This document shows, one piece after another, positions 1-61,944 of a DNA stretch of 61,944 nt. The translations under genes and the position numbers were made by a program. A model generated the notes under the pieces. The model was not told where the DNA came from. It saw nothing but the letters and a program-made list of their open reading frames with translations, and made no database searches. Origin of the DNA: Burkholderiales bacterium (GTDB lineage: Bacteria > Pseudomonadota > Gammaproteobacteria > Burkholderiales > JALYOK01). Position 1 is the first letter of the stretch. Each line of letters starts with the position of its first letter. Where the stretch lies: the NCBI GenBank assembly GCA_046598945.1, contig JBKJHT010000100.1:1-61944 (forward strand), in the 5' to 3' direction.

Positions 1-422
1 CCGGCCGCGACCACATCGTCAGAAAGTTTCAGTGCAGGTAGGGTTGCGAGTTCTAGGGCAAGCAATCCCGGCGGCGGATTCCTGACTACCAGCACGGCCA
101 AGCCGCGCGGGTCTGCACCACGCATGCGTTTTACCTGCGCGGGGAAGCTTGCGTCGCCCCGCACTGAAAATTCGACATTCAATTGGATGTCCTGACCCTC
201 GACCACGTGGGAAACCGTGACGATCATAGCCGCATCAGGGTAGAGCTCCATAATGAAACCGTTGCCGCGGTTTGTCTTGGTCTGACCGTCAGACACTTCG
301 GTCGCGATAACTTTGACTACGCCTTTCTTTAACTCTTCTATGTCTTGCGCGATCGCCAATCGCACCGATGCCATGCTGCAGAAAAGCAAAATCAAATGAA
401 CACTAATGGTACGACGGGGCAT
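1..422 (-). CDS. Secreted trypsin-like serine protease domain protein, partial (runs off the left edge; not in ORF track)
   Basis: Manual translation from ATG at 422: MPRRTISVHLILLFCSMASVRLAIAQDIEELKKGVVKVIA...GNGFI...IVTVSHVVEG...ADPRGLAVLVV, open to the window edge. It has a signal peptide and the Trypsin_2-like GVVKV/GxGF/TxxHVV pattern. Confidence 0.75.
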   Translation of the reverse strand, partial: MPRRTISVHLILLFCSMASVRLAIAQDIEELKKGVVKVIATEVSDGQTKTNRGNGFIMELYPDAAMIVTVSHVVEGQDIQLNVEFSVRGDASFPAQVKRMRGADPRGLAVLVVRNPPPGLLALELATLPALKLSDDVVAA

Positions 423-611
423 AGGTATCGCGAGTAGGCTTCAAGGCTGGCGACGAGTATTAATTCTAACGCTCAATGTTTCCAGAAGCCAATCTAAGGT
501 AAGCCGGCGAGTCGTAAGTTGTAATGGCGGAACGAAACACTCGAGCAAATCGGACGTTATTGTCACGCCAAACGGACGCTGTTACACCTTCGGCGCCGCG
601 CAGGGAAAAGT

Positions 612-1829
612 TCACACTATTTTAACTACGCCATCCGCATTGAGTTGTTGGATGCGCTCCTCGGCGTAGCCAAGGATTTCCGCGAGTACGTGCTGGGTAT
701 GCTCGCCGACATGGCGCGGCGCTGAATTGCGCGGTACCGTTGCTGCGCCATCGAACTGAAATGGTGTGGCCGTGACGCGGACTTTCTTGCCGCCCTGATA
801 ATCCACACCGGGAAACGCCCCGCGCTGAATCAACTGCGGGTGCAGAATGACTTCATGCGGCGTGAGCACCGGTACGGCGGGAATGCGCGCGCTGGCCAGC
901 GCAGCGGTTGCCGCGCTGACGTTGGCGAAGCGATCGAGCCGTTGCCGGATCAAATCGGATAGCACCAGCCAATTTTTTCGCCGTGTCGCCGCGCTGGCGA
1001 AACGCTCGTCGCTATTTAATTCGGGTTGTTCTAGGAACTCGACGATGCGCAGCCACAGATGTGGCGCGCCGACCGCTTGCAGCGCGACATAGCCGTCGCC
1101 GACGCGATGCACGATCATGCCGTAACGCGGGCCTTGCTCGATCGGGCCACCGTTGAGAATGCTGCCGAAGGTAACGTCTTCCGCGGCGATCAAACATTCC
1201 AACATGGACACGTCGATGTAGGCGCCGCGGCCGCTGCGTAGTTTGCGAATCAGCGCGGCGTTGATGGCGCCGAAGGCATGCGTCCCGGCGAGGCCGTCCG
1301 CTGCTTGCAGATAATTCACGCGCGGAACCGGGTCAACGCCGCGATCCAATTCCATCAAGCCGGAGATGGCATTGATCAAATGCGCGTAGGCTTGCATCGA
1401 GCTCAGCGGCCCGGTTTGACCGAAACCGGAGATGGAGCAGTAAACAATATCGGGTTTGATGGCGGATAATTTCGTATAGTCGAAACCTAAACGCTGCATC
1501 ACGCCCGGCGAAAAATTTTCTACCACGACATCGGATTTGCGCAGCAAATCGAACACGATCTCTTTTGCGTTGACGTGCGCGAGATCGATGGCGACGCTCA
1601 ACTTGCCCGCGTTCACGCGGACAAAATAAGTGCTCTGATCGATTCGCTCGGGGTCGAGTTGATGCGGCGCGAAGCGAATTTCGTCGCCTTCGCCGGGCCG
1701 CTCGATTTTGATCACTTGCGCGCCGAGGTCGGCGAGCATGCGTGTGCAGTAGGGCCCCGCAAGGACGCGGGTGAAATCGAGGACGGTGAAGCCGGTCAGA
1801 GGAAGGTCGTCGGATGGGGTGAGGGTCAT
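612..1829 (-). CDS. CaiB/BaiF family (class III) CoA transferase
   Basis: PLTGFTVLDFTRVLAGPYCTRMLADLGAQVIKIE, VVVENFSPG and ISGFGQTGP motifs; catalytic-region Asp in QAADGLAG. Confidence 0.92.
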   Translation of the reverse strand: MTLTPSDDLPLTGFTVLDFTRVLAGPYCTRMLADLGAQVIKIERPGEGDEIRFAPHQLDPERIDQSTYFVRVNAGKLSVAIDLAHVNAKEIVFDLLRKSDVVVENFSPGVMQRLGFDYTKLSAIKPDIVYCSISGFGQTGPLSSMQAYAHLINAISGLMELDRGVDPVPRVNYLQAADGLAGTHAFGAINAALIRKLRSGRGAYIDVSMLECLIAAEDVTFGSILNGGPIEQGPRYGMIVHRVGDGYVALQAVGAPHLWLRIVEFLEQPELNSDERFASAATRRKNWLVLSDLIRQRLDRFANVSAATAALASARIPAVPVLTPHEVILHPQLIQRGAFPGVDYQGGKKVRVTATPFQFDGAATVPRNSAPRHVGEHTQHVLAEILGYAEERIQQLNADGVVKIV

Positions 1830-1865
1830 AATTATTGTGTTGAGGAATTTTTCAGAGGCATCGCC

Positions 1866-1930
1866 AGGAGCCTTATCCAGCTTGCCTTGCAGGCGTGCAT
1901 GGCCTGCAAGGCAAGCTGGATAAGGCTCCT
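1866..1930. repeat. Perfect 29-bp inverted repeat with a 7-nt loop, between co-directional genes
   Basis: AGGAGCCTTATCCAGCTTGCCTTGCAGGC (1866-1894) is the exact reverse complement of 1902-1930; loop GTGCATG. Confidence 0.9.
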
Positions 1931-1936
1931 AGGCAA

Positions 1937-2755
1937 TCAGTCCAAAAATAAATCGGTCATCAATGGTTCGCCCGGCGTGACGGCGTAACGATCAAAATCG
2001 CTGACGCCTTCGGCGCGCAACAGCGCTTCGTCGATGAAGAAATTTCCGCTGCAACTGCCGCTCGGCCGGGTGAGGATGACGTAGGCAGCGTCCGACATGA
2101 TGTCCGGGGTGCGGCTGGATTTGAGCGCTCCGGCAAAAAACGTTTCCACCGCGGCGGTCGCGATGGTGGTGCGTGGCCAGAGCGAATTCGCGGCGATGCC
2201 CAGCTCGGCTAACTCCGCCGCGAGGCCCATGGTCACCATGCTCATGGCGTATTTGGAAATGGTGTACGCGGTGTGCTGCTTAAACCATTTCGGCTTGATA
2301 TTGATCGGCGGCGAGAGCGTGAGGATGTGCGGATTGGCGGCGTTTTTCAGGTGCGGGATGCAGGCGTAGGCGCAGGCATAGCTGCCGCGCGCGTTGATGT
2401 TGAGCATCAAGTCGAAGCGCTTCGGCGGCGTGGTTTGCGTGTTGCTCAGGCTGATGGCGCTGGCGTTGTTGACTAAGATGTCGATGCCGCCGAAGGTTTC
2501 GACGGCTTTATTGACCGCGTCAAAAATCTGCGTTTCTTCGCGCACGTCGACTTGCAGCGGCAGGGCTTTGCCACCGGCCGCTTCAATTTCCGCAGCGACC
2601 GTATGAATCGTACCGCTGAGCTTGGGATGGGGATCGCTGGTCTTCGCCGCGAGCACGATGTTGGCGCCGTCCTGCGCCGCGCGCAGGGCGATGGCGCGAC
2701 CGATGCCGCGCGAAGCGCCGGTGATGAATAGAGTTTTACCTTTCAGATCGGCCAT
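1937..2755 (-). CDS. Short-chain dehydrogenase/reductase, HSDL2-like
   Basis: TGASRGIG nucleotide-binding motif, NNASAI, YTISK (YxxxK), and LWPRTTIATAA typical of HSDL2-like SDRs. Confidence 0.9.
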   Translation of the reverse strand: MADLKGKTLFITGASRGIGRAIALRAAQDGANIVLAAKTSDPHPKLSGTIHTVAAEIEAAGGKALPLQVDVREETQIFDAVNKAVETFGGIDILVNNASAISLSNTQTTPPKRFDLMLNINARGSYACAYACIPHLKNAANPHILTLSPPINIKPKWFKQHTAYTISKYAMSMVTMGLAAELAELGIAANSLWPRTTIATAAVETFFAGALKSSRTPDIMSDAAYVILTRPSGSCSGNFFIDEALLRAEGVSDFDRYAVTPGEPLMTDLFLD

Positions 2756-2758
2756 CGG

Positions 2759-3544
2759 TTATTTTCCCGTGAAGTTGGGTTTGCGTTTTTTGACGAAGGC
2801 CATGATGCCTTCGCGCAGGTCGCCGGTGCGCGCGCAATCGGCGAAGGCATGAACCTCGGCTTCCAGTTGCGCCTCGATGCTCATATCGAGGGATTGATTC
2901 ATCAACGCTTTAGTTTTGGCGAAGGCGACGGTCGGGCCGGTGGCCAGGCGCTTGGCCAAGGTCGCCACGCGCGCTTCTAATTCGGCGCCCGGCACAACCC
3001 AGTTGACCAGGCCGATGTTGAGCGCCGTAGCGGCGTCGAAACGATCCGGCAGCATGGCCAGTTCCAGCGCTTTGCGGTAGCCGAGCAAGCGCGGCAAGAA
3101 ATAACTCGAGCCGCCGTCGGGGCTGGCGCCGAGGTTGCTGTAGGCGAGGGTGAACATGGCATTGTCCGCGGCGATGGCAAGATCGCACGCCGCCATTATG
3201 CTCACGCCGGCGCCCGCACAGGGGCCTTCGACCACAGCCAACACGGGCTTCGCCATGCGCCGCAGCGCGAGAATGGTGTAGTGAAACTCGCGCGCTTCTT
3301 TGGTGATGAGTAGCGGCAGCGAGTCGATATTTTCATGAAACTGCGAAATATCGCCGCCCGCCATGAACGCGCCGCCGGCGCCACGAATGACCACGGCTCG
3401 CACGTCATCATTCTCGAGAATGGCTTCGGTATTGGTTTTCAGCGCCAGCATCAAATCGTAGTCCATGGCGTTACGGACTTGCGGGCGGTTGAAGGTGAGG
3501 GTGGCGACATGGTCGCGGATATCGACGAGTAGGGTGTTATTCAC
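2759..3544 (-). CDS. Enoyl-CoA hydratase/isomerase (crotonase superfamily, PaaG-like)
   Basis: ATLTFNRPQVRNA, AFMAGGDI, GPCAGAG, LGASPDGGSS and C-terminal FVKKRKPNF. Confidence 0.9.
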   Translation of the reverse strand: MNNTLLVDIRDHVATLTFNRPQVRNAMDYDLMLALKTNTEAILENDDVRAVVIRGAGGAFMAGGDISQFHENIDSLPLLITKEAREFHYTILALRRMAKPVLAVVEGPCAGAGVSIMAACDLAIAADNAMFTLAYSNLGASPDGGSSYFLPRLLGYRKALELAMLPDRFDAATALNIGLVNWVVPGAELEARVATLAKRLATGPTVAFAKTKALMNQSLDMSIEAQLEAEVHAFADCARTGDLREGIMAFVKKRKPNFTGK

Positions 3545-3566
3545 GGAGCACCTGGTTAAAAAAATC

Positions 3567-4811
3567 CTACGGAATTATCCCACGGAGCGCCACGGACGAA
3601 CGGATATTTTGCCGCCATGTGTCCAGGCGCAGGTAAAACACGATGCCCGCCATTAGGCAAACTGCGCCGGCCAGCAAGAAGGTATTCGGCACGCCGATGA
3701 GGTGCGCCAACTGCCCGAGCGCGAGGCTACCCAACGGCGCGGTGCCGACGAAGCACATGGTGTAAAAACTCATGACGCGGCCGCGTTTGTCGTCATCGAC
3801 GATGGATTGCAAAATCGTGTTGATCGATGCGGCGTGGCAGATAATGCCAAAACCGATAAACACCATGAGCACGTGGGAGAGCCACAGGATGCGCGATTGC
3901 GAAAACAACATCAGCGCCGCACCACAGATCATGGGCGCGATAGCGATCACCGATGCCAGCCCCTTAACGCTGCGCCGCGAGGCGAGATAGAGCGTGGCGA
4001 TGATCGCGCCAAAACCGGCGCTGCCAACTAACGTACCGAAGGTGCGCGCCGTGCCGCCGAACACATCACCGGCGAACAGCGGCATCATGACGGTGTAGGG
4101 CATCGCCATGAAGCTGATGATGCTGAGTTGCAACAACAAGGTGCGGATTGGCATGTAGCCAAACGTGTAGTGAAATCCATCGCGCAGATCGCGCCAGGCG
4201 CTGTGCGTGTTGCGCACCACGCCGCTGTATTGAATGCGCGTTGAGCCTAGCGCGATGAGGATCGCGAGGAAGCTGAAGCCGTTGAGCAGAAAACACCAGG
4301 CTTCACCCAACCCCACGACTAAAAATCCCCCGAGCGCCGGTCCGACCAGGCGTGTGGTGTTCATGGTGAGTGAGTTCAGCGCAATGGCATTCGGCAAGTC
4401 TTGCTTATCGCCGATCATCTGCACGATGAACGACTGCCGTCCCGGCACGTCGAAAGCGTTGACAATGCCGAGCAGCCCGGCAAGGAGGATCACGTGCCAC
4501 ACTTGAAGAAGGCCCGAAAAGGCGAGCATGGCCAGGGCGAAAGCCTGGATCATGGCTAGGCTTTGGGTGATGAGCAGTAACCGGCGGCGATTGACGCGAT
4601 CGGCGACCAAACCCGCGACCGGTCCAAGAAACAATATGGGAATTTGGTTGATAAAGCCGGTTAAGCCCAGCAGCAGCGGCGATCCGGTCATGCGGTAAAC
4701 CAGCCAGTTCATAGCGACGAACTGAATCCAGGTGCCCAGTAGCGAACCGATTTGGCCGATAAAATAGATGCGGTAATTGCGATGGCGCAGGGCGCGGAAA
4801 CGATATGGCAA
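3567..4811 (-). CDS. MFS transporter (DHA3/MFS_3-like)
   Basis: FRALRHRNYR N-terminus, MFS motif A (GLVADRVNRRR), about 12 hydrophobic segments, RGRVMS; TTG start. Confidence 0.9.
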   Translation of the reverse strand: MPYRFRALRHRNYRIYFIGQIGSLLGTWIQFVAMNWLVYRMTGSPLLLGLTGFINQIPILFLGPVAGLVADRVNRRRLLLITQSLAMIQAFALAMLAFSGLLQVWHVILLAGLLGIVNAFDVPGRQSFIVQMIGDKQDLPNAIALNSLTMNTTRLVGPALGGFLVVGLGEAWCFLLNGFSFLAILIALGSTRIQYSGVVRNTHSAWRDLRDGFHYTFGYMPIRTLLLQLSIISFMAMPYTVMMPLFAGDVFGGTARTFGTLVGSAGFGAIIATLYLASRRSVKGLASVIAIAPMICGAALMLFSQSRILWLSHVLMVFIGFGIICHAASINTILQSIVDDDKRGRVMSFYTMCFVGTAPLGSLALGQLAHLIGVPNTFLLAGAVCLMAGIVFYLRLDTWRQNIRSSVALRGIIP

Positions 4812-5039
4812 GCGTGTCTTAGAGGGCGGTTGGGCGGTTGTGGTTGTTTTCGGCTCCCGGACTCAACTTGCGCGGTGGGAGAAAAACGCTAACATAATGA
4901 ATGTTTACGCGATAAAATACGTCTAAGAAGTGATTAAATTACCGGGGGTTGCGATGTTTCTGTATTTTACCATCCCTCGATTTGAATTCCTCGTTATTAC
5001 TGTCGCAGAACTCAATGATGCCTTACGGCTTTAGCTGCA

Positions 5040-5819
5040 ATGAAGTGTGAACGGTGCAACAGCACCAACGTGCGCCGCTCATCGTGGAAACGCAATGAGA
5101 CCGAACGCGATCATTTTGTTTACTCGCCCTATCGCTGTCGCGATTGCGAATACCGATTTTTCCGCGTCAGCGGTACCTTTAAGGGAACGTTGATCAGCGG
5201 CTTCGGCGTGCTGGCCGTACTTGGTTTTATCGCAAGCATGTATTTCATTTCCGAGCCGCCGGTCATCGAGTCGGCGTTGGCCGACGCAGAAACGTTCGAT
5301 CCCGGCCGCAAAGCCTTGTTGGATCGCGCAAAAAAGGGCAGTGCGGAGGATCAATACGCCTTGGGCTTAATGTCGCTGCAAGGTGATGGCATCCAGCAAA
5401 GTTACGGCGACGCCATCAAGTGGTTTCACGCCGCCGCGGCTCAGGGGCACACCGGCGCCGAAGTAAATCTCGGCTTGCTATACAAGAGCGGCCGTGGCGT
5501 CCTGCAAGATTACAACAGCGCCGCCCAGTGGTTACAAAAGGCCGCGGCGAAAGGCAATCCCGAAGCCGAATATCACCTGGCTTCGTTGTATAAAATTGGC
5601 CAAGGTGTGAAGCACGATATGAAACAAGCCTATGCCTGGTACAATCGCTCCGCCGCACACGGCTATGAACCGGCTGTCGCCGGCAGAGACAATATTTCAA
5701 CCTTCATGAATGCTGCGGAGGTCGCGGAGGCGCAAGCGCTGTCGCGCACCCTCTTGGAGTCAAAAGCGGCCGCCACACCGCCCCCGGCGGTATCCAGCGG
5801 CGCATTGGATCCCAAGTAA
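5040..5819 (+). CDS. Membrane-anchored Sel1-repeat protein with an N-terminal CxxC...CxxC zinc ribbon
   Basis: CERC...CRDC, one TM helix, then about three SLRs (DQYALGLM...A.KWF..AAAQG; AEVNLGLLY..G.GV; AEYHLASLY..G.GV). Confidence 0.85.
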   Translation: MKCERCNSTNVRRSSWKRNETERDHFVYSPYRCRDCEYRFFRVSGTFKGTLISGFGVLAVLGFIASMYFISEPPVIESALADAETFDPGRKALLDRAKKGSAEDQYALGLMSLQGDGIQQSYGDAIKWFHAAAAQGHTGAEVNLGLLYKSGRGVLQDYNSAAQWLQKAAAKGNPEAEYHLASLYKIGQGVKHDMKQAYAWYNRSAAHGYEPAVAGRDNISTFMNAAEVAEAQALSRTLLESKAAATPPPAVSSGALDPK

Positions 5820-5902
5820 TTTTTCTAAAATTTGCTCGAACCTTTGAGTTAGGGTAGTGTTGCCTTTTATACAATAACAACCCCCTTTTTTGGGAGCGCG
5901 CA

Positions 5903-8536
5903 ATGTTACGTAAATCCTTATCGCTGCTCGTCGTTTCTCTTATTCTGGTCGCCTGTGGTGGCGGCGGTGGTGGAGGGGGCGGCGGTGGAGACGCAACCGC
6001 ATGCGGCGCTTCGGCCGCGCCGAGCGGAACAGGGGGCGTCGGCTCCGGCGGACCCAGCGGATCATTCCAGATCTCCGGCAAATTAAACGTCGAAGTCAGC
6101 AATAAGCTTGAGGCCGAATGTAACAACACGCTCGCCACCGCGGCGGCAATGGCGCCCGGCGACTCCTTCTCGGCCCAGGCAATCAGCACCAACGCCGGTT
6201 ACAAAGGCATCACGGCGCGTAGCAGCGTAGTTGTTCACGATCTTTATCGGCTCACGGTCGGCGCGGAAAACGTGCGTGTGACGCTGAGTTTTTCCGCCAA
6301 CAATTTAACTGCAAACGATCTGGATTTATTCCTCTTGGATAGTTCGGGAACGGTTGTTACGGCCTCTTCGGAGGGCACGGACCAAGCCGTCGAAACCGTT
6401 ACCACACCCGGCCCCGGCACTTACATTGTCGGTGTGCGCGCGTTCGCGGGCGGGTCGGTTTACCTGGTTGTGGCGGGAACGACGACCGTGACCACGGCAT
6501 TGGATCGGGCAACGATATTGCCGGGCGATGAATTCGTTCCCGGTGAAGTGTTCGTCAAATATAGAGACGGTCAATCCATTCAGTCATTGGCAAGCAGGCA
6601 CGGCTTGGCGGCCGTCGGCGATATGGGCGGCGGTGTTCAATTGATGCGAGTGGCTAAACCCTTCCGCGTCGAAAAGGCCATCGTGGCTATTAGCGATAAG
6701 ATCAATGCGCTGGGACACGAGGCCAATGAAGCGGTCGGCGCCACCATCGAGGCCTTGCTCAATCTCAAGCGCGATCCGAACGTGATCTACGCCGAGCCGA
6801 ACTATATTCGCCATGCGAGTTTCATACCCAATGATCCGTTTTACCGGTACCAGTGGCATTACCCGGCTATCAACTTAGAGTCAGCATGGAACAGCGCGAC
6901 TGGCAGAAATGCCATCGTTGCCGTGATCGATACCGGAATAAAGAAAGCGCATCCCGACCTCGCCGGGCAGCTTGTAGCGGGCTACGACTTCATCAGCGAT
7001 AGCACAAATGCCGGAGATGGCGGTGGCGTCGACAGCGATCCCGAAGATGTCGGCGATGGCGCGCGCCCCGGTGAAAGTTCCTTCCATGGAACCCACGTCG
7101 CGGGTACCGTGGCAGCGGCGACCGATAATGCTATTGGGGTGGCAGGCATTGCCTTCAACGGGAAGATTATGCCGCTGCGGGTCTTGGGTAAGGGTGGTGG
7201 TACCGATGCCGATATCATTCAAGCTATCCGTTTCGCAGCCGGGTTGTCGAATAACTCGGGCGCCTTGCCGGCGAAGAAGGCGGATATCATCAATATGAGT
7301 CTTGGTGGACCACGGTCTAGCACTACGGTCCAAACGGCCGTCGACGCCGCGCGCGCGGCGGGTGTAATCGTGGTCGCGGCGGCTGGAAACGAAAATACCA
7401 GCGCGCCTTCGTTTCCGGCGGCCTACGCGGGAGTGATTTCCGTTTCCGCCGTCGGCTTGGATCTTAAGCGCGCGCCCTATTCGAATTTTGGCTCGACCAT
7501 CGACATCGCCGCACCCGGCGGCGATACCAGCGTCGATCGCAACGGCGATAGTTTCGCCGACGGTGTGCTCAGCACGCTGTTTGACGACACGTCCGTTAAA
7601 TTCAGCTACGTGTTTTATCAGGGCACCTCCATGGCGGCGCCCCATATTGCCGGGGTGCTGGCATTGATGCGCGGCGCTAATCCGGCGTTGACACCTACCG
7701 TGATTGACCAGTTGATCGCGGGCATCCATCCTACTTACAAACAGCGTATAACCTCGGATATCGGTACGGTCGGCCGCGACGATCTTTTCGGCCATGGCCT
7801 AATCGATGCCAAAAAAGCGGTGGATGCGGCGCTGGCGCTCAGCGGGCCGCCCGTTGCCGGTTCCATTCTCGCGATCTCGGTCGAGCGGTTGAGTTTCGAC
7901 AGTTTTACCAACTCGCTACAGTTCAATATAACGAATGGCGGCGATCCGATTGTGCCGTTGAACATCACGTCAGTGACGTCGCCCGATCCATGGATTAGCG
8001 TAACCCCGGCAAGCGGAGGAGCGCCGCAGCAGATTGTCGTCACCATTGACCGGGCACACGCTCAGATTGATGCCGACGGCGCCTATGATGGCCGCATTGA
8101 TATCGTGAGCAATGCGACCATCCTCCCCACCATCAAAACCATCCCGGTCACCGTGGTCGTTAGAACTAACGCTGCGATCGGCGATGCGGGTGAAATTTTT
8201 GTGCTGGTGCTCGATCCCAATACCGGCGCGACGATTAATGACACGAGTTTGCCCGAATCGCAACCATCGCCGAGTAACGGCTATCGCTATGCCATTTCCG
8301 GTATCCCGGCGGGTTTCTACTACGTCTTTGCCGGTACGGATCGCGATAATGACGGCTTTATCTGCGAGATCGAAGATGCCTGCGGCACGTTCGGTGCGTT
8401 GGTGGATTTGAGGGGCGGTGGTCCGCTCACCAATCTGAATTTTAGTGTGAACAACGCGCAGAATCCGCCGCCGCCGAGCGAGGTGCTGTCGCTTCAACGC
8501 GGTGGGCCGACGCAGAAAAAGCGGCTCAAACGCTAA
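5903..8536 (+). CDS. Subtilisin-like (S8) serine protease lipoprotein with PPC-like and Ig/BACON-like domains
   Basis: Lipobox LVAC followed by poly-Gly; catalytic motifs VAVIDTG, HGTHVAG and GTSMAAP; oxyanion AAGNE; PPC-like DLDLFLLD; C-terminal DRDNDG. Confidence 0.93.
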   Translation: MLRKSLSLLVVSLILVACGGGGGGGGGGGDATACGASAAPSGTGGVGSGGPSGSFQISGKLNVEVSNKLEAECNNTLATAAAMAPGDSFSAQAISTNAGYKGITARSSVVVHDLYRLTVGAENVRVTLSFSANNLTANDLDLFLLDSSGTVVTASSEGTDQAVETVTTPGPGTYIVGVRAFAGGSVYLVVAGTTTVTTALDRATILPGDEFVPGEVFVKYRDGQSIQSLASRHGLAAVGDMGGGVQLMRVAKPFRVEKAIVAISDKINALGHEANEAVGATIEALLNLKRDPNVIYAEPNYIRHASFIPNDPFYRYQWHYPAINLESAWNSATGRNAIVAVIDTGIKKAHPDLAGQLVAGYDFISDSTNAGDGGGVDSDPEDVGDGARPGESSFHGTHVAGTVAAATDNAIGVAGIAFNGKIMPLRVLGKGGGTDADIIQAIRFAAGLSNNSGALPAKKADIINMSLGGPRSSTTVQTAVDAARAAGVIVVAAAGNENTSAPSFPAAYAGVISVSAVGLDLKRAPYSNFGSTIDIAAPGGDTSVDRNGDSFADGVLSTLFDDTSVKFSYVFYQGTSMAAPHIAGVLALMRGANPALTPTVIDQLIAGIHPTYKQRITSDIGTVGRDDLFGHGLIDAKKAVDAALALSGPPVAGSILAISVERLSFDSFTNSLQFNITNGGDPIVPLNITSVTSPDPWISVTPASGGAPQQIVVTIDRAHAQIDADGAYDGRIDIVSNATILPTIKTIPVTVVVRTNAAIGDAGEIFVLVLDPNTGATINDTSLPESQPSPSNGYRYAISGIPAGFYYVFAGTDRDNDGFICEIEDACGTFGALVDLRGGGPLTNLNFSVNNAQNPPPPSEVLSLQRGGPTQKKRLKR

Positions 8537-8545
8537 CGGATCGAT

Positions 8546-9058
8546 ATGAAAACACGAGCTATGAACACTGCATCGGCCACCCTGGGAATAACCGCCGTTG
8601 GCATTGTTCTCAGCGCCTGCGCGACGCAGCCGCAGCCGCAGCCGTTCGAAGTCATCAACAGGGGTGTACAGACCGGCATTCGCGCGAACTCTTCCCAGGC
8701 AAACGTGGTGACGGATCGCTTCGAGCTGGACGAGCTATTCAAACAAATTACCTCGCGACAACCTTCCGTATCGGATGCGCCCAACGTGGATTTTGCTAAA
8801 GATATTGTCGTCTATGCGGCGCGCGATCCCAAACCCAGCGGCGGCTATGGGCTGAAGGTGCGCTCAGTGAAGTGTGACGGCGGCGTGATGAAGGTTGACC
8901 TGCAAGAAGTCAATCCGCAGGGCAGCGCCAATCAAACGCAAGTGATTACCCAGCCCTATGTTTTGCTGACTACGCCGCGCTGCCCGAAACTCACCCAAGT
9001 TGAGGTGTCCGGCGCGGATTTTGCCGCGCCACGGCCGATGCGGGTCGCGCCGAAGTGA
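8546..9058 (+). CDS. PrcB C-terminal-domain lipoprotein (protease complex subunit-like)
   Basis: Lipobox LSAC; VDFAKDIVV, KPSGGYGLKV and TQVITQPY match the PrcB_C pattern; starts 9 nt after the S8 gene. Confidence 0.75.
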   Translation: MKTRAMNTASATLGITAVGIVLSACATQPQPQPFEVINRGVQTGIRANSSQANVVTDRFELDELFKQITSRQPSVSDAPNVDFAKDIVVYAARDPKPSGGYGLKVRSVKCDGGVMKVDLQEVNPQGSANQTQVITQPYVLLTTPRCPKLTQVEVSGADFAAPRPMRVAPK

Positions 9059-9063
9059 CCGGG

Positions 9064-9669
9064 TTATTGCCCCACCGCCGCTCTGGCGGCGCTTTCAGAG
9101 AATCCTTGGAAGGGCCCGAGTGGGTTGCGGGTTTCCTCCGCTTCTTGGATGCGCGGCTGGCCACCCGACAGTTTATAGACCACTAAATCGCCTTTCATCA
9201 CGATCAGTCCGGTGAAGCGCCAGCCGGAAATGTCAGTGTGGCGCTTGAAGTTGAGCGCATCGAGCCAAAAATTCCCGTTGCGCTTTTTCTGCAGTGTCTT
9301 CACGTCGATTTCATAGGCGCTGCAATCGTTTTTCGCGGCGATGCATTCGCTGATACCGCGATCCAGGTTTTCCGAGGCGACGGCGGAGCTCGGAATGAAG
9401 CGGCGAATGACGTCGGAATAATTCAAGATGGTAATGTTCGGATTGCTCACCGGATCCATGCCGAGCGCGAGCAATTGCGACTTGTCCGTTTCGTAGGGTT
9501 TAATGCGATTGAAGTTCTGTGTTGCAGTATCGAAGTTCGCCCATTGCGACTTGGCGCCGCTTTCGGAACGAGGCAACAATGCCTTACAGCTACTCAGCAG
9601 AATGAGCGCAAGGATTAGACTTACAGTCTGCCGCAAGGCAAGCCGCGGGGCGAGGGTAGACCGAATCAT
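9064..9669 (-). CDS. Hypothetical lipoprotein
   Basis: 201-aa ORF with lipobox LSSC and a protein-like composition; no function recognised. Confidence 0.7.
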   Translation of the reverse strand: MIRSTLAPRLALRQTVSLILALILLSSCKALLPRSESGAKSQWANFDTATQNFNRIKPYETDKSQLLALGMDPVSNPNITILNYSDVIRRFIPSSAVASENLDRGISECIAAKNDCSAYEIDVKTLQKKRNGNFWLDALNFKRHTDISGWRFTGLIVMKGDLVVYKLSGGQPRIQEAEETRNPLGPFQGFSESAARAAVGQ

Positions 9670-9895
9670 TATAGTGAAAATCCATGTTGTTCCAGCCGTA
9701 GTAAAAAAACTTTGTTGCGGTGTTGCAGCGAAGTACGCGACTTATTTTGAAGGTATTCTACTACGCTCAGAGCTATATCATATCGAAATAGTCATCGGCC
9801 TGCGAGCTAGTATCGCCTAGGCGTTCGTCAATGGCATGGCCGGAACGCGCTCTGGTGTTGGCTTGTGGCCTGATGTATTTTTGATTCCCTAAAAA

Positions 9896-9926
9896 CAACA
9901 AGCCGGGTTTGTGGCCCGGCTTGTTG
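9896..9926 (-). terminator. Intrinsic terminator of the amidohydrolase gene
   Basis: 12-bp stem CAACAAGCCGGG/CCCGGCTTGTTG followed by a T-run on the minus strand, about 25 nt after the stop. Confidence 0.8.
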
Positions 9927-9950
9927 AGTTAAGCCGCAACGATGTTGTCG

Positions 9951-11498
9951 TTAAGCGACGGTTTCTTTCTTCGGCACATAGCCATAATACGTGTTGCTAC
10001 GATTCACATCGCCACCGTTAGCAAGGTACTCTTGCTTGATCTTGGCGAGCATATCGTTGTCCCACTGCTGGGTGCCTTCTTGCGCCATCTTCACTGGATC
10101 CAACTTGTACAAACGAGCGGAATTCAGGCCGAAGATGTTGTTCTTCACAGTACCGTTGCCGGCGCCAAGTTGGGTTTTCCAACCTTGCTGCTTCATCATG
10201 TCTTCCGGGATTTCGATACGGCGCAGGGCTTCGATTTGCCACTGTGGCGAACCGTACCATACGGAGTCGGTACCCCAGACGACGTTCTCGGAGCCCATCA
10301 TGTTGACTAACTGGCCGAGGAACGCGGCGCAGAAACGCGGGTTGGTCACGGCTACACCGGCGAACACGGAACCGAGTTCCGCGTAGACGTTCTTGTATTT
10401 CTGACCAATCTTGGCGAGATCGGTGGACCAGGGGATGTAGCCGGTTTTTTCGAACTCGGCGAGTTCTTTTTCCGGGGTATCCGCGAGCCATGGACGCAGC
10501 GCCGAGTGATAGATCACAAACCTCATCTTCGGCCAATCGCGAGCGGCTTTTTCGAGGTCGTTGACCGTCGCATGTTCCCAGGTGCCGGCGAAGGCTTTTT
10601 CGTAGTCACGGGGCATCAAGCCTTTATGAATACAAATCGTGTCGATACCGGCCTTGAGGGCTTTCTCGTAGAAGGGGTACATGAGTTTTTCGTCGTCCAG
10701 TTTCCAAGCGTACTTGGACGGGCCGAACGGATCGCCGATGGTGTAGGACTTCCAGGAAACAGGCTTCAGCGTTTCGATTGCGCGATCGACTTCGTCCATC
10801 CAGTTCGGATACTTCGGCGTGATCACGGTGTGACCCAACATCCGCACGGTGCCGGCCATCTTGTTGACGGAACGGCAAGCGTTTTGAATCGCGTCGTTGG
10901 ACAGCAACCACCAGCTCGGATCATCGAACGGCGCGCCGGACAGCAGCGACACGGTCGTTTCCGAATCCAGGAAGATTTCCTTGAGGTAGTTGTCCATCTT
11001 ATAGCGCGACAGATTCATCGGCGCGGTCATCAGGTTCGGATTGACCTTGGCGCCTTCCGCCCATTTGGTTAAGCCCAGCAAACCTTCTTGCTTGAAATCA
11101 TCGCGAACGAAGTGGGTTTGATCGTCGAAAATGAACTGGCCTTTGTAACGCGATTTACGATCGCCGGCGGCGTTCATATCCACGGCTTCGGCTTCGCTCA
11201 CATCGAACACCGGGCCGAACACTTTGTTCATCGCCATGAACGCCGTTGCCATGCCGGCCGAGGTGGCCAGGAACTCGCGACGGGACAGACCATTACGCTT
11301 AGCGTTCACATCGCCCATTTCCTTGATCAGGGCTTCGACTCTCTTTTGGTGGCCGCTTTGCGGGGGCGGATTGAATTCGCCGTTGGAAATAACTTGGGTA
11401 GGAATCGGTGATCTGAATGCGCCGGTTTCTGCGCCTTCCACCAATTTCATTTCGTCGTCGCTCATGTGAACGCCGATATGTCGTTGCATTTTGCTCAT
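9951..11498 (-). CDS. Amidohydrolase-2 family metallo-dependent hydrolase with an internal twin-arginine motif
   Basis: DDQTH, ICIHKG, VIYHS and WGTDS TIM-barrel metal motifs; SRREFL plus a hydrophobic helix near residue 72; GGAGG RBS. Confidence 0.85.
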   Translation of the reverse strand: MSKMQRHIGVHMSDDEMKLVEGAETGAFRSPIPTQVISNGEFNPPPQSGHQKRVEALIKEMGDVNAKRNGLSRREFLATSAGMATAFMAMNKVFGPVFDVSEAEAVDMNAAGDRKSRYKGQFIFDDQTHFVRDDFKQEGLLGLTKWAEGAKVNPNLMTAPMNLSRYKMDNYLKEIFLDSETTVSLLSGAPFDDPSWWLLSNDAIQNACRSVNKMAGTVRMLGHTVITPKYPNWMDEVDRAIETLKPVSWKSYTIGDPFGPSKYAWKLDDEKLMYPFYEKALKAGIDTICIHKGLMPRDYEKAFAGTWEHATVNDLEKAARDWPKMRFVIYHSALRPWLADTPEKELAEFEKTGYIPWSTDLAKIGQKYKNVYAELGSVFAGVAVTNPRFCAAFLGQLVNMMGSENVVWGTDSVWYGSPQWQIEALRRIEIPEDMMKQQGWKTQLGAGNGTVKNNIFGLNSARLYKLDPVKMAQEGTQQWDNDMLAKIKQEYLANGGDVNRSNTYYGYVPKKETVA

Positions 11499-11561
11499 GA
11501 AACTTCCTCCATCCTGTGCTCGTTTATGAAATACTGCCTGGACACGAACTGATAACTACCA

Positions 11562-11831
11562 CTACTTCTTCTTGCTATCGCTAAATTCGTACTTTTGATC
11601 CGCCTCCGCCTTGCCTTCGCAGGCCGCTGCGACATTTTTCTTTGAGTTATTGCAGGCGGTGCCCAGAGAAACTAAGGTATCACCGCCAGCGTTCTCTTTA
11701 CTGCAGAAATAGTCCATTTGGCTTTTGGCGTCTGCGCATTTTCCGGCGCGTTCATCTTTCTTGTCCGCCGCAAACGACAACGACGCTACGCAGAACAACG
11801 CGAGGCACGTCAACCCAACTGTTTTTTTCAT
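11562..11831 (-). CDS. Small secreted protein with four cysteines (C-x10-C-x16-C-x10-C)
   Basis: AGGAG RBS, Sec signal peptide ending SFA, Lys/Asp-rich mature part; co-directional with and upstream of the amidohydrolase. Confidence 0.75.
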   Translation of the reverse strand: MKKTVGLTCLALFCVASLSFAADKKDERAGKCADAKSQMDYFCSKENAGGDTLVSLGTACNNSKKNVAAACEGKAEADQKYEFSDSKKK

Positions 11832-12273
11832 ATTTTCTCTCTCCTAAAAATGACAATCATTGAGACGGCTACCATGCCGATGTGACATTTTCGATACACC
11901 TGTCTCAGCCCTTGGCGGCGGCGCGTACCGTTATCTAATACCTTCTGCGCTTGGAGCGCAAGTCCTTTGTTGGAGGATTTTCCAAGCTCGCCAAGGCGAC
12001 TTAAAAAACATCGGGTTATGGAGCGCCTTCCGGCGGAGATGGGGCCCGCGTCGGCGCCGATGTAAGGCTCGATAATATTGATAAATAGGGCCCGTAGGTC
12101 AGAAAAGTGAAACGCCTTCTGACGAATGCCTGCGATGATATTTCCCAAGCCTCGTCATAGTCCATGCGCGGCGTACTCGATCCATCGTATTAATGACTCG
12201 CTCCAAATGGATACCGGCGATGGTATGTCGTTCGGCGGGTTGCGGTTGACCCGCCCGACATTTTTTCTGTGCT

Positions 12274-12525
12274 GCCACGAGGCTTATCCCGCTTGCCGCC
12301 TGGCAAGGCATGGCCTGACGGGGTGGGCTACTGGCCATGCAGGCGTAGGGAGTGCATTGCGCACGCGGACTGATTCTCCGCATCGGTTGAACAACAATCC
12401 GCGTGCGCCGTGCGCATCCTACCGATGCCAAGCCACGAGCCGCGTCCTACTTGCTGCCTGACGATGCATGGCCCGGAAGCCGCATGGCCTTAGGCCAGCC
12501 CCTGGAAACTACTTCCCAGGCCAAT
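12274..12525. repeat. Mosaic intergenic repeat cluster (GCCACGAG/GCATGGCC/TAGG family)
   Basis: Imperfect 44-nt direct repeats at 12274-12317 and 12432-12475. 12482-12506 matches 27316-27340 at 24/25. Confidence 0.75.
12345..12422. repeat. GTAG-type REP doublet (REPIN-like)
   Basis: GTAGG...GCGCACGCGGA and TCCGCGTGCGC...CCTAC form an inverted pair with GTAG/CTAC termini. Confidence 0.7.
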
Positions 12526-12665
12526 AGGTTTGATGTTTTCGCTATCCTTGTACAAAGACAAAACTGAACCATGAAAACCATCACACCACGCCAAGCCGAT
12601 GTTTAGAAAACCGGTCTTGGCGGCAGCGCGTTTCAACAGCCGTGACCGGGGGCATCAACGCGGAC

Positions 12666-12695
12666 TTGAAGTAAGTACCGGATTTTTAGTATAAT
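12666..12695 (+). promoter_or_regulatory. Sigma70-type promoter of the rpsB operon
   Basis: TTGAAG (12666-12671), 18-nt spacer, TATAAT (12690-12695). Confidence 0.7.
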
Positions 12696-12701
12696 TCCAA
12701 G

Positions 12702-12838
12702 TTAACCCGATGTTAGGCATGGTGCCGAGCGCGGGTAATACTCACGCCCGTCTCGATAAGGGTGCTTGCCAAGTTGATCAAACAACTGGGCAGGCTTGCA
12801 GCGGCGGGCGGCGGACTAACCCTTAACTGGAGAATTGA
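12702..12838 (+). promoter_or_regulatory. Structured rpsB 5' leader (S2 autoregulatory/t44-like)
   Basis: Lies between the promoter and rpsB; hairpins ACCCG/CGGGT and CGCCCG/CGGGCG, with GGGTG and AACCC segments as in proteobacterial S2 leaders. Confidence 0.55.
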
Positions 12839-13582
12839 ATGTCAGTAACCATGCGTCAAATGCTGGAGGCTGGGGTGCACTTTGGCCACCAGACCCGCTT
12901 CTGGAATCCCAAGATGGCGCCGTATATCTTCGGCCATCGCAATAAAATTCATATCGTTAACCTGGAAAAATCGCTTCCGATGTACGAAGATGCGATGAAG
13001 TACATTCGCCAACTCTCGGCGAACAAGGGCACGATTCTATTTGTCGGCACGAAGCGCCAGGCGCGCGAAATCGTGCGCGAAGAAGCCTCGCGCTGCCAAT
13101 CGCCCTACGTCGATTATCGTTGGCTCGGCGGCATGCTGACCAACTTTAAAACCGTGAAGGGTTCGGTCAAGCGTTTGAAAGAAATCGAGCAGATGAAAGA
13201 AGATGGCTCGATGGAAAAAATTTCGAAACGCGAAGCGTTAGGCTACGAGCGCGAGCTTGCTAAGCTGACGCGCAGCCTGGGCGGTTTCAAGGATATGGCG
13301 GTGTTGCCGGACGCATTGTTCGTGATCGATACCGGTTACCAAAAAATTGCGTTGACGGAAGCGAAGACGCTGGGGATTCCCATCATCGGTGTGGTGGATA
13401 CGAACAACACGCCGGATGGTGTCGACTACATTATCCCGGGTAACGACGATTCGACTCGGGCGATTCGCCTGTATGCCCGTGGCGCCGCGGATGCGATTCT
13501 CGAAGGGCGCAGCCAAGTGATCAAGGAAATGGTCGCGCCGGTCGAAGAGGAATTCATCGAAGTCGAAGAAGCCGCGAAGTAG
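12839..13582 (+). CDS. rpsB: 30S ribosomal protein S2
   Basis: [22 protein letters not shown] and PGNDD motifs. Confidence 0.99.
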
Positions 13583-13612
13583 TCGTACGACATATTTTTT
13601 AGGGGTAGACAC

Positions 13613-14494
13613 ATGGCGGAAATTACCGCTGGAATGGTGAAAGAATTGCGCGAGAAAACCGACGCGCCGATGATGGAATGTAAGAAGGCCTTGTCCGAAG
13701 CCCATGGCGATATGGAAAAGGCCGAAGAAATTCTGCGCGTGAAGTTGGGCAGTAAAGCGAGCAAGGCAGCGGGACGTATCGCCGCGGAAGGCGTGGTCGC
13801 GACGTTCATCGGCGGCGATCTGAAACTCGGCTCAATGGTTGAAGTCAATTGTGAAACCGACTTTGTCGCAAAGAACGAAGACTTTTTGGCGTTCGCGAAA
13901 AATCTGGCCGAGTTAGTGGCGAAGCACAGTCCGGCTGATGTTGCGGCGTTATCGGGATTGAGCCTAAATGATGCAACGGTCGAAACGATTCGCACGGCGC
14001 TGGTCGGTAAGATTGGCGAAAACGTGTCGATTCGACGTTTTGCTCGGATCGAAGCGAAGGGCAAGATCAGCCAGTATATCCACGGCGGCGCTAAGATTGG
14101 CGTGATGGTGGATCTTGTCGGCGGCGACGAAGCCTTGGCAAAAGACCTCTCCATGCACATCGCCGCGAGCAAACCGGTGGCGTTGGCGAAGGAAGAAGTC
14201 GCGCCCGAGTTGATCCAGAAAGAGCGCGACATTGCGACCGCAAAGGCGGCGGAATCCGGCAAGCCGCCGGAAATCGTAGCGAAGATGGTCGAAGGCAGCG
14301 TGGCGAAATATCTGAAAGAAGTAACTCTGCTCGGCCAGCCGTTCGTTAAAGACGATAAGCAAACCATTGAGCAATTGCTGAAATCCAAGAGTGCATCGGT
14401 TGCGCGTTTCGTGATTTACATTGTCGGCGAAGGTATCGAGAAAAAGCAAACGGACTTTGCCGCGGAAGTAGCCGCAGCGGTCAAGGGCGCCTAG
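13613..14494 (+). CDS. tsf: Elongation factor Ts
   Basis: [16 protein letters not shown] and [10 protein letters not shown]. Confidence 0.99.
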
Positions 14495-14521
14495 TCAAAG
14501 TCTTCTCGATGCGGACGCACG

Positions 14522-15238
14522 ATGGCCGAACCGAAATATAAACGAATTCTTCTCAAGCTCTCAGGCGAGGCGCTGATGGGCGAAGACAGCTATGGGATCA
14601 ATCAGACAACGATTGGCGCCATTGTCGCTGAAATTAAATCGGTCATCGATCTGGGTGTGCAGGTTGCCGTTGTCATCGGCGGCGGCAACATCTTTCGTGG
14701 CGTGTCATCCAGTGCCGCTGGCATGGATCGCGCCATGGCGGATTATATGGGCATGTTGGCAACGGTGATCAATGCGATCGCGCTGCAGGACGCCATGCGC
14801 GTTGCCGGATTGAGCGCGCGGGTGCAGTCGGCTATTAATATCGAACCGGTGGTCGAACCCTATATTCGTGGCAAAGCGATGCGTTATTTGGAAGAAGGCA
14901 AGGTCGTGATTTTTGGCGCCGGCACGGGCAATCCTTTTTTTACGACCGATACGGCAGCGGCGTTGCGTGGCCGCGAGATGGAAGCGGAAATTGTGCTCAA
15001 AGCCACCAAGGTCGACGGCATTTATACCGCTGATCCTAAGCTCGACAAGACCGCGACGCGCTTCAAACATATTTCCTTCGATGAAGCCATCAATCGCAAT
15101 CTCAAAGTAATGGATGCGACGGCGCTGACCTTGTGCCGCGACCAAAATCTTCCGATTTGTGTTTTCAGTATCTTCGAAGCCGGCGCGCTGAAGCGCGTGG
15201 TGATGGGTGAAGACGAAGGTACATTAGTAACTGCGTAG
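14522..15238 (+). CDS. pyrH: UMP kinase
   Basis: [19 protein letters not shown] and GNPFFTTD. Confidence 0.99.
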
Positions 15239-15263
15239 TTGTTCCCGTTTTGTGAGGTGAATC

Positions 15264-15821
15264 ATGATTGCGGATATCAAAAAAACGTCCGAGCAAAAAA
15301 TGCAAAAGACCGTCGAGAGCTTTAAGGTTTCGCTGGGCAAGATTCGCACCGGCCGTGCCCATACCGGCTTGCTTGAGCATATCAAGGTCGATTATTACGG
15401 TACGTCCATGCCGATCAATCAAGTGGCGAACCTAAGTTTAATCGATGCCCATACCATCGGCGTTCAACCCTGGGAGAAGAAACTGATTGGCACGGTGGAA
15501 AAAGCGATTCGCGATTCCGGCCTTGGCCTTAATCCTGCCACCCAAGGGGAAATAATTCGCGTGCCGATGCCCGCGTTAACCGAAGAGCGCCGCCGCGAGT
15601 TGACCAAAGTGGTCAAACACGAAGCGGAAGATGCGCGAGTTGCGGTGCGCAACGTACGCCGCGACGCCATCACGCATTTAAAAGATGCGCTGAAAGCAAA
15701 AACCGTTTCCGAAGATGACGAGCGACGCGCGCAAGACGACATCCAGAAACAGACCGATAAGTATGTCGCGGAAATCGACAAGCTAAGTCACACGAAAGAA
15801 GCGGAGATGATGACGGTTTAG
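15264..15821 (+). CDS. frr: Ribosome recycling factor
   Basis: [14 protein letters not shown] and VRNVRRDA. Confidence 0.99.
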
Positions 15822-15856
15822 CCGAACCGCATCTGACCCAGCGAGCCAGACTTACC

Positions 15857-16633
15857 GTGGCAATCTTTTCTAGCCCGACGCAACAAATTCCCGACGCGCT
15901 GTCGATACCGCGCCACGTCGCGATCATCATGGATGGCAATGGACGCTGGGCGAAGCAGCGGTATCTTCCGCGCGTGGCGGGGCATCGCAAGGGGGCCGAT
16001 GCCTTACGGGCGACCATCCGGCGCTGCGTACAGCGCGGCGTCGAGTACCTCACCGTATTTGCTTTTAGCAGTGAGAACTGGCGCCGCCCGGCGGAAGAGG
16101 TCAGCGTGTTGATGCAGTTATTCCTGAGCGCGCTGGAGCAGGAAATTTCCAAACTCCATGACAACGATATCCGCTTCAAAGTGGTCGGTGATCTGTCCCG
16201 CTTCGACAAGAAAATCGTCGATCTAATTCAAAACGCCGAAGCGATGACGCAACAGAATAAACGCTTGACGTTAACGGTCGCCGCAAACTACGGCGGTCGC
16301 TGGGACATTAGGCAAGCGGTTCAGCGCATGCTGCGCGATCGACCGGAATTGGCATTGGGATTCGAGGAGCAAGATTTCGCGCCGTATATGTCGATGCACT
16401 ACGCGCCCGAGCCGGATCTTTTCATTCGCACCGGCGGCGAGCAACGCATTAGCAATTTTCTGTTGTGGCAGCTTGCCTATACCGAACTTTATTTTACCGA
16501 TACCCTGTGGCCCGACTTTAACGGCCAGGCGCTGGATTCGGCGATCGAATCCTATCAATCGCGCGAACGGCGCTTCGGCCGCACCAGTGACCAGGTTCAG
16601 GCCGGGCATCTGGGCAAGGCGACTCTCGGCTGA
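15857..16633 (+). CDS. uppS: Undecaprenyl diphosphate synthase
   Basis: [22 protein letters not shown] and [16 protein letters not shown]. Confidence 0.98.
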
Positions 16634-16700
16634 TCGCGTGCCTGTTTTTTCCTATTCGTTCGAGCGTCATGCTTCGCTCGAGTCGGTAAACTAGCTTCCC

Positions 16701-17540
16701 ATGTTGCGCACGCGCCTTCTGACGGTTGCGACGATTTTTCCTCTATTTCTATTGGCATTGTTTTACCTGCCGAATAGTTATTGGTCGGCATTGATCCTTT
16801 TGCTTATGGTAACCGCGGCGCACGAGTGGGCGCGGCTGTTCGATATCAGTCATGCCGCAGCGATCGCATTTGCCGTGTCGACGTTACTCATCGCCGGCGC
16901 ACTGTGTCTAGGCGCTAGTGACGCACTCATTCCCAGCGCGTTTGCGATCCAAGCGGTTTGTGTCGTGGCGACACTGTTCTGGGTTTTCGTGGCGCCGTAT
17001 ATGCTCAAGAATCGTATGCATGTTTCCGGTCGAGTATCGGTGCTGCTATTGGGATGGGCGGTCTTGATCCCGCTGTGGGCGGCGTTGGTTGAGCTGCGCC
17101 GGTTCGGGCCGTTGTACGTTTTTTTTGCGATGGGCGTCATCTGGCTTGCCGACACCGCGGCCTACTTCAGCGGTCGCGCTTTCGGTAAACACAAATTGGC
17201 GCCGGGCATCAGTCCAGGCAAAACCGTCGAGGGTGCGTTCGGTGCGCTGGCCGTCGCTGCTTTGTATGCGGCGATTCTTGTTGTCTTGGGACATCGATCC
17301 GGGACAATGTCACTCGCCGGTCTACCGATGATGATGATCGGCTTTGTTGTAATTGTCGTCTTGAGCATTGTCGGTGATTTGTTTGAATCCTGGATCAAGC
17401 GCCAGTGCGGCAAGAAGGACAGCGGAAGCTTGTTTCCCGGTCACGGTGGTATACTCGATCGCATTGATTCCCTGACCTCTACCATGCCTGTTGTAGTTCT
17501 CGCGCTGATGTGTTGCAAATCGATTTGGGGCATCTTGTGA
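16701..17540 (+). CDS. cdsA: Phosphatidate cytidylyltransferase
   Basis: ISPGKTVEG and KDSGSLFPGHGGILDRIDS; multiple TM helices. Confidence 0.97.
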   Translation: MLRTRLLTVATIFPLFLLALFYLPNSYWSALILLLMVTAAHEWARLFDISHAAAIAFAVSTLLIAGALCLGASDALIPSAFAIQAVCVVATLFWVFVAPYMLKNRMHVSGRVSVLLLGWAVLIPLWAALVELRRFGPLYVFFAMGVIWLADTAAYFSGRAFGKHKLAPGISPGKTVEGAFGALAVAALYAAILVVLGHRSGTMSLAGLPMMMIGFVVIVVLSIVGDLFESWIKRQCGKKDSGSLFPGHGGILDRIDSLTSTMPVVVLALMCCKSIWGIL

Positions 17541-18751
17541 AGTTCGTTACCTTGCTAGGATCCACCGGTACGATAGGCGTTAACACGCTTGATGTGGTGG
17601 CGCGGCATCCCACGTTGTTCCAAGTTTTTGCGTTGGCCGCGCATGGTAACTTTGAGCGGTTGGTCGACCAATGTGAGCGCTTCAAACCGCGCTATGCGGT
17701 TCTGTGCGACGAGCGAAAAATCGACGCCTGCGAGCAATTACTGCGGGCGCGAGATATACCGACTGAGCTACTTTTCGGCGCTGACGGTTTGGAGCGTGTG
17801 GTGTCTGATGCACGTACCGATATCGTGATGGCGGCAATCGTCGGCGCCGCTGGACTAAAGTCCACGTTCGCGGCGGCGTGCGCCGGGAAGCGCGTGCTGT
17901 TAGCCAATAAAGAAGCGCTGGTGATGTCCGGCAAACTATTGATGGACGCGGTGCGCGAGCATCACGCCGAGCTGCTTCCCATCGACAGCGAACACAACGC
18001 TGTGTTTCAAGTCTTTCCTGCGGTTCGCGGCCGTGACCTGGCACAGGTGGGCGTGAAAAAAATTATTCTCACCGCATCGGGCGGACCATTCCGAACCATG
18101 CGGCGAGCCGACCTTGCGCGCGTCACGCCTTCACAGGCGGTCAAACATCCCAATTGGGTGATGGGTAAGAAAATTTCTGTCGACTCGGCGACCATGATGA
18201 ACAAAGGCCTGGAAATGATCGAGGCCTGCTGGCTGTTCGATACGACACCCGATCATGTGGAAATATTGATTCACCCGGAAAGCATTATTCATTCCATGGT
18301 CAGCTATTGCGATGGTTCTGTCTTGGCGCAAATGTCTAACCCCGACATGCGCATTCCGATTGCCTACGGGTTGGGCTACCCGGCGCGAATTGACGCGGGG
18401 GTCGCCGAGCTGGATCTGGCGAAAATCGCCAAACTTAATTTCGAATCCTTAGTTCAGGATCAATTCCCCTGCGTGCGATCGGCGTACGATGCCATGGCAT
18501 CGGGTGGAACCGCAACTGCGATTCTCAACGGCGCCAACGAAGTCGCGGTCGAGGCATTCTTGCTCGAAGAATTGCCGTTCAGATCGATTCCCAAGGTGAT
18601 TGATTTTGCTCTGAAAGAGATTAAGGCCGCTCCGGTACACCAACTGGACGATGTAATGCGCGCGGATCGTGATGCGCGCTCGGTTGCGCAAGATTGGATC
18701 CGGTCTTATACCGGTCAGCGCAGTAAAGTTTCGCTAGCCGCATCTTTATGA
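17537..18751 (+). CDS. dxr: 1-deoxy-D-xylulose 5-phosphate reductoisomerase
   Basis: LLGSTGTIG, LANKE, PIDSEH and HPNWVMG; GTG start at 17537 overlaps the cdsA stop. Confidence 0.97.
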   Translation: MKFVTLLGSTGTIGVNTLDVVARHPTLFQVFALAAHGNFERLVDQCERFKPRYAVLCDERKIDACEQLLRARDIPTELLFGADGLERVVSDARTDIVMAAIVGAAGLKSTFAAACAGKRVLLANKEALVMSGKLLMDAVREHHAELLPIDSEHNAVFQVFPAVRGRDLAQVGVKKIILTASGGPFRTMRRADLARVTPSQAVKHPNWVMGKKISVDSATMMNKGLEMIEACWLFDTTPDHVEILIHPESIIHSMVSYCDGSVLAQMSNPDMRIPIAYGLGYPARIDAGVAELDLAKIAKLNFESLVQDQFPCVRSAYDAMASGGTATAILNGANEVAVEAFLLEELPFRSIPKVIDFALKEIKAAPVHQLDDVMRADRDARSVAQDWIRSYTGQRSKVSLAASL

Positions 18752-20103
18752 CTTGGCTCTCGTATCTTCCGGCGTTCGCGGTATTACTTGGCATTGTCGT
18801 GGTGATCCATGAGCTCGGCCACTATTGGGTCGCCAAATGGTGTGGCGTCAAAGTTCTACGATTTTCGGTGGGATTCGGCAAGCCCATCCTAAGTCGGCGT
18901 TACGGCCGCGATCAAACGGAGTGGGCATTGGGCGCGTTTCCTCTCGGCGGTTACGTCAAGATGCTCGACGAACGCGAGGCGCCGGTGGCGCAGCAGGACT
19001 TGCATCGAGCGTTCAATCGGCAGACGGTTGCAAAACGTATTGCAATAGTAGTCGCCGGGCCAATGGCGAATTTGTTGTTGGCAATCTTGCTTTTTTGGGG
19101 ACTGTTCATTGTCGGCATGCCGGGGGTTCAGCCCATCTTAGGCGACATCGTAGAAGGCAGCGCGGCCCAACGCGCCGGCTTTGTTCCGGGCGAGAAAATC
19201 GTTGCGATCGACGGCGATCCAATTTTGACCTGGCACGAAGCAGGCTGGGCTTTCACCACGCGGCTGGCGAGTAAGCAACCGATCAACGTAACCGCGGAAG
19301 ATTCGGCCGGGCAGCAACGCGACCGCATGTTTGATGCGCAGGAATTGACGGATCAAGACTTGGAGAGCGATGTGCTTGCCAAGCTAGGGTTAACGCGTCG
19401 CAGCCTCGGCGTGCAGATCGTCGAAGTGATTGCGGCAAGCCCCGCGTTGCGCGCCGGATTCGTGCCGGGCGACGAAGTAGTAGCGATCGATCGCAAGACG
19501 CTGACCGGCGGGGTGCATCAGTTTATCGGAATCATCCAGGTAAATGTGGCTAAACCACTTGAGGTCGAAGTTAAGCGCAACGGAGCGGTGATCCAATTGC
19601 GTGTCACACCTGAAGCGGCGCCCGGGCGTGGGGCAAAAGCGGGTGTGATCGGCGCGAAAGTCGGTGAAATGGATCGGCCGGAACTTCGCGCCAGCGCGAG
19701 CTATCCGCCGTACTTGGCGCTAACGAAAGCGCTAAGCAAGACTTGGGATATGAGTTGGCTCAGTCTGAAGTCACTGGGAAAAATGCTGATCGGCGAGATG
19801 TCCATCAAAAATCTCAGTGGCCCGGTTACCATCGCTAACTATGCGGGCCAGACGGCGCAGATGGGCTTGATTCAGTTTATTAGCTTTGTCGCCGTCATTA
19901 GCATCAGTCTCGGTATCCTGAATCTGCTGCCCATCCCGTTATTGGATGGCGGGCATTTGATGTATTATATTGCCGAAATAATCAAAGGCAGTCCGGTGTC
20001 CGAACGCATCATGGAGGCAGGCCAACAAGTGGGTCTGGCTTTGCTAATCGGATTGATGGTCATAGCCTTTTATAACGATATCAACCGCCTCATCACAGGT
20101 TAA
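18748..20103 (+). CDS. rseP: RIP metalloprotease RseP
   Basis: HELGH, two PDZ-like domains and NLLPIPLLDGG. Confidence 0.97.
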   Translation: MTWLSYLPAFAVLLGIVVVIHELGHYWVAKWCGVKVLRFSVGFGKPILSRRYGRDQTEWALGAFPLGGYVKMLDEREAPVAQQDLHRAFNRQTVAKRIAIVVAGPMANLLLAILLFWGLFIVGMPGVQPILGDIVEGSAAQRAGFVPGEKIVAIDGDPILTWHEAGWAFTTRLASKQPINVTAEDSAGQQRDRMFDAQELTDQDLESDVLAKLGLTRRSLGVQIVEVIAASPALRAGFVPGDEVVAIDRKTLTGGVHQFIGIIQVNVAKPLEVEVKRNGAVIQLRVTPEAAPGRGAKAGVIGAKVGEMDRPELRASASYPPYLALTKALSKTWDMSWLSLKSLGKMLIGEMSIKNLSGPVTIANYAGQTAQMGLIQFISFVAVISISLGILNLLPIPLLDGGHLMYYIAEIIKGSPVSERIMEAGQQVGLALLIGLMVIAFYNDINRLITG

Positions 20104-20110
20104 GCAATCT

Positions 20111-22393
20111 ATGAATTTTCGCGTGCTGGTCGGCGCCCTATGCTGCTTTTATGTCGTAGGTGCGCAGGCTATAGAGACATTTGTCGTCAAAGATATTCGG
20201 GTTGAAGGCATACAACGAATCGAGGTCGGAACGGTGTTCAGCTATTTACCCATTCGGGTGGGTGACGAAATCGACGGCGAAAAGGCATCGGCGGCGGTCA
20301 AAGCGCTGTACGCCACGGGATTTTTTTCCGATGTTCGCCTTGAGCAAGATGGCGACTTGCTGATTGTTGCGATCCAGGAACGGCCGGCGATCGGCGAGGT
20401 CACAATCAATGGCGCTAAGGAATTCAAGCCTGACGAGTTGAAAGAATCGCTTAAGCAGATCGGCCTCGCGGAATCGAGAATTTACGATAAGTCGTTACTC
20501 GATAAAGCGGAAAAAGAATTGAAACGGCAGTACTTGAGTCGCGGAAAATATTCAACCGAGGTCGCGTCGACGGTCTCCCCGCTGGAACGCAATCGCGTGG
20601 CCATTGCGCTAAATATCGATGAAGGCGAAGTCGCACAAATCCGCGGTATCAATATCATCGGGAATCAAGAATTCAAAGAGGGCAAACTGCTCGATTTATT
20701 CAACCTAACGACGCCTGGTTTTTCGACCTGGTTCTCGAAGAACGATCAATATTCGAAGCAGAAGCTTTCTGGTGATTTGGAGACCTTGAGATCGTTTTAT
20801 TTCAACCAAGGATTTCTCGAGTTCAATATCGATTCGACCCAAGTGCAGATTTCGCCCGATAAGCAAGACATCTATATCACCGTGAACATTGTCGAAGGAC
20901 CGAAATACAAAGTTTCCGATGTGAAGGTCGCGGGAAATTTGACCATTCCAGAGTTAGAAGTTCGCGGCATGATATCGGTCAAGCCCGGCGAGTTTTTCTC
21001 GCGGGAAGAACTCACCGCTTCGACCAAACGTATCAGCGATCGCTTGGCGAACGATGGATATTCGTTCTCAAACATTAACGCCGCGCCCGAAGTCGATAAA
21101 GAAAAAAAGACCGTCGCGTTCACCTTTCAGGTCGATCCGGGTCGTCGTGTTTATGTCAGGCGGATCAACATCACTGGAAATGTTAAGACGCGCGACGAGG
21201 TGATCCGCCGCGAAATGCGTCAGATGGAAGGGGGCTGGCTCTCGGCGGAAAAAGTAACCCGTTCGCGCGAGCGTATCGATAAGCTAGGCTACTTCTCCGA
21301 AGTCACGGTCGATACGCCAGCGGTGTCGGGCACGAATGATCAGGTCGATATCAACATCAACGTCGTGGAGCGCTCAACCGGAAATATACAGGTGGGTGCG
21401 GGCTATTCCGATATCGATAAGCTCGTATTGCAAGGCTCCGTAAGTCAGAGCAACGTATTCGGCACCGGCAATCAAGTATCGGCCCAAGTGAATTCCGGCC
21501 GGACTAACCGCGCCTATGTACTTTCCTACACCAATCCGTATTACACGGTGGACGGCGTGAGCCGTGGCTTTGATCTGTACCATCGTATCAACGACACCAC
21601 CCAGCTCACCAATGTCGATCACTACAAGATCAAGACGACGGGGCTGGGCATTCGCTACGGCATTCCGGTGACCGAGACCGATACTGTCAACTTCGGTCTT
21701 GCCTATGAGCGTGCGGGTATTGGTTTGATAAGCGATAGCCCGCAACGCTATCGGGATTACGTTGATGAATTCGGCGAGAAGAATTCCACGGTCAAGGGTG
21801 ACATCGGCTGGGCTCGGGATACGCGCAACAGCTTTTTCTACCCGACCAAGGGCAACTACCAACGAATCTACGGCGAATTCGGTTTGCCCGGCGGTGATCT
21901 TACCTATTACAAGCTGAACTACCAACATCAGTGGTTCATCCCGATGACCGATGTGTTTACGCTGATGCTGAATGGCGAGGTGGGTTACGGTGGCGGTTAT
22001 GGAAAGCATGATGAACTGCCATTCTTCAAAAATTTTTACGGCGGCGGTGTGTCGAGCATCCGAGGTTTTGCAACGAGTTCGTTGGGTCCAAAAGATAACA
22101 ACAACCGCGCTTTAGGTGGCGATCGTCGAGTCGTCGCCAGCGCGGAGTTATTTTTTCCACTGCCACGGGTCAAGGACGATAAATCGGTGCGATTGAGTCT
22201 CTTCTTCGATGCCGGTAACGTCTACGGTAAAGGCGAAAAATTTGATGTCGGAGAGTTTCGTTATTCCACCGGCCTTGCCCTGACGTGGTTTTCACCGATC
22301 GGTCCGCTGAAGCTCAGCTATGGCGTTCCAATCAAGCGTAAACCGGAAGATCGGCTTGAGCGTTTTCAGTTCTTGTTAGGTACGGTGTTCTAG
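20111..22393 (+). CDS. bamA: Outer membrane protein assembly factor BamA
   Basis: Signal peptide, POTRA repeats, IRGF loop-6 motif and terminal Phe. Confidence 0.98.
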   Translation: MNFRVLVGALCCFYVVGAQAIETFVVKDIRVEGIQRIEVGTVFSYLPIRVGDEIDGEKASAAVKALYATGFFSDVRLEQDGDLLIVAIQERPAIGEVTINGAKEFKPDELKESLKQIGLAESRIYDKSLLDKAEKELKRQYLSRGKYSTEVASTVSPLERNRVAIALNIDEGEVAQIRGINIIGNQEFKEGKLLDLFNLTTPGFSTWFSKNDQYSKQKLSGDLETLRSFYFNQGFLEFNIDSTQVQISPDKQDIYITVNIVEGPKYKVSDVKVAGNLTIPELEVRGMISVKPGEFFSREELTASTKRISDRLANDGYSFSNINAAPEVDKEKKTVAFTFQVDPGRRVYVRRINITGNVKTRDEVIRREMRQMEGGWLSAEKVTRSRERIDKLGYFSEVTVDTPAVSGTNDQVDININVVERSTGNIQVGAGYSDIDKLVLQGSVSQSNVFGTGNQVSAQVNSGRTNRAYVLSYTNPYYTVDGVSRGFDLYHRINDTTQLTNVDHYKIKTTGLGIRYGIPVTETDTVNFGLAYERAGIGLISDSPQRYRDYVDEFGEKNSTVKGDIGWARDTRNSFFYPTKGNYQRIYGEFGLPGGDLTYYKLNYQHQWFIPMTDVFTLMLNGEVGYGGGYGKHDELPFFKNFYGGGVSSIRGFATSSLGPKDNNNRALGGDRRVVASAELFFPLPRVKDDKSVRLSLFFDAGNVYGKGEKFDVGEFRYSTGLALTWFSPIGPLKLSYGVPIKRKPEDRLERFQFLLGTVF

Positions 22394-22416
22394 GACGATT
22401 TTGAAGGAGTTTTAAT

Positions 22417-22917
22417 TTGAAACAAGTGATGCGTTTGTTGGTTTTATCGATGGTGTGGATGGCGGCGCAAGTATTCGCCGCGGAACTCAAGGTCGGCTTC
22501 GTCAATACCGAAAGAATTTTCCGCGAAGCAGGGCCGGCGCAAAAAGCGCAGAAGAAGCTCGAAAAAGAATTTGCCGCGCGCGATGCCGAGTTGCAGAAAA
22601 TGGCCAAGCAAGTGCGAGATATGCAGGCGCAAGTCGAGAAAGAAAGCGTTACGACGAGCGAGGCCGATAAACGCAATAAAGAGCGTGATCTGGCCAACCT
22701 GAATCGTGATTTTCAGCGCCAAACGCGCGAATTTCGCGAGGATTTAAATATGCGCAAAAATGAAGAGTTGGGTGTGGTGCAAGAACGTGCGAACAAGGTC
22801 ATCAAGGAAATTGCCGAGCTCGAAAAGTTCGACTTGATTGTGCAGGACGCCGTGTTCGCGAGTATCAAGATCGATATCACCGACAAGGTTCTCAAGGCGC
22901 TCACCGCTGAAAAATAA
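22417..22917 (+). CDS. skp: OmpH/Skp periplasmic chaperone
   Basis: KVGFVN, coiled coil and DITDKVL; AAGGAG RBS before TTG; synteny. Confidence 0.95.
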   Translation: MKQVMRLLVLSMVWMAAQVFAAELKVGFVNTERIFREAGPAQKAQKKLEKEFAARDAELQKMAKQVRDMQAQVEKESVTTSEADKRNKERDLANLNRDFQRQTREFREDLNMRKNEELGVVQERANKVIKEIAELEKFDLIVQDAVFASIKIDITDKVLKALTAEK

Positions 22918-22932
22918 GCTCGTATTCGCCCG

Positions 22933-23967
22933 ATGAGCCTCTCGCTCAATGAGATTGCGATTCGGCTCGGCGGCGAAGTGGCCGGCGATGGAGCAACGCT
23001 TATACGCGGCATCGGAACGCTGGCTCGCGCGCAGTGCGATGAAATCGCGTTTTTGGCGAACCCCATTTATCGTGCGCAGTTAAGCACCACCCACGCCGGC
23101 GCGGTAATTGTCGCGGCTGCCGATCGCGAGGCGACGTCACTGCCGCGGATTGTCACGGCGAATCCTTATGCCTATTTTGCGCGCGCCACCGCATTGTTCG
23201 CGCCGGTTCAATCGGTTGCAGCCGGCTGCCACCCCAGTGCGATCATCGAGTCCGATTCGATCATCGCAAGTTCCGCAACCATCGCAGCGCTGGCTTACAT
23301 CGGCCAAGGAGCAAAAATCGGCGAGCGCACCGTGATTCACCCACAGGTGCATATCGCGGCGAACGTGGTCATCGGCGCCGACTGCATTATTTATCCCAAC
23401 AGCGTGGTGTACCACGATTGCGAGATCGGCGATCGGGTCATTGTTCACGGGGGCGCGGTGATAGGCGCCGATGGGTTTGGCTTCGCCTACGATGCCGATC
23501 GATGGTTAAAAGTGCCGCAGGTCGGGCGGGTCAAGATCGAGGACGATGTCGAGATCGGCGCCAATACCACCATCGATCGCGGCGCGATCGAAGATACAGT
23601 TATCGAGATCGGCGTTAAGTTAGACAATCAAATTCAAATCGGCCACAACGTTCGTATCGGCGCCCATACGGCGATTGCCGGCTGTGCTGCGGTGGCCGGC
23701 AGTACAACCATCGGTCGCCATTGTAGAATCGGCGGTGGCGTCGGCATTGTCGGGCACGTGACGGTCGCCGACGGGGTCACGGTCACGGCGCGTACGCTGG
23801 TGACAAAATCGATTCCGCAAGCGGGTGTGTACAGTGGCGGTCTGCCCCACATGGGCAATCACGAATGGCTTAAGACGACGGCCCATTTGCGCCGCATGGA
23901 ACGACTCTTGCGACGCGTGGAGCAATTGGAGCGCGAAATAAAAAACATCGAGGGGAGAACCGCATGA
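22933..23967 (+). CDS. lpxD: UDP-3-O-(3-hydroxyacyl)glucosamine N-acyltransferase
   Basis: Hexapeptide repeats, IGADGFG and [12 protein letters not shown]. Confidence 0.98.
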
Positions 23968-24407
23968 GCGGCATGAATATCGAGGAAGTCCTGCAATATT
24001 TACCGCATCGGTATCCGTTTCTATTGGTTGATCGAGTGTTGGAATGCGAGCCGATGAAACGCCTCGTCGCCCTCAAGAATGTGACCATGAATGAAGAATA
24101 TTTCGTCGGACACTTTCCCAATCACCCGGTCATGCCGGGCGTGCTCGTCATTGAAGCCTTGGCGCAGTCCGCGGCGATTTTGGCGTTCAAGAGCTTGGAT
24201 CGCAAGCCTGATGACAAGTCGGTCGTGTACTTTGTCGGCATCGATCGCGCACGATTTAAGCGGCCGGTTTTTCCCGGCGATCAACTCATGTTGTACAGCG
24301 AACTGATCCTCGTGAAACGGGGCATTTGGAAATTTAAGTGCGAAGCCAAAGTCAACGATTTGATCGTGACCGCAGCGGAACTGATGTGCACCGAAAAAAT
24401 GTTGTAG
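23964..24407 (+). CDS. fabZ: 3-hydroxyacyl-ACP dehydratase
   Basis: [13 protein letters not shown] and GHFP...[12 protein letters not shown]. Confidence 0.98.
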
Positions 24408-24417
24408 GTCAAACGCC

Positions 24418-25188
24418 GTGATTCACTCGACTGCAATTGTTGAAAACAGCGCCGAATTAGCCGCCGATGTCGAGATCGGACCCTATGCCGTGATCGGCGC
24501 CAAAGTGACGATCGATGCCGGCACGCGCATCGGCGCCCACGCGGTGATTTGCGGGCCGACCCGGATCGGCAAGAACAATCATATCTTCAACCACGTCTCC
24601 CTAGGGGCGGCGCCGCAGGACAAAAAATATCAAGGTGAACCCACCGCGTTGGAAATCGGCGATGGCAATACCATTCGAGAGTTTTGCACCATCAATCGCG
24701 GCACGGCGCAGGATGTCGGCATTACGCGTATCGGTAACAACAATTGGATCATGGCCTACGTGCATGTCGCGCACGATTGTCAAATCGGCGACCACACGGT
24801 GTTCGCCAATAGCGTGCAACTGGCCGGTCACGTGCATATCGGCGATTACGCGATCCTTGGCGGCTTCACCGGCGTGCACCAGTTCGTACACATCGGCGCA
24901 CATAGTTTTATGGGCATCGCGACCATTCTCACGCAAGATGTGCCTACCTACGTTACCGTATCGGGTAATCCGGCGAAACCGTTCGGCATCAATAGCGAAG
25001 GCCTAAGTCGGCGCGGATTTTCGGCTGATGTGATTGCGCAAATCAAGCGCGCCTACAAAACGCTTTACCGCAATGGACTCGACTTTGAAGAGGCTAAAGC
25101 GCAGATTGCCACGCAGATCGGCGCCTGCCCCGAACTCACACTGCTCAGTGATTTTCTAAACGCCTCGACCCGAGGTATCGTTCGCTAG
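24418..25188 (+). CDS. lpxA: UDP-N-acetylglucosamine acyltransferase
   Basis: PQDKKY, HVAHDC and hexapeptide repeats. Confidence 0.98.
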
Positions 25189-25190
25189 TG

Positions 25191-26357
25191 ATGCGCATCG
25201 GCATCATTGCCGGTGAGGCATCGGGAGATTTGCTCGGGGCGCATTTGATGGCGTCGTTGCAAACCCGTTTTCCCTACCTTGAATTCATCGGTATCGCTGG
25301 ACCGCGCATGCAAGCCCTCGGCGCGAAATCGCTCTTTCCGATGGAAAAGCTGGCGGTGCGCGGCTATGTCGAAGTGTTGAAACACTATCGCGAGATTCGC
25401 GGCATTCAGCGCGACATTGTCAACACATTTCAAAACGATCCGCCCGATCTTTTCATCGGCGTCGATGCACCGGATTTCAATTTTGGAGTGGAAGAAAAAC
25501 TCAAAGCGGCGGGTGTGACGACCGTTCATTATGTCAGTCCATCGATCTGGGCCTGGCGCCGTGAGCGCATTGGTCGAATCAAACGCGCCGTTTCGCATAT
25601 GCTGACGATTTTCCCGTTCGAAGCGAAAATTTATGAAGATGCCGGCATTGTGGTTTCCTATGTCGGCCATACGCTCGCCGATGCGATCCCGCTGGAAATC
25701 GATCGCGCCGCGGCTCGTCGTGAGTTGAACATCGAAACCGACACGCCGGTGATTGCGTTATTGCCCGGCAGCCGCTTGAGCGAGCTCGACTATCACGCCG
25801 AGCTTTTTGTCGCCACGGCGTTGCAGATCGACAAGTCATTGCCGAACGCATGCTTCATTGCGCCATTTGCAACGCCGACTACACAACAACAATTTGAAGC
25901 CGCGATCAAAAAAGCCGGTGTGGATAAATTGCGCATCATGTGTTTGCCGGGCGCATCGCAGCAAGCCCTTGCCGCCGCCGATGTCGCGCTGATCAAATCC
26001 GGCACCTCGACGCTCGAAGCCGCGCTGATGAAATGCCCCATGGTGATCACCTATCGCGTCTCCGCCGTCAGCGCCTGGCTAATGCGCCGAATGGGGCGTG
26101 GATATTTGCCCTATATCGGATTGCCGAATATCCTCGCCGGCGAATTCATCGTGCCCGAGTTGCTGCAAGAAGATGCAACGCCGGAGAATCTTGCCCAGGC
26201 TTTGTTGAACAGCTATCGCGATGAGAGTCTTCGCGCCAAGCTCAAGGCGCGCTTTCTAACCATTCATCAGAGCCTGCGGCAGAATAGTGCCGAACGTATC
26301 GGCGAGGCGTTGGCGCAGTATCTCGATCCGGGTTCTGCGTCGGCGCGCGCAGGATAG
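25191..26357 (+). CDS. lpxB: Lipid-A-disaccharide synthase (alternative GTG start at 25188)
   Basis: AGEASGDLLG, DAPDFN, YVSPSIWAWR, LLPGSR and SGTSTLE. Confidence 0.97.
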   Translation: MRIGIIAGEASGDLLGAHLMASLQTRFPYLEFIGIAGPRMQALGAKSLFPMEKLAVRGYVEVLKHYREIRGIQRDIVNTFQNDPPDLFIGVDAPDFNFGVEEKLKAAGVTTVHYVSPSIWAWRRERIGRIKRAVSHMLTIFPFEAKIYEDAGIVVSYVGHTLADAIPLEIDRAAARRELNIETDTPVIALLPGSRLSELDYHAELFVATALQIDKSLPNACFIAPFATPTTQQQFEAAIKKAGVDKLRIMCLPGASQQALAAADVALIKSGTSTLEAALMKCPMVITYRVSAVSAWLMRRMGRGYLPYIGLPNILAGEFIVPELLQEDATPENLAQALLNSYRDESLRAKLKARFLTIHQSLRQNSAERIGEALAQYLDPGSASARAG

Positions 26358-26360
26358 CGC

Positions 26361-27353
26361 GTGACGAATTATTTACCGCCGGCGATTCTGGTGATGGGAC
26401 CGACCGCCAGCGGCAAGACACCTGTGGCGGTTGAATTGGCGCTGCGAATTCACGGCGAGATCGTGAGCGTCGATTCTGCGTTGGTGTATCGCGACATGAA
26501 TATCGGCACGGCCAAGCCCGATGCCGCGATACTGAGCGCCGCGCCGCATCATCTCATCAACCTCATCGATCCCACCGAACGCTATTCGGCGGCCATGTTT
26601 CGCCACGACGCCCTCGCCGGCATGGCGGACATCACAGCCCGTGGAAAAATACCGATTCTCGCCGGCGGCACCATGCTGTATTTCAAAGCGCTGCTCGAAG
26701 GCATTAGCGCGTTGCCCGGCGCCGATCTAGATCTGCGCGCCAAGATTGACGCCCGTGCCGCGCGCGACGGCTGGCCGACGTTGCACACGGAATTGGCGGA
26801 ACTTGATCCGGTTACCGCTGCGCGCCTTGAGCCGACTGATGGCCAGCGCATTCAACGGGCGTTGGAAGTGTGTTATCTCTGCGGCGCGCCGATGTCACAG
26901 CAGTTCGGCGCGCGCGAAACAAATCCGATGCCGTATCGCGTGTTGCCCATCGCAATGCTGCCGAGCGATCGCAAGGCCTTGCATCAACGCATCGAGTTGC
27001 GCTTCGCCGCCATGCTCGATCTAGGTCTGATTGACGAAGTACAACGGCTTAAACGACAGTACAACCTAGTGCCAAGTCTGCCCGCCATGCGCGCCGTGGG
27101 TTACCGGCAGACGTGGGAATTTCTCGACGGACAATTCGATCGCAATGCACTGGTCGCGCGCGGGACAGCGGCGACGCGGCAACTGGCGAAGCGACAACTC
27201 ACCTGGCTGCGCGCGATGCCCGAGTTGGTGGTGTTCGATTGTTTAGAATCTTGCTTGGCGGCGCACGTCGCGGCCTACGCCGAGCGCTGGCTTGAAAAGC
27301 ATTGGCCTGGGAGCTGCATGGCCTTAGGACAGCCCCTGGATAATGCCTCGTAG
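26361..27353 (+). CDS. miaA: tRNA dimethylallyltransferase, with a repeat-derived C-terminal tail
   Basis: GPTASGKT, DSALVY, IGTAKP, QRIQRALEV and TRQLAKRQLTW; the last ~18 codons lie in a repeat. Confidence 0.96.
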   Translation: MTNYLPPAILVMGPTASGKTPVAVELALRIHGEIVSVDSALVYRDMNIGTAKPDAAILSAAPHHLINLIDPTERYSAAMFRHDALAGMADITARGKIPILAGGTMLYFKALLEGISALPGADLDLRAKIDARAARDGWPTLHTELAELDPVTAARLEPTDGQRIQRALEVCYLCGAPMSQQFGARETNPMPYRVLPIAMLPSDRKALHQRIELRFAAMLDLGLIDEVQRLKRQYNLVPSLPAMRAVGYRQTWEFLDGQFDRNALVARGTAATRQLAKRQLTWLRAMPELVVFDCLESCLAAHVAAYAERWLEKHWPGSCMALGQPLDNAS

Positions 27354-27420
27354 GCCATGATCGCCAATCGGCAATGGCCCTAGGCCGCCCGGGCTAGAGG
27401 CGGCGCCTGGCATAGGCCGA
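27299..27420. repeat. Mosaic repeat copy overlapping the miaA 3' end
   Basis: 27316-27340 matches 12482-12506 at 24/25; 27372-27392 matches the reverse complement of 33585-33605 at 20/21. Confidence 0.75.
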
Positions 27421-27435
27421 TTTCCATTTCAATTT

Positions 27436-27527
27436 GTCATTGCGAGCTCTTTTCGCGACGAAGCAATCGCGCTTTTCCGCGGCCTAAAAAATCGAGATTG
27501 CTTCGTCGCTTTGCTTCTCGCAATGAC
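27436..27527. repeat. GTCATTGCGAG-type palindromic element (REP/RPE-like)
   Basis: Outer arms GTCATTGCGAG/CTCGCAATGAC and a perfect 14-bp inner pair GCGACGAAGCAATC/GATTGCTTCGTCGC. Confidence 0.85.
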
Positions 27528-27572
27528 CAAAAGGGCCATGTCGAATCCTAACGCTATTAACGAAAACCGGAA

Positions 27573-28916
27573 TCAGGAATTCTTACGTTCGACTATCGTC
27601 GTTGCTTGGCCATTGGCGAACGTCAGGCCGAGTTCATCACCCACCGCGATCTGCGCGCTCGATTTCACGATAGCTCCCGCATCGTTACGCACCACGCTGT
27701 AGCCACGTTCCATGACGCGCGCCGGGTTGAGGTGATGCAGGTTGTCGGTGACCCGTTGCAGATGGGAATTCGACAACGCGAGGCTTTGGCGCAGCGCCTG
27801 GGTCATTCGTTTACCGCTGCGCGTTAGACGTTCATTGAGCGTCGCCCAGGTCGTCGTGCCCGCGCCAAAGCGCTGCTGCGCATGTTGTAGCTGCCACCTG
27901 AGGGTGTCGAGACGGTGAGTTTGTGCGAGCCGTAGGCGCAACGCGAACTGGGCGAGTTGACGCGTTTGTTGCTGCAAGCGTGCGCCGGGATGAATGAGGC
28001 GTTGCGCGAGTTGATCCAAGCGTTGCGCCTTGTCGTCGATTGCACGTTGCAGAGAAACACGCCCGCGACGTTTCAGTTCAACTATCTCCGCGAGCAATTC
28101 ATCACGATCCGGTGCGACGCGCTGGGCGGCCGCAGTCGGCGTCGGCGCCCGTTCATCGGCAACAAAATCGGCGATGGTGAAATCCGTTTCGTGACCGATT
28201 CCCGACACGATCGGGATCGGGCACGCGGCAATGGCACGCGCGACAATTTCTTCGTTGAACGACCACAAATCTTCGATGCTGCCGCCGCCGCGGCACAGAA
28301 TTAACACAGCGCATTCTGCGCGCGCCCCGGCACTGCTGATGGCTTGTACAATCTCTGCCGCAGAGCCATTGCCTTGTACCGCAGTGGGGTAGAGGATGAC
28401 CGGGATGTGCGGCGCGCGTCGTTTCAGCGTCGTCAGCACATCGCGCAGTGCGGCGGCCGCGGGCGAGGTGATAATACCGATTCTGTTCGGAAACGTCGGC
28501 AGCGGGCGTTTGCGCGCGGCATCGAACAAGCCTTGTTTTTCTAATGCGCTCTTGAGCTTGAGAAATTTTTCATACAGCGCGCCCAAGCCGGCGCGGCGCA
28601 TGGTTTCGACTATGAGTTGATACTCGCCGCGCGCTTCGTACAATGTCACGAGGGCGTTAACTTCGACCGCATCGCCGTTGCTCGGAATCCACTCGGCGAG
28701 TTGATTGCGGTTGCGAAACATCGCGCAACGCACCTGCGCTTTCGCATCTTTCAGCGTGAAGTACCAGTGTTCCGACGTGGCGCGCACAAAGTTGGAAATC
28801 TCTCCGCCAACCCACAGTAACGGGAAGCTGCGCTCGATTTGCTGGCGGACTTGCAGGTTCAACTCAGCGACGCTGAGCACGGCGCGCGGGCGGAACGGGT
28901 CGCCCGTTTCGTCCAT
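27573..28916 (-). CDS. xseA: Exodeoxyribonuclease VII large subunit
   Basis: WVGGEISNF, HWYFTLKD, RGGGSIEDLWSFN, GHETD and PTPTAAA; ATG at 28916, 4 nt after the glcF stop. Confidence 0.96.
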   Translation of the reverse strand: MDETGDPFRPRAVLSVAELNLQVRQQIERSFPLLWVGGEISNFVRATSEHWYFTLKDAKAQVRCAMFRNRNQLAEWIPSNGDAVEVNALVTLYEARGEYQLIVETMRRAGLGALYEKFLKLKSALEKQGLFDAARKRPLPTFPNRIGIITSPAAAALRDVLTTLKRRAPHIPVILYPTAVQGNGSAAEIVQAISSAGARAECAVLILCRGGGSIEDLWSFNEEIVARAIAACPIPIVSGIGHETDFTIADFVADERAPTPTAAAQRVAPDRDELLAEIVELKRRGRVSLQRAIDDKAQRLDQLAQRLIHPGARLQQQTRQLAQFALRLRLAQTHRLDTLRWQLQHAQQRFGAGTTTWATLNERLTRSGKRMTQALRQSLALSNSHLQRVTDNLHHLNPARVMERGYSVVRNDAGAIVKSSAQIAVGDELGLTFANGQATTIVERKNS

Positions 28917-28920
28917 GGCG

Positions 28921-30147
28921 TTACATTTGCTCCGCAAGCAACTCAATCCAGTGCTTCACCGGCAAGTGAGTGGCAGTTTGAATGTGGCTCTGGCAGCCGA
29001 TGTTGGCCGTTGCAATCAACGTCGGCTTGCCGAGATTGAGATTCTCGATCTTGTTTTTCAGCAAACGCTGTGACAACTCCGGCTGCAATAACGAATAGGT
29101 TCCGGCGGAGCCACAGCACAAATGGGAATCGGGCACCGGCGTGAGTTCGTAACCCATTTTCAGCAGAAGCGGTTCGACGATACCGTTCAGTTTTTGCGCA
29201 TGTTGCAACGAGCACGGCGGATGATAAGCAATCTTCTGATTTTGTTTCTCGCGCGCTTCGATTAACTTTGCAAAGCCGTCTGCCTCGGCAGTAATGACTT
29301 CGCTGATGTCCTTCGTTAGCGCGGAGATGCGCGCCGCCTTCTCCGCATAAATCGGATCGTTTTCTAGTAGGTGGCCATACTCTTTAACCGTCGTGCCACA
29401 ACCACTGGCGGTCATGACAATTGCTTCCACGCGGCTTTCGACAAACGGCCACCATGCGTCGATGTTTCGCCGCATGTAATTCAGGCCATCGGCCTGACGG
29501 TTCAAATGATAAGCAACGGCGCCACAGCAACCGGCTTGATCGGACTTGATCAGCGAAATGCCTAGGCGATCGAGTACGCGCGCCGTTGCGCCGTTGATGT
29601 TGGGTTCAAGCGTCGGTTGGACACAACCGTCGAGGACCAACATCTTGCGAGCATGGCGCGGCGCGGGCCAAGTTTGCGCCGGTTGCGATGGCGGAATTTT
29701 CTTTTTCAACAAACCTGGCAATAACGGTTTGGCGAGTTGGCCGAGCTTCAATGCGGTTTTAAAAATCGCCGCTTTCGGCAGCACAGCTGCTAACGCTTTT
29801 CGTTTGAGGGTGGCTGTAAAGCCGCGCTGGACGCGGCTTTCCACGTAGCCGCGGCCAATGTCGACGAGTCGGCCATATTTAACGCCGGAGGGACAGGTGG
29901 TTTCGCAGGCACGGCAGGTGAGGCAACGATCGAGATGAAGCTGAGTTTTTTCGGTGATGTCCGCGCCTTCGAACATTTGCTTCATCAAATAAATTCGCCC
30001 GCGCGGGCTATCGAGTTCGTCGCCGAGTAATTGATAGGTCGGGCAGGTCGCGAGGCAAAAACCGCAGTGGACGCAGGTGCGAAGTATCGAATCCGCTTCT
30101 TTGCCTTCGGGCGTTTGTTTGAATGAATCGAGAATGGAGGTATACAT
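28921..30147 (-). CDS. glcF: Glycolate oxidase iron-sulfur subunit
   Basis: CVHCGFCLATCP, CLTCRACETTCP and two CCG domains. Confidence 0.96.
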   Translation of the reverse strand: MYTSILDSFKQTPEGKEADSILRTCVHCGFCLATCPTYQLLGDELDSPRGRIYLMKQMFEGADITEKTQLHLDRCLTCRACETTCPSGVKYGRLVDIGRGYVESRVQRGFTATLKRKALAAVLPKAAIFKTALKLGQLAKPLLPGLLKKKIPPSQPAQTWPAPRHARKMLVLDGCVQPTLEPNINGATARVLDRLGISLIKSDQAGCCGAVAYHLNRQADGLNYMRRNIDAWWPFVESRVEAIVMTASGCGTTVKEYGHLLENDPIYAEKAARISALTKDISEVITAEADGFAKLIEAREKQNQKIAYHPPCSLQHAQKLNGIVEPLLLKMGYELTPVPDSHLCCGSAGTYSLLQPELSQRLLKNKIENLNLGKPTLIATANIGCQSHIQTATHLPVKHWIELLAEQM

Positions 30148-30150
30148 AAC

Positions 30151-31206
30151 TCAGAAATTATCCATGCGGCCGGGGTTCAAAATACCGCGCGGATCGAACT
30201 CGGTTTTGAGGCGGCGATGCAGGGTCGCGATAGCGGGTGCAAGCGGGTGAAACACGGCGCCGACGCCACGCTCCTGACGAAAACGAGTCGCGTGGCCGCC
30301 GATCTTGGCGACCGTATTGCGAATTTTTTCGTGTGGTTCATCGCTCAGTAGCCAACGCTGTGCACCGCCCCATTCGATGAGTTGCTTACCGGCTAGCGCT
30401 ATCGGCGTGGCGACGGACGGAACGGACAATCGCCATAGCGGCAAAGCGGACTTGAAAAAGTCTGCGCTTTGTTCCCGAATGCTGTTCCAAAACTCATTTG
30501 GGCTCGATACTACTTCGCCGCCAAGCTTTTTTAATGCCGCGGCCACTGCGCTAGATGTGCCAGAGAGCCGCACCCAGAGCCGTTCTCCAGCATGGCATGT
30601 GGCGGAAAGCGGTAGCGGTTGCGCCGCCCAGCGATTGATCTGGTCGATGGCTTTGTCGGCGGTGATGTCGAATGCGATGGTTTGTTCCGTCACCGGCAGC
30701 GGTAGAATTTTGAAAGAGATTTCGGTGATGACACCCAGTGTGCCCAACGCGCCGGTGATCAAACGCGAGACATCGTAGCCCGCGACATTTTTAATGACTT
30801 TGCCGCCGAACTTGAGATCGCGGCCGAGCCCATCGACGATGCGCACACCCAAAACGAAATCGCGAACCGAGCCGCGGTAGGCTCGAGCCGGCCCCGAGAG
30901 TCCCGCGGCCACGCAGCCGCCAATGGTAGCGCCCTCACCGAAATGGGGCGGCTCGAACGGCAGCATTTGTCCGCGCTCGGCAAGCGCGGCTTCGAGTTCG
31001 CGTAACGGCGTTCCCGCGCGCACCGAAATCACCAGCTCGCTCGGTTCGTATTCGACGATGCCCTGATAGAGCTTCACGTCGAGCACTTCGCCGCTGACCG
31101 GTTGACCATAGAACGCTTTGCTGTTTCCGCCAACGATGCGTAAAGGCGTTTGTTCTTCCGCAGCGGCACGGGTGCGCTCCACCAGCTGCGCGTGGTTGTT
31201 TTCCAT
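30151..31206 (-). CDS. glcE: Glycolate oxidase FAD-binding subunit
   Basis: EPPHFG, GGKVIKNVAGYDVSR, EWGGAQRW and FDPRGILNPG. Confidence 0.96.
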   Translation of the reverse strand: MENNHAQLVERTRAAAEEQTPLRIVGGNSKAFYGQPVSGEVLDVKLYQGIVEYEPSELVISVRAGTPLRELEAALAERGQMLPFEPPHFGEGATIGGCVAAGLSGPARAYRGSVRDFVLGVRIVDGLGRDLKFGGKVIKNVAGYDVSRLITGALGTLGVITEISFKILPLPVTEQTIAFDITADKAIDQINRWAAQPLPLSATCHAGERLWVRLSGTSSAVAAALKKLGGEVVSSPNEFWNSIREQSADFFKSALPLWRLSVPSVATPIALAGKQLIEWGGAQRWLLSDEPHEKIRNTVAKIGGHATRFRQERGVGAVFHPLAPAIATLHRRLKTEFDPRGILNPGRMDNF

Positions 31207-31216
31207 GGACTAAAAC

Positions 31217-32719
31217 CTAGAAGCGGGGAATGTCGGGGAACTTGACTCGACCTTCGTGGACATGCATGCGGCCATACTCTGCGCAGCGATGTAAACTGGG
31301 AACGGCCTTGCCAGGATTAAGTAAACCCTTTTTATCGAAGGCGGCTTTGATGCCATGAAAGCGTTCGCGCTCGTTGTCGGTGAACTGCGTGCACATCTGA
31401 TTGATTTTCTCGATGCCAACACCGTGTTCGCCGGTAATGGTGCCGCCGACTTCAACACATAATTCCAAGATGTCGGACGCGAGTTTTTCGGTCTTTTGCA
31501 GATCACCCTCTTTGGCGGAGTCGAACAGAATCAGCGGATGTAAATTGCCGTCACCCGCGTGGAATACATTCGCGACGGCGAGGCCGGCGATTTCGGTGAG
31601 TTCGTAGATACGGCGTAAAACGAAAGGCAAAGTTTTGCGTGGTATGGTGCCGTCGATACAGTAGTAATCGGGCGAGATGCGGCCGACAGCGGGGAACGCG
31701 GCTTTACGACCCGCCCAAAATTTAAGCCGTTGCGCCTCGTCTTGCGAGAAGCGCACTTCGGTCGCGCCGCTTTGCTCGAGGATTTCTTTCATGCGCGCCA
31801 TTTCGTCGGCGACTTCTTCCGTTGTGCCGTCGGATTCGCACAACAAAATCGCTTCGGCGTCGCGCGGATAGTTAGCGTGGACGTAATCTTCCGCTGCGCG
31901 AATCGCCGGTTTGTCCATCATTTCCAACCCGGCAGGAATGATGCCTCCGGCAATAATATTGCCGACGGCGGCGCCGGCTTTTTCCACATCGTCGAACGCG
32001 GCGAGGATCGCTTGTGCACGCTCCGGCTTGGGTAGCAATTTAACAGTGATTTCGGTGGTGACGGCGAGCATGCCTTCCGAGCCGGTGAGCAGCGCAAGTA
32101 AGTCGTAACCAGGCGCATCGAGCGCTTCCGAGCCAATCTCAAGCACTTCGCCCTCGATGGTGATAGCGCGAATCTTGAGGATGTTGTGCACGGTCAATCC
32201 GTATTTCAAACAATGCACGCCACCGGAATTTTCCGCGACATTGCCACCGATGGAGCAGGCAATTTGGCTCGACGGGTCCGGAGCGTAATAAAGACCATAG
32301 GGCGCAACGGCTTCGGAAATTGCAAGGTTGCGTACGCCCGGTTGCACGCGGGCAAGTCGCGCCACTGGATCGATGGAGAGGATGCGCATGAACTTAGTCA
32401 TCGACAGCAACACGCCTTGGGCGTGGGGCAGGGCGCCGCCGGAGAGGCCGGTGCCCTGACCGCGCGCGACCACGGGCACGTTGATCTCGTAGCAAAGTTT
32501 GAGCACCTGCTGAACCTGCTCTTCTGTCTCCGGTAGAGCGACAATCAACGGTAGTTGGCGATACACTGACAGGCCGTCAGTCTCGTAGGGCCTCATGTCT
32601 TCGGTGGCGGACAGAACATTAGCTTCGGGCAAAATAGCTTTTAACTTCGCGACCAGCGCGTCTTTTTCGAGAAGCGGGGTAAATGTTTCGAGTTTGCCCA
32701 TGATACGATGCGCAAACAT
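31217..32719 (-). CDS. glcD: Glycolate oxidase subunit GlcD (start may be ATG 32701)
   Basis: PDPSSQIACSIGGN, HAGDGNLHP and GEHGVG. Confidence 0.95.
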   Translation of the reverse strand: MFAHRIMGKLETFTPLLEKDALVAKLKAILPEANVLSATEDMRPYETDGLSVYRQLPLIVALPETEEQVQQVLKLCYEINVPVVARGQGTGLSGGALPHAQGVLLSMTKFMRILSIDPVARLARVQPGVRNLAISEAVAPYGLYYAPDPSSQIACSIGGNVAENSGGVHCLKYGLTVHNILKIRAITIEGEVLEIGSEALDAPGYDLLALLTGSEGMLAVTTEITVKLLPKPERAQAILAAFDDVEKAGAAVGNIIAGGIIPAGLEMMDKPAIRAAEDYVHANYPRDAEAILLCESDGTTEEVADEMARMKEILEQSGATEVRFSQDEAQRLKFWAGRKAAFPAVGRISPDYYCIDGTIPRKTLPFVLRRIYELTEIAGLAVANVFHAGDGNLHPLILFDSAKEGDLQKTEKLASDILELCVEVGGTITGEHGVGIEKINQMCTQFTDNERERFHGIKAAFDKKGLLNPGKAVPSLHRCAEYGRMHVHEGRVKFPDIPRF

Positions 32720-32772
32720 CGCGCTTGATGTTAATTAGTCCATTATTTTATCACATTCCCGAGTCCATTTTC

Positions 32773-33558
32773 ATGCCCAACTTCGCTGCAAACCTTTCCA
32801 TGATGTTTACTGAAGTGCCGTTTCTCGATCGCTTCAAAGCCGCGGCGCAGGTGGGTTTTCGCGCCGTGGAATTCTTGTTTCCCTATCAACATGCGGCGAT
32901 TGAAATCGCGACGCGCTTGCAAGAAAATAACTTGACGCAAGCGTTGTTTAATTTGCCGCCGGGCGATTGGGAGAAGGGCGAACGTGGTCAGGGAATTTTG
33001 CCCGGCCGCGAGCAAGCATTCGCGGATTCGCTGGAGCTCGCCATCAACTACGCCAAGGCCCTCAAGTGCGAGCAGGTTCACGTTATGGCGGGCATCGCGC
33101 CGCACGGCGTGGCGCGCGAAACGCTGAATGATATTTTCATTTCAAATTTACGCCATACAGCGGCGCGTCTGGCGCAGGAAAACATTCGCGCATTAATCGA
33201 GCCGATCAACTATTACGACATCCCCGGATATTTTCTGAACACCCAAGCGCAAGCGCGCGACATCATCGAACGAGTGGGCAGCGACAATTTATTTTTGCAG
33301 CAAGACCTCTACCACTGTCAAATCATGGAAGGCCATCTGGCGCAGAAGATCAAAGATTATCGCGACATTGCGCGCCACTATCAGATCGCCGGCACGCCGG
33401 GACGGCATGAGCCGGATGTAGGCGAAATCAACTATCCGTTTCTGTTCGATCTCATCGATGAATTGGGCTACGGCGGGTACGTCGGTTGCGAATATCGTCC
33501 CAAAGGCGAGACGCGCGCCGGCCTCGGTTGGGCCGCGCAGTACGGCATTAAGATATGA
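32773..33558 (+). CDS. Hydroxypyruvate isomerase family protein (Hyi/OtnI-like)
   Basis: MPNFAANLSMMF, LIEPIN, DLYHCQIMEG, PGRHEP and GCEY. Confidence 0.9.
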   Translation: MPNFAANLSMMFTEVPFLDRFKAAAQVGFRAVEFLFPYQHAAIEIATRLQENNLTQALFNLPPGDWEKGERGQGILPGREQAFADSLELAINYAKALKCEQVHVMAGIAPHGVARETLNDIFISNLRHTAARLAQENIRALIEPINYYDIPGYFLNTQAQARDIIERVGSDNLFLQQDLYHCQIMEGHLAQKIKDYRDIARHYQIAGTPGRHEPDVGEINYPFLFDLIDELGYGGYVGCEYRPKGETRAGLGWAAQYGIKI

Positions 33559-33560
33559 TC

Positions 33561-33662
33561 GATGCCTGCAGAGGCGCATGGATGCCGGGTGGCCTAGGGC
33601 CATTGGCTTATGGCTACGGCATTGCCACGAGGTAAGCTAGGCGCGGTGCTTGGCATGGCCTA
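33561..33662. repeat. Mosaic repeat copy (GCATGGCC/CTAGG family)
   Basis: Contains GGCCTAGGGCCATTG, GCCACGAGG and GGCATGGCC modules shared with the 12.3-kb and 27.3-kb clusters. Confidence 0.65.
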
Positions 33663-33704
33663 TTTTTGAGTCCGTTTTCGTCTCGCTTGCCGTATACTAT
33701 TGGC

Positions 33705-34460
33705 ATGCTGAATCAGAATCTTACGCAATGGTTTCAGGGCCCGCTCGGCGCTTATGTGATGGCGCGCGAGCAGGCTTATTTCGACGAAGTCGTCGCGGAT
33801 ATTTTCGGATTTAACGCGCTGCAGTTTGGGTTGCCGGCGTACGATTTATTGCGTGCGAGTCGGATGCCGTTTAAGTTCAGTGCCGGGCTCGAGCCGGGTG
33901 TGACATTGCGCGCCGCAGGCGAGGCGTTGCCGGTGGCAACGCAGAGTATGGATCTGGTCGTGTTGCCACATGTGTTGGAATTTGCCGCCGAGCCCCATCA
34001 GATTTTGCGCGAAGTAGATCGAGTGATGATGCCGGAAGGACGATTGATTATCGTCGGGTTTAATCCTTGGAGTTTGTGGGGTTTGCGTCAGGCATTTGGT
34101 TTTCAGGAAAGCTCGTTGCCTTGGAGCGGGCATTTTGTTTCCCTGGTGCGTTTGAAGGATTGGCTGTCTTTGCTTGGTTTCGATGTCTCGGCGGGACGCT
34201 TGGCTTGTTATGCGCCGCCGTTTGTGAATGAAAAATGGCTAGCGCGCTTTGATTTCATGGAACGCGCCGGCGACCGCTGGTGGGGTGTGGCCGGTGGCGT
34301 GTATATGTTGCAGGCGATTAAACGCGTGCAGGGCATGCGCTTGATTACGCCCAAGTGGGCGACGCGTCCGGCGCGGCCGAGTATGGCGCAGGCGGCGCAG
34401 CGGGCGGCGCGCGTTACCACCGGTTTGTCGGATAATGTGATCCCACTACGAAAAGAATAA
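33705..34460 (+). CDS. Class I SAM-dependent methyltransferase-like protein (YafS-like)
   Basis: LPHVLEF, ILREVDRV..PEG, GFNPWSLWG and RLKDWL; canonical position before rnhA; start chosen at ATG 33705. Confidence 0.88.
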   Translation: MLNQNLTQWFQGPLGAYVMAREQAYFDEVVADIFGFNALQFGLPAYDLLRASRMPFKFSAGLEPGVTLRAAGEALPVATQSMDLVVLPHVLEFAAEPHQILREVDRVMMPEGRLIIVGFNPWSLWGLRQAFGFQESSLPWSGHFVSLVRLKDWLSLLGFDVSAGRLACYAPPFVNEKWLARFDFMERAGDRWWGVAGGVYMLQAIKRVQGMRLITPKWATRPARPSMAQAAQRAARVTTGLSDNVIPLRKE

Positions 34461-34469
34461 TAATGATGG

Positions 34470-34916
34470 GTGAGAGAAATTTCTAACGACACGATTGATA
34501 TATTTTCCGATGGCGCATGCAAGGGCAATCCCGGACCGGGCGGTTGGGGTGCGGTGTTGCGTTTTAGCGATCATGAAAAAGAAATTCACGGCGGCGAGGC
34601 GCTGACGACCAACAACCGCATGGAGATGATGGCGGTGATTGAGGCGTTGGGGCAATTGTCGGGGCCGAGTAGAGTACGGGTTTTCACCGATTCGCAATAC
34701 GTGCAAAAGGGCATCAGCGAGTGGCTGCCGGGCTGGAAGGCGCGCCGCTGGCGCACCGCGGCCAATCAACCGGTGAAGAACGTCGATCTGTGGCAGCGCA
34801 TGGATGCGCTTGCCGCGCAACATCAAATCCAATGGCTATGGGTCAAGGGCCACGCGGGACATCCGGAGAACGAGCGCGCCGACGCCCTCGCTAATCGCGG
34901 CATCGGCAAGGCGTAA
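34470..34916 (+). CDS. rnhA: Ribonuclease HI
   Basis: [24 protein letters not shown] and [15 protein letters not shown]. Confidence 0.98.
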
Positions 34917-34918
34917 CC

Positions 34919-35623
34919 ATGCGGCAAATTATTCTTGATACCGAAACGACCGGTCTTGATCCGACCCAGGGTCATCGCATCATTGAAATCGCCGGCGTTG
35001 AAGTGCTCAGCCGACGCATGACCGGCAATCACTTCCATCGCTATCTCAATCCAGAACGCAAAAGCGATGCAGCGGCGAAGCAAGTGCACGGCATCGAGGA
35101 CGAATTTTTGCTCGACAAGACGAAGTTCGCCGAGATTGCAAAAGAATTCATCGACTATATTTTCGGCGCGGAACTGATCATACACAACGCGCCGTTCGAT
35201 TTGGGATTTCTGAATAATGAACTCGGTCTGGCCGGGTTTAAGACGGTGCAGGATTACGTCGCCGGCGTGACCGATACCTTGGTTGTGGCCAAGGAACTCC
35301 ACCCCGGCAAGCGCAACAACTTGAATGCGCTATGTGATCGCTACCAGGTCGATAACAGCAAACGCACGCTGCACGGCGCCTTGCTCGACGCGGAGTTGCT
35401 CGGCGAAGTCTATCTTGCCATGACCCGTGGCCAAGAGAGCTTGATCATGGATTTAGAGGCGCCGCCACCGTCGGACGCCGATGGCGAAGCCGTCGAGCAG
35501 CAACATAATCTAGTCGTTCAGTACGCGACGAACGAAGAAATGGCCGCACACGACAAGGTATTGGCCAATATTGGCAAAGAAAGTAAAGGAAGCGCGTTAT
35601 GGCAGCAATTGACGAGTGCTTAG
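34919..35623 (+). CDS. dnaQ: DNA polymerase III epsilon subunit
   Basis: LDTETTG, HNAPFD and HGALLDA. Confidence 0.98.
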   Translation: MRQIILDTETTGLDPTQGHRIIEIAGVEVLSRRMTGNHFHRYLNPERKSDAAAKQVHGIEDEFLLDKTKFAEIAKEFIDYIFGAELIIHNAPFDLGFLNNELGLAGFKTVQDYVAGVTDTLVVAKELHPGKRNNLNALCDRYQVDNSKRTLHGALLDAELLGEVYLAMTRGQESLIMDLEAPPPSDADGEAVEQQHNLVVQYATNEEMAAHDKVLANIGKESKGSALWQQLTSA

Positions 35624-37602
35624 CACCGCTGTTTCGCATCGGTCTGTTGATCCTGTCTTTGATCGCGTCGAGTTCTGTCCCGGCGGCAGATGAAGTCGCG
35701 ATGGCCGATCCCACCGAGCGGGATTTCCTCAGCGACATGCCGGTGGTGTTGTCCGTGTCGCGACTGGCGCAGCCGTTGCCCGAGGCGCCCGGCGCGATTA
35801 CCGTGATTGACCGCGAGATGATTCGGGCCTCGGGGTTTCATGAGTTGCCCGATGTGTTGCGCCTCGTACCCGGCTTTTTAGTGGGACATTTGACTGGCGG
35901 AATTACCACGGTGAACTATCACGCCCTGGCGGAAGACAACTCGCGACGTATGCAAGTATTGGTCGATGGGCGCTCGGTCTACACGCCGAGTTTCGGCGGC
36001 GTGGATTGGGCGAATCTGCCGATCGCCCTGGAAGACGTCGATCGCATCGAGGTGATACGCGGACCAAACGGGGCAACCTTCGGCGCCAATGCATTTCTTG
36101 CCACCATCAACATCATCACGCGGCATCCGTCCCAGGATGAAGGCGCGGCGATGGCCTTCTCGGCAGGCCAGGAAGATTTGCGCGTCGGCTACGTGCGTTT
36201 CGGCAAAACCATCGGCAATCTTGACTTTAGAGTCAGTGCCCGGTACCAGGAAGACGCCGGATTGGGTTCGTTACCGGACGACAAAGATATTGCACTGATC
36301 AATAGCCGATTATCCTATCGGCTGGGTAACCGCGACGCCCTCGATTTTCAGTTCGGTGTGAATCACAGCAACGCCGAATTCGGTTCGACCACCAATCCAA
36401 CGAATGCCGTCAGGCCGATACGCGCCAAGGGCGCATTCGCGCAACTGAAATGGCGTCACGAATTATCCGATGAGAGTGAACTTTCACTGCAGTTTTATCA
36501 CACCCAGCGCGATGTCAAAGATGAGTTTCAGTTCATTGTTCCGCTGGCGGCCAGGCCCCTCATTGGCCTGAGCGAGTTGACCCTCGGGCTTAGCTACGAG
36601 GAACAACGGGACAATATTGAGTTCCAGCATTCAACGCGATTGCGCGACGACCTGCGTATCGTGTGGGGCGCGGAAGGGCGGCGTGATGCGGTGCATTCAA
36701 TGCGTCTGTACGGAACCGATAAGGATTTGACGAGCACGCTGGCACGCCTGTTTGGCAACGCCGAATGGCGGATCACGCCAAAATGGTTGGCGAATGTTGG
36801 GCTGATGACCGAGCGTTCCAGCATTACCGGGACGGCATTCTCGCCGCGCCTGGCGATAAATTATTTATTCATGCCGGATCACACGCTCCGGGCAAGTGCG
36901 TCCAGCGGCAAACGCACACCGCTGGTGACCGAAGAAAAGGCCGACTACTATTTTCGTACGCCGATTTTTTTCGACCAAGTGTGGCGCGCCAAAGGCGATC
37001 TGCGCGCCGAGACCATTCACTCAGTCGAATTTGGCTACCTGGGGCGCCTTTGGGATGGCCGCGTGGTTTGGGATAGTCGGGTGTATCGCGATCAGTTGCG
37101 CGATTTGATTACGGTATTCCGCGACCCGACCAAAGAAAATATCATCCCACAACAACAGGGTTGGCTTACTTGGGAAAATGCCGAAGACGTGTTAGTTACC
37201 GGCCTGGAAACCCAGGTGCAGGCGCGTTTGCGCACCGATACGCGCATCGTGCTCAATCACGCCTATACACGCATCAAGGCGAGCAATGTGCGATCTAGCT
37301 TGGATCTAGCTGAAACCGGCCCGCGCCACTCGGCGAGCGCGTTGCTGATTCAATCCTTACCGAAAAATTTCGATGTCAGCCTGGGGATTTATTACCTGGG
37401 CCCCATGCGCTGGGCCGGCAGCGGCGATCTGATTCCGAGTTATACGCGTTTCGATTTGCGAGTCGCCCATCGTTTCAAGTTCGGCGCGGCCAATGCGGAG
37501 ATTGCCGCCGGCGTGCAAAATTTGACCGGTGAGTATGTCGATTTTAACGACGTTAATATTCTAAGCCGTCGCGCCTATTTGAGCGTTGCGGCAGAGTTTT
37601 GA
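35599..37602 (+). CDS. TonB-dependent receptor (plug and barrel); start uncertain
   Basis: Plug motifs DVLRLVPG, VLVDGR and RIEVIRGP; GVQNL; terminal Phe. Confidence 0.92.
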   Translation: MAAIDECLAPLFRIGLLILSLIASSSVPAADEVAMADPTERDFLSDMPVVLSVSRLAQPLPEAPGAITVIDREMIRASGFHELPDVLRLVPGFLVGHLTGGITTVNYHALAEDNSRRMQVLVDGRSVYTPSFGGVDWANLPIALEDVDRIEVIRGPNGATFGANAFLATINIITRHPSQDEGAAMAFSAGQEDLRVGYVRFGKTIGNLDFRVSARYQEDAGLGSLPDDKDIALINSRLSYRLGNRDALDFQFGVNHSNAEFGSTTNPTNAVRPIRAKGAFAQLKWRHELSDESELSLQFYHTQRDVKDEFQFIVPLAARPLIGLSELTLGLSYEEQRDNIEFQHSTRLRDDLRIVWGAEGRRDAVHSMRLYGTDKDLTSTLARLFGNAEWRITPKWLANVGLMTERSSITGTAFSPRLAINYLFMPDHTLRASASSGKRTPLVTEEKADYYFRTPIFFDQVWRAKGDLRAETIHSVEFGYLGRLWDGRVVWDSRVYRDQLRDLITVFRDPTKENIIPQQQGWLTWENAEDVLVTGLETQVQARLRTDTRIVLNHAYTRIKASNVRSSLDLAETGPRHSASALLIQSLPKNFDVSLGIYYLGPMRWAGSGDLIPSYTRFDLRVAHRFKFGAANAEIAAGVQNLTGEYVDFNDVNILSRRAYLSVAAEF

Positions 37603-38588
37603 TTTTTAAGACTGGTAATGCGAAGTCTATGAGACTGGCGTTAATCGCTACCGTGGAGACCGTCCGCGCATTGGGTTTGTGCGGGGTGCTGAGTGTGTTC
37701 GTCCATTCCGCGGCGGCGCACAATATCGCCATTGTTATCAGTGAGGAAACGTCGGCGTACATCGAGATCGCCGATGGTGTGCGGCACACGGTTGAGAACC
37801 ATGGCCAAAATGCGCTGAAGATCATTGCCATTCCCGCGCAGCGGCTGATCGGCGGCGAAACCGACATATTCAGGACCGATTTCTATAGTTTGGTGGTGAC
37901 GGTGGGCGCCCATGCCGCGAACTTGGTGGCGAAGACCGAGGTCCAAGCGCCGGTGTTGAATACGCTTATCCCGCGCGCGTTGTACGAGCGCTTGGCGACG
38001 CGTGATGGTCAGAACTCGGCGATCTACCTCGATCAACCGTTAACGCGGCGATTGGAATTGGCGCGAATTGTGTTGCCGGGGAAAACGCGCCTGTGCGTTG
38101 TGTACGGTCCGCAATCGCGGGCTTACATTGCGGAATTGGAGCGGCTGGCAACGGCCAAGGGATATAGCGTTGTGGCGGAAATGGTGGATCGCGCCGACGA
38201 TTTGGGCCCGGTGCTGCAGCGCTCTTTGTCGCGCTGCGAGTTTTTGTTCGCACTGCCGGACGCCGATATTTTTAACCGCAACACCATCCAACAAATTTTG
38301 CTGACCAGTTATCACTCGAACGCTCCGGTGATTGCGTTTTCCGCGGCCCATGTCAAGTCGGGCGCGCTTGCCGCGGTGTTTACCTCGCCAGACCAGGTTG
38401 CACGACACACGGCCGAGGTGATATTGAAGTTGCATACCGATGGCAAGTTTACGCTGCCGCCGCCGCAGTTTCCGCTGTATTGGAGCGTCAGCGTCAATCG
38501 CCAAGTCGCCCGCTCTTTGGGGCTGGTGATCAGCGATGATAAGGAACTTCAGACAAAGCTTAGTAAGGTGCCGGAGGAAGTGCAATGA
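37599..38588 (+). CDS. Periplasmic ABC-transporter substrate-binding-like protein with no adjacent permease or ATPase
   Basis: Hydrophobic N-terminus; VVTVG, IYLDQP, LFALPD..IFN, VKSGALAA and VNRQVARSLG resemble the ABC_sub_bind-type fold. Alternative ATG at 37629. Confidence 0.78.
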   Translation: MIFKTGNAKSMRLALIATVETVRALGLCGVLSVFVHSAAAHNIAIVISEETSAYIEIADGVRHTVENHGQNALKIIAIPAQRLIGGETDIFRTDFYSLVVTVGAHAANLVAKTEVQAPVLNTLIPRALYERLATRDGQNSAIYLDQPLTRRLELARIVLPGKTRLCVVYGPQSRAYIAELERLATAKGYSVVAEMVDRADDLGPVLQRSLSRCEFLFALPDADIFNRNTIQQILLTSYHSNAPVIAFSAAHVKSGALAAVFTSPDQVARHTAEVILKLHTDGKFTLPPPQFPLYWSVSVNRQVARSLGLVISDDKELQTKLSKVPEEVQ

Positions 38589-40744
38589 GAAATTGGAGCA
38601 TCAAGTGGCGCGTGCTGTTACTGGCGTTGATTCCACCCATTGCCATTTCTTTGATATTGGCGGTTTACTTCACCAAGGTGCGTTTCGGCGAAGTGCAGCA
38701 ATCACTGCACGACCGCGGCCGTGCGCTGGTGCGCCAGTTGGCGCCGGCTACCGAATATGGCTTGTTTACGCGCAATCGCGAGATTCTCCAGGATTTGGCT
38801 GACACGGTGCGGCGCGAGGTCGACGTCAGCCTAGTCACCATCTCGGACGGCGCCGGGCAGTTCTTAGCGGTCAGCGGCGATTTGGAACAACGCGAGGTAT
38901 TGACGGAAAAGCCGCGCAGCATCAGCCTCGGAATATTGGAATATCCCGAACTGCTGTATTTCAGCGAACCGATACGCCGTGCCGGCGCCTACGATAAGGA
39001 TATTGCCGAGCAGTCGTTCGAGGAACCGGGCACGGGGGAGTCTAAGAAGGAGATGTTGGGTTGGGTAAACGTCACCATGAGTAAAGGCTCGACGCTGAAG
39101 CGCCAGCAGGAAATCCTGCTCAATGGCGCTATGATCGCATTCGGTAGTGTGTTGCTGACGGGGCTACTCGCACTAAGGCTTAGCCTGGGCATAACGCGTC
39201 CGATTCGACGCTTGGTCACTGCCGTGGAACAAATCACCGAAGGCGATTTGTCGGTACATGTATCGGCCACGTCCGGTGGCGAGTTGACGGTGTTGGCGCG
39301 CGGCATTAATAGCATGGCGCAGACCCTCAAGTCGGCGCAGGAAAACCTGCAGGAAAAAGTCGATCAGGCCACGGCGCAGATCACCTATCAAGCCAGCCAC
39401 GACACCTTAACGGGACTGATTAATCGACGCGAGTTTGAATCACGCCTAGAGCGGGCGCTGGTGAGTGCTCAACAGCATGGCAAAGTGCACGCGCTGTTTT
39501 TTATTGACTTGGATCAGTTCAAAATCGTTAATGACACCTGCGGCCACACTGCCGGCGATGAACTATTGCGCCAAGTCGCTCATCAATTGCGGCAGAAAAT
39601 TCGGGATCGCGATACCTTGGGGCGCATCGGCGGTGATGAGTTTACGGTGTTGTTGGAAAATTGCTACCTTGATGATGCCGTGGAAATCGCTCAGCAGTTG
39701 CGCGAGACGGTGCAAAATTTTCGCTTTGCTTGGGGCCAGAAATTTTTTGCCATCGGCGCTTCGATCGGGATCACCGTCATCACCAACACCAGCGAGAGTG
39801 CCGCGGTGCTATTGAGTCAGGCCGATGCCGCCTGCTACACCGCCAAGGATTTGGGCCGCAATCGCGTTTATGTTTTTAATGAGGACGATGCCTCGCGCAT
39901 TGCGCGCGTCGGCGCGATGGAATGGGTGACGCGTATCGCTCATGCGTTCCAAGAAGATCGTTTCGTTCTTTATTGCCAATCCATTTTGCCGTTGCGCGGC
40001 GCCAAGGAAGGCGATCCTTACCACTACGAAATCCTCTTGCGCATGCGTGGTGAAAACGGCGAGATCATTCCGCCCATGGCATTTGTTCCGGCGGCGGAAC
40101 GCTTTAACCAGATGCACGCGATCGATCGCTGGGTGATCCACGAAAGTTTCTCGGTGTTACGCAATTTAATGCAGGGGCAGCGTGGCGGATTGATGACGGT
40201 TTTTTCGATCAATTTGTCTGGCGCATCGTTGTGCGACGAGAAATTTTCGGTGTTCTTGCGAGAGCAGCTTACACATTTCGATATTCCACCGCGCAATATT
40301 TGTTTTGAAATCACCGAAACCGCCGCGATCAGCAATTTGACCCAGGCGGTGACATTGATCCAGCACTTCAAGCGGCTTGGCTGTAAGTTCGTGCTCGATG
40401 ATTTCGGCGCCGGTCTATCGTCGTTCAACTATCTCAAACATTTACCCGTTGACGGTATCAAGATCGACGGCGGATTCGTCAAAGGCATGGCGACTAATCG
40501 CATGGATTTCACCATGGTCGAGGCGATCAACAATATCGGCCACGCCATGGGGTTGACCACCACGGCGGAGTTTGTGGAGGACGACACGATCATGCGCATG
40601 TTGCTCGATCTAGGCGTGGACTATGCCCAAGGCCATTGGGTGCAACGCCCGCGCCCAGTAGGCGAGTGGTTTTCGCATGATGGGGATAACAAACGCAATG
40701 TCGATTTGAAGTTGCGGCTCATTGCGCGTTCGAGCGACAAATGA
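38585..40744 (+). CDS. Membrane c-di-GMP enzyme: BarA/GacS-like sensor, HAMP, GGDEF and EAL
   Basis: Two TM helices flanking LAPATEYGL; HAMP (PIRRL...GDL...EL); HDTLTGL; RDRD I-site; GGDEF; EILLR, EITE, DDFG and KID. Confidence 0.93.
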   Translation: MRNWSIKWRVLLLALIPPIAISLILAVYFTKVRFGEVQQSLHDRGRALVRQLAPATEYGLFTRNREILQDLADTVRREVDVSLVTISDGAGQFLAVSGDLEQREVLTEKPRSISLGILEYPELLYFSEPIRRAGAYDKDIAEQSFEEPGTGESKKEMLGWVNVTMSKGSTLKRQQEILLNGAMIAFGSVLLTGLLALRLSLGITRPIRRLVTAVEQITEGDLSVHVSATSGGELTVLARGINSMAQTLKSAQENLQEKVDQATAQITYQASHDTLTGLINRREFESRLERALVSAQQHGKVHALFFIDLDQFKIVNDTCGHTAGDELLRQVAHQLRQKIRDRDTLGRIGGDEFTVLLENCYLDDAVEIAQQLRETVQNFRFAWGQKFFAIGASIGITVITNTSESAAVLLSQADAACYTAKDLGRNRVYVFNEDDASRIARVGAMEWVTRIAHAFQEDRFVLYCQSILPLRGAKEGDPYHYEILLRMRGENGEIIPPMAFVPAAERFNQMHAIDRWVIHESFSVLRNLMQGQRGGLMTVFSINLSGASLCDEKFSVFLREQLTHFDIPPRNICFEITETAAISNLTQAVTLIQHFKRLGCKFVLDDFGAGLSSFNYLKHLPVDGIKIDGGFVKGMATNRMDFTMVEAINNIGHAMGLTTTAEFVEDDTIMRMLLDLGVDYAQGHWVQRPRPVGEWFSHDGDNKRNVDLKLRLIARSSDK

Positions 40745-40925
40745 GTGGGGCCTTACCCATGCAGGCATTATAATATCAAGCGTTCCATGCTGAGCGTGGT
40801 TGGCTGTAACGGCAATCAGCGAGCGGTTCTCCAGGCGGTCATGGCTGGAAGCCAATCTCCGCGCGCCTTCTGGCAATGGCCTGGTTTTAACGAGATCGTC
40901 CCCTTTTCATAAGCAATTTCGATTC

Positions 40926-41447
40926 ATGAATGTAGTGGGTTTCGCCGGATTCTCCGGTAGCGGCAAAACGACGTTGATCGAGGCGATTATTCCGCTGCTC
41001 GTTGCGCGCGGTTTACGCGTGTCGTTGATCAAGCACGCGCATCACAGCTTCGACGTCGATCAGCCGGGCAAGGATTCTTATCGCCATCGCGCGGCCGGGG
41101 CAACGCAGGTGTTAGTGGCTTCGCAACAACGCTGGGTGTTGATGCATGAATTGCGCGATGCGGCGGAGCCGAGCTTGGACGAGCATCTTCAGCGCATCGC
41201 CGATTGCGATGTGGTGTTGGTCGAAGGATTCAAACGTGCCGCGATCGCGAAAATCGAAGTGCATCGCGCCGGCGCCGCGACATCGTTGTTATACCCCGGC
41301 GATCCGCATATTGTCGCCGTCGCTACGGACGAGCCGCTCGATACCCGGCTACCGCAACTGAACATCAATCGGCCCGTCGAGATCGCGGATTTTATCTACG
41401 GCAGTAAAGTTGCCGCGCCACCCCAACAATTACGCAACGCTCTATGA
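40926..41447 (+). CDS. mobB: Molybdopterin-guanine dinucleotide biosynthesis protein B
   Basis: GFSGSGKTT, IKHAHH.FDVD.PGKDS and LVEGFK; ATG at 40926. Confidence 0.95.
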   Translation: MNVVGFAGFSGSGKTTLIEAIIPLLVARGLRVSLIKHAHHSFDVDQPGKDSYRHRAAGATQVLVASQQRWVLMHELRDAAEPSLDEHLQRIADCDVVLVEGFKRAAIAKIEVHRAGAATSLLYPGDPHIVAVATDEPLDTRLPQLNINRPVEIADFIYGSKVAAPPQQLRNAL

Positions 41448-41698
41448 TAAATATTCTGTATTTTGCTCGAATTAAAGAAGCGCTAGGCGTTGGTCAAGAA
41501 TCGATTGCTCTGCCAAAGGACGCCAACGATGTAGCCGGTCTGACCGCTTGGTTACGCCAGCGCGGCGTTGCCTGGCAAACGGAACTGGCGCCGGGCAAGG
41601 CATTGCGGGTGGCGGTGAATCAAGTGATGGTGGGCATGGACGCGGCGATCACGGACGGCGACGAGATTGCCTATTTCCCACCGGTGACAGGGGGTTGA
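41444..41698 (+). CDS. moaD: Molybdopterin synthase sulfur carrier subunit
   Basis: ILYFA, AVNQ and C-terminal FPPVTGG. Confidence 0.96.
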   Translation: MINILYFARIKEALGVGQESIALPKDANDVAGLTAWLRQRGVAWQTELAPGKALRVAVNQVMVGMDAAITDGDEIAYFPPVTGG

Positions 41699-41699
41699 T

Positions 41700-42152
41700 A
41701 TGAGTGTTCGCGTACAAACGGAAGATTTCGATATTGGCGCCGCGGTTGCGCAATTGCGCAAAGGCAATGCCAAGATCGGCGCTATCGCCAGTTTCATCGG
41801 CTTGGTGCGCGACATGAATGAGGGCGATGACGTTTCGACCATGACCCTCGAACATTATCCGGGCATGACCGAGAAAGCGCTTGAGGACATCGTCGCGCAG
41901 GCGAAGTCGCGCTGGGAACTGTATGACGCGTTAGTCGTTCATCGCGTCGGACGGTTGTTGCCGTTGGATCAGATAGTCTTGGTTGTCGTCACCAGCGCCC
42001 ATCGCGGCGATGCGTTTTCTGCATGCGAATTTTTGATGGATTATCTGAAAACCCAAGCGCCATTTTGGAAAAAAGAAGATACCGCCAAAGGCGCACGCTG
42101 GGTGGATGCGCGGGAATCGGACGATGCGGCGGCCGCGCGCTGGAAAGAATAA
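41700..42152 (+). CDS. moaE: Molybdopterin synthase catalytic subunit
   Basis: LEHYPGMT, HRVG, SAHR and KTQAPFWKKE. Confidence 0.97.
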   Translation: MSVRVQTEDFDIGAAVAQLRKGNAKIGAIASFIGLVRDMNEGDDVSTMTLEHYPGMTEKALEDIVAQAKSRWELYDALVVHRVGRLLPLDQIVLVVVTSAHRGDAFSACEFLMDYLKTQAPFWKKEDTAKGARWVDARESDDAAAARWKE

Positions 42153-42161
42153 TCCGTCGCC

Positions 42162-42356
42162 ATGAGCATCGCCGAGCGACTCGCGCGTTGGGCAATCGTG
42201 ATCGGCTTCGGCTTACTCGCGGCGGTTACGGCGTTGGCCGCGGTGATGATCAAAATCACTGGGCAGCCGGGAAACGTCGTGGTGTTATCCCTGGTCGCGA
42301 TTGTCAGTTCCGCGATTGCGTTCTATCTAAGGCGCGTTATCAGGCGCGCGCAATAG
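42162..42356 (+). CDS. Small two-TM membrane protein
   Basis: 64-aa ORF with two hydrophobic helices and a basic tail, filling the moaE-pqqE gap. Confidence 0.55.
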   Translation: MSIAERLARWAIVIGFGLLAAVTALAAVMIKITGQPGNVVVLSLVAIVSSAIAFYLRRVIRRAQ

Positions 42357-42380
42357 CGCGAGATGCCCGGACGCATTGGC

Positions 42381-43559
42381 CTAGGGCGCGACGGATTCAG
42401 GCGCGCGATTTTCCGACAAGGCGGTGGAATTTTTATTGAGACGGAACACCAGTGGTTTGATCTCAACATTTTGTTTCGAAAGTTCCGCGAGTGCCACGGC
42501 TTCCGTCACCAAATGATGCTTGGGCGACAGATCACAAATCGGATCGGTGTTGGTTGCATCCTGCGTCAACATATAAGCCTGACAACGGCAGCCGCCGAAA
42601 TCCTTGGTCTTCTCCGGGCAGGAGCGGCACGGCTCCTTCATCCAACTATCGCCACGATAAATGTTGAACGCGTCGGAGTCGTACCAAATTTTATCCAGCG
42701 ACATGTCGCGTACGGTCGGGAAATCAATGCCGGGTAGCATGCGCGCTTCGTGGCACGGCAATACCATGCCGTCTGGTGCGATGTTGATGAAAATGTTGCC
42801 CCAGCCGTTCATGCAGGCCTTCGGCCGCGTAGCGTGATAGTCCGGCACGACGAAAAAGATTTTCATCTTATCGCCGATGCGTTTGCGGAATTCGTTGACG
42901 TAGGCTTCGGCTTTATCTAACTGTGCGTGGGTCGGCAGCAGTTGATCGCGGTTCAAAAAACTCCAGCCGTAATATTGCGTATTGGCGAGCTCGACGTAGT
43001 CGGCGTCCATCTCTTCCGCCAGGCCCAATATCTTGTCGATGTGGTCGAGGTTCATGCGATGTAACACGACGTTCAACACCATCGGATAGTCGTATTCCTT
43101 TACCAAGCGAGCGATCTTTTTCTTCAGATCAAAGGTCTTGGTGCTGGAAAGAAAATCATTCATCTCCCTGGTGGAATCTTGGAACGAAACTTGAATATGA
43201 TCCAGGCCATTGTCTTTCAGGCGCTTGATGCGTGCCTCGTTCATGCCGATGCCGGAGGTGAGCAGGTTGGTGTAGAAGCCGAGTTTATGCGCCTCGGCGA
43301 CAATCTCTTCAAGATCATCGCGCAGCAGCGGTTCGCCGCCGGAGAGGCCGAGTTGCACCACACCCATCTTGCGCGCTTCGGTGAGTACGCGAACCCATTC
43401 GGCCGTGGTCAGCTCTTGATCGTACTTAGCATAATCAATTGGGTTGTAGCAATACACGCAATGCAGCGGACATTGATAGGTCAACTCAACATTGAGCCAC
43501 TGCGGATAAGGAATGTCGCTACGCTGCACTTGTTTTAACTCTGACCCAACCGTTTCCAT
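42381..43559 (-). CDS. pqqE: PqqA peptide cyclase (radical SAM/SPASM)
   Basis: [32 protein letters not shown] and GGCRCQA. Confidence 0.97.
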
Positions 43560-43815
43560 GAGCTATCTCCAGGCCAGCCAGCACATCTTTGCGCAAGTCC
43601 GGCTCGTTAAATGTCTTCTGTAACTCTTCGGCAATCGCGGCGATGGTGGCATTGCCATCGACGCGCTTGATAATTTCTCCGGCGCTGCCGTTCAATTGCA
43701 CGCGGCCTTCCGGATAAAGCAACACATAGGCTTTCGGCACTTCTTCCCATTGCAAGCGGAAGTGCTTGGAAATTTCCATGGTGTCCGTCAACTCAAGCGG
43801 CTTCTTTTCGCTCAC
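43519..43815 (-). CDS. pqqD: PqqD peptide chaperone (RRE)
   Basis: [22 protein letters not shown]. Confidence 0.95.
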
Positions 43816-44539
43816 GCTTGGCCTCCATGATTTGCTCAGGTGTTAGATAGTTGAAGGCCATGGAATCCAACATCGACCACAACACATCAAGTTTGAATTG
43901 CAGTATATCCAACGCCCGTTCCTGCAATGGACGTGTATTGAAATATTCCAGCGTGATTCCCAAGCCTTGCTCGACATCGCGGCGCGCCTGAGCGATGCGT
44001 TTTTTGAAGTAGGACAAGCCCTCTTCTTTGATCCACGGATAATGCTCGGGCCAGGTGTTGATGCGTTCCTTGTGAATATGCGGCGCGAACAATTCCGTCA
44101 GCGAGGAACAAACCGATTCTTGCCACGGGCGCTGCCGCGCAAAATTGATATACGCCTCGACGGAAAAACGCACGCCGGGCAGCACATACTTCAACGACGT
44201 TATCTCTTCGCGCGTGACGCCGACCGCGTCGCCGAGCCGAATCCAGGTTTCGATGCCGCCTTCGTCTTCACCAAAACCATCGTGATCGAGAATGCGTTGA
44301 ATCCATCCGCGCCGCACTTCTTGGTCGGGACAATTGCTCATCACCGCCGCATCTTTAATCGGAATGCTGATCTGATAGAAGAAACGATTTGCCACCCACT
44401 TGCGCACTTGATCCGGCGTCAGTTTGCCGGAATTCAGCAGCACGTTGAAGGGATGATAGATGTGATAGCCCTTGCCCTTTTCGCGCAACTTCGCTTCAAA
44501 TTCCTCTTTGCTCCAGGGGAGTATTTCGTTCGCACCCAT
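43793..44539 (-). CDS. pqqC: Pyrroloquinoline quinone synthase
   Basis: [36 protein letters not shown] and FKLDVLW. Confidence 0.97.
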
Positions 44540-44548
44540 TGTGAATTC

Positions 44549-45463
44549 CTATAACTCGATTTCCAATCCATCATACGCCACTTCGATGCCATGGCGAATC
44601 AGTTCCGCGCGCTCGGCGGAATCTTCGTTGAGAATGGGATTGGTGTTGTTGATGTGGATCAAAATCTTGCGCGGCTTGGTCAAGGGCTGTAACACTTCGA
44701 TCATGCCGCCGGGGCCGCTTTGCGGCAGGTGGCCCATGTCTTGGGCGCGCTTAGCCGATAAGCCCAGCGTGATCATCTCATCGTCAGTCCAAGTCGTTCC
44801 GTCCACCAACAGGCAATCGGAATCGGCCATCAGTGGTTTTAGGTGCGGCTCGATCTGGCCTAGGCCTGGCGCATAGAATAAAGTCTTGCCGGTTCGCGTA
44901 TCGGTGACGCGCATGCCCAGGTTATCGCCCTCGTGTGGATCATTGCGATGGGGCGAGTAGGGCGGCGCCTTGCTCTTCAGCGGAAAAGGCTTGAACAGCA
45001 GATGCTCGGCGCCGGCCACGGCAAAGCCGTCGCCACGGGGCTGCACCTGATGCCAATTCACTTTGCAATAATGCCCCAGAATATTAAACAGTGGATTGCC
45101 GGTGGTCATGTCCTCGTGGACCATGTCGGTGCAATAGATTTCCAGCGGCTTGCCTTCGCGCAGGCTGAGCAAACCCGTCGTGTGGTCGATTTGCGCATCC
45201 ATCAGAATAATTCCGACGATACCGGTGTCGCGCTTGGCGCGGGCCGGTTGCAGTGCGGGGAAAGCGCGAATCTGGCTCAGGATGTCCGGCGACGCGTTGA
45301 ACAGCACCCAATTTACATTGTCTGTGCTGACGGCGATCGAGGATTGCGTGCGCGGTTTGGCATTTATCCTGCCCTTGCGCAAACCATCGCACATTGGACA
45401 ATTACAATTCCATTGCGGAAATCCGCCGCCGGCGGCGGATCCTAACACTTTGATTTTCATCAT
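44549..45463 (-). CDS. pqqB: PQQ biosynthesis protein B
   Basis: [21 protein letters not shown] and HINNTNP. Confidence 0.97.
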
Positions 45464-45496
45464 ATTTTTTCGCTTAATGCAGAACGACAGGCAAAC

Positions 45497-45528
45497 AAAA
45501 AGGGGGCTTTTAAGGGCCCCCTTTTTTT
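45497..45528. terminator. Terminator-like hairpin between pqqA and pqqB
   Basis: AAAAAGGGGGC, 8-nt loop, GCCCCCTTTTT; T-runs on both strands. Confidence 0.8.
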
Positions 45529-45540
45529 GAAGCTTAGTGC

Positions 45541-45612
45541 TTAGCGATTAGCAACGTACATCGTTACTTCAAAGCCAAAACGCAGGTCAGCAAATTCAGG
45601 TTTGGTCCACAT
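45541..45612 (-). CDS. pqqA: PQQ precursor peptide, copy 2 (not in ORF track)
   Basis: [23 protein letters not shown] with the ExxxY core; AGGAG RBS. Confidence 0.97.
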
Positions 45613-45758
45613 GTTTGTGTCTCCTAGTGAATGTTTAAGTTAAGTTACTTTTTCGAATCTTCCCTAATTGGCCGACTCAGACTCAATTTTGGGTTTGGAC
45701 TCGATTTAATTCAATGCAAAAATCAGTAATTTCGCCTAATGAAAATCATTAGATGATA

Positions 45759-45830
45759 TTAACGATTGGCCACATACATGGTTACTTCAAAGCCAAAACG
45801 AAGGTCGGCGAATTCAGGTTTGGTCCACAT
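45759..45830 (-). CDS. pqqA: PQQ precursor peptide, copy 1 (not in ORF track)
   Basis: Same 23-aa peptide with its own AGGAG RBS; 8 synonymous differences from copy 2. Confidence 0.97.
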
Positions 45831-46094
45831 GATTAAATCTCCTAAAGGTTTGTCATTGATCGAAATACTATGATGTGTATTCTGCGCGCAAACCTGGGTG
45901 TGGGCAACGCGATATTCCGTAATTTTGTCTCATGATTATCATGATGTCGGCCTGATGGGCGCCTACGTCGATGCCCCATTAAATTGTTAACCATTTGAAA
46001 TTAAATATATAAAACGCTATCTTCGAGCCGGGCCTGTTTTTCCCAGACTACGCTGGCGCTACTAATTCAGCAACAACCTTAGTACCATACGAAC

Positions 46095-47459
46095 ATGAGT
46101 CTTCGTTCCACTATCAATCTGCTGATTACGCTGGTCATGATCGTTTTTCTCATTGCCCTGGCGGCACTGGAGATCGACGGTTCCCGTCGCGCCATCCGCG
46201 AAGAAATGGAGGCCGCGACCAAGGTCACGGTACAGTTGTTGGAGAATGTGATCAAGACCGAACAAATCCAAGGGGGCGCAACCTCGCCGCGCGCGCTAGT
46301 GGGCTTTCTCGATCAATTGGGGCGGGTGCGTGCCCACGATATTCGCCTCGACAGCGCCATCGGCATGCCTTTATACGAATCGCCCGCTTCGCCTTATAAG
46401 CCTGGGAAAGCGGCGCCGGCGTGGTTTACCAAGCTGGTTTCTCCATCGGTTGAACCGATTACGCTCAATGTCGGGCCCGGCAAGTTGCGAATTTTGCCGG
46501 AACCTTCGCGTTCCGTGCTCGATGCGTGGGATGAACTGCTGCGATTGTTTTGGTTGTCCTTGGCGCTTTTCGTGTTAGTCAATTTGATCGTGTTTTGGTT
46601 TGCCGGCAGGGCGCTTAATCCGGTGAAGGATATCTTAAGCGGGCTGCGAAAAATGGAACTGGGCGAGTTTCACGCTCGATTGCCGCGCTTCAAATTGCGC
46701 GAAATGGCGGCGATTTCCGATACGTTCAACCGCATGGCCGAGGCGATCGAAGAAAGTTTTACGGTCAAACGTCAAGCCGAAAAAACCGCCCTTGAACTGA
46801 AAGAGAATCGTGAGCTGACACAGATTATTCAGCGTCACATCGAAGAGGAACGGCGCAATCTCGCATTAGAGCTACACGACGAACTCGGCCAATCCGTGAC
46901 CGCAGTCAAATCCATTGCAACCTCGTTAGTGAATCGAACGCGCGATAAAAATCCTGAGTTGCAAGCCGCCGCGCAAATGATCGTCGACGTGTCGGGGCAA
47001 ATGTATGATTCAATGCACGGCATGGTGCGGCAACTGCGGCCGCTGGCGCTGGATAGGTTGGGATTGCGCGATGCCTTGCAGGAACTGGTCGGATCGCAAC
47101 AAACGCGCTATCCCGGCGTCGAGTTCGATTTGACCATGGAAGGCGATTTCAGCAATATTGACGCGGATGTGAGCATTGCCGCGTATCGAATGGTGCAAGA
47201 ATGTCTCACCAACATCGTGCGCCATGCCGGCGCGAGCCGGGCTAAGGTAACGCTGAAGGCCGATGCCTGCCTAACGCTGGAAGTGCAGGACAATGGCAAG
47301 GGCTTGCCGCCCGACCACGCGGGAAGAGAAGAACGCTTTGGACTGATGGGCATGCGCGAGCGTGCCGAGGGTTTAGGAGGGACTTTTAATTTGCATAGCG
47401 AAGAAGGAGTAAGAATCAGCGTGACGTTACCAATACGTATTGCAGTGGCCCAGGTTTGA
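46095..47459 (+). CDS. Sensor histidine kinase (HisKA_3, MoxY/MxcQ-like)
   Basis: Two TM helices, HAMP, ELHDELGQ H-box, QECLTNIVRHA, DNGKG and FGLMGMRER. Confidence 0.92.
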   Translation: MSLRSTINLLITLVMIVFLIALAALEIDGSRRAIREEMEAATKVTVQLLENVIKTEQIQGGATSPRALVGFLDQLGRVRAHDIRLDSAIGMPLYESPASPYKPGKAAPAWFTKLVSPSVEPITLNVGPGKLRILPEPSRSVLDAWDELLRLFWLSLALFVLVNLIVFWFAGRALNPVKDILSGLRKMELGEFHARLPRFKLREMAAISDTFNRMAEAIEESFTVKRQAEKTALELKENRELTQIIQRHIEEERRNLALELHDELGQSVTAVKSIATSLVNRTRDKNPELQAAAQMIVDVSGQMYDSMHGMVRQLRPLALDRLGLRDALQELVGSQQTRYPGVEFDLTMEGDFSNIDADVSIAAYRMVQECLTNIVRHAGASRAKVTLKADACLTLEVQDNGKGLPPDHAGREERFGLMGMRERAEGLGGTFNLHSEEGVRISVTLPIRIAVAQV

Positions 47460-48094
47460 GTTCGATTCGCGTGATGCTGGTGGACGACCACGCCGTCGTG
47501 CGGATGGGATTTAAACTCCTGTTGCAGGGCGCGGACGACATCGAAGTTGTGGCGGAGGCCGAGTCCGGCGAAGAGGCGATTAAGCGCTATCCTGATATAA
47601 AGCCGGATGTCGTCGTAATGGATATTTCCATGCCCGGAATCGGTGGACTGGAAGCCGTCACACGACTGTTGGCAAAAGATCCGGCGGCAAAAGTGTTGAT
47701 CCTATCCGCTCATGAAGACAGCAGCCACCCCAAGCGCCTACTTAAAGCCGGTGCGGTCGGTTATTTGTCCAAGCGCAGCGCCGCCGAAGAGTTGATCCAG
47801 GCGATCCACCAAGTCTTCAACGGGAAGACCTTTCTTGATTCGAAGCTCGCGCAAGCCATGGCGGTGCAGCAATTGACCGGCGAACAAAATCCGGTCGGAG
47901 TATTGTCGGACCGCGAATTCGAGGTGTTTATGCTCTTGGCAAAGGGCCAATCCGTTGCGCAGATTGCCGAGAAATTATTTCTCAGTCCGCGCACGGTGGG
48001 CACTCACCTGTACAACATCAAACAGAAACTCAACGCCGGAAATTCTGCCGAGATCACCTTGATCGCGATGCGCAACGGGTTGCTCGACCACTAG
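47456..48094 (+). CDS. NarL/LuxR-family response regulator
   Basis: VDDH, MDISMPG and LSDREFEV HTH; TTG start overlaps the kinase stop. Confidence 0.94.
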   Translation: MSSIRVMLVDDHAVVRMGFKLLLQGADDIEVVAEAESGEEAIKRYPDIKPDVVVMDISMPGIGGLEAVTRLLAKDPAAKVLILSAHEDSSHPKRLLKAGAVGYLSKRSAAEELIQAIHQVFNGKTFLDSKLAQAMAVQQLTGEQNPVGVLSDREFEVFMLLAKGQSVAQIAEKLFLSPRTVGTHLYNIKQKLNAGNSAEITLIAMRNGLLDH

Positions 48095-48129
48095 ATTCAA
48101 GACGACCCGATCGGCACGTTGGTGTGTTG

Positions 48130-48909
48130 CTACATCGTTCCACCGTAGGCGCCGCCATCGATCAGGAAATTCTGCCCGACGATGTAACCGCCGTAGGCGC
48201 TGCAAAGAAATGCTGCGGCCATGCCGAATTCCTCAGTGTTGCCGAAGCGGCCCGCCGCAATGGGCTTCAAGCGCTCGGCCTCGACTTCATCGTAGGTTTT
48301 TCCCGCCATTTTTGCGCCGGCGCTGATGCGGCTAGTCATGGTGTCAGTCACGAACAGACCGGGCAACAGATTGTTGATGGTGACGTTATGCTTCGCCACT
48401 GCCCGGGACAGGCCGGCGACAAAACCCGTCAGCCCGGTGCGCGCACCGTTCGACAACGCGAGGATATCGACGGGCGCTTTTACCGCCGCCGAGGTAATGT
48501 TTACGATGCGGCCAAACTTGCGCGCGATCATGCCGTCGATGGTCGCTTTCATCAATTCGATCGGTGTCAGCATGTTGGCGTCGAGGGCCTTGATCCAATC
48601 GTCGCGGGAGAAATCGCGGAAGTCACCGGCCGGTGGGCCGCCTGCGTTGTTGATTAAGATATCGGGATTAGGGCAGGCGGCTAAGACTTTTGCGCGCCCC
48701 TCGAGCGTCGTGATGTCACCTGCGACTGCTGTAATCGTGCCGCCGCCAAGCTTACGTAATTCCGCCGCGGTTTGCTCCAGCGTTTCCGCGGTACGTGCCG
48801 TAATGGTGATGTTGACGCCTTCTTTCGCTAGGGCCATCGCGCAACCTTTGCCCAAGCCTTTGCTCGCGGCGCATACGATGGCGTTTTTTCCTTTGATGCC
48901 TAAATCCAT
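48130..48909 (-). CDS. SDR family oxidoreductase (3-oxoacyl-ACP reductase-like, atypical)
   Basis: AASKGLG and NNAGGPP; SNGAR in place of YxxxK. Confidence 0.9.
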   Translation of the reverse strand: MDLGIKGKNAIVCAASKGLGKGCAMALAKEGVNITITARTAETLEQTAAELRKLGGGTITAVAGDITTLEGRAKVLAACPNPDILINNAGGPPAGDFRDFSRDDWIKALDANMLTPIELMKATIDGMIARKFGRIVNITSAAVKAPVDILALSNGARTGLTGFVAGLSRAVAKHNVTINNLLPGLFVTDTMTSRISAGAKMAGKTYDEVEAERLKPIAAGRFGNTEEFGMAAAFLCSAYGGYIVGQNFLIDGGAYGGTM

Positions 48910-48969
48910 GAATCCTCCAAGATTGGTAAAAGTTCGTTTCCGGCTATTCGTGTAGCCTTAGGCCACTCC

Positions 48970-49049
48970 GTCATTCCCGCGCCGGCGGGAATCCATTTGG
49001 CATTGGAAAATTTTGCCGCGGTATGGAATCCCGCCGGCGCGGGAATGAC
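48970..49049. repeat. Inverted pair of ATTCCC-N8-GGGAAT (dRS3-like/REP-like) palindromes
   Basis: 48970-48996 and 49023-49049 are reverse complements at 26/27. Confidence 0.88.
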
Positions 49050-49074
49050 AGCTCATTACTGGTATTGTAAATAA

Positions 49075-50460
49075 TCAAAAAGGCAACACCACATCCGGTT
49101 TCGCTGCGGAAATCACTCGCCGAAAATCATTCTGAATGCGCTTCAACGCCGCCTCATTATCCGCCTCGAAGCGCAGCACGACCACCGGCGTGGTGTTCGA
49201 CGAGCGCGCCAGGCCAAACCCATCGGCGTACTCCACGCGCATGCCGTCGATAGTAATAATATCGCGCGGATTATCGAACTTCGCGGTTTTTTGCATCTGC
49301 TCAATCAACGCGTAGTTCTCGCCTTCCTGGAGTTTGATTTGCAACTCCGGCGTCGCGATGGCGTCGGGTAATGCATTCAACGTCGCGTTGAGATTCTTTT
49401 CGCGGCTCAAAATCTCCAGCAACCTTGCGCCGGCGTACAAGCCATCGTCGAAACCGAACCAGCGCTCCTTGAAGAAAACGTGGCCGCTCATCTCGCCCGC
49501 GAGTTGTGCGCCGCTCTCGCGCATTTTTGCCTTGATCAGCGAGTGACCGGTTTTCCACATGGTGGCTTTGCCGCCGTGTTGCTCGATCCACGGTTTGAGA
49601 TTGCGCGTACATTTCACGTCATAAATAATCTCCGCGCCGGGCTTGCGGCTCAGTACATCGGCGGCGAATAACATCAATTGCCGGTCGGGAAAAATGACAT
49701 TCCCTTCCTTCGTCACCACGCCCAAGCGATCACCGTCGCCATCGAAGGCAAAACCCAATTCCGCGTCGCTCGATTTCAGTGTGCGGATCACATCCTGCAA
49801 GTTTTCCACGTGAGCCGGATCGGGATGGTGATTCGGAAAATTTCCGTCCACCTCGCAAAATAATTCGATCACTTCGCAGCCGAGCTGGCGAAACAATGTC
49901 GGCGCATACGCGCCGGGCGCACCGTTGCCGCAGTCGACGACGATCTTGATCGGCCGCGCAAGTTTGATATGTCCGACGATCTTATTCAGATAATCATCGG
50001 TCACGTTGCGCTGCGAATATTGGCCGTGGCCTTGCTTCAAATCGCCGGCCTCGAAGCGGCTGCGCAGCGCTTGAATGGTATCGCCGTACAGCGTCTCGCC
50101 GCCGAGCACCATCTTGAGCCCGTTGTATTCCGGTGGATTGTGCGAACCCGTTACCATGACGCCGGAGTAATTCGCCCATTCGTGGGCGGCGTAATACAAC
50201 ATCGGCGTCGCCACCATGCCGACATCGATCACGTTAATTCCGGTGGATTGAATCCCTTGTGCCAGTGCCTGCGACAAGCTTGGCCCGGATAATCGCCCAT
50301 CGCGACCGATGACGATGGTAGACAGCCCGCGCGCCGACGCTTCCGAGCCGAGGGCTTGGCCGATGGCGGTAACGATTTCCGGCGTTAAGCTGTGATCGAC
50401 GATGCCGCGAATATCGTAGGCCTTGAAAATTTCCTTGGGTAGCGATAGGGCGGCATTCAT
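49075..50460 (-). CDS. algC: Phosphomannomutase/phosphoglucomutase (AlgC-like)
   Basis: FKAYDIRG, TGSHNP, DGDGDR and GEMSGH. Confidence 0.93.
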   Translation of the reverse strand: MNAALSLPKEIFKAYDIRGIVDHSLTPEIVTAIGQALGSEASARGLSTIVIGRDGRLSGPSLSQALAQGIQSTGINVIDVGMVATPMLYYAAHEWANYSGVMVTGSHNPPEYNGLKMVLGGETLYGDTIQALRSRFEAGDLKQGHGQYSQRNVTDDYLNKIVGHIKLARPIKIVVDCGNGAPGAYAPTLFRQLGCEVIELFCEVDGNFPNHHPDPAHVENLQDVIRTLKSSDAELGFAFDGDGDRLGVVTKEGNVIFPDRQLMLFAADVLSRKPGAEIIYDVKCTRNLKPWIEQHGGKATMWKTGHSLIKAKMRESGAQLAGEMSGHVFFKERWFGFDDGLYAGARLLEILSREKNLNATLNALPDAIATPELQIKLQEGENYALIEQMQKTAKFDNPRDIITIDGMRVEYADGFGLARSSNTTPVVVLRFEADNEAALKRIQNDFRRVISAAKPDVVLPF

Positions 50461-50530
50461 AGCGAAATTGAGAGTGGTAGGGTTAAGGTAAACTCGATTC
50501 TACCAAGACGCCGAGAGGTTGGGTAAGCCA

Positions 50531-51106
50531 ATGACGAAAACGAATCTGATTCGCTGTGCCTGGGTTAGCGATGATCCGCTCTATGTTGCCTATCATGATC
50601 GGGAGTGGGGTGTTCCAGTGCATGACGATCGCACCTTGTTCGAGTTTCTTATTCTCGAGGGCGCGCAGGCCGGCTTAAGCTGGATCACCATTTTGAAGAA
50701 GCGCGAGAACTATCGCCGCGCCTTAGATGGCTTCGATGTGCTTAAAATCGCACGCTATGATGCCGCCAAGATCCGCGCCCTGCTTGCCGATCCGGGCATC
50801 GTTCGCAACCGCCTGAAGATTGCGGCGACGATTCAAAACGCAAAATCGTTTCTCGATGTGCAAAAAGAGTTTGGCAGTTTTGATGCCTACATTTGGAAAT
50901 TTATGGGCGGTAAACCCATACTCAGTGACTGGCAGACGAACGCCGACGCACCGGCAAAAACGCCGCAATCCGATCTCATGTCAAAAGACTTGGCCAAACG
51001 TGGTTTCAAGTTCGTCGGCTCGACGATCTGCTACGCATTCATGCAAGCGGTGGGAATGGTCAATGATCATAGCGCCGATTGTTTCCGGCATATTTCGCAA
51101 AAATGA
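50531..51106 (+). CDS. tag: DNA-3-methyladenine glycosylase I
   Basis: RCAW, YHDREWG, LEGAQAGLSW, RNRLKI and NDH..DC. Confidence 0.96.
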   Translation: MTKTNLIRCAWVSDDPLYVAYHDREWGVPVHDDRTLFEFLILEGAQAGLSWITILKKRENYRRALDGFDVLKIARYDAAKIRALLADPGIVRNRLKIAATIQNAKSFLDVQKEFGSFDAYIWKFMGGKPILSDWQTNADAPAKTPQSDLMSKDLAKRGFKFVGSTICYAFMQAVGMVNDHSADCFRHISQK

Positions 51107-51113
51107 AAATTAG

Positions 51114-51254
51114 GGAAGTTCGGAATAAGTTCGAGTTCTAAATAAGACAAGCCGCGAACAAAAAATATCGACGCGGCATAGGCATGATATATAAGGCGAT
51201 ATTTTTTGTTCGCAACGCAGCATCATGACGAAATCGGACTTATTCAGAGCTTCC
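51114..51254. mobile_element. 141-bp non-autonomous IS5-type MITE
   Basis: Imperfect terminal IRs GGAAG-N4-GAATAAGT; TTAG direct repeat at 51110-51113 and 51255-51258; internal perfect 17-bp IR at 51154-51170/51197-51213. Confidence 0.82.
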
Positions 51255-52802
51255 TTAGCGCAGCAAGCGAGCGTCTTCAAGATCCAACTCATGTTCGATT
51301 TCGTGCAGGGTTTCATCGCCGATTTCTTGCGCCCGCCATAGGCGAATCAACTCTTTGCGCTGCGCCGCGACCAAGGCAAGATGAAGGTGGTTTAACGAGT
51401 CCGAATGATCGTTAAACGCCAGGCGCGTTGGATGCAGCGATTCAATACGCTGCCGGTATTCCTCGCGTACCAATTCGGCGGTTGCTTGCGCCGTAGGGTT
51501 GTCGCGGGAACAAGAATCGAATTCCAGCAGGGCCGCTTGCAGTACCTTGATGCGCGCCCCCCGCTCCTCGGCGTGGGATTTCCAGTCGGCGCCGATTTTC
51601 AGGAAGCGAATCAACGGCGGCATGGTCAAGCCTTGAACCACCAGCGTGGCGACAATGACGCAAAAAGTTAGAAAAATGATCAGGTCGCGATAGGGAAATT
51701 CGGCCGGGAGCGCTAGCGCGGCGGCGAGTGAAACAATACCGCGCATGCCGCACCAGCCGATCAAAGTGACCATCTGCCAACCGGGTTTTGGCTCCGCATT
51801 GCGAATGCGCGAACTCAGCCAACGTGGGATGTAGGCCGAGGGGAAAACCCACGCCAGGCGTACCGCCATGGCGACCAAGCTCACCACCAGGCCCCAGCCG
51901 AGCAATTGCGTTAACGAGCGATTGCCCAATGCCAGCAAAATTTCCGGAAGCTGCAAGCCGATCAATATAAAGATCAGGCAATTCATGACGAACACCACCA
52001 ATTGCCACACCGATCTGCCGAGCAAACGAGTTTGCGGCGAGAACACTTCCGGCGCATGGCGTGCACGCAACAACCCGGCGGCAACCACGGCAAGCACACC
52101 CGAGACATGAATGGTCTCGGCAAACAAATACGCGGTGTAGGGAAGGGTGAGCGAAAGCATGATCTCGATCAAGGAATCGTGTAAGCGCCGGTGCAGTAAA
52201 ACATAGGCGTAACCGATTATCATGCCGACCAGCACGCCGCCCACGGCGACCAGAACAAACTGGCCGCTGGCGCCGGCAATCGAAAAGGTTCCGCTGAGCG
52301 CGGCGGCGACAGCAAATTTATATAGCACCAGCCCGGTCGCGTCATTTACCAGGCTTTCGCCTTCGAGGATGGTGACGGTGCGGCGTGACAGCTTCATCGT
52401 CCCGAGGATCGCAGTCGCGGCGACCGCGTCCGGCGGGGAAATAATGGCGCCAAAGGCAAAGGCCGCGGCCCATGGCATGTCCGGCGCCAGCCATTTCAAT
52501 GCGACGCCAACAATCAAGGTTGTCGCGATCACCAGGCCGATTGCCAAGAATGAAATGGGGCGAAGCGCGCGTGAGAAATCGCGCCACGATGTCATTAGCG
52601 CGGCGGGGTAAAGGATCGGTGGTAGAAAAAGAACCAGGATCAAGTTCGGATCGAGCGTGAGCTTTGGCAGGTGCGGTACCAGACTTAAGGCTATACCACC
52701 CAACGTGAGCACGATCGGGTATGGAATATGCCACCGACGTGCCAGCCAAGTGAGCCCGACGGCGCACAGCAACAGTGCAACGATGAGTTCAATGAGCAGC
52801 AT
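51255..52802 (-). CDS. CPA1-family Na+/H+ antiporter (YjcE/NhaK-like)
   Basis: FLPPIL, SPPDAVA, EGESLVNDA, SGVLAVV and GMRGIVSLAAAL; ATG at 52802. Confidence 0.93.
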   Translation of the reverse strand: MLLIELIVALLLCAVGLTWLARRWHIPYPIVLTLGGIALSLVPHLPKLTLDPNLILVLFLPPILYPAALMTSWRDFSRALRPISFLAIGLVIATTLIVGVALKWLAPDMPWAAAFAFGAIISPPDAVAATAILGTMKLSRRTVTILEGESLVNDATGLVLYKFAVAAALSGTFSIAGASGQFVLVAVGGVLVGMIIGYAYVLLHRRLHDSLIEIMLSLTLPYTAYLFAETIHVSGVLAVVAAGLLRARHAPEVFSPQTRLLGRSVWQLVVFVMNCLIFILIGLQLPEILLALGNRSLTQLLGWGLVVSLVAMAVRLAWVFPSAYIPRWLSSRIRNAEPKPGWQMVTLIGWCGMRGIVSLAAALALPAEFPYRDLIIFLTFCVIVATLVVQGLTMPPLIRFLKIGADWKSHAEERGARIKVLQAALLEFDSCSRDNPTAQATAELVREEYRQRIESLHPTRLAFNDHSDSLNHLHLALVAAQRKELIRLWRAQEIGDETLHEIEHELDLEDARLLR

Positions 52803-52904
52803 CTTGTCCCTTCTCTGCAGTAAACACAGCATATCATTTCCGCTTGGAGATAGTCAGGGCGCGTCCAAGTGCGATAACATAAAACTTCAAGGAACGGAGG
52901 CGGA

Positions 52905-54137
52905 ATGTTGACGGCAATGTTTGCAGGTTGGCTAGTGTTGGCGGCAATCGCCGGGTGCGGCGCGGCGTGGCTATGGTGCGGGCGCATGATGCAAAGCCGG
53001 ATAGCGGCAATGCAGTCGGAATCCAGTGCCAAGCACCAGCAACTCAAACGCGATTTAGACGCTCGCGTGGCGCGGCTGGAAAGCGATTTGTCGGGCGCAA
53101 AAGAATTAGTTCGCTTGCGCGATTCCACCGTCGCCGAACGCGATCGTTTAATTCGGCAGCAAACGGAACTGCTGGCGGAAAATTCGAGTCGCATCGCGTC
53201 GTTGAACGCCGAGAGCGAGGAGCGTCAAGAAAAATTGACTCAGCGCGACGCGGCGCTCGCCGCGCTGGAACAAAATTATCACGCCGAGCATTCGCTCGCT
53301 GCTGAACAAAAGAAGCAATTGGCGAACCTCGATGCGCGTCTGGTACAGCTCACGCCGGTACCGGCCAAACTCGCGGCAACCGAGGAAGAATTGAAGCAGA
53401 CTTGGATTCGGCTTGCATCCGTTCAAGCCCTGGTAAACACCCAAGACCAGGAAATTTCCCAGCTACACAAACGCACGGTTGAACTCGAGCCCTTAACCAT
53501 CCAAGTAAAAGATCGCCAGGCGCGGCTCGTGGAAACCCAAGGTCAGCTTGCCGAGGCCGTTCGTAGTCGTGACAGCGATATCGCGCAACTGAAAAAACGC
53601 TTGGCTGAATTCGATCTGTTGCCGCGGCGTCTCAGCGAAACCGAGGCGAGGCGTGTACGGCTCGCCAATGAATTAGACGCCATGCGCCGCGCCAAAGACG
53701 AGGAGATTGAGTCACTGCAAATAGAGCTTAAAGCGGTCGCCGAGTTGCAACAACGGCTTGGCGAGCGCGACCGGCAATTGTTGGCTAGCCGCGAGCAAGC
53801 AATCGTCGCGATCCGCAACCACGATCTGGATCATGCGGTGCTCAAAACCGAGTTAGCGCAACGCGCGCTGGAACTCGATGCGAAGAACACGACAATCGGC
53901 CGCGCCTACCAACAGTTAGCGGAATTCGCGCCCTTACCGGAAGCCCTGGCGAAGCGTTCGGCGCGCGCGTTGGAACTGGAGCGCGGTATCGCGCAGCGGG
54001 AACAACGCCTTCGACTCGCAGTAGGCGAGGCGGCGAATTTGCGCGCCAGGGTCTTGCAGTGGATGCGCGTGGGGGGTGCATTGGCCGCGCGCGACGCCGA
54101 GATTGCGCGCCTGCGATCGCGCTTGGCGAGTAGTTGA
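52905..54137 (+). CDS. Membrane-anchored long coiled-coil protein
   Basis: One N-terminal TM helix followed by heptad-rich sequence with degenerate ~40-45-aa repeats; GGAGG RBS. Confidence 0.8.
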   Translation: MLTAMFAGWLVLAAIAGCGAAWLWCGRMMQSRIAAMQSESSAKHQQLKRDLDARVARLESDLSGAKELVRLRDSTVAERDRLIRQQTELLAENSSRIASLNAESEERQEKLTQRDAALAALEQNYHAEHSLAAEQKKQLANLDARLVQLTPVPAKLAATEEELKQTWIRLASVQALVNTQDQEISQLHKRTVELEPLTIQVKDRQARLVETQGQLAEAVRSRDSDIAQLKKRLAEFDLLPRRLSETEARRVRLANELDAMRRAKDEEIESLQIELKAVAELQQRLGERDRQLLASREQAIVAIRNHDLDHAVLKTELAQRALELDAKNTTIGRAYQQLAEFAPLPEALAKRSARALELERGIAQREQRLRLAVGEAANLRARVLQWMRVGGALAARDAEIARLRSRLASS

Positions 54138-54194
54138 GAATCAAAACCAGCGTGACGAGTATCATGTCGGCCGTGGCCTTCACAAGGAAAAGTT

Positions 54195-54446
54195 TTGCTC
54201 AGTGACATCGTCGGAAGTATTGCTGCAACGCTAACCACCATTGCATTTCTTCCTCAAGCCATTCAGGTTATCAAGACCAAATCGACCCGTGACATTTCGC
54301 TGGTGATGTACCTGGTGTTCACCATTGGCGTCGCGTTTTGGCTGACCTACGGCATCCTGCTCGGCGCCGTGCCGATTATTATCGGTAATATCGTGACGTT
54401 AATTCTTGCGCTGATCGTATTGCTGATGAAACTAAAATACGGATGA
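54195..54446 (+). CDS. SemiSWEET (PQ-loop/MtN3) transporter
   Basis: LTTIAFLPQ, TRDISL, WLTYG and PIIIGN; three TM helices; AAGGA RBS. Confidence 0.93.
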   Translation: MLSDIVGSIAATLTTIAFLPQAIQVIKTKSTRDISLVMYLVFTIGVAFWLTYGILLGAVPIIIGNIVTLILALIVLLMKLKYG

Positions 54447-54540
54447 GCCAGGAGCCGCATAGCGCTAGGCCACCCTGTGGATAGTTCGTGATGGCGAGGC
54501 ATAGGCTGGGAGCCAATATCCATGCGGCTTTACAGGCATT
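54447..54540. repeat. Mosaic repeat copy between convergent genes
   Basis: 54457-54481 matches 12482-12506 at 19/25; 54504-54521 matches 40843-40860 at 16/18. Confidence 0.6.
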
Positions 54541-54551
54541 AAGAAAATAAA

Positions 54552-55061
54552 CTATGGCGCCGCGACGATGCGGCGCCCGCCGTTGAAGCGTCGCGCCCAG
54601 TAACCCGCATTCATGTCGCTGATTTGCACCGCCTTGCCGGTACTCGGGGCGTGGATAAAGCGCTGCTCGCCGAGATAGATGCCAACGTGAGAAAACGCGT
54701 GTTTAAGTGTATGGAAAAATACCAAGTCACCGGGCTGCAAATTGGCGCGCGCAATCGGCTCGCCGCGTTCGCTCATGGCGACGGAATTGCGTGGCAAGAA
54801 GATGCCAACCGCGTTGTTGAATACGTGCGAGACATAGCCGCTGCAATCCCAACCGGTGTCCGGATCCGTGCCGCCGAAGCGATATTTCACGCCGAGGAAG
54901 GCAAGCGCATGAAACACCAACTCGTGGGCGCGCTCGGCCCAATCATGCCCCGGATCATTGGCGGATTCGCTGGCCTGTTCTTCGCGCGCCTGTGCTTCCG
55001 CCCACGAGGGCACACTAAGCAGCGGCAGTGTTGCGACCAGCATCAAACCTAATTTTTTCAT
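54552..55061 (-). CDS. NlpC/P60 (C40) cell-wall peptidase
   Basis: Signal peptide from ATG 55061; YRFGG, DCSG, PGDLVFF, HVGIYLG and FIHA. Confidence 0.94.
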   Translation of the reverse strand: MKKLGLMLVATLPLLSVPSWAEAQAREEQASESANDPGHDWAERAHELVFHALAFLGVKYRFGGTDPDTGWDCSGYVSHVFNNAVGIFLPRNSVAMSERGEPIARANLQPGDLVFFHTLKHAFSHVGIYLGEQRFIHAPSTGKAVQISDMNAGYWARRFNGGRRIVAAP

Positions 55062-55163
55062 AGCCCATGGTGTACGATTGTGCGGCCGGTCGTCAAGGGG
55101 CTCGCGCGAACAGGCTCTATCCGTCACAATGCAGGTCGAACCCTTCATCGCAAAAATCTAAAC

Positions 55164-57101
55164 ATGATTCAAACCGCTTCCTACGGCGCCTGGAACTCGC
55201 CGATTACCGCCGATCTCATCGCCGCCGGCGGCGCCGTTCGGCTCAGTGGCTGCAAGATAGTTGACGGTAAGATTTACTGGCTTGAGGGGCGTCCGTTGGA
55301 AGGTGGGCGCAACGTTCTGGTGTGCCGACAATTGACCGGGGAAATCGCGGACGTCACGCCACAAAACTTCAATGTCCGCACCCGCGCCCACGAGTATGGC
55401 GGCGGCGCTTTTGTGATTGGCGCAGACGCGGTTTATTTTTGTAACGATTCCGACCAACGCGTTTATCGTCAGCCGTGGGGCGAGCCGCCTGCGCCGATCA
55501 CGCCCATCGGTCAGCGCCGTTATGCCGATTTGTTGCTTGACGAGAAGCGTGCTGCGCTGATTGCCGTGTGCGAAGACCATGGCGTCGATGCGCGCGAGCC
55601 CGAGAACACCTTGATCGAAATTGATATCGACAGTGGCGACACTAAGGTCTTGGTAAGTGGCACGGATTTCTATTCCTCGCCGCGCTTAAGTCCCGATGGC
55701 GACAGGCTCGCCTGGCTCTGCTGGCGCCATCCGAATATGCCCTGGGACAGCACCGAGTTGTGGCTCGCAGCGCGGGGCGCGGATGGCTTGCTGTCGAACG
55801 CCAGCCGTGTTGCGGGCGGCGAAGATGAGTCGATTTTTCAGCCTGAGTGGTCGCCCGGCGGCGAATTATTTTTCGTCTCGGATCGTTCCGGCTGGTGGAA
55901 TATCTATCGATTGCGCGATGGCCATGTTGCTGCCGTGTGTCCGATGGATGCGGAGTTCGGACTGCCGCAATGGGTGTTCGGCTTATCGACTTATGCGTTC
56001 GTTGGCTCGAACGAAATCGTCTGCAGTCACTGTGTCCGTGGTGTCTGGTCGCTCGCGCGAATCGATCTTTCCAGCGGGAAACTCAGCGTGATTGTAGCGT
56101 CTTTTTCCGACATCGGTTTTATTTCCGCGCACGGCGAGCGTGTTGTGTTCGGCGCGGCGGCGCCCAAGGAAGTCGATGCCGTTTACGAGTTGGATATCGC
56201 TCGCGGCTATGCGCAAGTGATCCGCCGCGCCAGCGCAACGGCGATTGCGGCGGACTATTTCTCCACACCGGAAACCATCGAGTTTCCCACTGAGAATGGG
56301 CTTACCGCGTTCGGCTATTTTTATCCACCGTGTAATCCGGGCTGCGCCGCGCCAGCCGCCGAACGACCGCCGTTGATCGTCATCAGTCACGGCGGGCCGA
56401 CTTCCGCGACCACCAATGCGCTGAAACTCGGCATCCAGTATTGGACCAGCCGCGGTTTCGCGGTGCTCGATGTCAACTATGGCGGCAGCAGCGGATTCGG
56501 GCGCGCCTATCGACGCCGCTTAAACGGCGCGTGGGGTATCGTCGACATCGCCGACTGCATCAACGGCGCAAAATTTTTCGCCGATCGCGGACGGGTCGAC
56601 GGCAACCGGTTGATCATTCGCGGCAACAGCGCAGGTGGCTACACTACCCTCGGCGCGCTGACCTTCCACGATTGCTTCAAAGCGGGCGCGAGCTACTATG
56701 GCGTCAGTGATCTCACGGCATTGGCAGAGGACACGCATAAATTTGAATCGCGCTACTTGGATCGCCTGATCGGTCCCTACCCTGCGGCGAAACAAATCTA
56801 TCTTGATCGTTCACCGATCAACCATGTCGAGCGCTTGAACGCCCCAGTGATTTTTTTGCAAGGACTGGACGACAAAGTCGTGCCGCCGAATCAAGCCGAA
56901 GCTATGGTCGACGCGTTAAAGCGCAAAGGTTTGCCCGTGGCGTACCTCGGTTTTCCCAGCGAGCAACATGGTTTTCGGCGCAGCGAGACGTTAAAACGCG
57001 CCCTCGACGCGGAGTTATATTTTTACGCAAAGGTTTTCGGTTTCGAATTGCCGAATACCATCGATCCGGTGGAGATTTTCAATCTGGTAGAGGAGAAATA
57101 G
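55164..57101 (+). CDS. S9 family peptidase (dipeptidyl aminopeptidase/acylaminoacyl peptidase-like)
   Basis: YGAWNSPI, HEYGGG, HGGPT, nucleophile GNSAGG, DKVVPP and HGFR; ATG at 55164. Confidence 0.93.
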   Translation: MIQTASYGAWNSPITADLIAAGGAVRLSGCKIVDGKIYWLEGRPLEGGRNVLVCRQLTGEIADVTPQNFNVRTRAHEYGGGAFVIGADAVYFCNDSDQRVYRQPWGEPPAPITPIGQRRYADLLLDEKRAALIAVCEDHGVDAREPENTLIEIDIDSGDTKVLVSGTDFYSSPRLSPDGDRLAWLCWRHPNMPWDSTELWLAARGADGLLSNASRVAGGEDESIFQPEWSPGGELFFVSDRSGWWNIYRLRDGHVAAVCPMDAEFGLPQWVFGLSTYAFVGSNEIVCSHCVRGVWSLARIDLSSGKLSVIVASFSDIGFISAHGERVVFGAAAPKEVDAVYELDIARGYAQVIRRASATAIAADYFSTPETIEFPTENGLTAFGYFYPPCNPGCAAPAAERPPLIVISHGGPTSATTNALKLGIQYWTSRGFAVLDVNYGGSSGFGRAYRRRLNGAWGIVDIADCINGAKFFADRGRVDGNRLIIRGNSAGGYTTLGALTFHDCFKAGASYYGVSDLTALAEDTHKFESRYLDRLIGPYPAAKQIYLDRSPINHVERLNAPVIFLQGLDDKVVPPNQAEAMVDALKRKGLPVAYLGFPSEQHGFRRSETLKRALDAELYFYAKVFGFELPNTIDPVEIFNLVEEK

Positions 57102-57103
57102 CC

Positions 57104-57988
57104 ATGGCTAAGGTCAACCTGTTTTGGAATCCGACGGGCTTTGAGTTGGATTCCCTCGGCACTAAACAACTCACCAAGATTTCCGATGGCGACACGCCGC
57201 AGGTTTCTTTTTCGATTCGCATGCTGAGCATCGACACGCCCGAAGTTCACTATCCCGGCACGCAAAGCCCAAGCAAGCACGATTCCAAGTTGGCGCAACT
57301 CGGCGACTGGATACAACAAGGCAAAGCGCCGATCGATGGAGCGCTCGGCGAGCATCTGCGACCCAAGCTCGCAACCGGAAGCGCCGGAACCTTGCAAAAG
57401 CAGCAAGGCGATCTTGCGTCACAAGCGTTTCAAGATTTGCTCGACGCTAAGCTCACCAAACCGAATGGCCGCAAGCGCTCCGTGTTCTTGCGCAGTGCCG
57501 ATGAGAAATTCGATCAGTACGGTCGTGTGCTCGCCTATGTCGCGCCGTCCTACGACCCGGTGGAATTGGCCGGCATGACGCCGCTGCAACGGGCGACGTT
57601 CAATTTGCTGATGGTGGACAGCGGATGGGCGGCGCCGTTTCCTATTTATCCAAGTTTGCCGAAATATACGGATCTGGTTTTGTTTCAATCGGTCGCGGAA
57701 GACGCAATGCTGCAAAAACGCGGCGCCTACGCCGATGCGCAGTCCTTGGCGGGCTATGAATTTCGCATGTGTTATCGGTTGTGGGAAGTGACCGACGACT
57801 TGCAGAAAAGCAAGAAACTCAGCGAGAGCGAACGACTCGAATGGATCGAGCGTTTCTGTGTCGACATGACCACGCGCCAAATATTTTTTCCCCAGGACTA
57901 TCATCGTGTACAACCGTTCAACCGCGTCTTCATTTGGCCGAAAGATGCGAATGATGCCGCGGGCAAACTCAATCTAACCCCCGGTTAA
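57104..57988 (+). CDS. Thermonuclease (SNase)-family protein without a signal peptide
   Basis: DGDT, RMLSIDTPE, DQYGRVLAYV and NLLMVDSGWA; GAGGAG RBS. Confidence 0.8.
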   Translation: MAKVNLFWNPTGFELDSLGTKQLTKISDGDTPQVSFSIRMLSIDTPEVHYPGTQSPSKHDSKLAQLGDWIQQGKAPIDGALGEHLRPKLATGSAGTLQKQQGDLASQAFQDLLDAKLTKPNGRKRSVFLRSADEKFDQYGRVLAYVAPSYDPVELAGMTPLQRATFNLLMVDSGWAAPFPIYPSLPKYTDLVLFQSVAEDAMLQKRGAYADAQSLAGYEFRMCYRLWEVTDDLQKSKKLSESERLEWIERFCVDMTTRQIFFPQDYHRVQPFNRVFIWPKDANDAAGKLNLTPG

Positions 57989-58003
57989 ATAGACCTCCAA
58001 GAA

Positions 58004-59959
58004 ATGGAACATATCGCTGCGGTGTTCGCAGAAACGGGCCCGCTTGCGCAATCGCTGAAGGATTACAAGCCGCGCGCACAGCAAATCGAAATGGCGCAAG
58101 CGATTGCCAATGCCATGGAGACACAACAAGTGCTCATCGCCGAAGCGGGCACGGGAACCGGCAAGACCTTTGCCTATCTCGTACCGGCATTGTTGCTCGG
58201 CGGTAAAGTCATTATCTCTACCGGAACAAAGACACTGCAAGATCAATTGTTCGACCGCGACATCCCAACGGTGCGCAACGCGCTCAAAGTGCCGGTCAAT
58301 ATCGCCTTACTGAAGGGGCGCGCGAACTATATTTGTCACTATTATCTCGAACGCGCGCAACACGAAGGCCGCTTCATGAGCCGCCACGATGTACATTCGT
58401 TGCAGGAGATCGCCGCGTTCGCAAAACGTACCCACAGCGGCGACAAAGCGGAACTCGGCAGCGTTTCGGAAACATCGCCGGTGTGGTCGCAAGTGACTTC
58501 GACGCGCGATAACTGCCTCGGCCAAGAGTGCGCGTTTCACCGCGACTGCTTTGTGCTGAAGGCGCGCAAGGCGGCGCTGGATGCGGACATCGTTGTGGTC
58601 AATCATCATTTGTTTTTTGCCGACGTGATGTTGCGTGACGAAGGGGCGGGGGAGTTATTACCCGCCTGCAACACGGTGATTTTTGACGAGGCCCATCAGT
58701 TGCCGGAAGTGGCAACGTTGTTCTTCGGCGAGAGCGTATCGACGGCGCAGTTGCTTGAGTTGGCGCGCGACACCCGCGTCGAAGCGCTTGCCGCGGCAAA
58801 GGATTTCGAAGTGTTACCGCAGGCCGCCGATGAGTTAGAAAAAGTGGCGCGGGATCTGCGTTTGGTGTTTCCACCTTTATCCGGGGCAATCTCGCGAATT
58901 CAAGCCAGTGCGTTGCGCCAGCACAAGGAATTCTTGCCAGGCCTGGATCAGTTGATGCAGCGTATTGAGCGGTTCAATGAGATTTTGGGAAGCCAGGCCG
59001 AGCGCGCCGAAGGTTTGAAGAATTGTCATGGGCGCGGCATCGAAATCGCGCAACGCCTGACGCGGTGGCGCGATGAAACCGACACCAATCAAGTGCGCTG
59101 GGCCGAGCTGTATTCACAATCGGTGCAACTCAACGCGGCGCCACTCGAGATCGGTGAAATCTTCCAGCGCCAATTGGCGAGCCATCCGAAGGCTTGGATT
59201 TTTACCTCGGCAACGTTGGCCGTGCGCAATGATTTTCGCCATTATCAAAATGAAATGGGGTTGAACGATGCGGTGACCCATGCCTGGGGCAGTCCGTTCG
59301 CGTTCGAGGAACAGGCGCTGCTCTACGTGCCGCCAAATATGCCGGAGCCCAATTCTTCCGAGTATACGCAAGCCGTCGTGCAGGCCGCGCTGCCGGTGGT
59401 GAAAGCAGCCGGCGGATGTTCATTTCTGCTGTTCACCAGCCTGCGGGCGATGAACGAAGCGCGCGATCGCTTACAGCAATTATTTGCAGAACAGAACCTA
59501 ACCTATCCCGTTCTGGTGCAGGGCGATAGACCCAAAGCGGAATTGCTGTCGCGCTTTCGTGAGTTAGGCAATGCGGTGCTGATCGGCAGTCACAGTTTTT
59601 GGGAAGGTGTGGATGTTAAAGGCGAAGCCTTGTCGGTCGTTGTCATCGATCGCTTGCCGTTTTCGCCGCCGGATGATCCCGTCGTGGCGGCGCGCATCGA
59701 GACGCTGAATAAACAAGGCCGCAGTGCTTTTATGGAGTATCAATTACCCGAGGCGATTATCACCTTGAAGCAAGGCGCCGGGCGTTTGATTCGCGATGAA
59801 ACCGATCGCGGCGTGTTGATGATTTGCGATCCGCGTTTGATTTCGAAAGGCTATGGGAAGCGCATTTGGCAGAGCCTGCCGCCCATGAAGCGCACTCGGG
59901 AGATCACGGAAGTTGAGCAATTTTTACTCGCTCGGAAGCCTAGCGCCGAGGCCGTCTGA
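58004..59959 (+). CDS. yoaA: Fe-S ATP-dependent DNA helicase, DinG/YoaA family
   Basis: AGTGTGKT, four Fe-S cysteines (NYIC; CLGQEC...DC), DEAH, TSAT and QGAGRLIR. Confidence 0.92.
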   Translation: MEHIAAVFAETGPLAQSLKDYKPRAQQIEMAQAIANAMETQQVLIAEAGTGTGKTFAYLVPALLLGGKVIISTGTKTLQDQLFDRDIPTVRNALKVPVNIALLKGRANYICHYYLERAQHEGRFMSRHDVHSLQEIAAFAKRTHSGDKAELGSVSETSPVWSQVTSTRDNCLGQECAFHRDCFVLKARKAALDADIVVVNHHLFFADVMLRDEGAGELLPACNTVIFDEAHQLPEVATLFFGESVSTAQLLELARDTRVEALAAAKDFEVLPQAADELEKVARDLRLVFPPLSGAISRIQASALRQHKEFLPGLDQLMQRIERFNEILGSQAERAEGLKNCHGRGIEIAQRLTRWRDETDTNQVRWAELYSQSVQLNAAPLEIGEIFQRQLASHPKAWIFTSATLAVRNDFRHYQNEMGLNDAVTHAWGSPFAFEEQALLYVPPNMPEPNSSEYTQAVVQAALPVVKAAGGCSFLLFTSLRAMNEARDRLQQLFAEQNLTYPVLVQGDRPKAELLSRFRELGNAVLIGSHSFWEGVDVKGEALSVVVIDRLPFSPPDDPVVAARIETLNKQGRSAFMEYQLPEAIITLKQGAGRLIRDETDRGVLMICDPRLISKGYGKRIWQSLPPMKRTREITEVEQFLLARKPSAEAV

Positions 59960-60426
59960 CCAGCAGAGTATTGGTAGAAGTTTAGATTTGATCTGGCAGA
60001 TTGGGTAGAGGGTAAACGATCGCGAGCGGCAAGTCTCGATCATGGCGCTCACTATTGCAGAGCACAACGCAGCGCAGGTTCGCAGCGTTTACGGTCATTC
60101 AGGTACGGATAGAAAATTCGCGTAAAGCCGACCGACGAGTCAAACGCGGCGCCTGTTAGTTGACGTTCACGTTGGCGCGAGAAATGCCGACACAGGCCAT
60201 ACAACGGGACGAACTTCGACGCAGAAGATGCGCAGACTCGTCTCTTAACTTTAGCCTCACTTCAACATCCACAATCGAATCGCTTCGCGCAGGGCGTCGA
60301 TGATTGCCGCATCATCGGATCAATTAGACACTGTTGCGACAGAAATCAGTTGTACAATTTCATTTACAAAATGACCCAGGTCGCTCCAGTAACTTCAACA
60401 TTGCGCGACCAACCGAAGGAGCCAAA

Positions 60427-61482
60427 ATGTATAGCTATGATGTCGTCGAGTGGGGCAAACCCCTACAGAGGCGTGAGCGGGAGACACCGAAGCCAAGCGG
60501 AACGCAGGTTCTGCTCAAGTTGAAATATTCCGGTGTCTGTCACAGCGACGTGCACATCCGCGACGGTTATTTCGATCTCGGCGGCGGTAAGCGGTTTCAT
60601 ATGAGTGACCGCGGCGTGAATCCACCGGTTACCCTCGGCCATGAACCCTATGGCACGGTGATCGCCGCCGGCCCCGAGGCTGGGGATGCACCGATCGGCC
60701 AAGACCGATTGGTTTGCCCATGGATCGGTTGTGGCGATTGCGTGCGCTGCCACGAGGGACAAGATAACCACTGCATGAAGCAGCGCTACGTCGGCATTCA
60801 ATTGCCTGGCGCCTACGCCGATCATCTGCTGATTCCCCATCCACGCTATTTGATCGATGCCAGCGGCATCGATCCGGCTTGGGCGGCGACGTTATCCTGT
60901 TCCGGATTGACGACTTACTCCGCGGTACGACAATTGGCGCCCATTCCGCCCGACGAATGGGTTGCGGTCATGGGGGCCGGTGGACTGGGCCTAGCCGCGA
61001 TCAGCGTGCTGCGCGCGCTTGGGCATGAACGGATCATCGCGGTGGACATCGATCCGGCAAAGTTCGACGCGGCGCAGGCCGCTGGGGCCGCGGCAACGGT
61101 GAACGGGCGCGACGCGCAGGCAGCGGAGCAAATCCGCGCGGTTGCCGGCGGGCCGATTTATGGCTTGGTTGATTTGGTTGCGTCAAGCGATACGGCGAAT
61201 CTGTCTCTGGCGGTGCTGCGCAAGGGCGGCAAGTTAATTGTGGTCGGCCTGTACGGCGGGGAAATTCCGGTATCGCTGGTTGTGTTGGTACAGCGCGCGC
61301 TCATGCTGCAAGGCTCGAATGTCGGCACCGTCGCGGAGTTGAAAGAGCTGGTCGAACTGGCACGCGCCGGCAAGCTTAAACCGATACCCATCGAGAAGCG
61401 CTCGCTCGCCGATGTCAGCCGCACGCTTGATCAACTTAAGGCCGGTGAAATTCGCGGCCGCGTGGTGATCGAGATTCCGTAA
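60427..61482 (+). CDS. Zinc-dependent alcohol dehydrogenase (MDR family)
   Basis: CHSD, GHE, CGDCVRC..C and GAGGLG; AAGGAG RBS before ATG 60427. Confidence 0.92.
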   Translation: MYSYDVVEWGKPLQRRERETPKPSGTQVLLKLKYSGVCHSDVHIRDGYFDLGGGKRFHMSDRGVNPPVTLGHEPYGTVIAAGPEAGDAPIGQDRLVCPWIGCGDCVRCHEGQDNHCMKQRYVGIQLPGAYADHLLIPHPRYLIDASGIDPAWAATLSCSGLTTYSAVRQLAPIPPDEWVAVMGAGGLGLAAISVLRALGHERIIAVDIDPAKFDAAQAAGAAATVNGRDAQAAEQIRAVAGGPIYGLVDLVASSDTANLSLAVLRKGGKLIVVGLYGGEIPVSLVVLVQRALMLQGSNVGTVAELKELVELARAGKLKPIPIEKRSLADVSRTLDQLKAGEIRGRVVIEIP

Positions 61483-61722
61483 CGTGAGGGCGGCGAATTG
61501 GTGATTCGGCTACCATCGGCGTTTGAAACCGTCCGGGCACGCCGAACTACTGAGTTAAAGATGGGATTCCGTGGTTACGAACGAACACTGGTCGTTCCAA
61601 AGACATTTCCGCATTACGAAGGCGACCCTGTACTGCCGGTGGTATAGGTCTGCTGTTCGGCGCTCCACTGGCTGATCTTTGTGCGACACTAGCAGTCCTA
61701 ACTTGACCGTACGATTAGAGAG

Positions 61723-61944
61723 ATGACTGATACCACGACCTACACGCCCCCAAAAGTCTGGGCCTGGAACAAAGAAAACGGTGGGAAATTCGCCAATATC
61801 AATCGTCCCATTGCCGGTGCGACCCATGACCAGGATCTCCCGGTCGGCGGCCATCCGCTTCAGCTCTATTCGTTGGCGACACCGAATGGCGTCAAGGTCA
61901 CGGTGATGCTGGAAGAACTGCTTGCGCTCGGCCACAGCGGCGCC
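61723..61944 (+). CDS. yghU: Glutathione-dependent disulfide-bond oxidoreductase (GST-like), partial (not in ORF track)
   Basis: Manual translation MTDTTTYTPPKVWAW...FANINRPIAGATHD...LQLYSLATPNGVKVTVMLEELL, open to the window end. Confidence 0.92.
   Translation, partial: MTDTTTYTPPKVWAWNKENGGKFANINRPIAGATHDQDLPVGGHPLQLYSLATPNGVKVTVMLEELLALGHSGA

Follow-up and report, generated by a model that had tools for sequence, protein, structure and literature searches.

A recurrent cassette of TonB-dependent receptor, orphan PF04392 binding protein and sCache_4 sensor, found with a predicted c-di-GMP output in a Burkholderiales bacterium

Three genes lying side by side in the genome of a Burkholderiales bacterium code for a TonB-dependent receptor (TBDR), a PF04392 binding protein (SBP) and a transmembrane GGDEF-EAL sensor, and the question they raise is whether they form a single sensing device and, if so, which of its parts can be spared. 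They are found in a window of 61,944 nucleotides (the whole stretch of DNA that was analysed). The question matters because most c-di-GMP enzymes, like the sensors of BarA/GacS type, respond to signals that are unknown, that of GacS being called 'evanescent' in the available text of a review (PMC7695008). The original prediction saw in this locus a relay with one component for each envelope compartment, ending in an exchangeable output.

The locus and its three proteins

The cassette and its surroundings are composed of the following features:

Upstream neighbours (among 10 flanking ORFs identified): glcD-like, xylose-isomerase-like, methyltransferase, rnhA and dnaQ genes
35599-37602, + strand: ORF 1, TBDR (ORF list)
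35734-35766, + strand: TonB-box-like motif DMPVVLSVSRL, TBDR residues 46-56, aligned with the mature N-termini of BtuB and CirA
37629-38588, + strand (longest ORF 37599-38588): ORF 2, SBP, with its start taken from homologues
38585-38588, + strand: ATGA, where the stop codon of the SBP gene and the start codon of the sensor gene overlap; GGAGGAA lies 7 nt upstream
38585-40744, + strand: ORF 3, sCache_4-HAMP-GGDEF-EAL sensor (ORF list and Pfam)
38681-39109, + strand: sCache_4 periplasmic domain, residues 33-175 (PF09984, E 7.5e-17; same coordinates in the whole-genome search)
39182-39331, + strand: HAMP domain, residues 200-249 (PF00672, E 1.5e-12)
39392-39865, + strand: GGDEF domain, residues 270-427 (PF00990, E 6.6e-45), with RDRD I-site and GGDEF at 340-353
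39932-40651, + strand: EAL domain, residues 450-689 (PF00563, E 2.1e-61)
Downstream neighbours (among 10 flanking ORFs identified): mobB, moaD, moaE, pqqE and pqqC

The ORF list places the three genes where the original prediction had put them, all on the + strand, and they follow one another as the three families of the cassette (TBDR, PF04392-like, sCache_4). Of the two overlapping stop/start codons described there, only the ATGA looks real: in 62 of 78 related loci the genes for SBP and sensor overlap by 4 nt. The TTGA at 37599-37602 is present in the sequence, but in 18 of 21 aligned homologues the protein starts no earlier than the methionine encoded by ATG 37629, 10 codons past the TTG. 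The TBDR/SBP overlap thus probably exists only because the longest ORF was chosen, and a gap of 26 nt between these two genes is likely. As had been noted, no ABC permease or ATPase, TonB/ExbBD, ECF sigma or FecR gene adjoins the cassette among the 10 flanking ORFs; TonB_C genes are located elsewhere in the host genome. A scan of positions 34400-41600 returned 3 promoter-like and 8 terminator-like sites, numbers at or below the shuffle means. DNA contigs from four soil/sediment runs span all three gene junctions, which confirms the layout and speaks to that alone, and no joint skipping the TBDR was found in them.

Profile searches (Pfam/NCBIfam) assigned the three proteins to the expected families. 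The TBDR (667 aa) has a signal peptide, a short N-terminus, a plug (residues 62-166; PF07715, E 5e-17) and then a 22-strand-type barrel (214-642; TonB_dep_Rec_b-barrel PF00593, E 2e-31), both matches being above their cut-offs. Its PDB sequence matches (CirA, BtuB) are confined to the plug and start at residue 48-49, and it carries no N-terminal signalling domain, the plug beginning some 18 residues past the signal peptide. DMPVVLSVSRL lies near the mature N-terminus and is presumably the TonB box, taking the textbook definition of that motif; across 59 cassette TBDRs the pattern PvVLsaSRLxQP is conserved at a level of at least 80%. The best NCBIfam match is the TOL_0244 family (NF053590), with 233.2 bits over the full length and a cut-off of 645, which rules out membership; on this model the receptor sits in a separate lower tier of scores (205-268 bits), the upper one spanning 418-884. 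The association of OmpS/TOL_0244 with alkanes is a proteomic one in the available text of its source (PMC6304351) and is a weak hint to the ligand of the receptor studied here. Cassette TBDRs match P0001 at E values from 1e-74 to 1e-142, compared with 2e-17 for an unrelated TBDR in the same loci, and the receptor thus belongs to a lineage that travels with the cassette.

Read from ATG 37629, the SBP has 319 aa, with a predicted Sec signal peptide (the mature protein beginning near residue 31) followed by a two-lobed type I binding-protein fold. It belongs to PF04392 (ABC_sub_bind) by both score (46.1 bits, cut-off 25.9) and fold, at 46 bits against the 136-178 bits of seven canonical PF04392 paralogues in the same genome. 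Its AlphaFold2 model (pLDDT 92.8) finds its best folds in the aromatic-amino-acid binders 3LFT, 3LKV and 6HNI/6HNJ (CD0873), with a TM score of 0.73 to 6HNJ, the open form of a ligand binder, and the SBP profile matches 3LKV at E 1e-19. Polar residues that are invariant across the family are found in loops after beta-strands of both lobes. On the TrpX model the protein scores 47.5 bits versus 390, well outside that equivalog. The PF04392 ligands known so far are amino acids (PMC10443332, Table 1).

The sensor (719 aa) is an inner-membrane protein built as TM1, sCache_4, TM2, HAMP, GGDEF and EAL, and is the only sCache_4 protein that a whole-genome search found in the host. Its resemblance to BarA/GacS at the N-terminus, claimed in the original prediction, is real: residues 1-265 align to positions 1-264 of the NCBIfam BarA model (E 3e-40), and PF09984 lies between two TM helices ahead of HAMP, as in sensors of the sCache_4/BarA-GacS type. 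The match stops there: against the BarA equivalog (HisKA-HATPase-REC-Hpt, cut-off 890 bits) the sensor scores 138 bits, over positions 1-264 only, and falls outside it. In place of the kinase there are intact output motifs, also as proposed. Active GGDEF domains are marked by GG(D/E)EF with an RxxD I-site five residues upstream, and active EAL domains by ExLxR, E(L/I)TE, DDFGxGxS, KxD and ExVE. The sensor has RDRDTLGRIGGDEF at residues 340-353 (RDRD, five residues, GGDEF), as well as EILLR, EITE, DDFGAGLS, KID and EFVE, and both domains are predicted from these motifs to be active. The RDRD I-site and GGDEF motifs are kept in 44 of the 44 related GGDEF-bearing sensors listed.

A near-obligate pair with a dispensable receptor

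A locus search with an alignment of 10 close sequences gave 80 loci from genome contigs. In 78 of them the SBP gene is directly followed by one for an sCache_4-HAMP protein; the other two are L021, which ends 271 nt after the SBP gene, and L043, a true exception. A second sample, drawn from the same class, has the same order in 28 of 28 informative loci. The pair is therefore near-obligate, and its adjacency is far beyond chance. The SBP also deserves the name of orphan that it had been given: there is no permease or ATPase gene in the flanks of the window, and ABC ATPase motifs, present in 6 of the 2352 ORFs of the 80 loci, are never adjacent to the SBP, which argues against its being an ABC transporter component. 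The cassette was found in 75 of 400 sampled genomes of the class (61 of 321 genera).

What follows sCache_4-HAMP is swappable, in agreement with the modular output proposed at the outset. One SBP family precedes sensors that share this sensor domain and end in GGDEF-EAL (24), GGDEF (20) or kinase types (33) over 79 rows of the survey, the last comprising histidine kinase, hybrid kinase and BarA-like kinase modules, and at least seven output switches are counted on the SBP tree. Undibacterium species, for instance, combine TBDR and SBP with an sCache_4-GGDEF sensor. Searches of the literature, outside subscription journals and supplementary files, found no description of a cassette of the TBDR-PF04392-sCache_4 type, and the trio of TBDR, orphan SBP and c-di-GMP sensor looks like an undescribed way of sensing a compound.

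The receptor is a usual companion of the pair, adjacent upstream in 57 of the 79 rows, and all three parts occur together in 27 of 29 loci of the class sample. It can nevertheless be lost: 10 related loci that share the chromosomal position have no TBDR gene between dnaQ and the SBP gene; in L002 it is an in-frame deletion remnant, with residues 1-85 joined to approximately 573-667; and searches of the three whole genomes to which L003, L007 and L009 belong, whose completeness is not reported, found no TBDR of the cassette type. The nearest relatives without the receptor keep an intact SBP-sensor pair. The TBDR is thus a dispensable accessory, and any model requiring it is wrong for those lineages. 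A relay dependent on all three parts, as in the original prediction, finds no support here, and the receptor has no signalling domain.

How the module may work

On balance, the locus probably encodes a c-di-GMP sensor that works with an SBP and has a receptor of its own to supply it, as one copy of a widespread three-gene sensory module. Its core would be a two-part periplasmic sensor, composed of a PF04392-type SBP that lost its ABC partner and the sCache_4-HAMP protein. The TBDR would most likely import a ligand across the outer membrane to the SBP, which would bind it, be made together with the sensor and dock on the sensor's periplasmic domain. Because the catalytic and I-site motifs are all intact, the GGDEF-EAL tandem most likely governs how much c-di-GMP is made relative to how much is degraded. 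Complex prediction for SBP residues 31-319 with sCache_4 residues 31-176, run on self-made alignments and without controls, scored 0.68, 0.02 and 0.02, values that speak neither for nor against such docking. Besides the loss of the receptor in close relatives and a promoter and terminator scan with nothing above chance, it counts against this explanation that small molecules of the amino-acid type normally have no need of a TBDR, and that the sCache_4 domain might itself be the ligand binder.

The latter possibility leads to an alternative in which sCache_4 is the real ligand receptor and the SBP a ligand-independent accessory, acting as a stabiliser or fixed modulator. Domains of the sCache/PDC type often bind small ligands directly, and the SBP, at 46 bits, has diverged strongly from canonical PF04392 proteins; according to the available text of PMC5595915, the periplasmic domain of GacS has a proposed, putative pocket. 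Nevertheless, the modelled SBP retains a confident two-lobed fold that most resembles the open form of a ligand binder (6HNJ), and the invariant polar residues at its strand ends hold family-wide. Moreover, BarA and GacS function without an SBP partner (among 14 control genomes, that of E. coli is matched by the sCache_4 model and not by PF04392), and we consider this alternative unlikely.

A signal could also cross the envelope without any import, if the SBP constitutively repressed or held the sensor and were pulled off it when the TBDR changes state (for example, upon ligand binding at the cell surface), as in a YfiBNR-like sequestration relay, the trans-envelope model of the original prediction. 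TBDRs of the TOL_0244 family adjoin YfiR/HmsC-like genes in 22 of 26 loci, followed by CHASE8-HAMP sensors, and a natural DUF4154-PF04392 fusion exists (P0108), both pointing in this direction. The receptor of the cassette, however, has no periplasmic signalling domain between its signal peptide and its plug, close relatives retain the SBP-sensor pair with the TBDR gone, and hhalign gives a probability of 0.6% for the SBP family against the YfiR-like family, making such a relay improbable here. That the TBDR and SBP are a nutrient uptake pair for an unlinked ABC transporter, with the sensor a merely co-regulated neighbour, is very unlikely: PF04392 carries the annotation of an ABC transporter component, and in the contigs examined no permease gene adjoins the seven canonical PF04392 genes of this genome either, so that unlinked partners are conceivable, but the sensor follows the SBP across many families and output swaps, the 4-nt overlap is widely kept and an ABC gene is adjacent in 0 of 80 loci.

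The cassette couples an sCache_4 sensor with two proteins amenable to purification and ligand screening. It is also a natural case of a single sensory front end that serves several outputs.

Comparison with known systems

Unlike the TonB-dependent transducers of the FecA-FecR-FecI type, the TBDR has no N-terminal signalling extension (about 80 residues in the FecA type), its plug alignment starting at residue 48, and it has no FecR or ECF sigma gene nearby.

NspS-MbaA of Vibrio cholerae and ScrB-ScrC of V. parahaemolyticus are described, in the available text of a review, as GGDEF-EAL sensors driven by SBPs and devoid of transport (PMC8050422). As in these systems, the window has an orphan SBP encoded beside a transmembrane GGDEF-EAL protein. 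The families differ: the SBPs are SBP_bac_8/SBP_bac_3 there and PF04392 here, the sensor domains are dCache-like there and sCache_4 here, and the TonB-dependent receptor is present in the window only. The terms TonB, 'outer membrane', PF04392 and PF09984 do not occur in the available text of that review. By its domains (SBP_bac_8 plus dCache-like GGDEF-EAL in NspS-MbaA) the module is therefore no member of this group, though by analogy it may work like NspS-MbaA.

YfiBNR and HmsCDE share with the window the arrangement of one component per envelope compartment and an inner-membrane partner with HAMP-GGDEF. In the window, the outer-membrane part is a TBDR instead of the OmpA-like lipoprotein of YfiBNR (no OmpA-like gene was found among the 10 flanking ORFs), the periplasmic component is a complete PF04392 protein with both lobes instead of the DUF4154 protein YfiR, and the sensor has sCache_4 and an extra EAL domain instead of the CHASE8 of YfiN. 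The window proteins gave no Pfam matches to DUF4154 or CHASE8, which places them outside YfiBNR, and no YfiR-like ORF was found in the host genome. The likeness is closer than the analogy first drawn. The closest solved folds to YfiR are PF04392 proteins, its fold resembling one PF04392 lobe, according to the available text of PMC4655355, and a parallel cassette joins a TOL_0244-type TBDR, homologous to the one studied here, to a YfiR-like protein and a CHASE8 sensor. This parallel cassette and the single YfiR-PF04392 fusion protein tie the two systems together; given the hhalign result, the connection with YfiR comes from these two and from the structures compared in the literature.

BarA and GacS have the same N-terminal module as the sensor (TM, sCache_4, TM, HAMP), which lacks their kinase, receiver and Hpt domains. 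We know of no SBP or TBDR partner described for either.

A further parallel is PA1613-PA1612-PA1611 of Pseudomonas aeruginosa, where the output is a hybrid kinase and not GGDEF-EAL. PA1612-PA1611 form an operon co-transcribed with fabAB, with PA1613 upstream (PMC3462791), and, according to the available text of two papers (PMC7695008, PMC5595915), the hybrid kinase PA1611 acts on RetS/GacS. A Pseudomonas-like locus of the same class (G480, from a 6.23-Mb genome) contains a TBDR gene, an SBP-like gene (E 3e-48 on the A4 profile), an sCache_4-HAMP-HisKA-HATPase-REC kinase gene, fabA and fabB; this order matches the published one from PA1613 through fabB and fits the parallel drawn in the original prediction. 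No function assigned to PA1612 was found in the literature, subscription journals and supplementary files lying outside the search. As the same module is upstream of a hybrid kinase in this genome, in the PA1613-PA1611 order, the ligand of the cassette, once found, could account for one of the inputs of the Gac/Rsm lifestyle switch. We tentatively suggest that TBDRs of one lineage, with periplasmic proteins of PF04392 or YfiR fold, might be a general outer-to-inner-membrane input module for HAMP-linked sensors of the BarA/GacS (sCache_4) and YfiN (CHASE8) types, in which the TonB-powered capture of a scarce compound would be reported directly to c-di-GMP enzymes or phosphorelays, including PA1611 feeding the Gac/Rsm switch. 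If true, this would offer a concrete route to the long-missing signals of the BarA/GacS and YfiN sensor class.

Organization of the cassette and its genomic surroundings

The cassette is composed of three genes (domains according to Pfam):

35599-37602, co-directional with the other two: ORF of the TonB-dependent receptor (TBDR), with Plug and barrel domains
37599-38588, co-directional with the other two: longest ORF of the periplasmic binding protein (SBP), with a weak match to PF04392 (ABC_sub_bind)
38585-40744, co-directional with the other two: ORF of the sensor, with TM, sCache_4, TM, HAMP, GGDEF and EAL

The original prediction of three overlapping genes stands for the ORFs and for the ATGA shared by SBP and sensor (38585-38588), which is genuine and preceded by GGAGGAA, but less well for the first junction: the TTGA is found at 37599-37602, although SBP homologues begin at a methionine ten codons downstream (ATG 37629) and, therefore, this TBDR/SBP overlap is probably not in use. 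A dnaQ-like gene (34919-35623) runs 25 nt into the annotated TBDR start (35599). Upstream lie glcD-like, xylose-isomerase-like, methyltransferase, rnhA and dnaQ genes, and downstream mobB, moaD, moaE, pqqE and pqqC; as anticipated, no ABC, TonB/ExbBD, ECF or FecR gene adjoins the cassette among the flanking ORFs of the window. The methyltransferase-rnhA-dnaQ-cassette-mobB-moaDE block keeps its position in 17 related loci, and the pqqE-like (radical SAM/SPASM) and pqqC-like genes (42381-44539, minus strand) are found just past the moa/mob genes.

The sensor had been described as BarA-like at its N-terminus, and its residues 1-265 indeed match BarA positions 1-264 (E 3e-40, NCBIfam), the full-length protein scoring far under the BarA cut-off because it lacks a kinase. 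The GGDEF domain with its I-site and the EAL domain are also intact as proposed, since RDRD(5 residues)GGDEF, EILLR, EITE, DDFGAGLS, KID and EFVE were all found; which of the GGDEF and EAL motifs rank as catalytic is textbook knowledge.

A local scan of the window's genome (a 4.14-Mb assembly in 259 contigs) detected one copy of the cassette and four TBDR-like ORFs, together with about 26 ORFs with GGDEF, 14 with EAL and none resembling YfiR. No sCache_4 protein other than the window sensor is encoded in this genome, and the genome's three TonB_C genes above cut-off are all located elsewhere. The SBP is a divergent PF04392 protein (46.1 bits, cut-off 25.9) beside seven canonical ones (136-178 bits). 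The latter form tandem arrays on contigs C56 (1760-6004), C150 (424-2785) and C258 (5368-6450); no ABC permease or ATPase occurs among their examined neighbouring ORFs, which code for, among others, an NMT1-like protein, a sulfate permease, a dCache_1 kinase and a cytochrome c, and the arrays may reflect an expanded set of orphan binding proteins.

Coupling of SBP and sensor, and variation of the output

A pattern scan using one genome per species identified 137 SBP relatives. In the best 80 of these 137, a sCache_4-HAMP protein is encoded directly 3' of the SBP in 78 loci (including L020, in spite of its over-extended ORF start), and in 62 of the 78 a 4-nt overlap joins the SBP stop to the inferred start of the sensor. 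Of the other two loci, L021 stops 271 nt past the SBP, and L043, from Rhodocyclus purpureus, is a true exception with purL directly 3' of the SBP. This last locus (4676-11983) contains a decaying cassette, with the TBDR in two ORFs (127 and 607 aa), an intact SBP and no sensor. In a second sample, independent of the search patterns (400 scored genomes, sampled evenly across the class; E <= 1e-30), 75 genomes spanning 61 of 321 genera contain a cassette-type SBP; in the best 29 loci the sensor lies 3' in 28, the remaining one stopping at a contig edge, and the TBDR lies 5' in 28. Phylum-wide, 13 of 401 genomes gave a match, all from the window's class. Coupling of SBP and sensor is established at the gene level.

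A swappable output had also been proposed, and this is what was observed. In ten representatives analyzed with Pfam, kinase outputs of four types stand behind a common sCache_4-HAMP front end (HisKA-HATPase, HisKA-HATPase-REC, the BarA-like HisKA-HATPase-REC-Hpt, and PAS-kinase). Among 79 rows (the window and 78 loci) there are 24 GGDEF-EAL, 20 GGDEF-only and 33 kinase-type outputs, and two cut by contig ends, which requires at least seven output changes on the maximum-likelihood SBP tree. One clade has the order SBP, hybrid kinase, REC-GGDEF regulator, TBDR.

The suggested correspondence with Pseudomonas PA1613-PA1611 is supported by L174, a locus in a complete 6.23-Mb genome of the window's class (G480:C1:3893000-3909000), where genes for a TBDR (723 aa), an SBP-like protein (306 aa) and a kinase (638 aa; sCache_4-HAMP-HisKA-HATPase-REC) are followed by fabA and fabB. 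The SBP-like protein is under the PF04392 threshold, so that standard annotation would call it hypothetical, yet the profile of the cassette SBPs recognizes it at E 3e-48. This order fits the operon described in PMC3462791, in which PA1612-PA1611 are co-transcribed with fabAB and PA1613 lies upstream. PA1613 has been handled as an iron-acquisition protein (PMC9864456), and PA1611 is a kinase that relieves the inhibition of GacS by RetS (PMC7695008, PMC5595915); the consulted passages of these four papers give no sensing role for PA1612 or PA1613.

A usual but dispensable receptor

Cassette TBDRs form one lineage, matching P0001 at E 1e-74 to 1e-142 (2e-17 for an unrelated TBDR within the same loci), and 59 of them share a conserved TonB-box-like motif. 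Of the 79 rows, 57 have the TBDR adjoining upstream, 7 have it downstream and 12 lack it, the other 3 giving no information; this requires at least eight state changes on the SBP tree. The window's relatives share the site methyltransferase-rnhA-dnaQ-[TBDR]-SBP-sensor-mobB-moaE, and no TBDR is found between dnaQ and SBP in L003-L009, L012, L014 and L015. Whole-genome searches located cassette-type TBDRs elsewhere for L012 and L014; for L003, L007 and L009 they gave none, the E values reaching 4e-23, 4.5e-12 and 4e-16 at best. In L002 (4248-4790; SBP 80% identical), an in-frame remnant of 180 aa, with residues 1-85 fused to ~573-667, stands beside an intact SBP and sensor, although it may be a metagenome assembly artefact. 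The TBDR has no N-terminal signalling domain, its PDB sequence matches being confined to the plug and beginning at residue 48-49. The receptor is usual in the cassette but dispensable, and the proposed relay is not supported in a form with the TBDR as a required part.

Possible mechanism and relation to known systems

The structures nearest to a confident AlphaFold2 model of the SBP (79 sequences; pLDDT 92.8) are 3LFT (with L-Trp), 3LKV and CD0873 (TM 0.73 for 6HNJ, the open form); ribose-, glucose- and TorT-type binding proteins rank next. The ligands in published PF04392 structures are L-Trp, L-Tyr and L-Phe (PMC10443332, Table 1). The SBP family profile matches 3LKV at E 1e-19. Polar residues S130, D135, Q136, R140, D211, S238, K243 and N290, invariant or near-invariant across the family, sit in the model in loops past beta-strands, where ligand contacts of type I binding proteins usually lie, and are candidate ligand-contact positions. 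Beside these residues, a ligand-independent accessory role of the SBP seems unlikely. It is somewhat more likely than not that the SBP would act as co-sensor for the sCache_4 sensor, with the TBDR most likely supplying the ligand; the contacts, the ligand and the sign of the effect are inferred.

The best NCBIfam match of the window TBDR is the TOL_0244 family (233 bits, cut-off 645), whose model separates two tiers across the class, at 418-884 bits and, for the cassette type, 205-268 bits. A YfiR/HmsC-like gene adjoins the receptor in 22 of 26 upper-tier loci (L133-L158), Pfam confirming DUF4154 on two of these proteins, and in 16 of the 26 the next protein matches the sensor profile, two checked by Pfam being CHASE8-HAMP. 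A 484-aa database protein (P0108) is a natural fusion of YfiR-like DUF4154 (residues 57-192) and PF04392 (residues 247-464). Because the two periplasmic families could not be connected at the sequence level with hhalign, the cassette would be YfiBNR-like in its working but not a member; the claimed YfiBNR logic thus survives as similar working, with homologous TBDRs beside YfiR-like genes. A sequestration relay in the style of YfiR, for which these receptors offer a parallel, is doubtful. With ABC ATPase motifs in 6 of the 2352 ORFs of the 80 loci, none adjoining the SBP, an uptake pair serving an unlinked ABC transporter is very improbable, the ABC_sub_bind match notwithstanding.

Co-sensing by SBP and sCache_4 sensor would resemble NspS-MbaA and ScrB-ScrC, in which the SBP acts as co-sensor of a membrane sensor (PMC8050422). 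A full-text search, with subscription journals and supplementary files outside it, returned no description of the PF04392-sCache_4 pairing, its TBDR association or the YfiR/CHASE8 parallel. Sensors of c-di-GMP that are assisted by an SBP have precedents, and so has a three-compartment system, in YfiBNR; what is new is that PF04392 is paired with sCache_4, that this pairing is systematically associated with a TBDR lineage dedicated to it, and that there is a parallel version with YfiR and CHASE8, in which a TBDR takes the position of YfiB beside a YfiRN-like pair.
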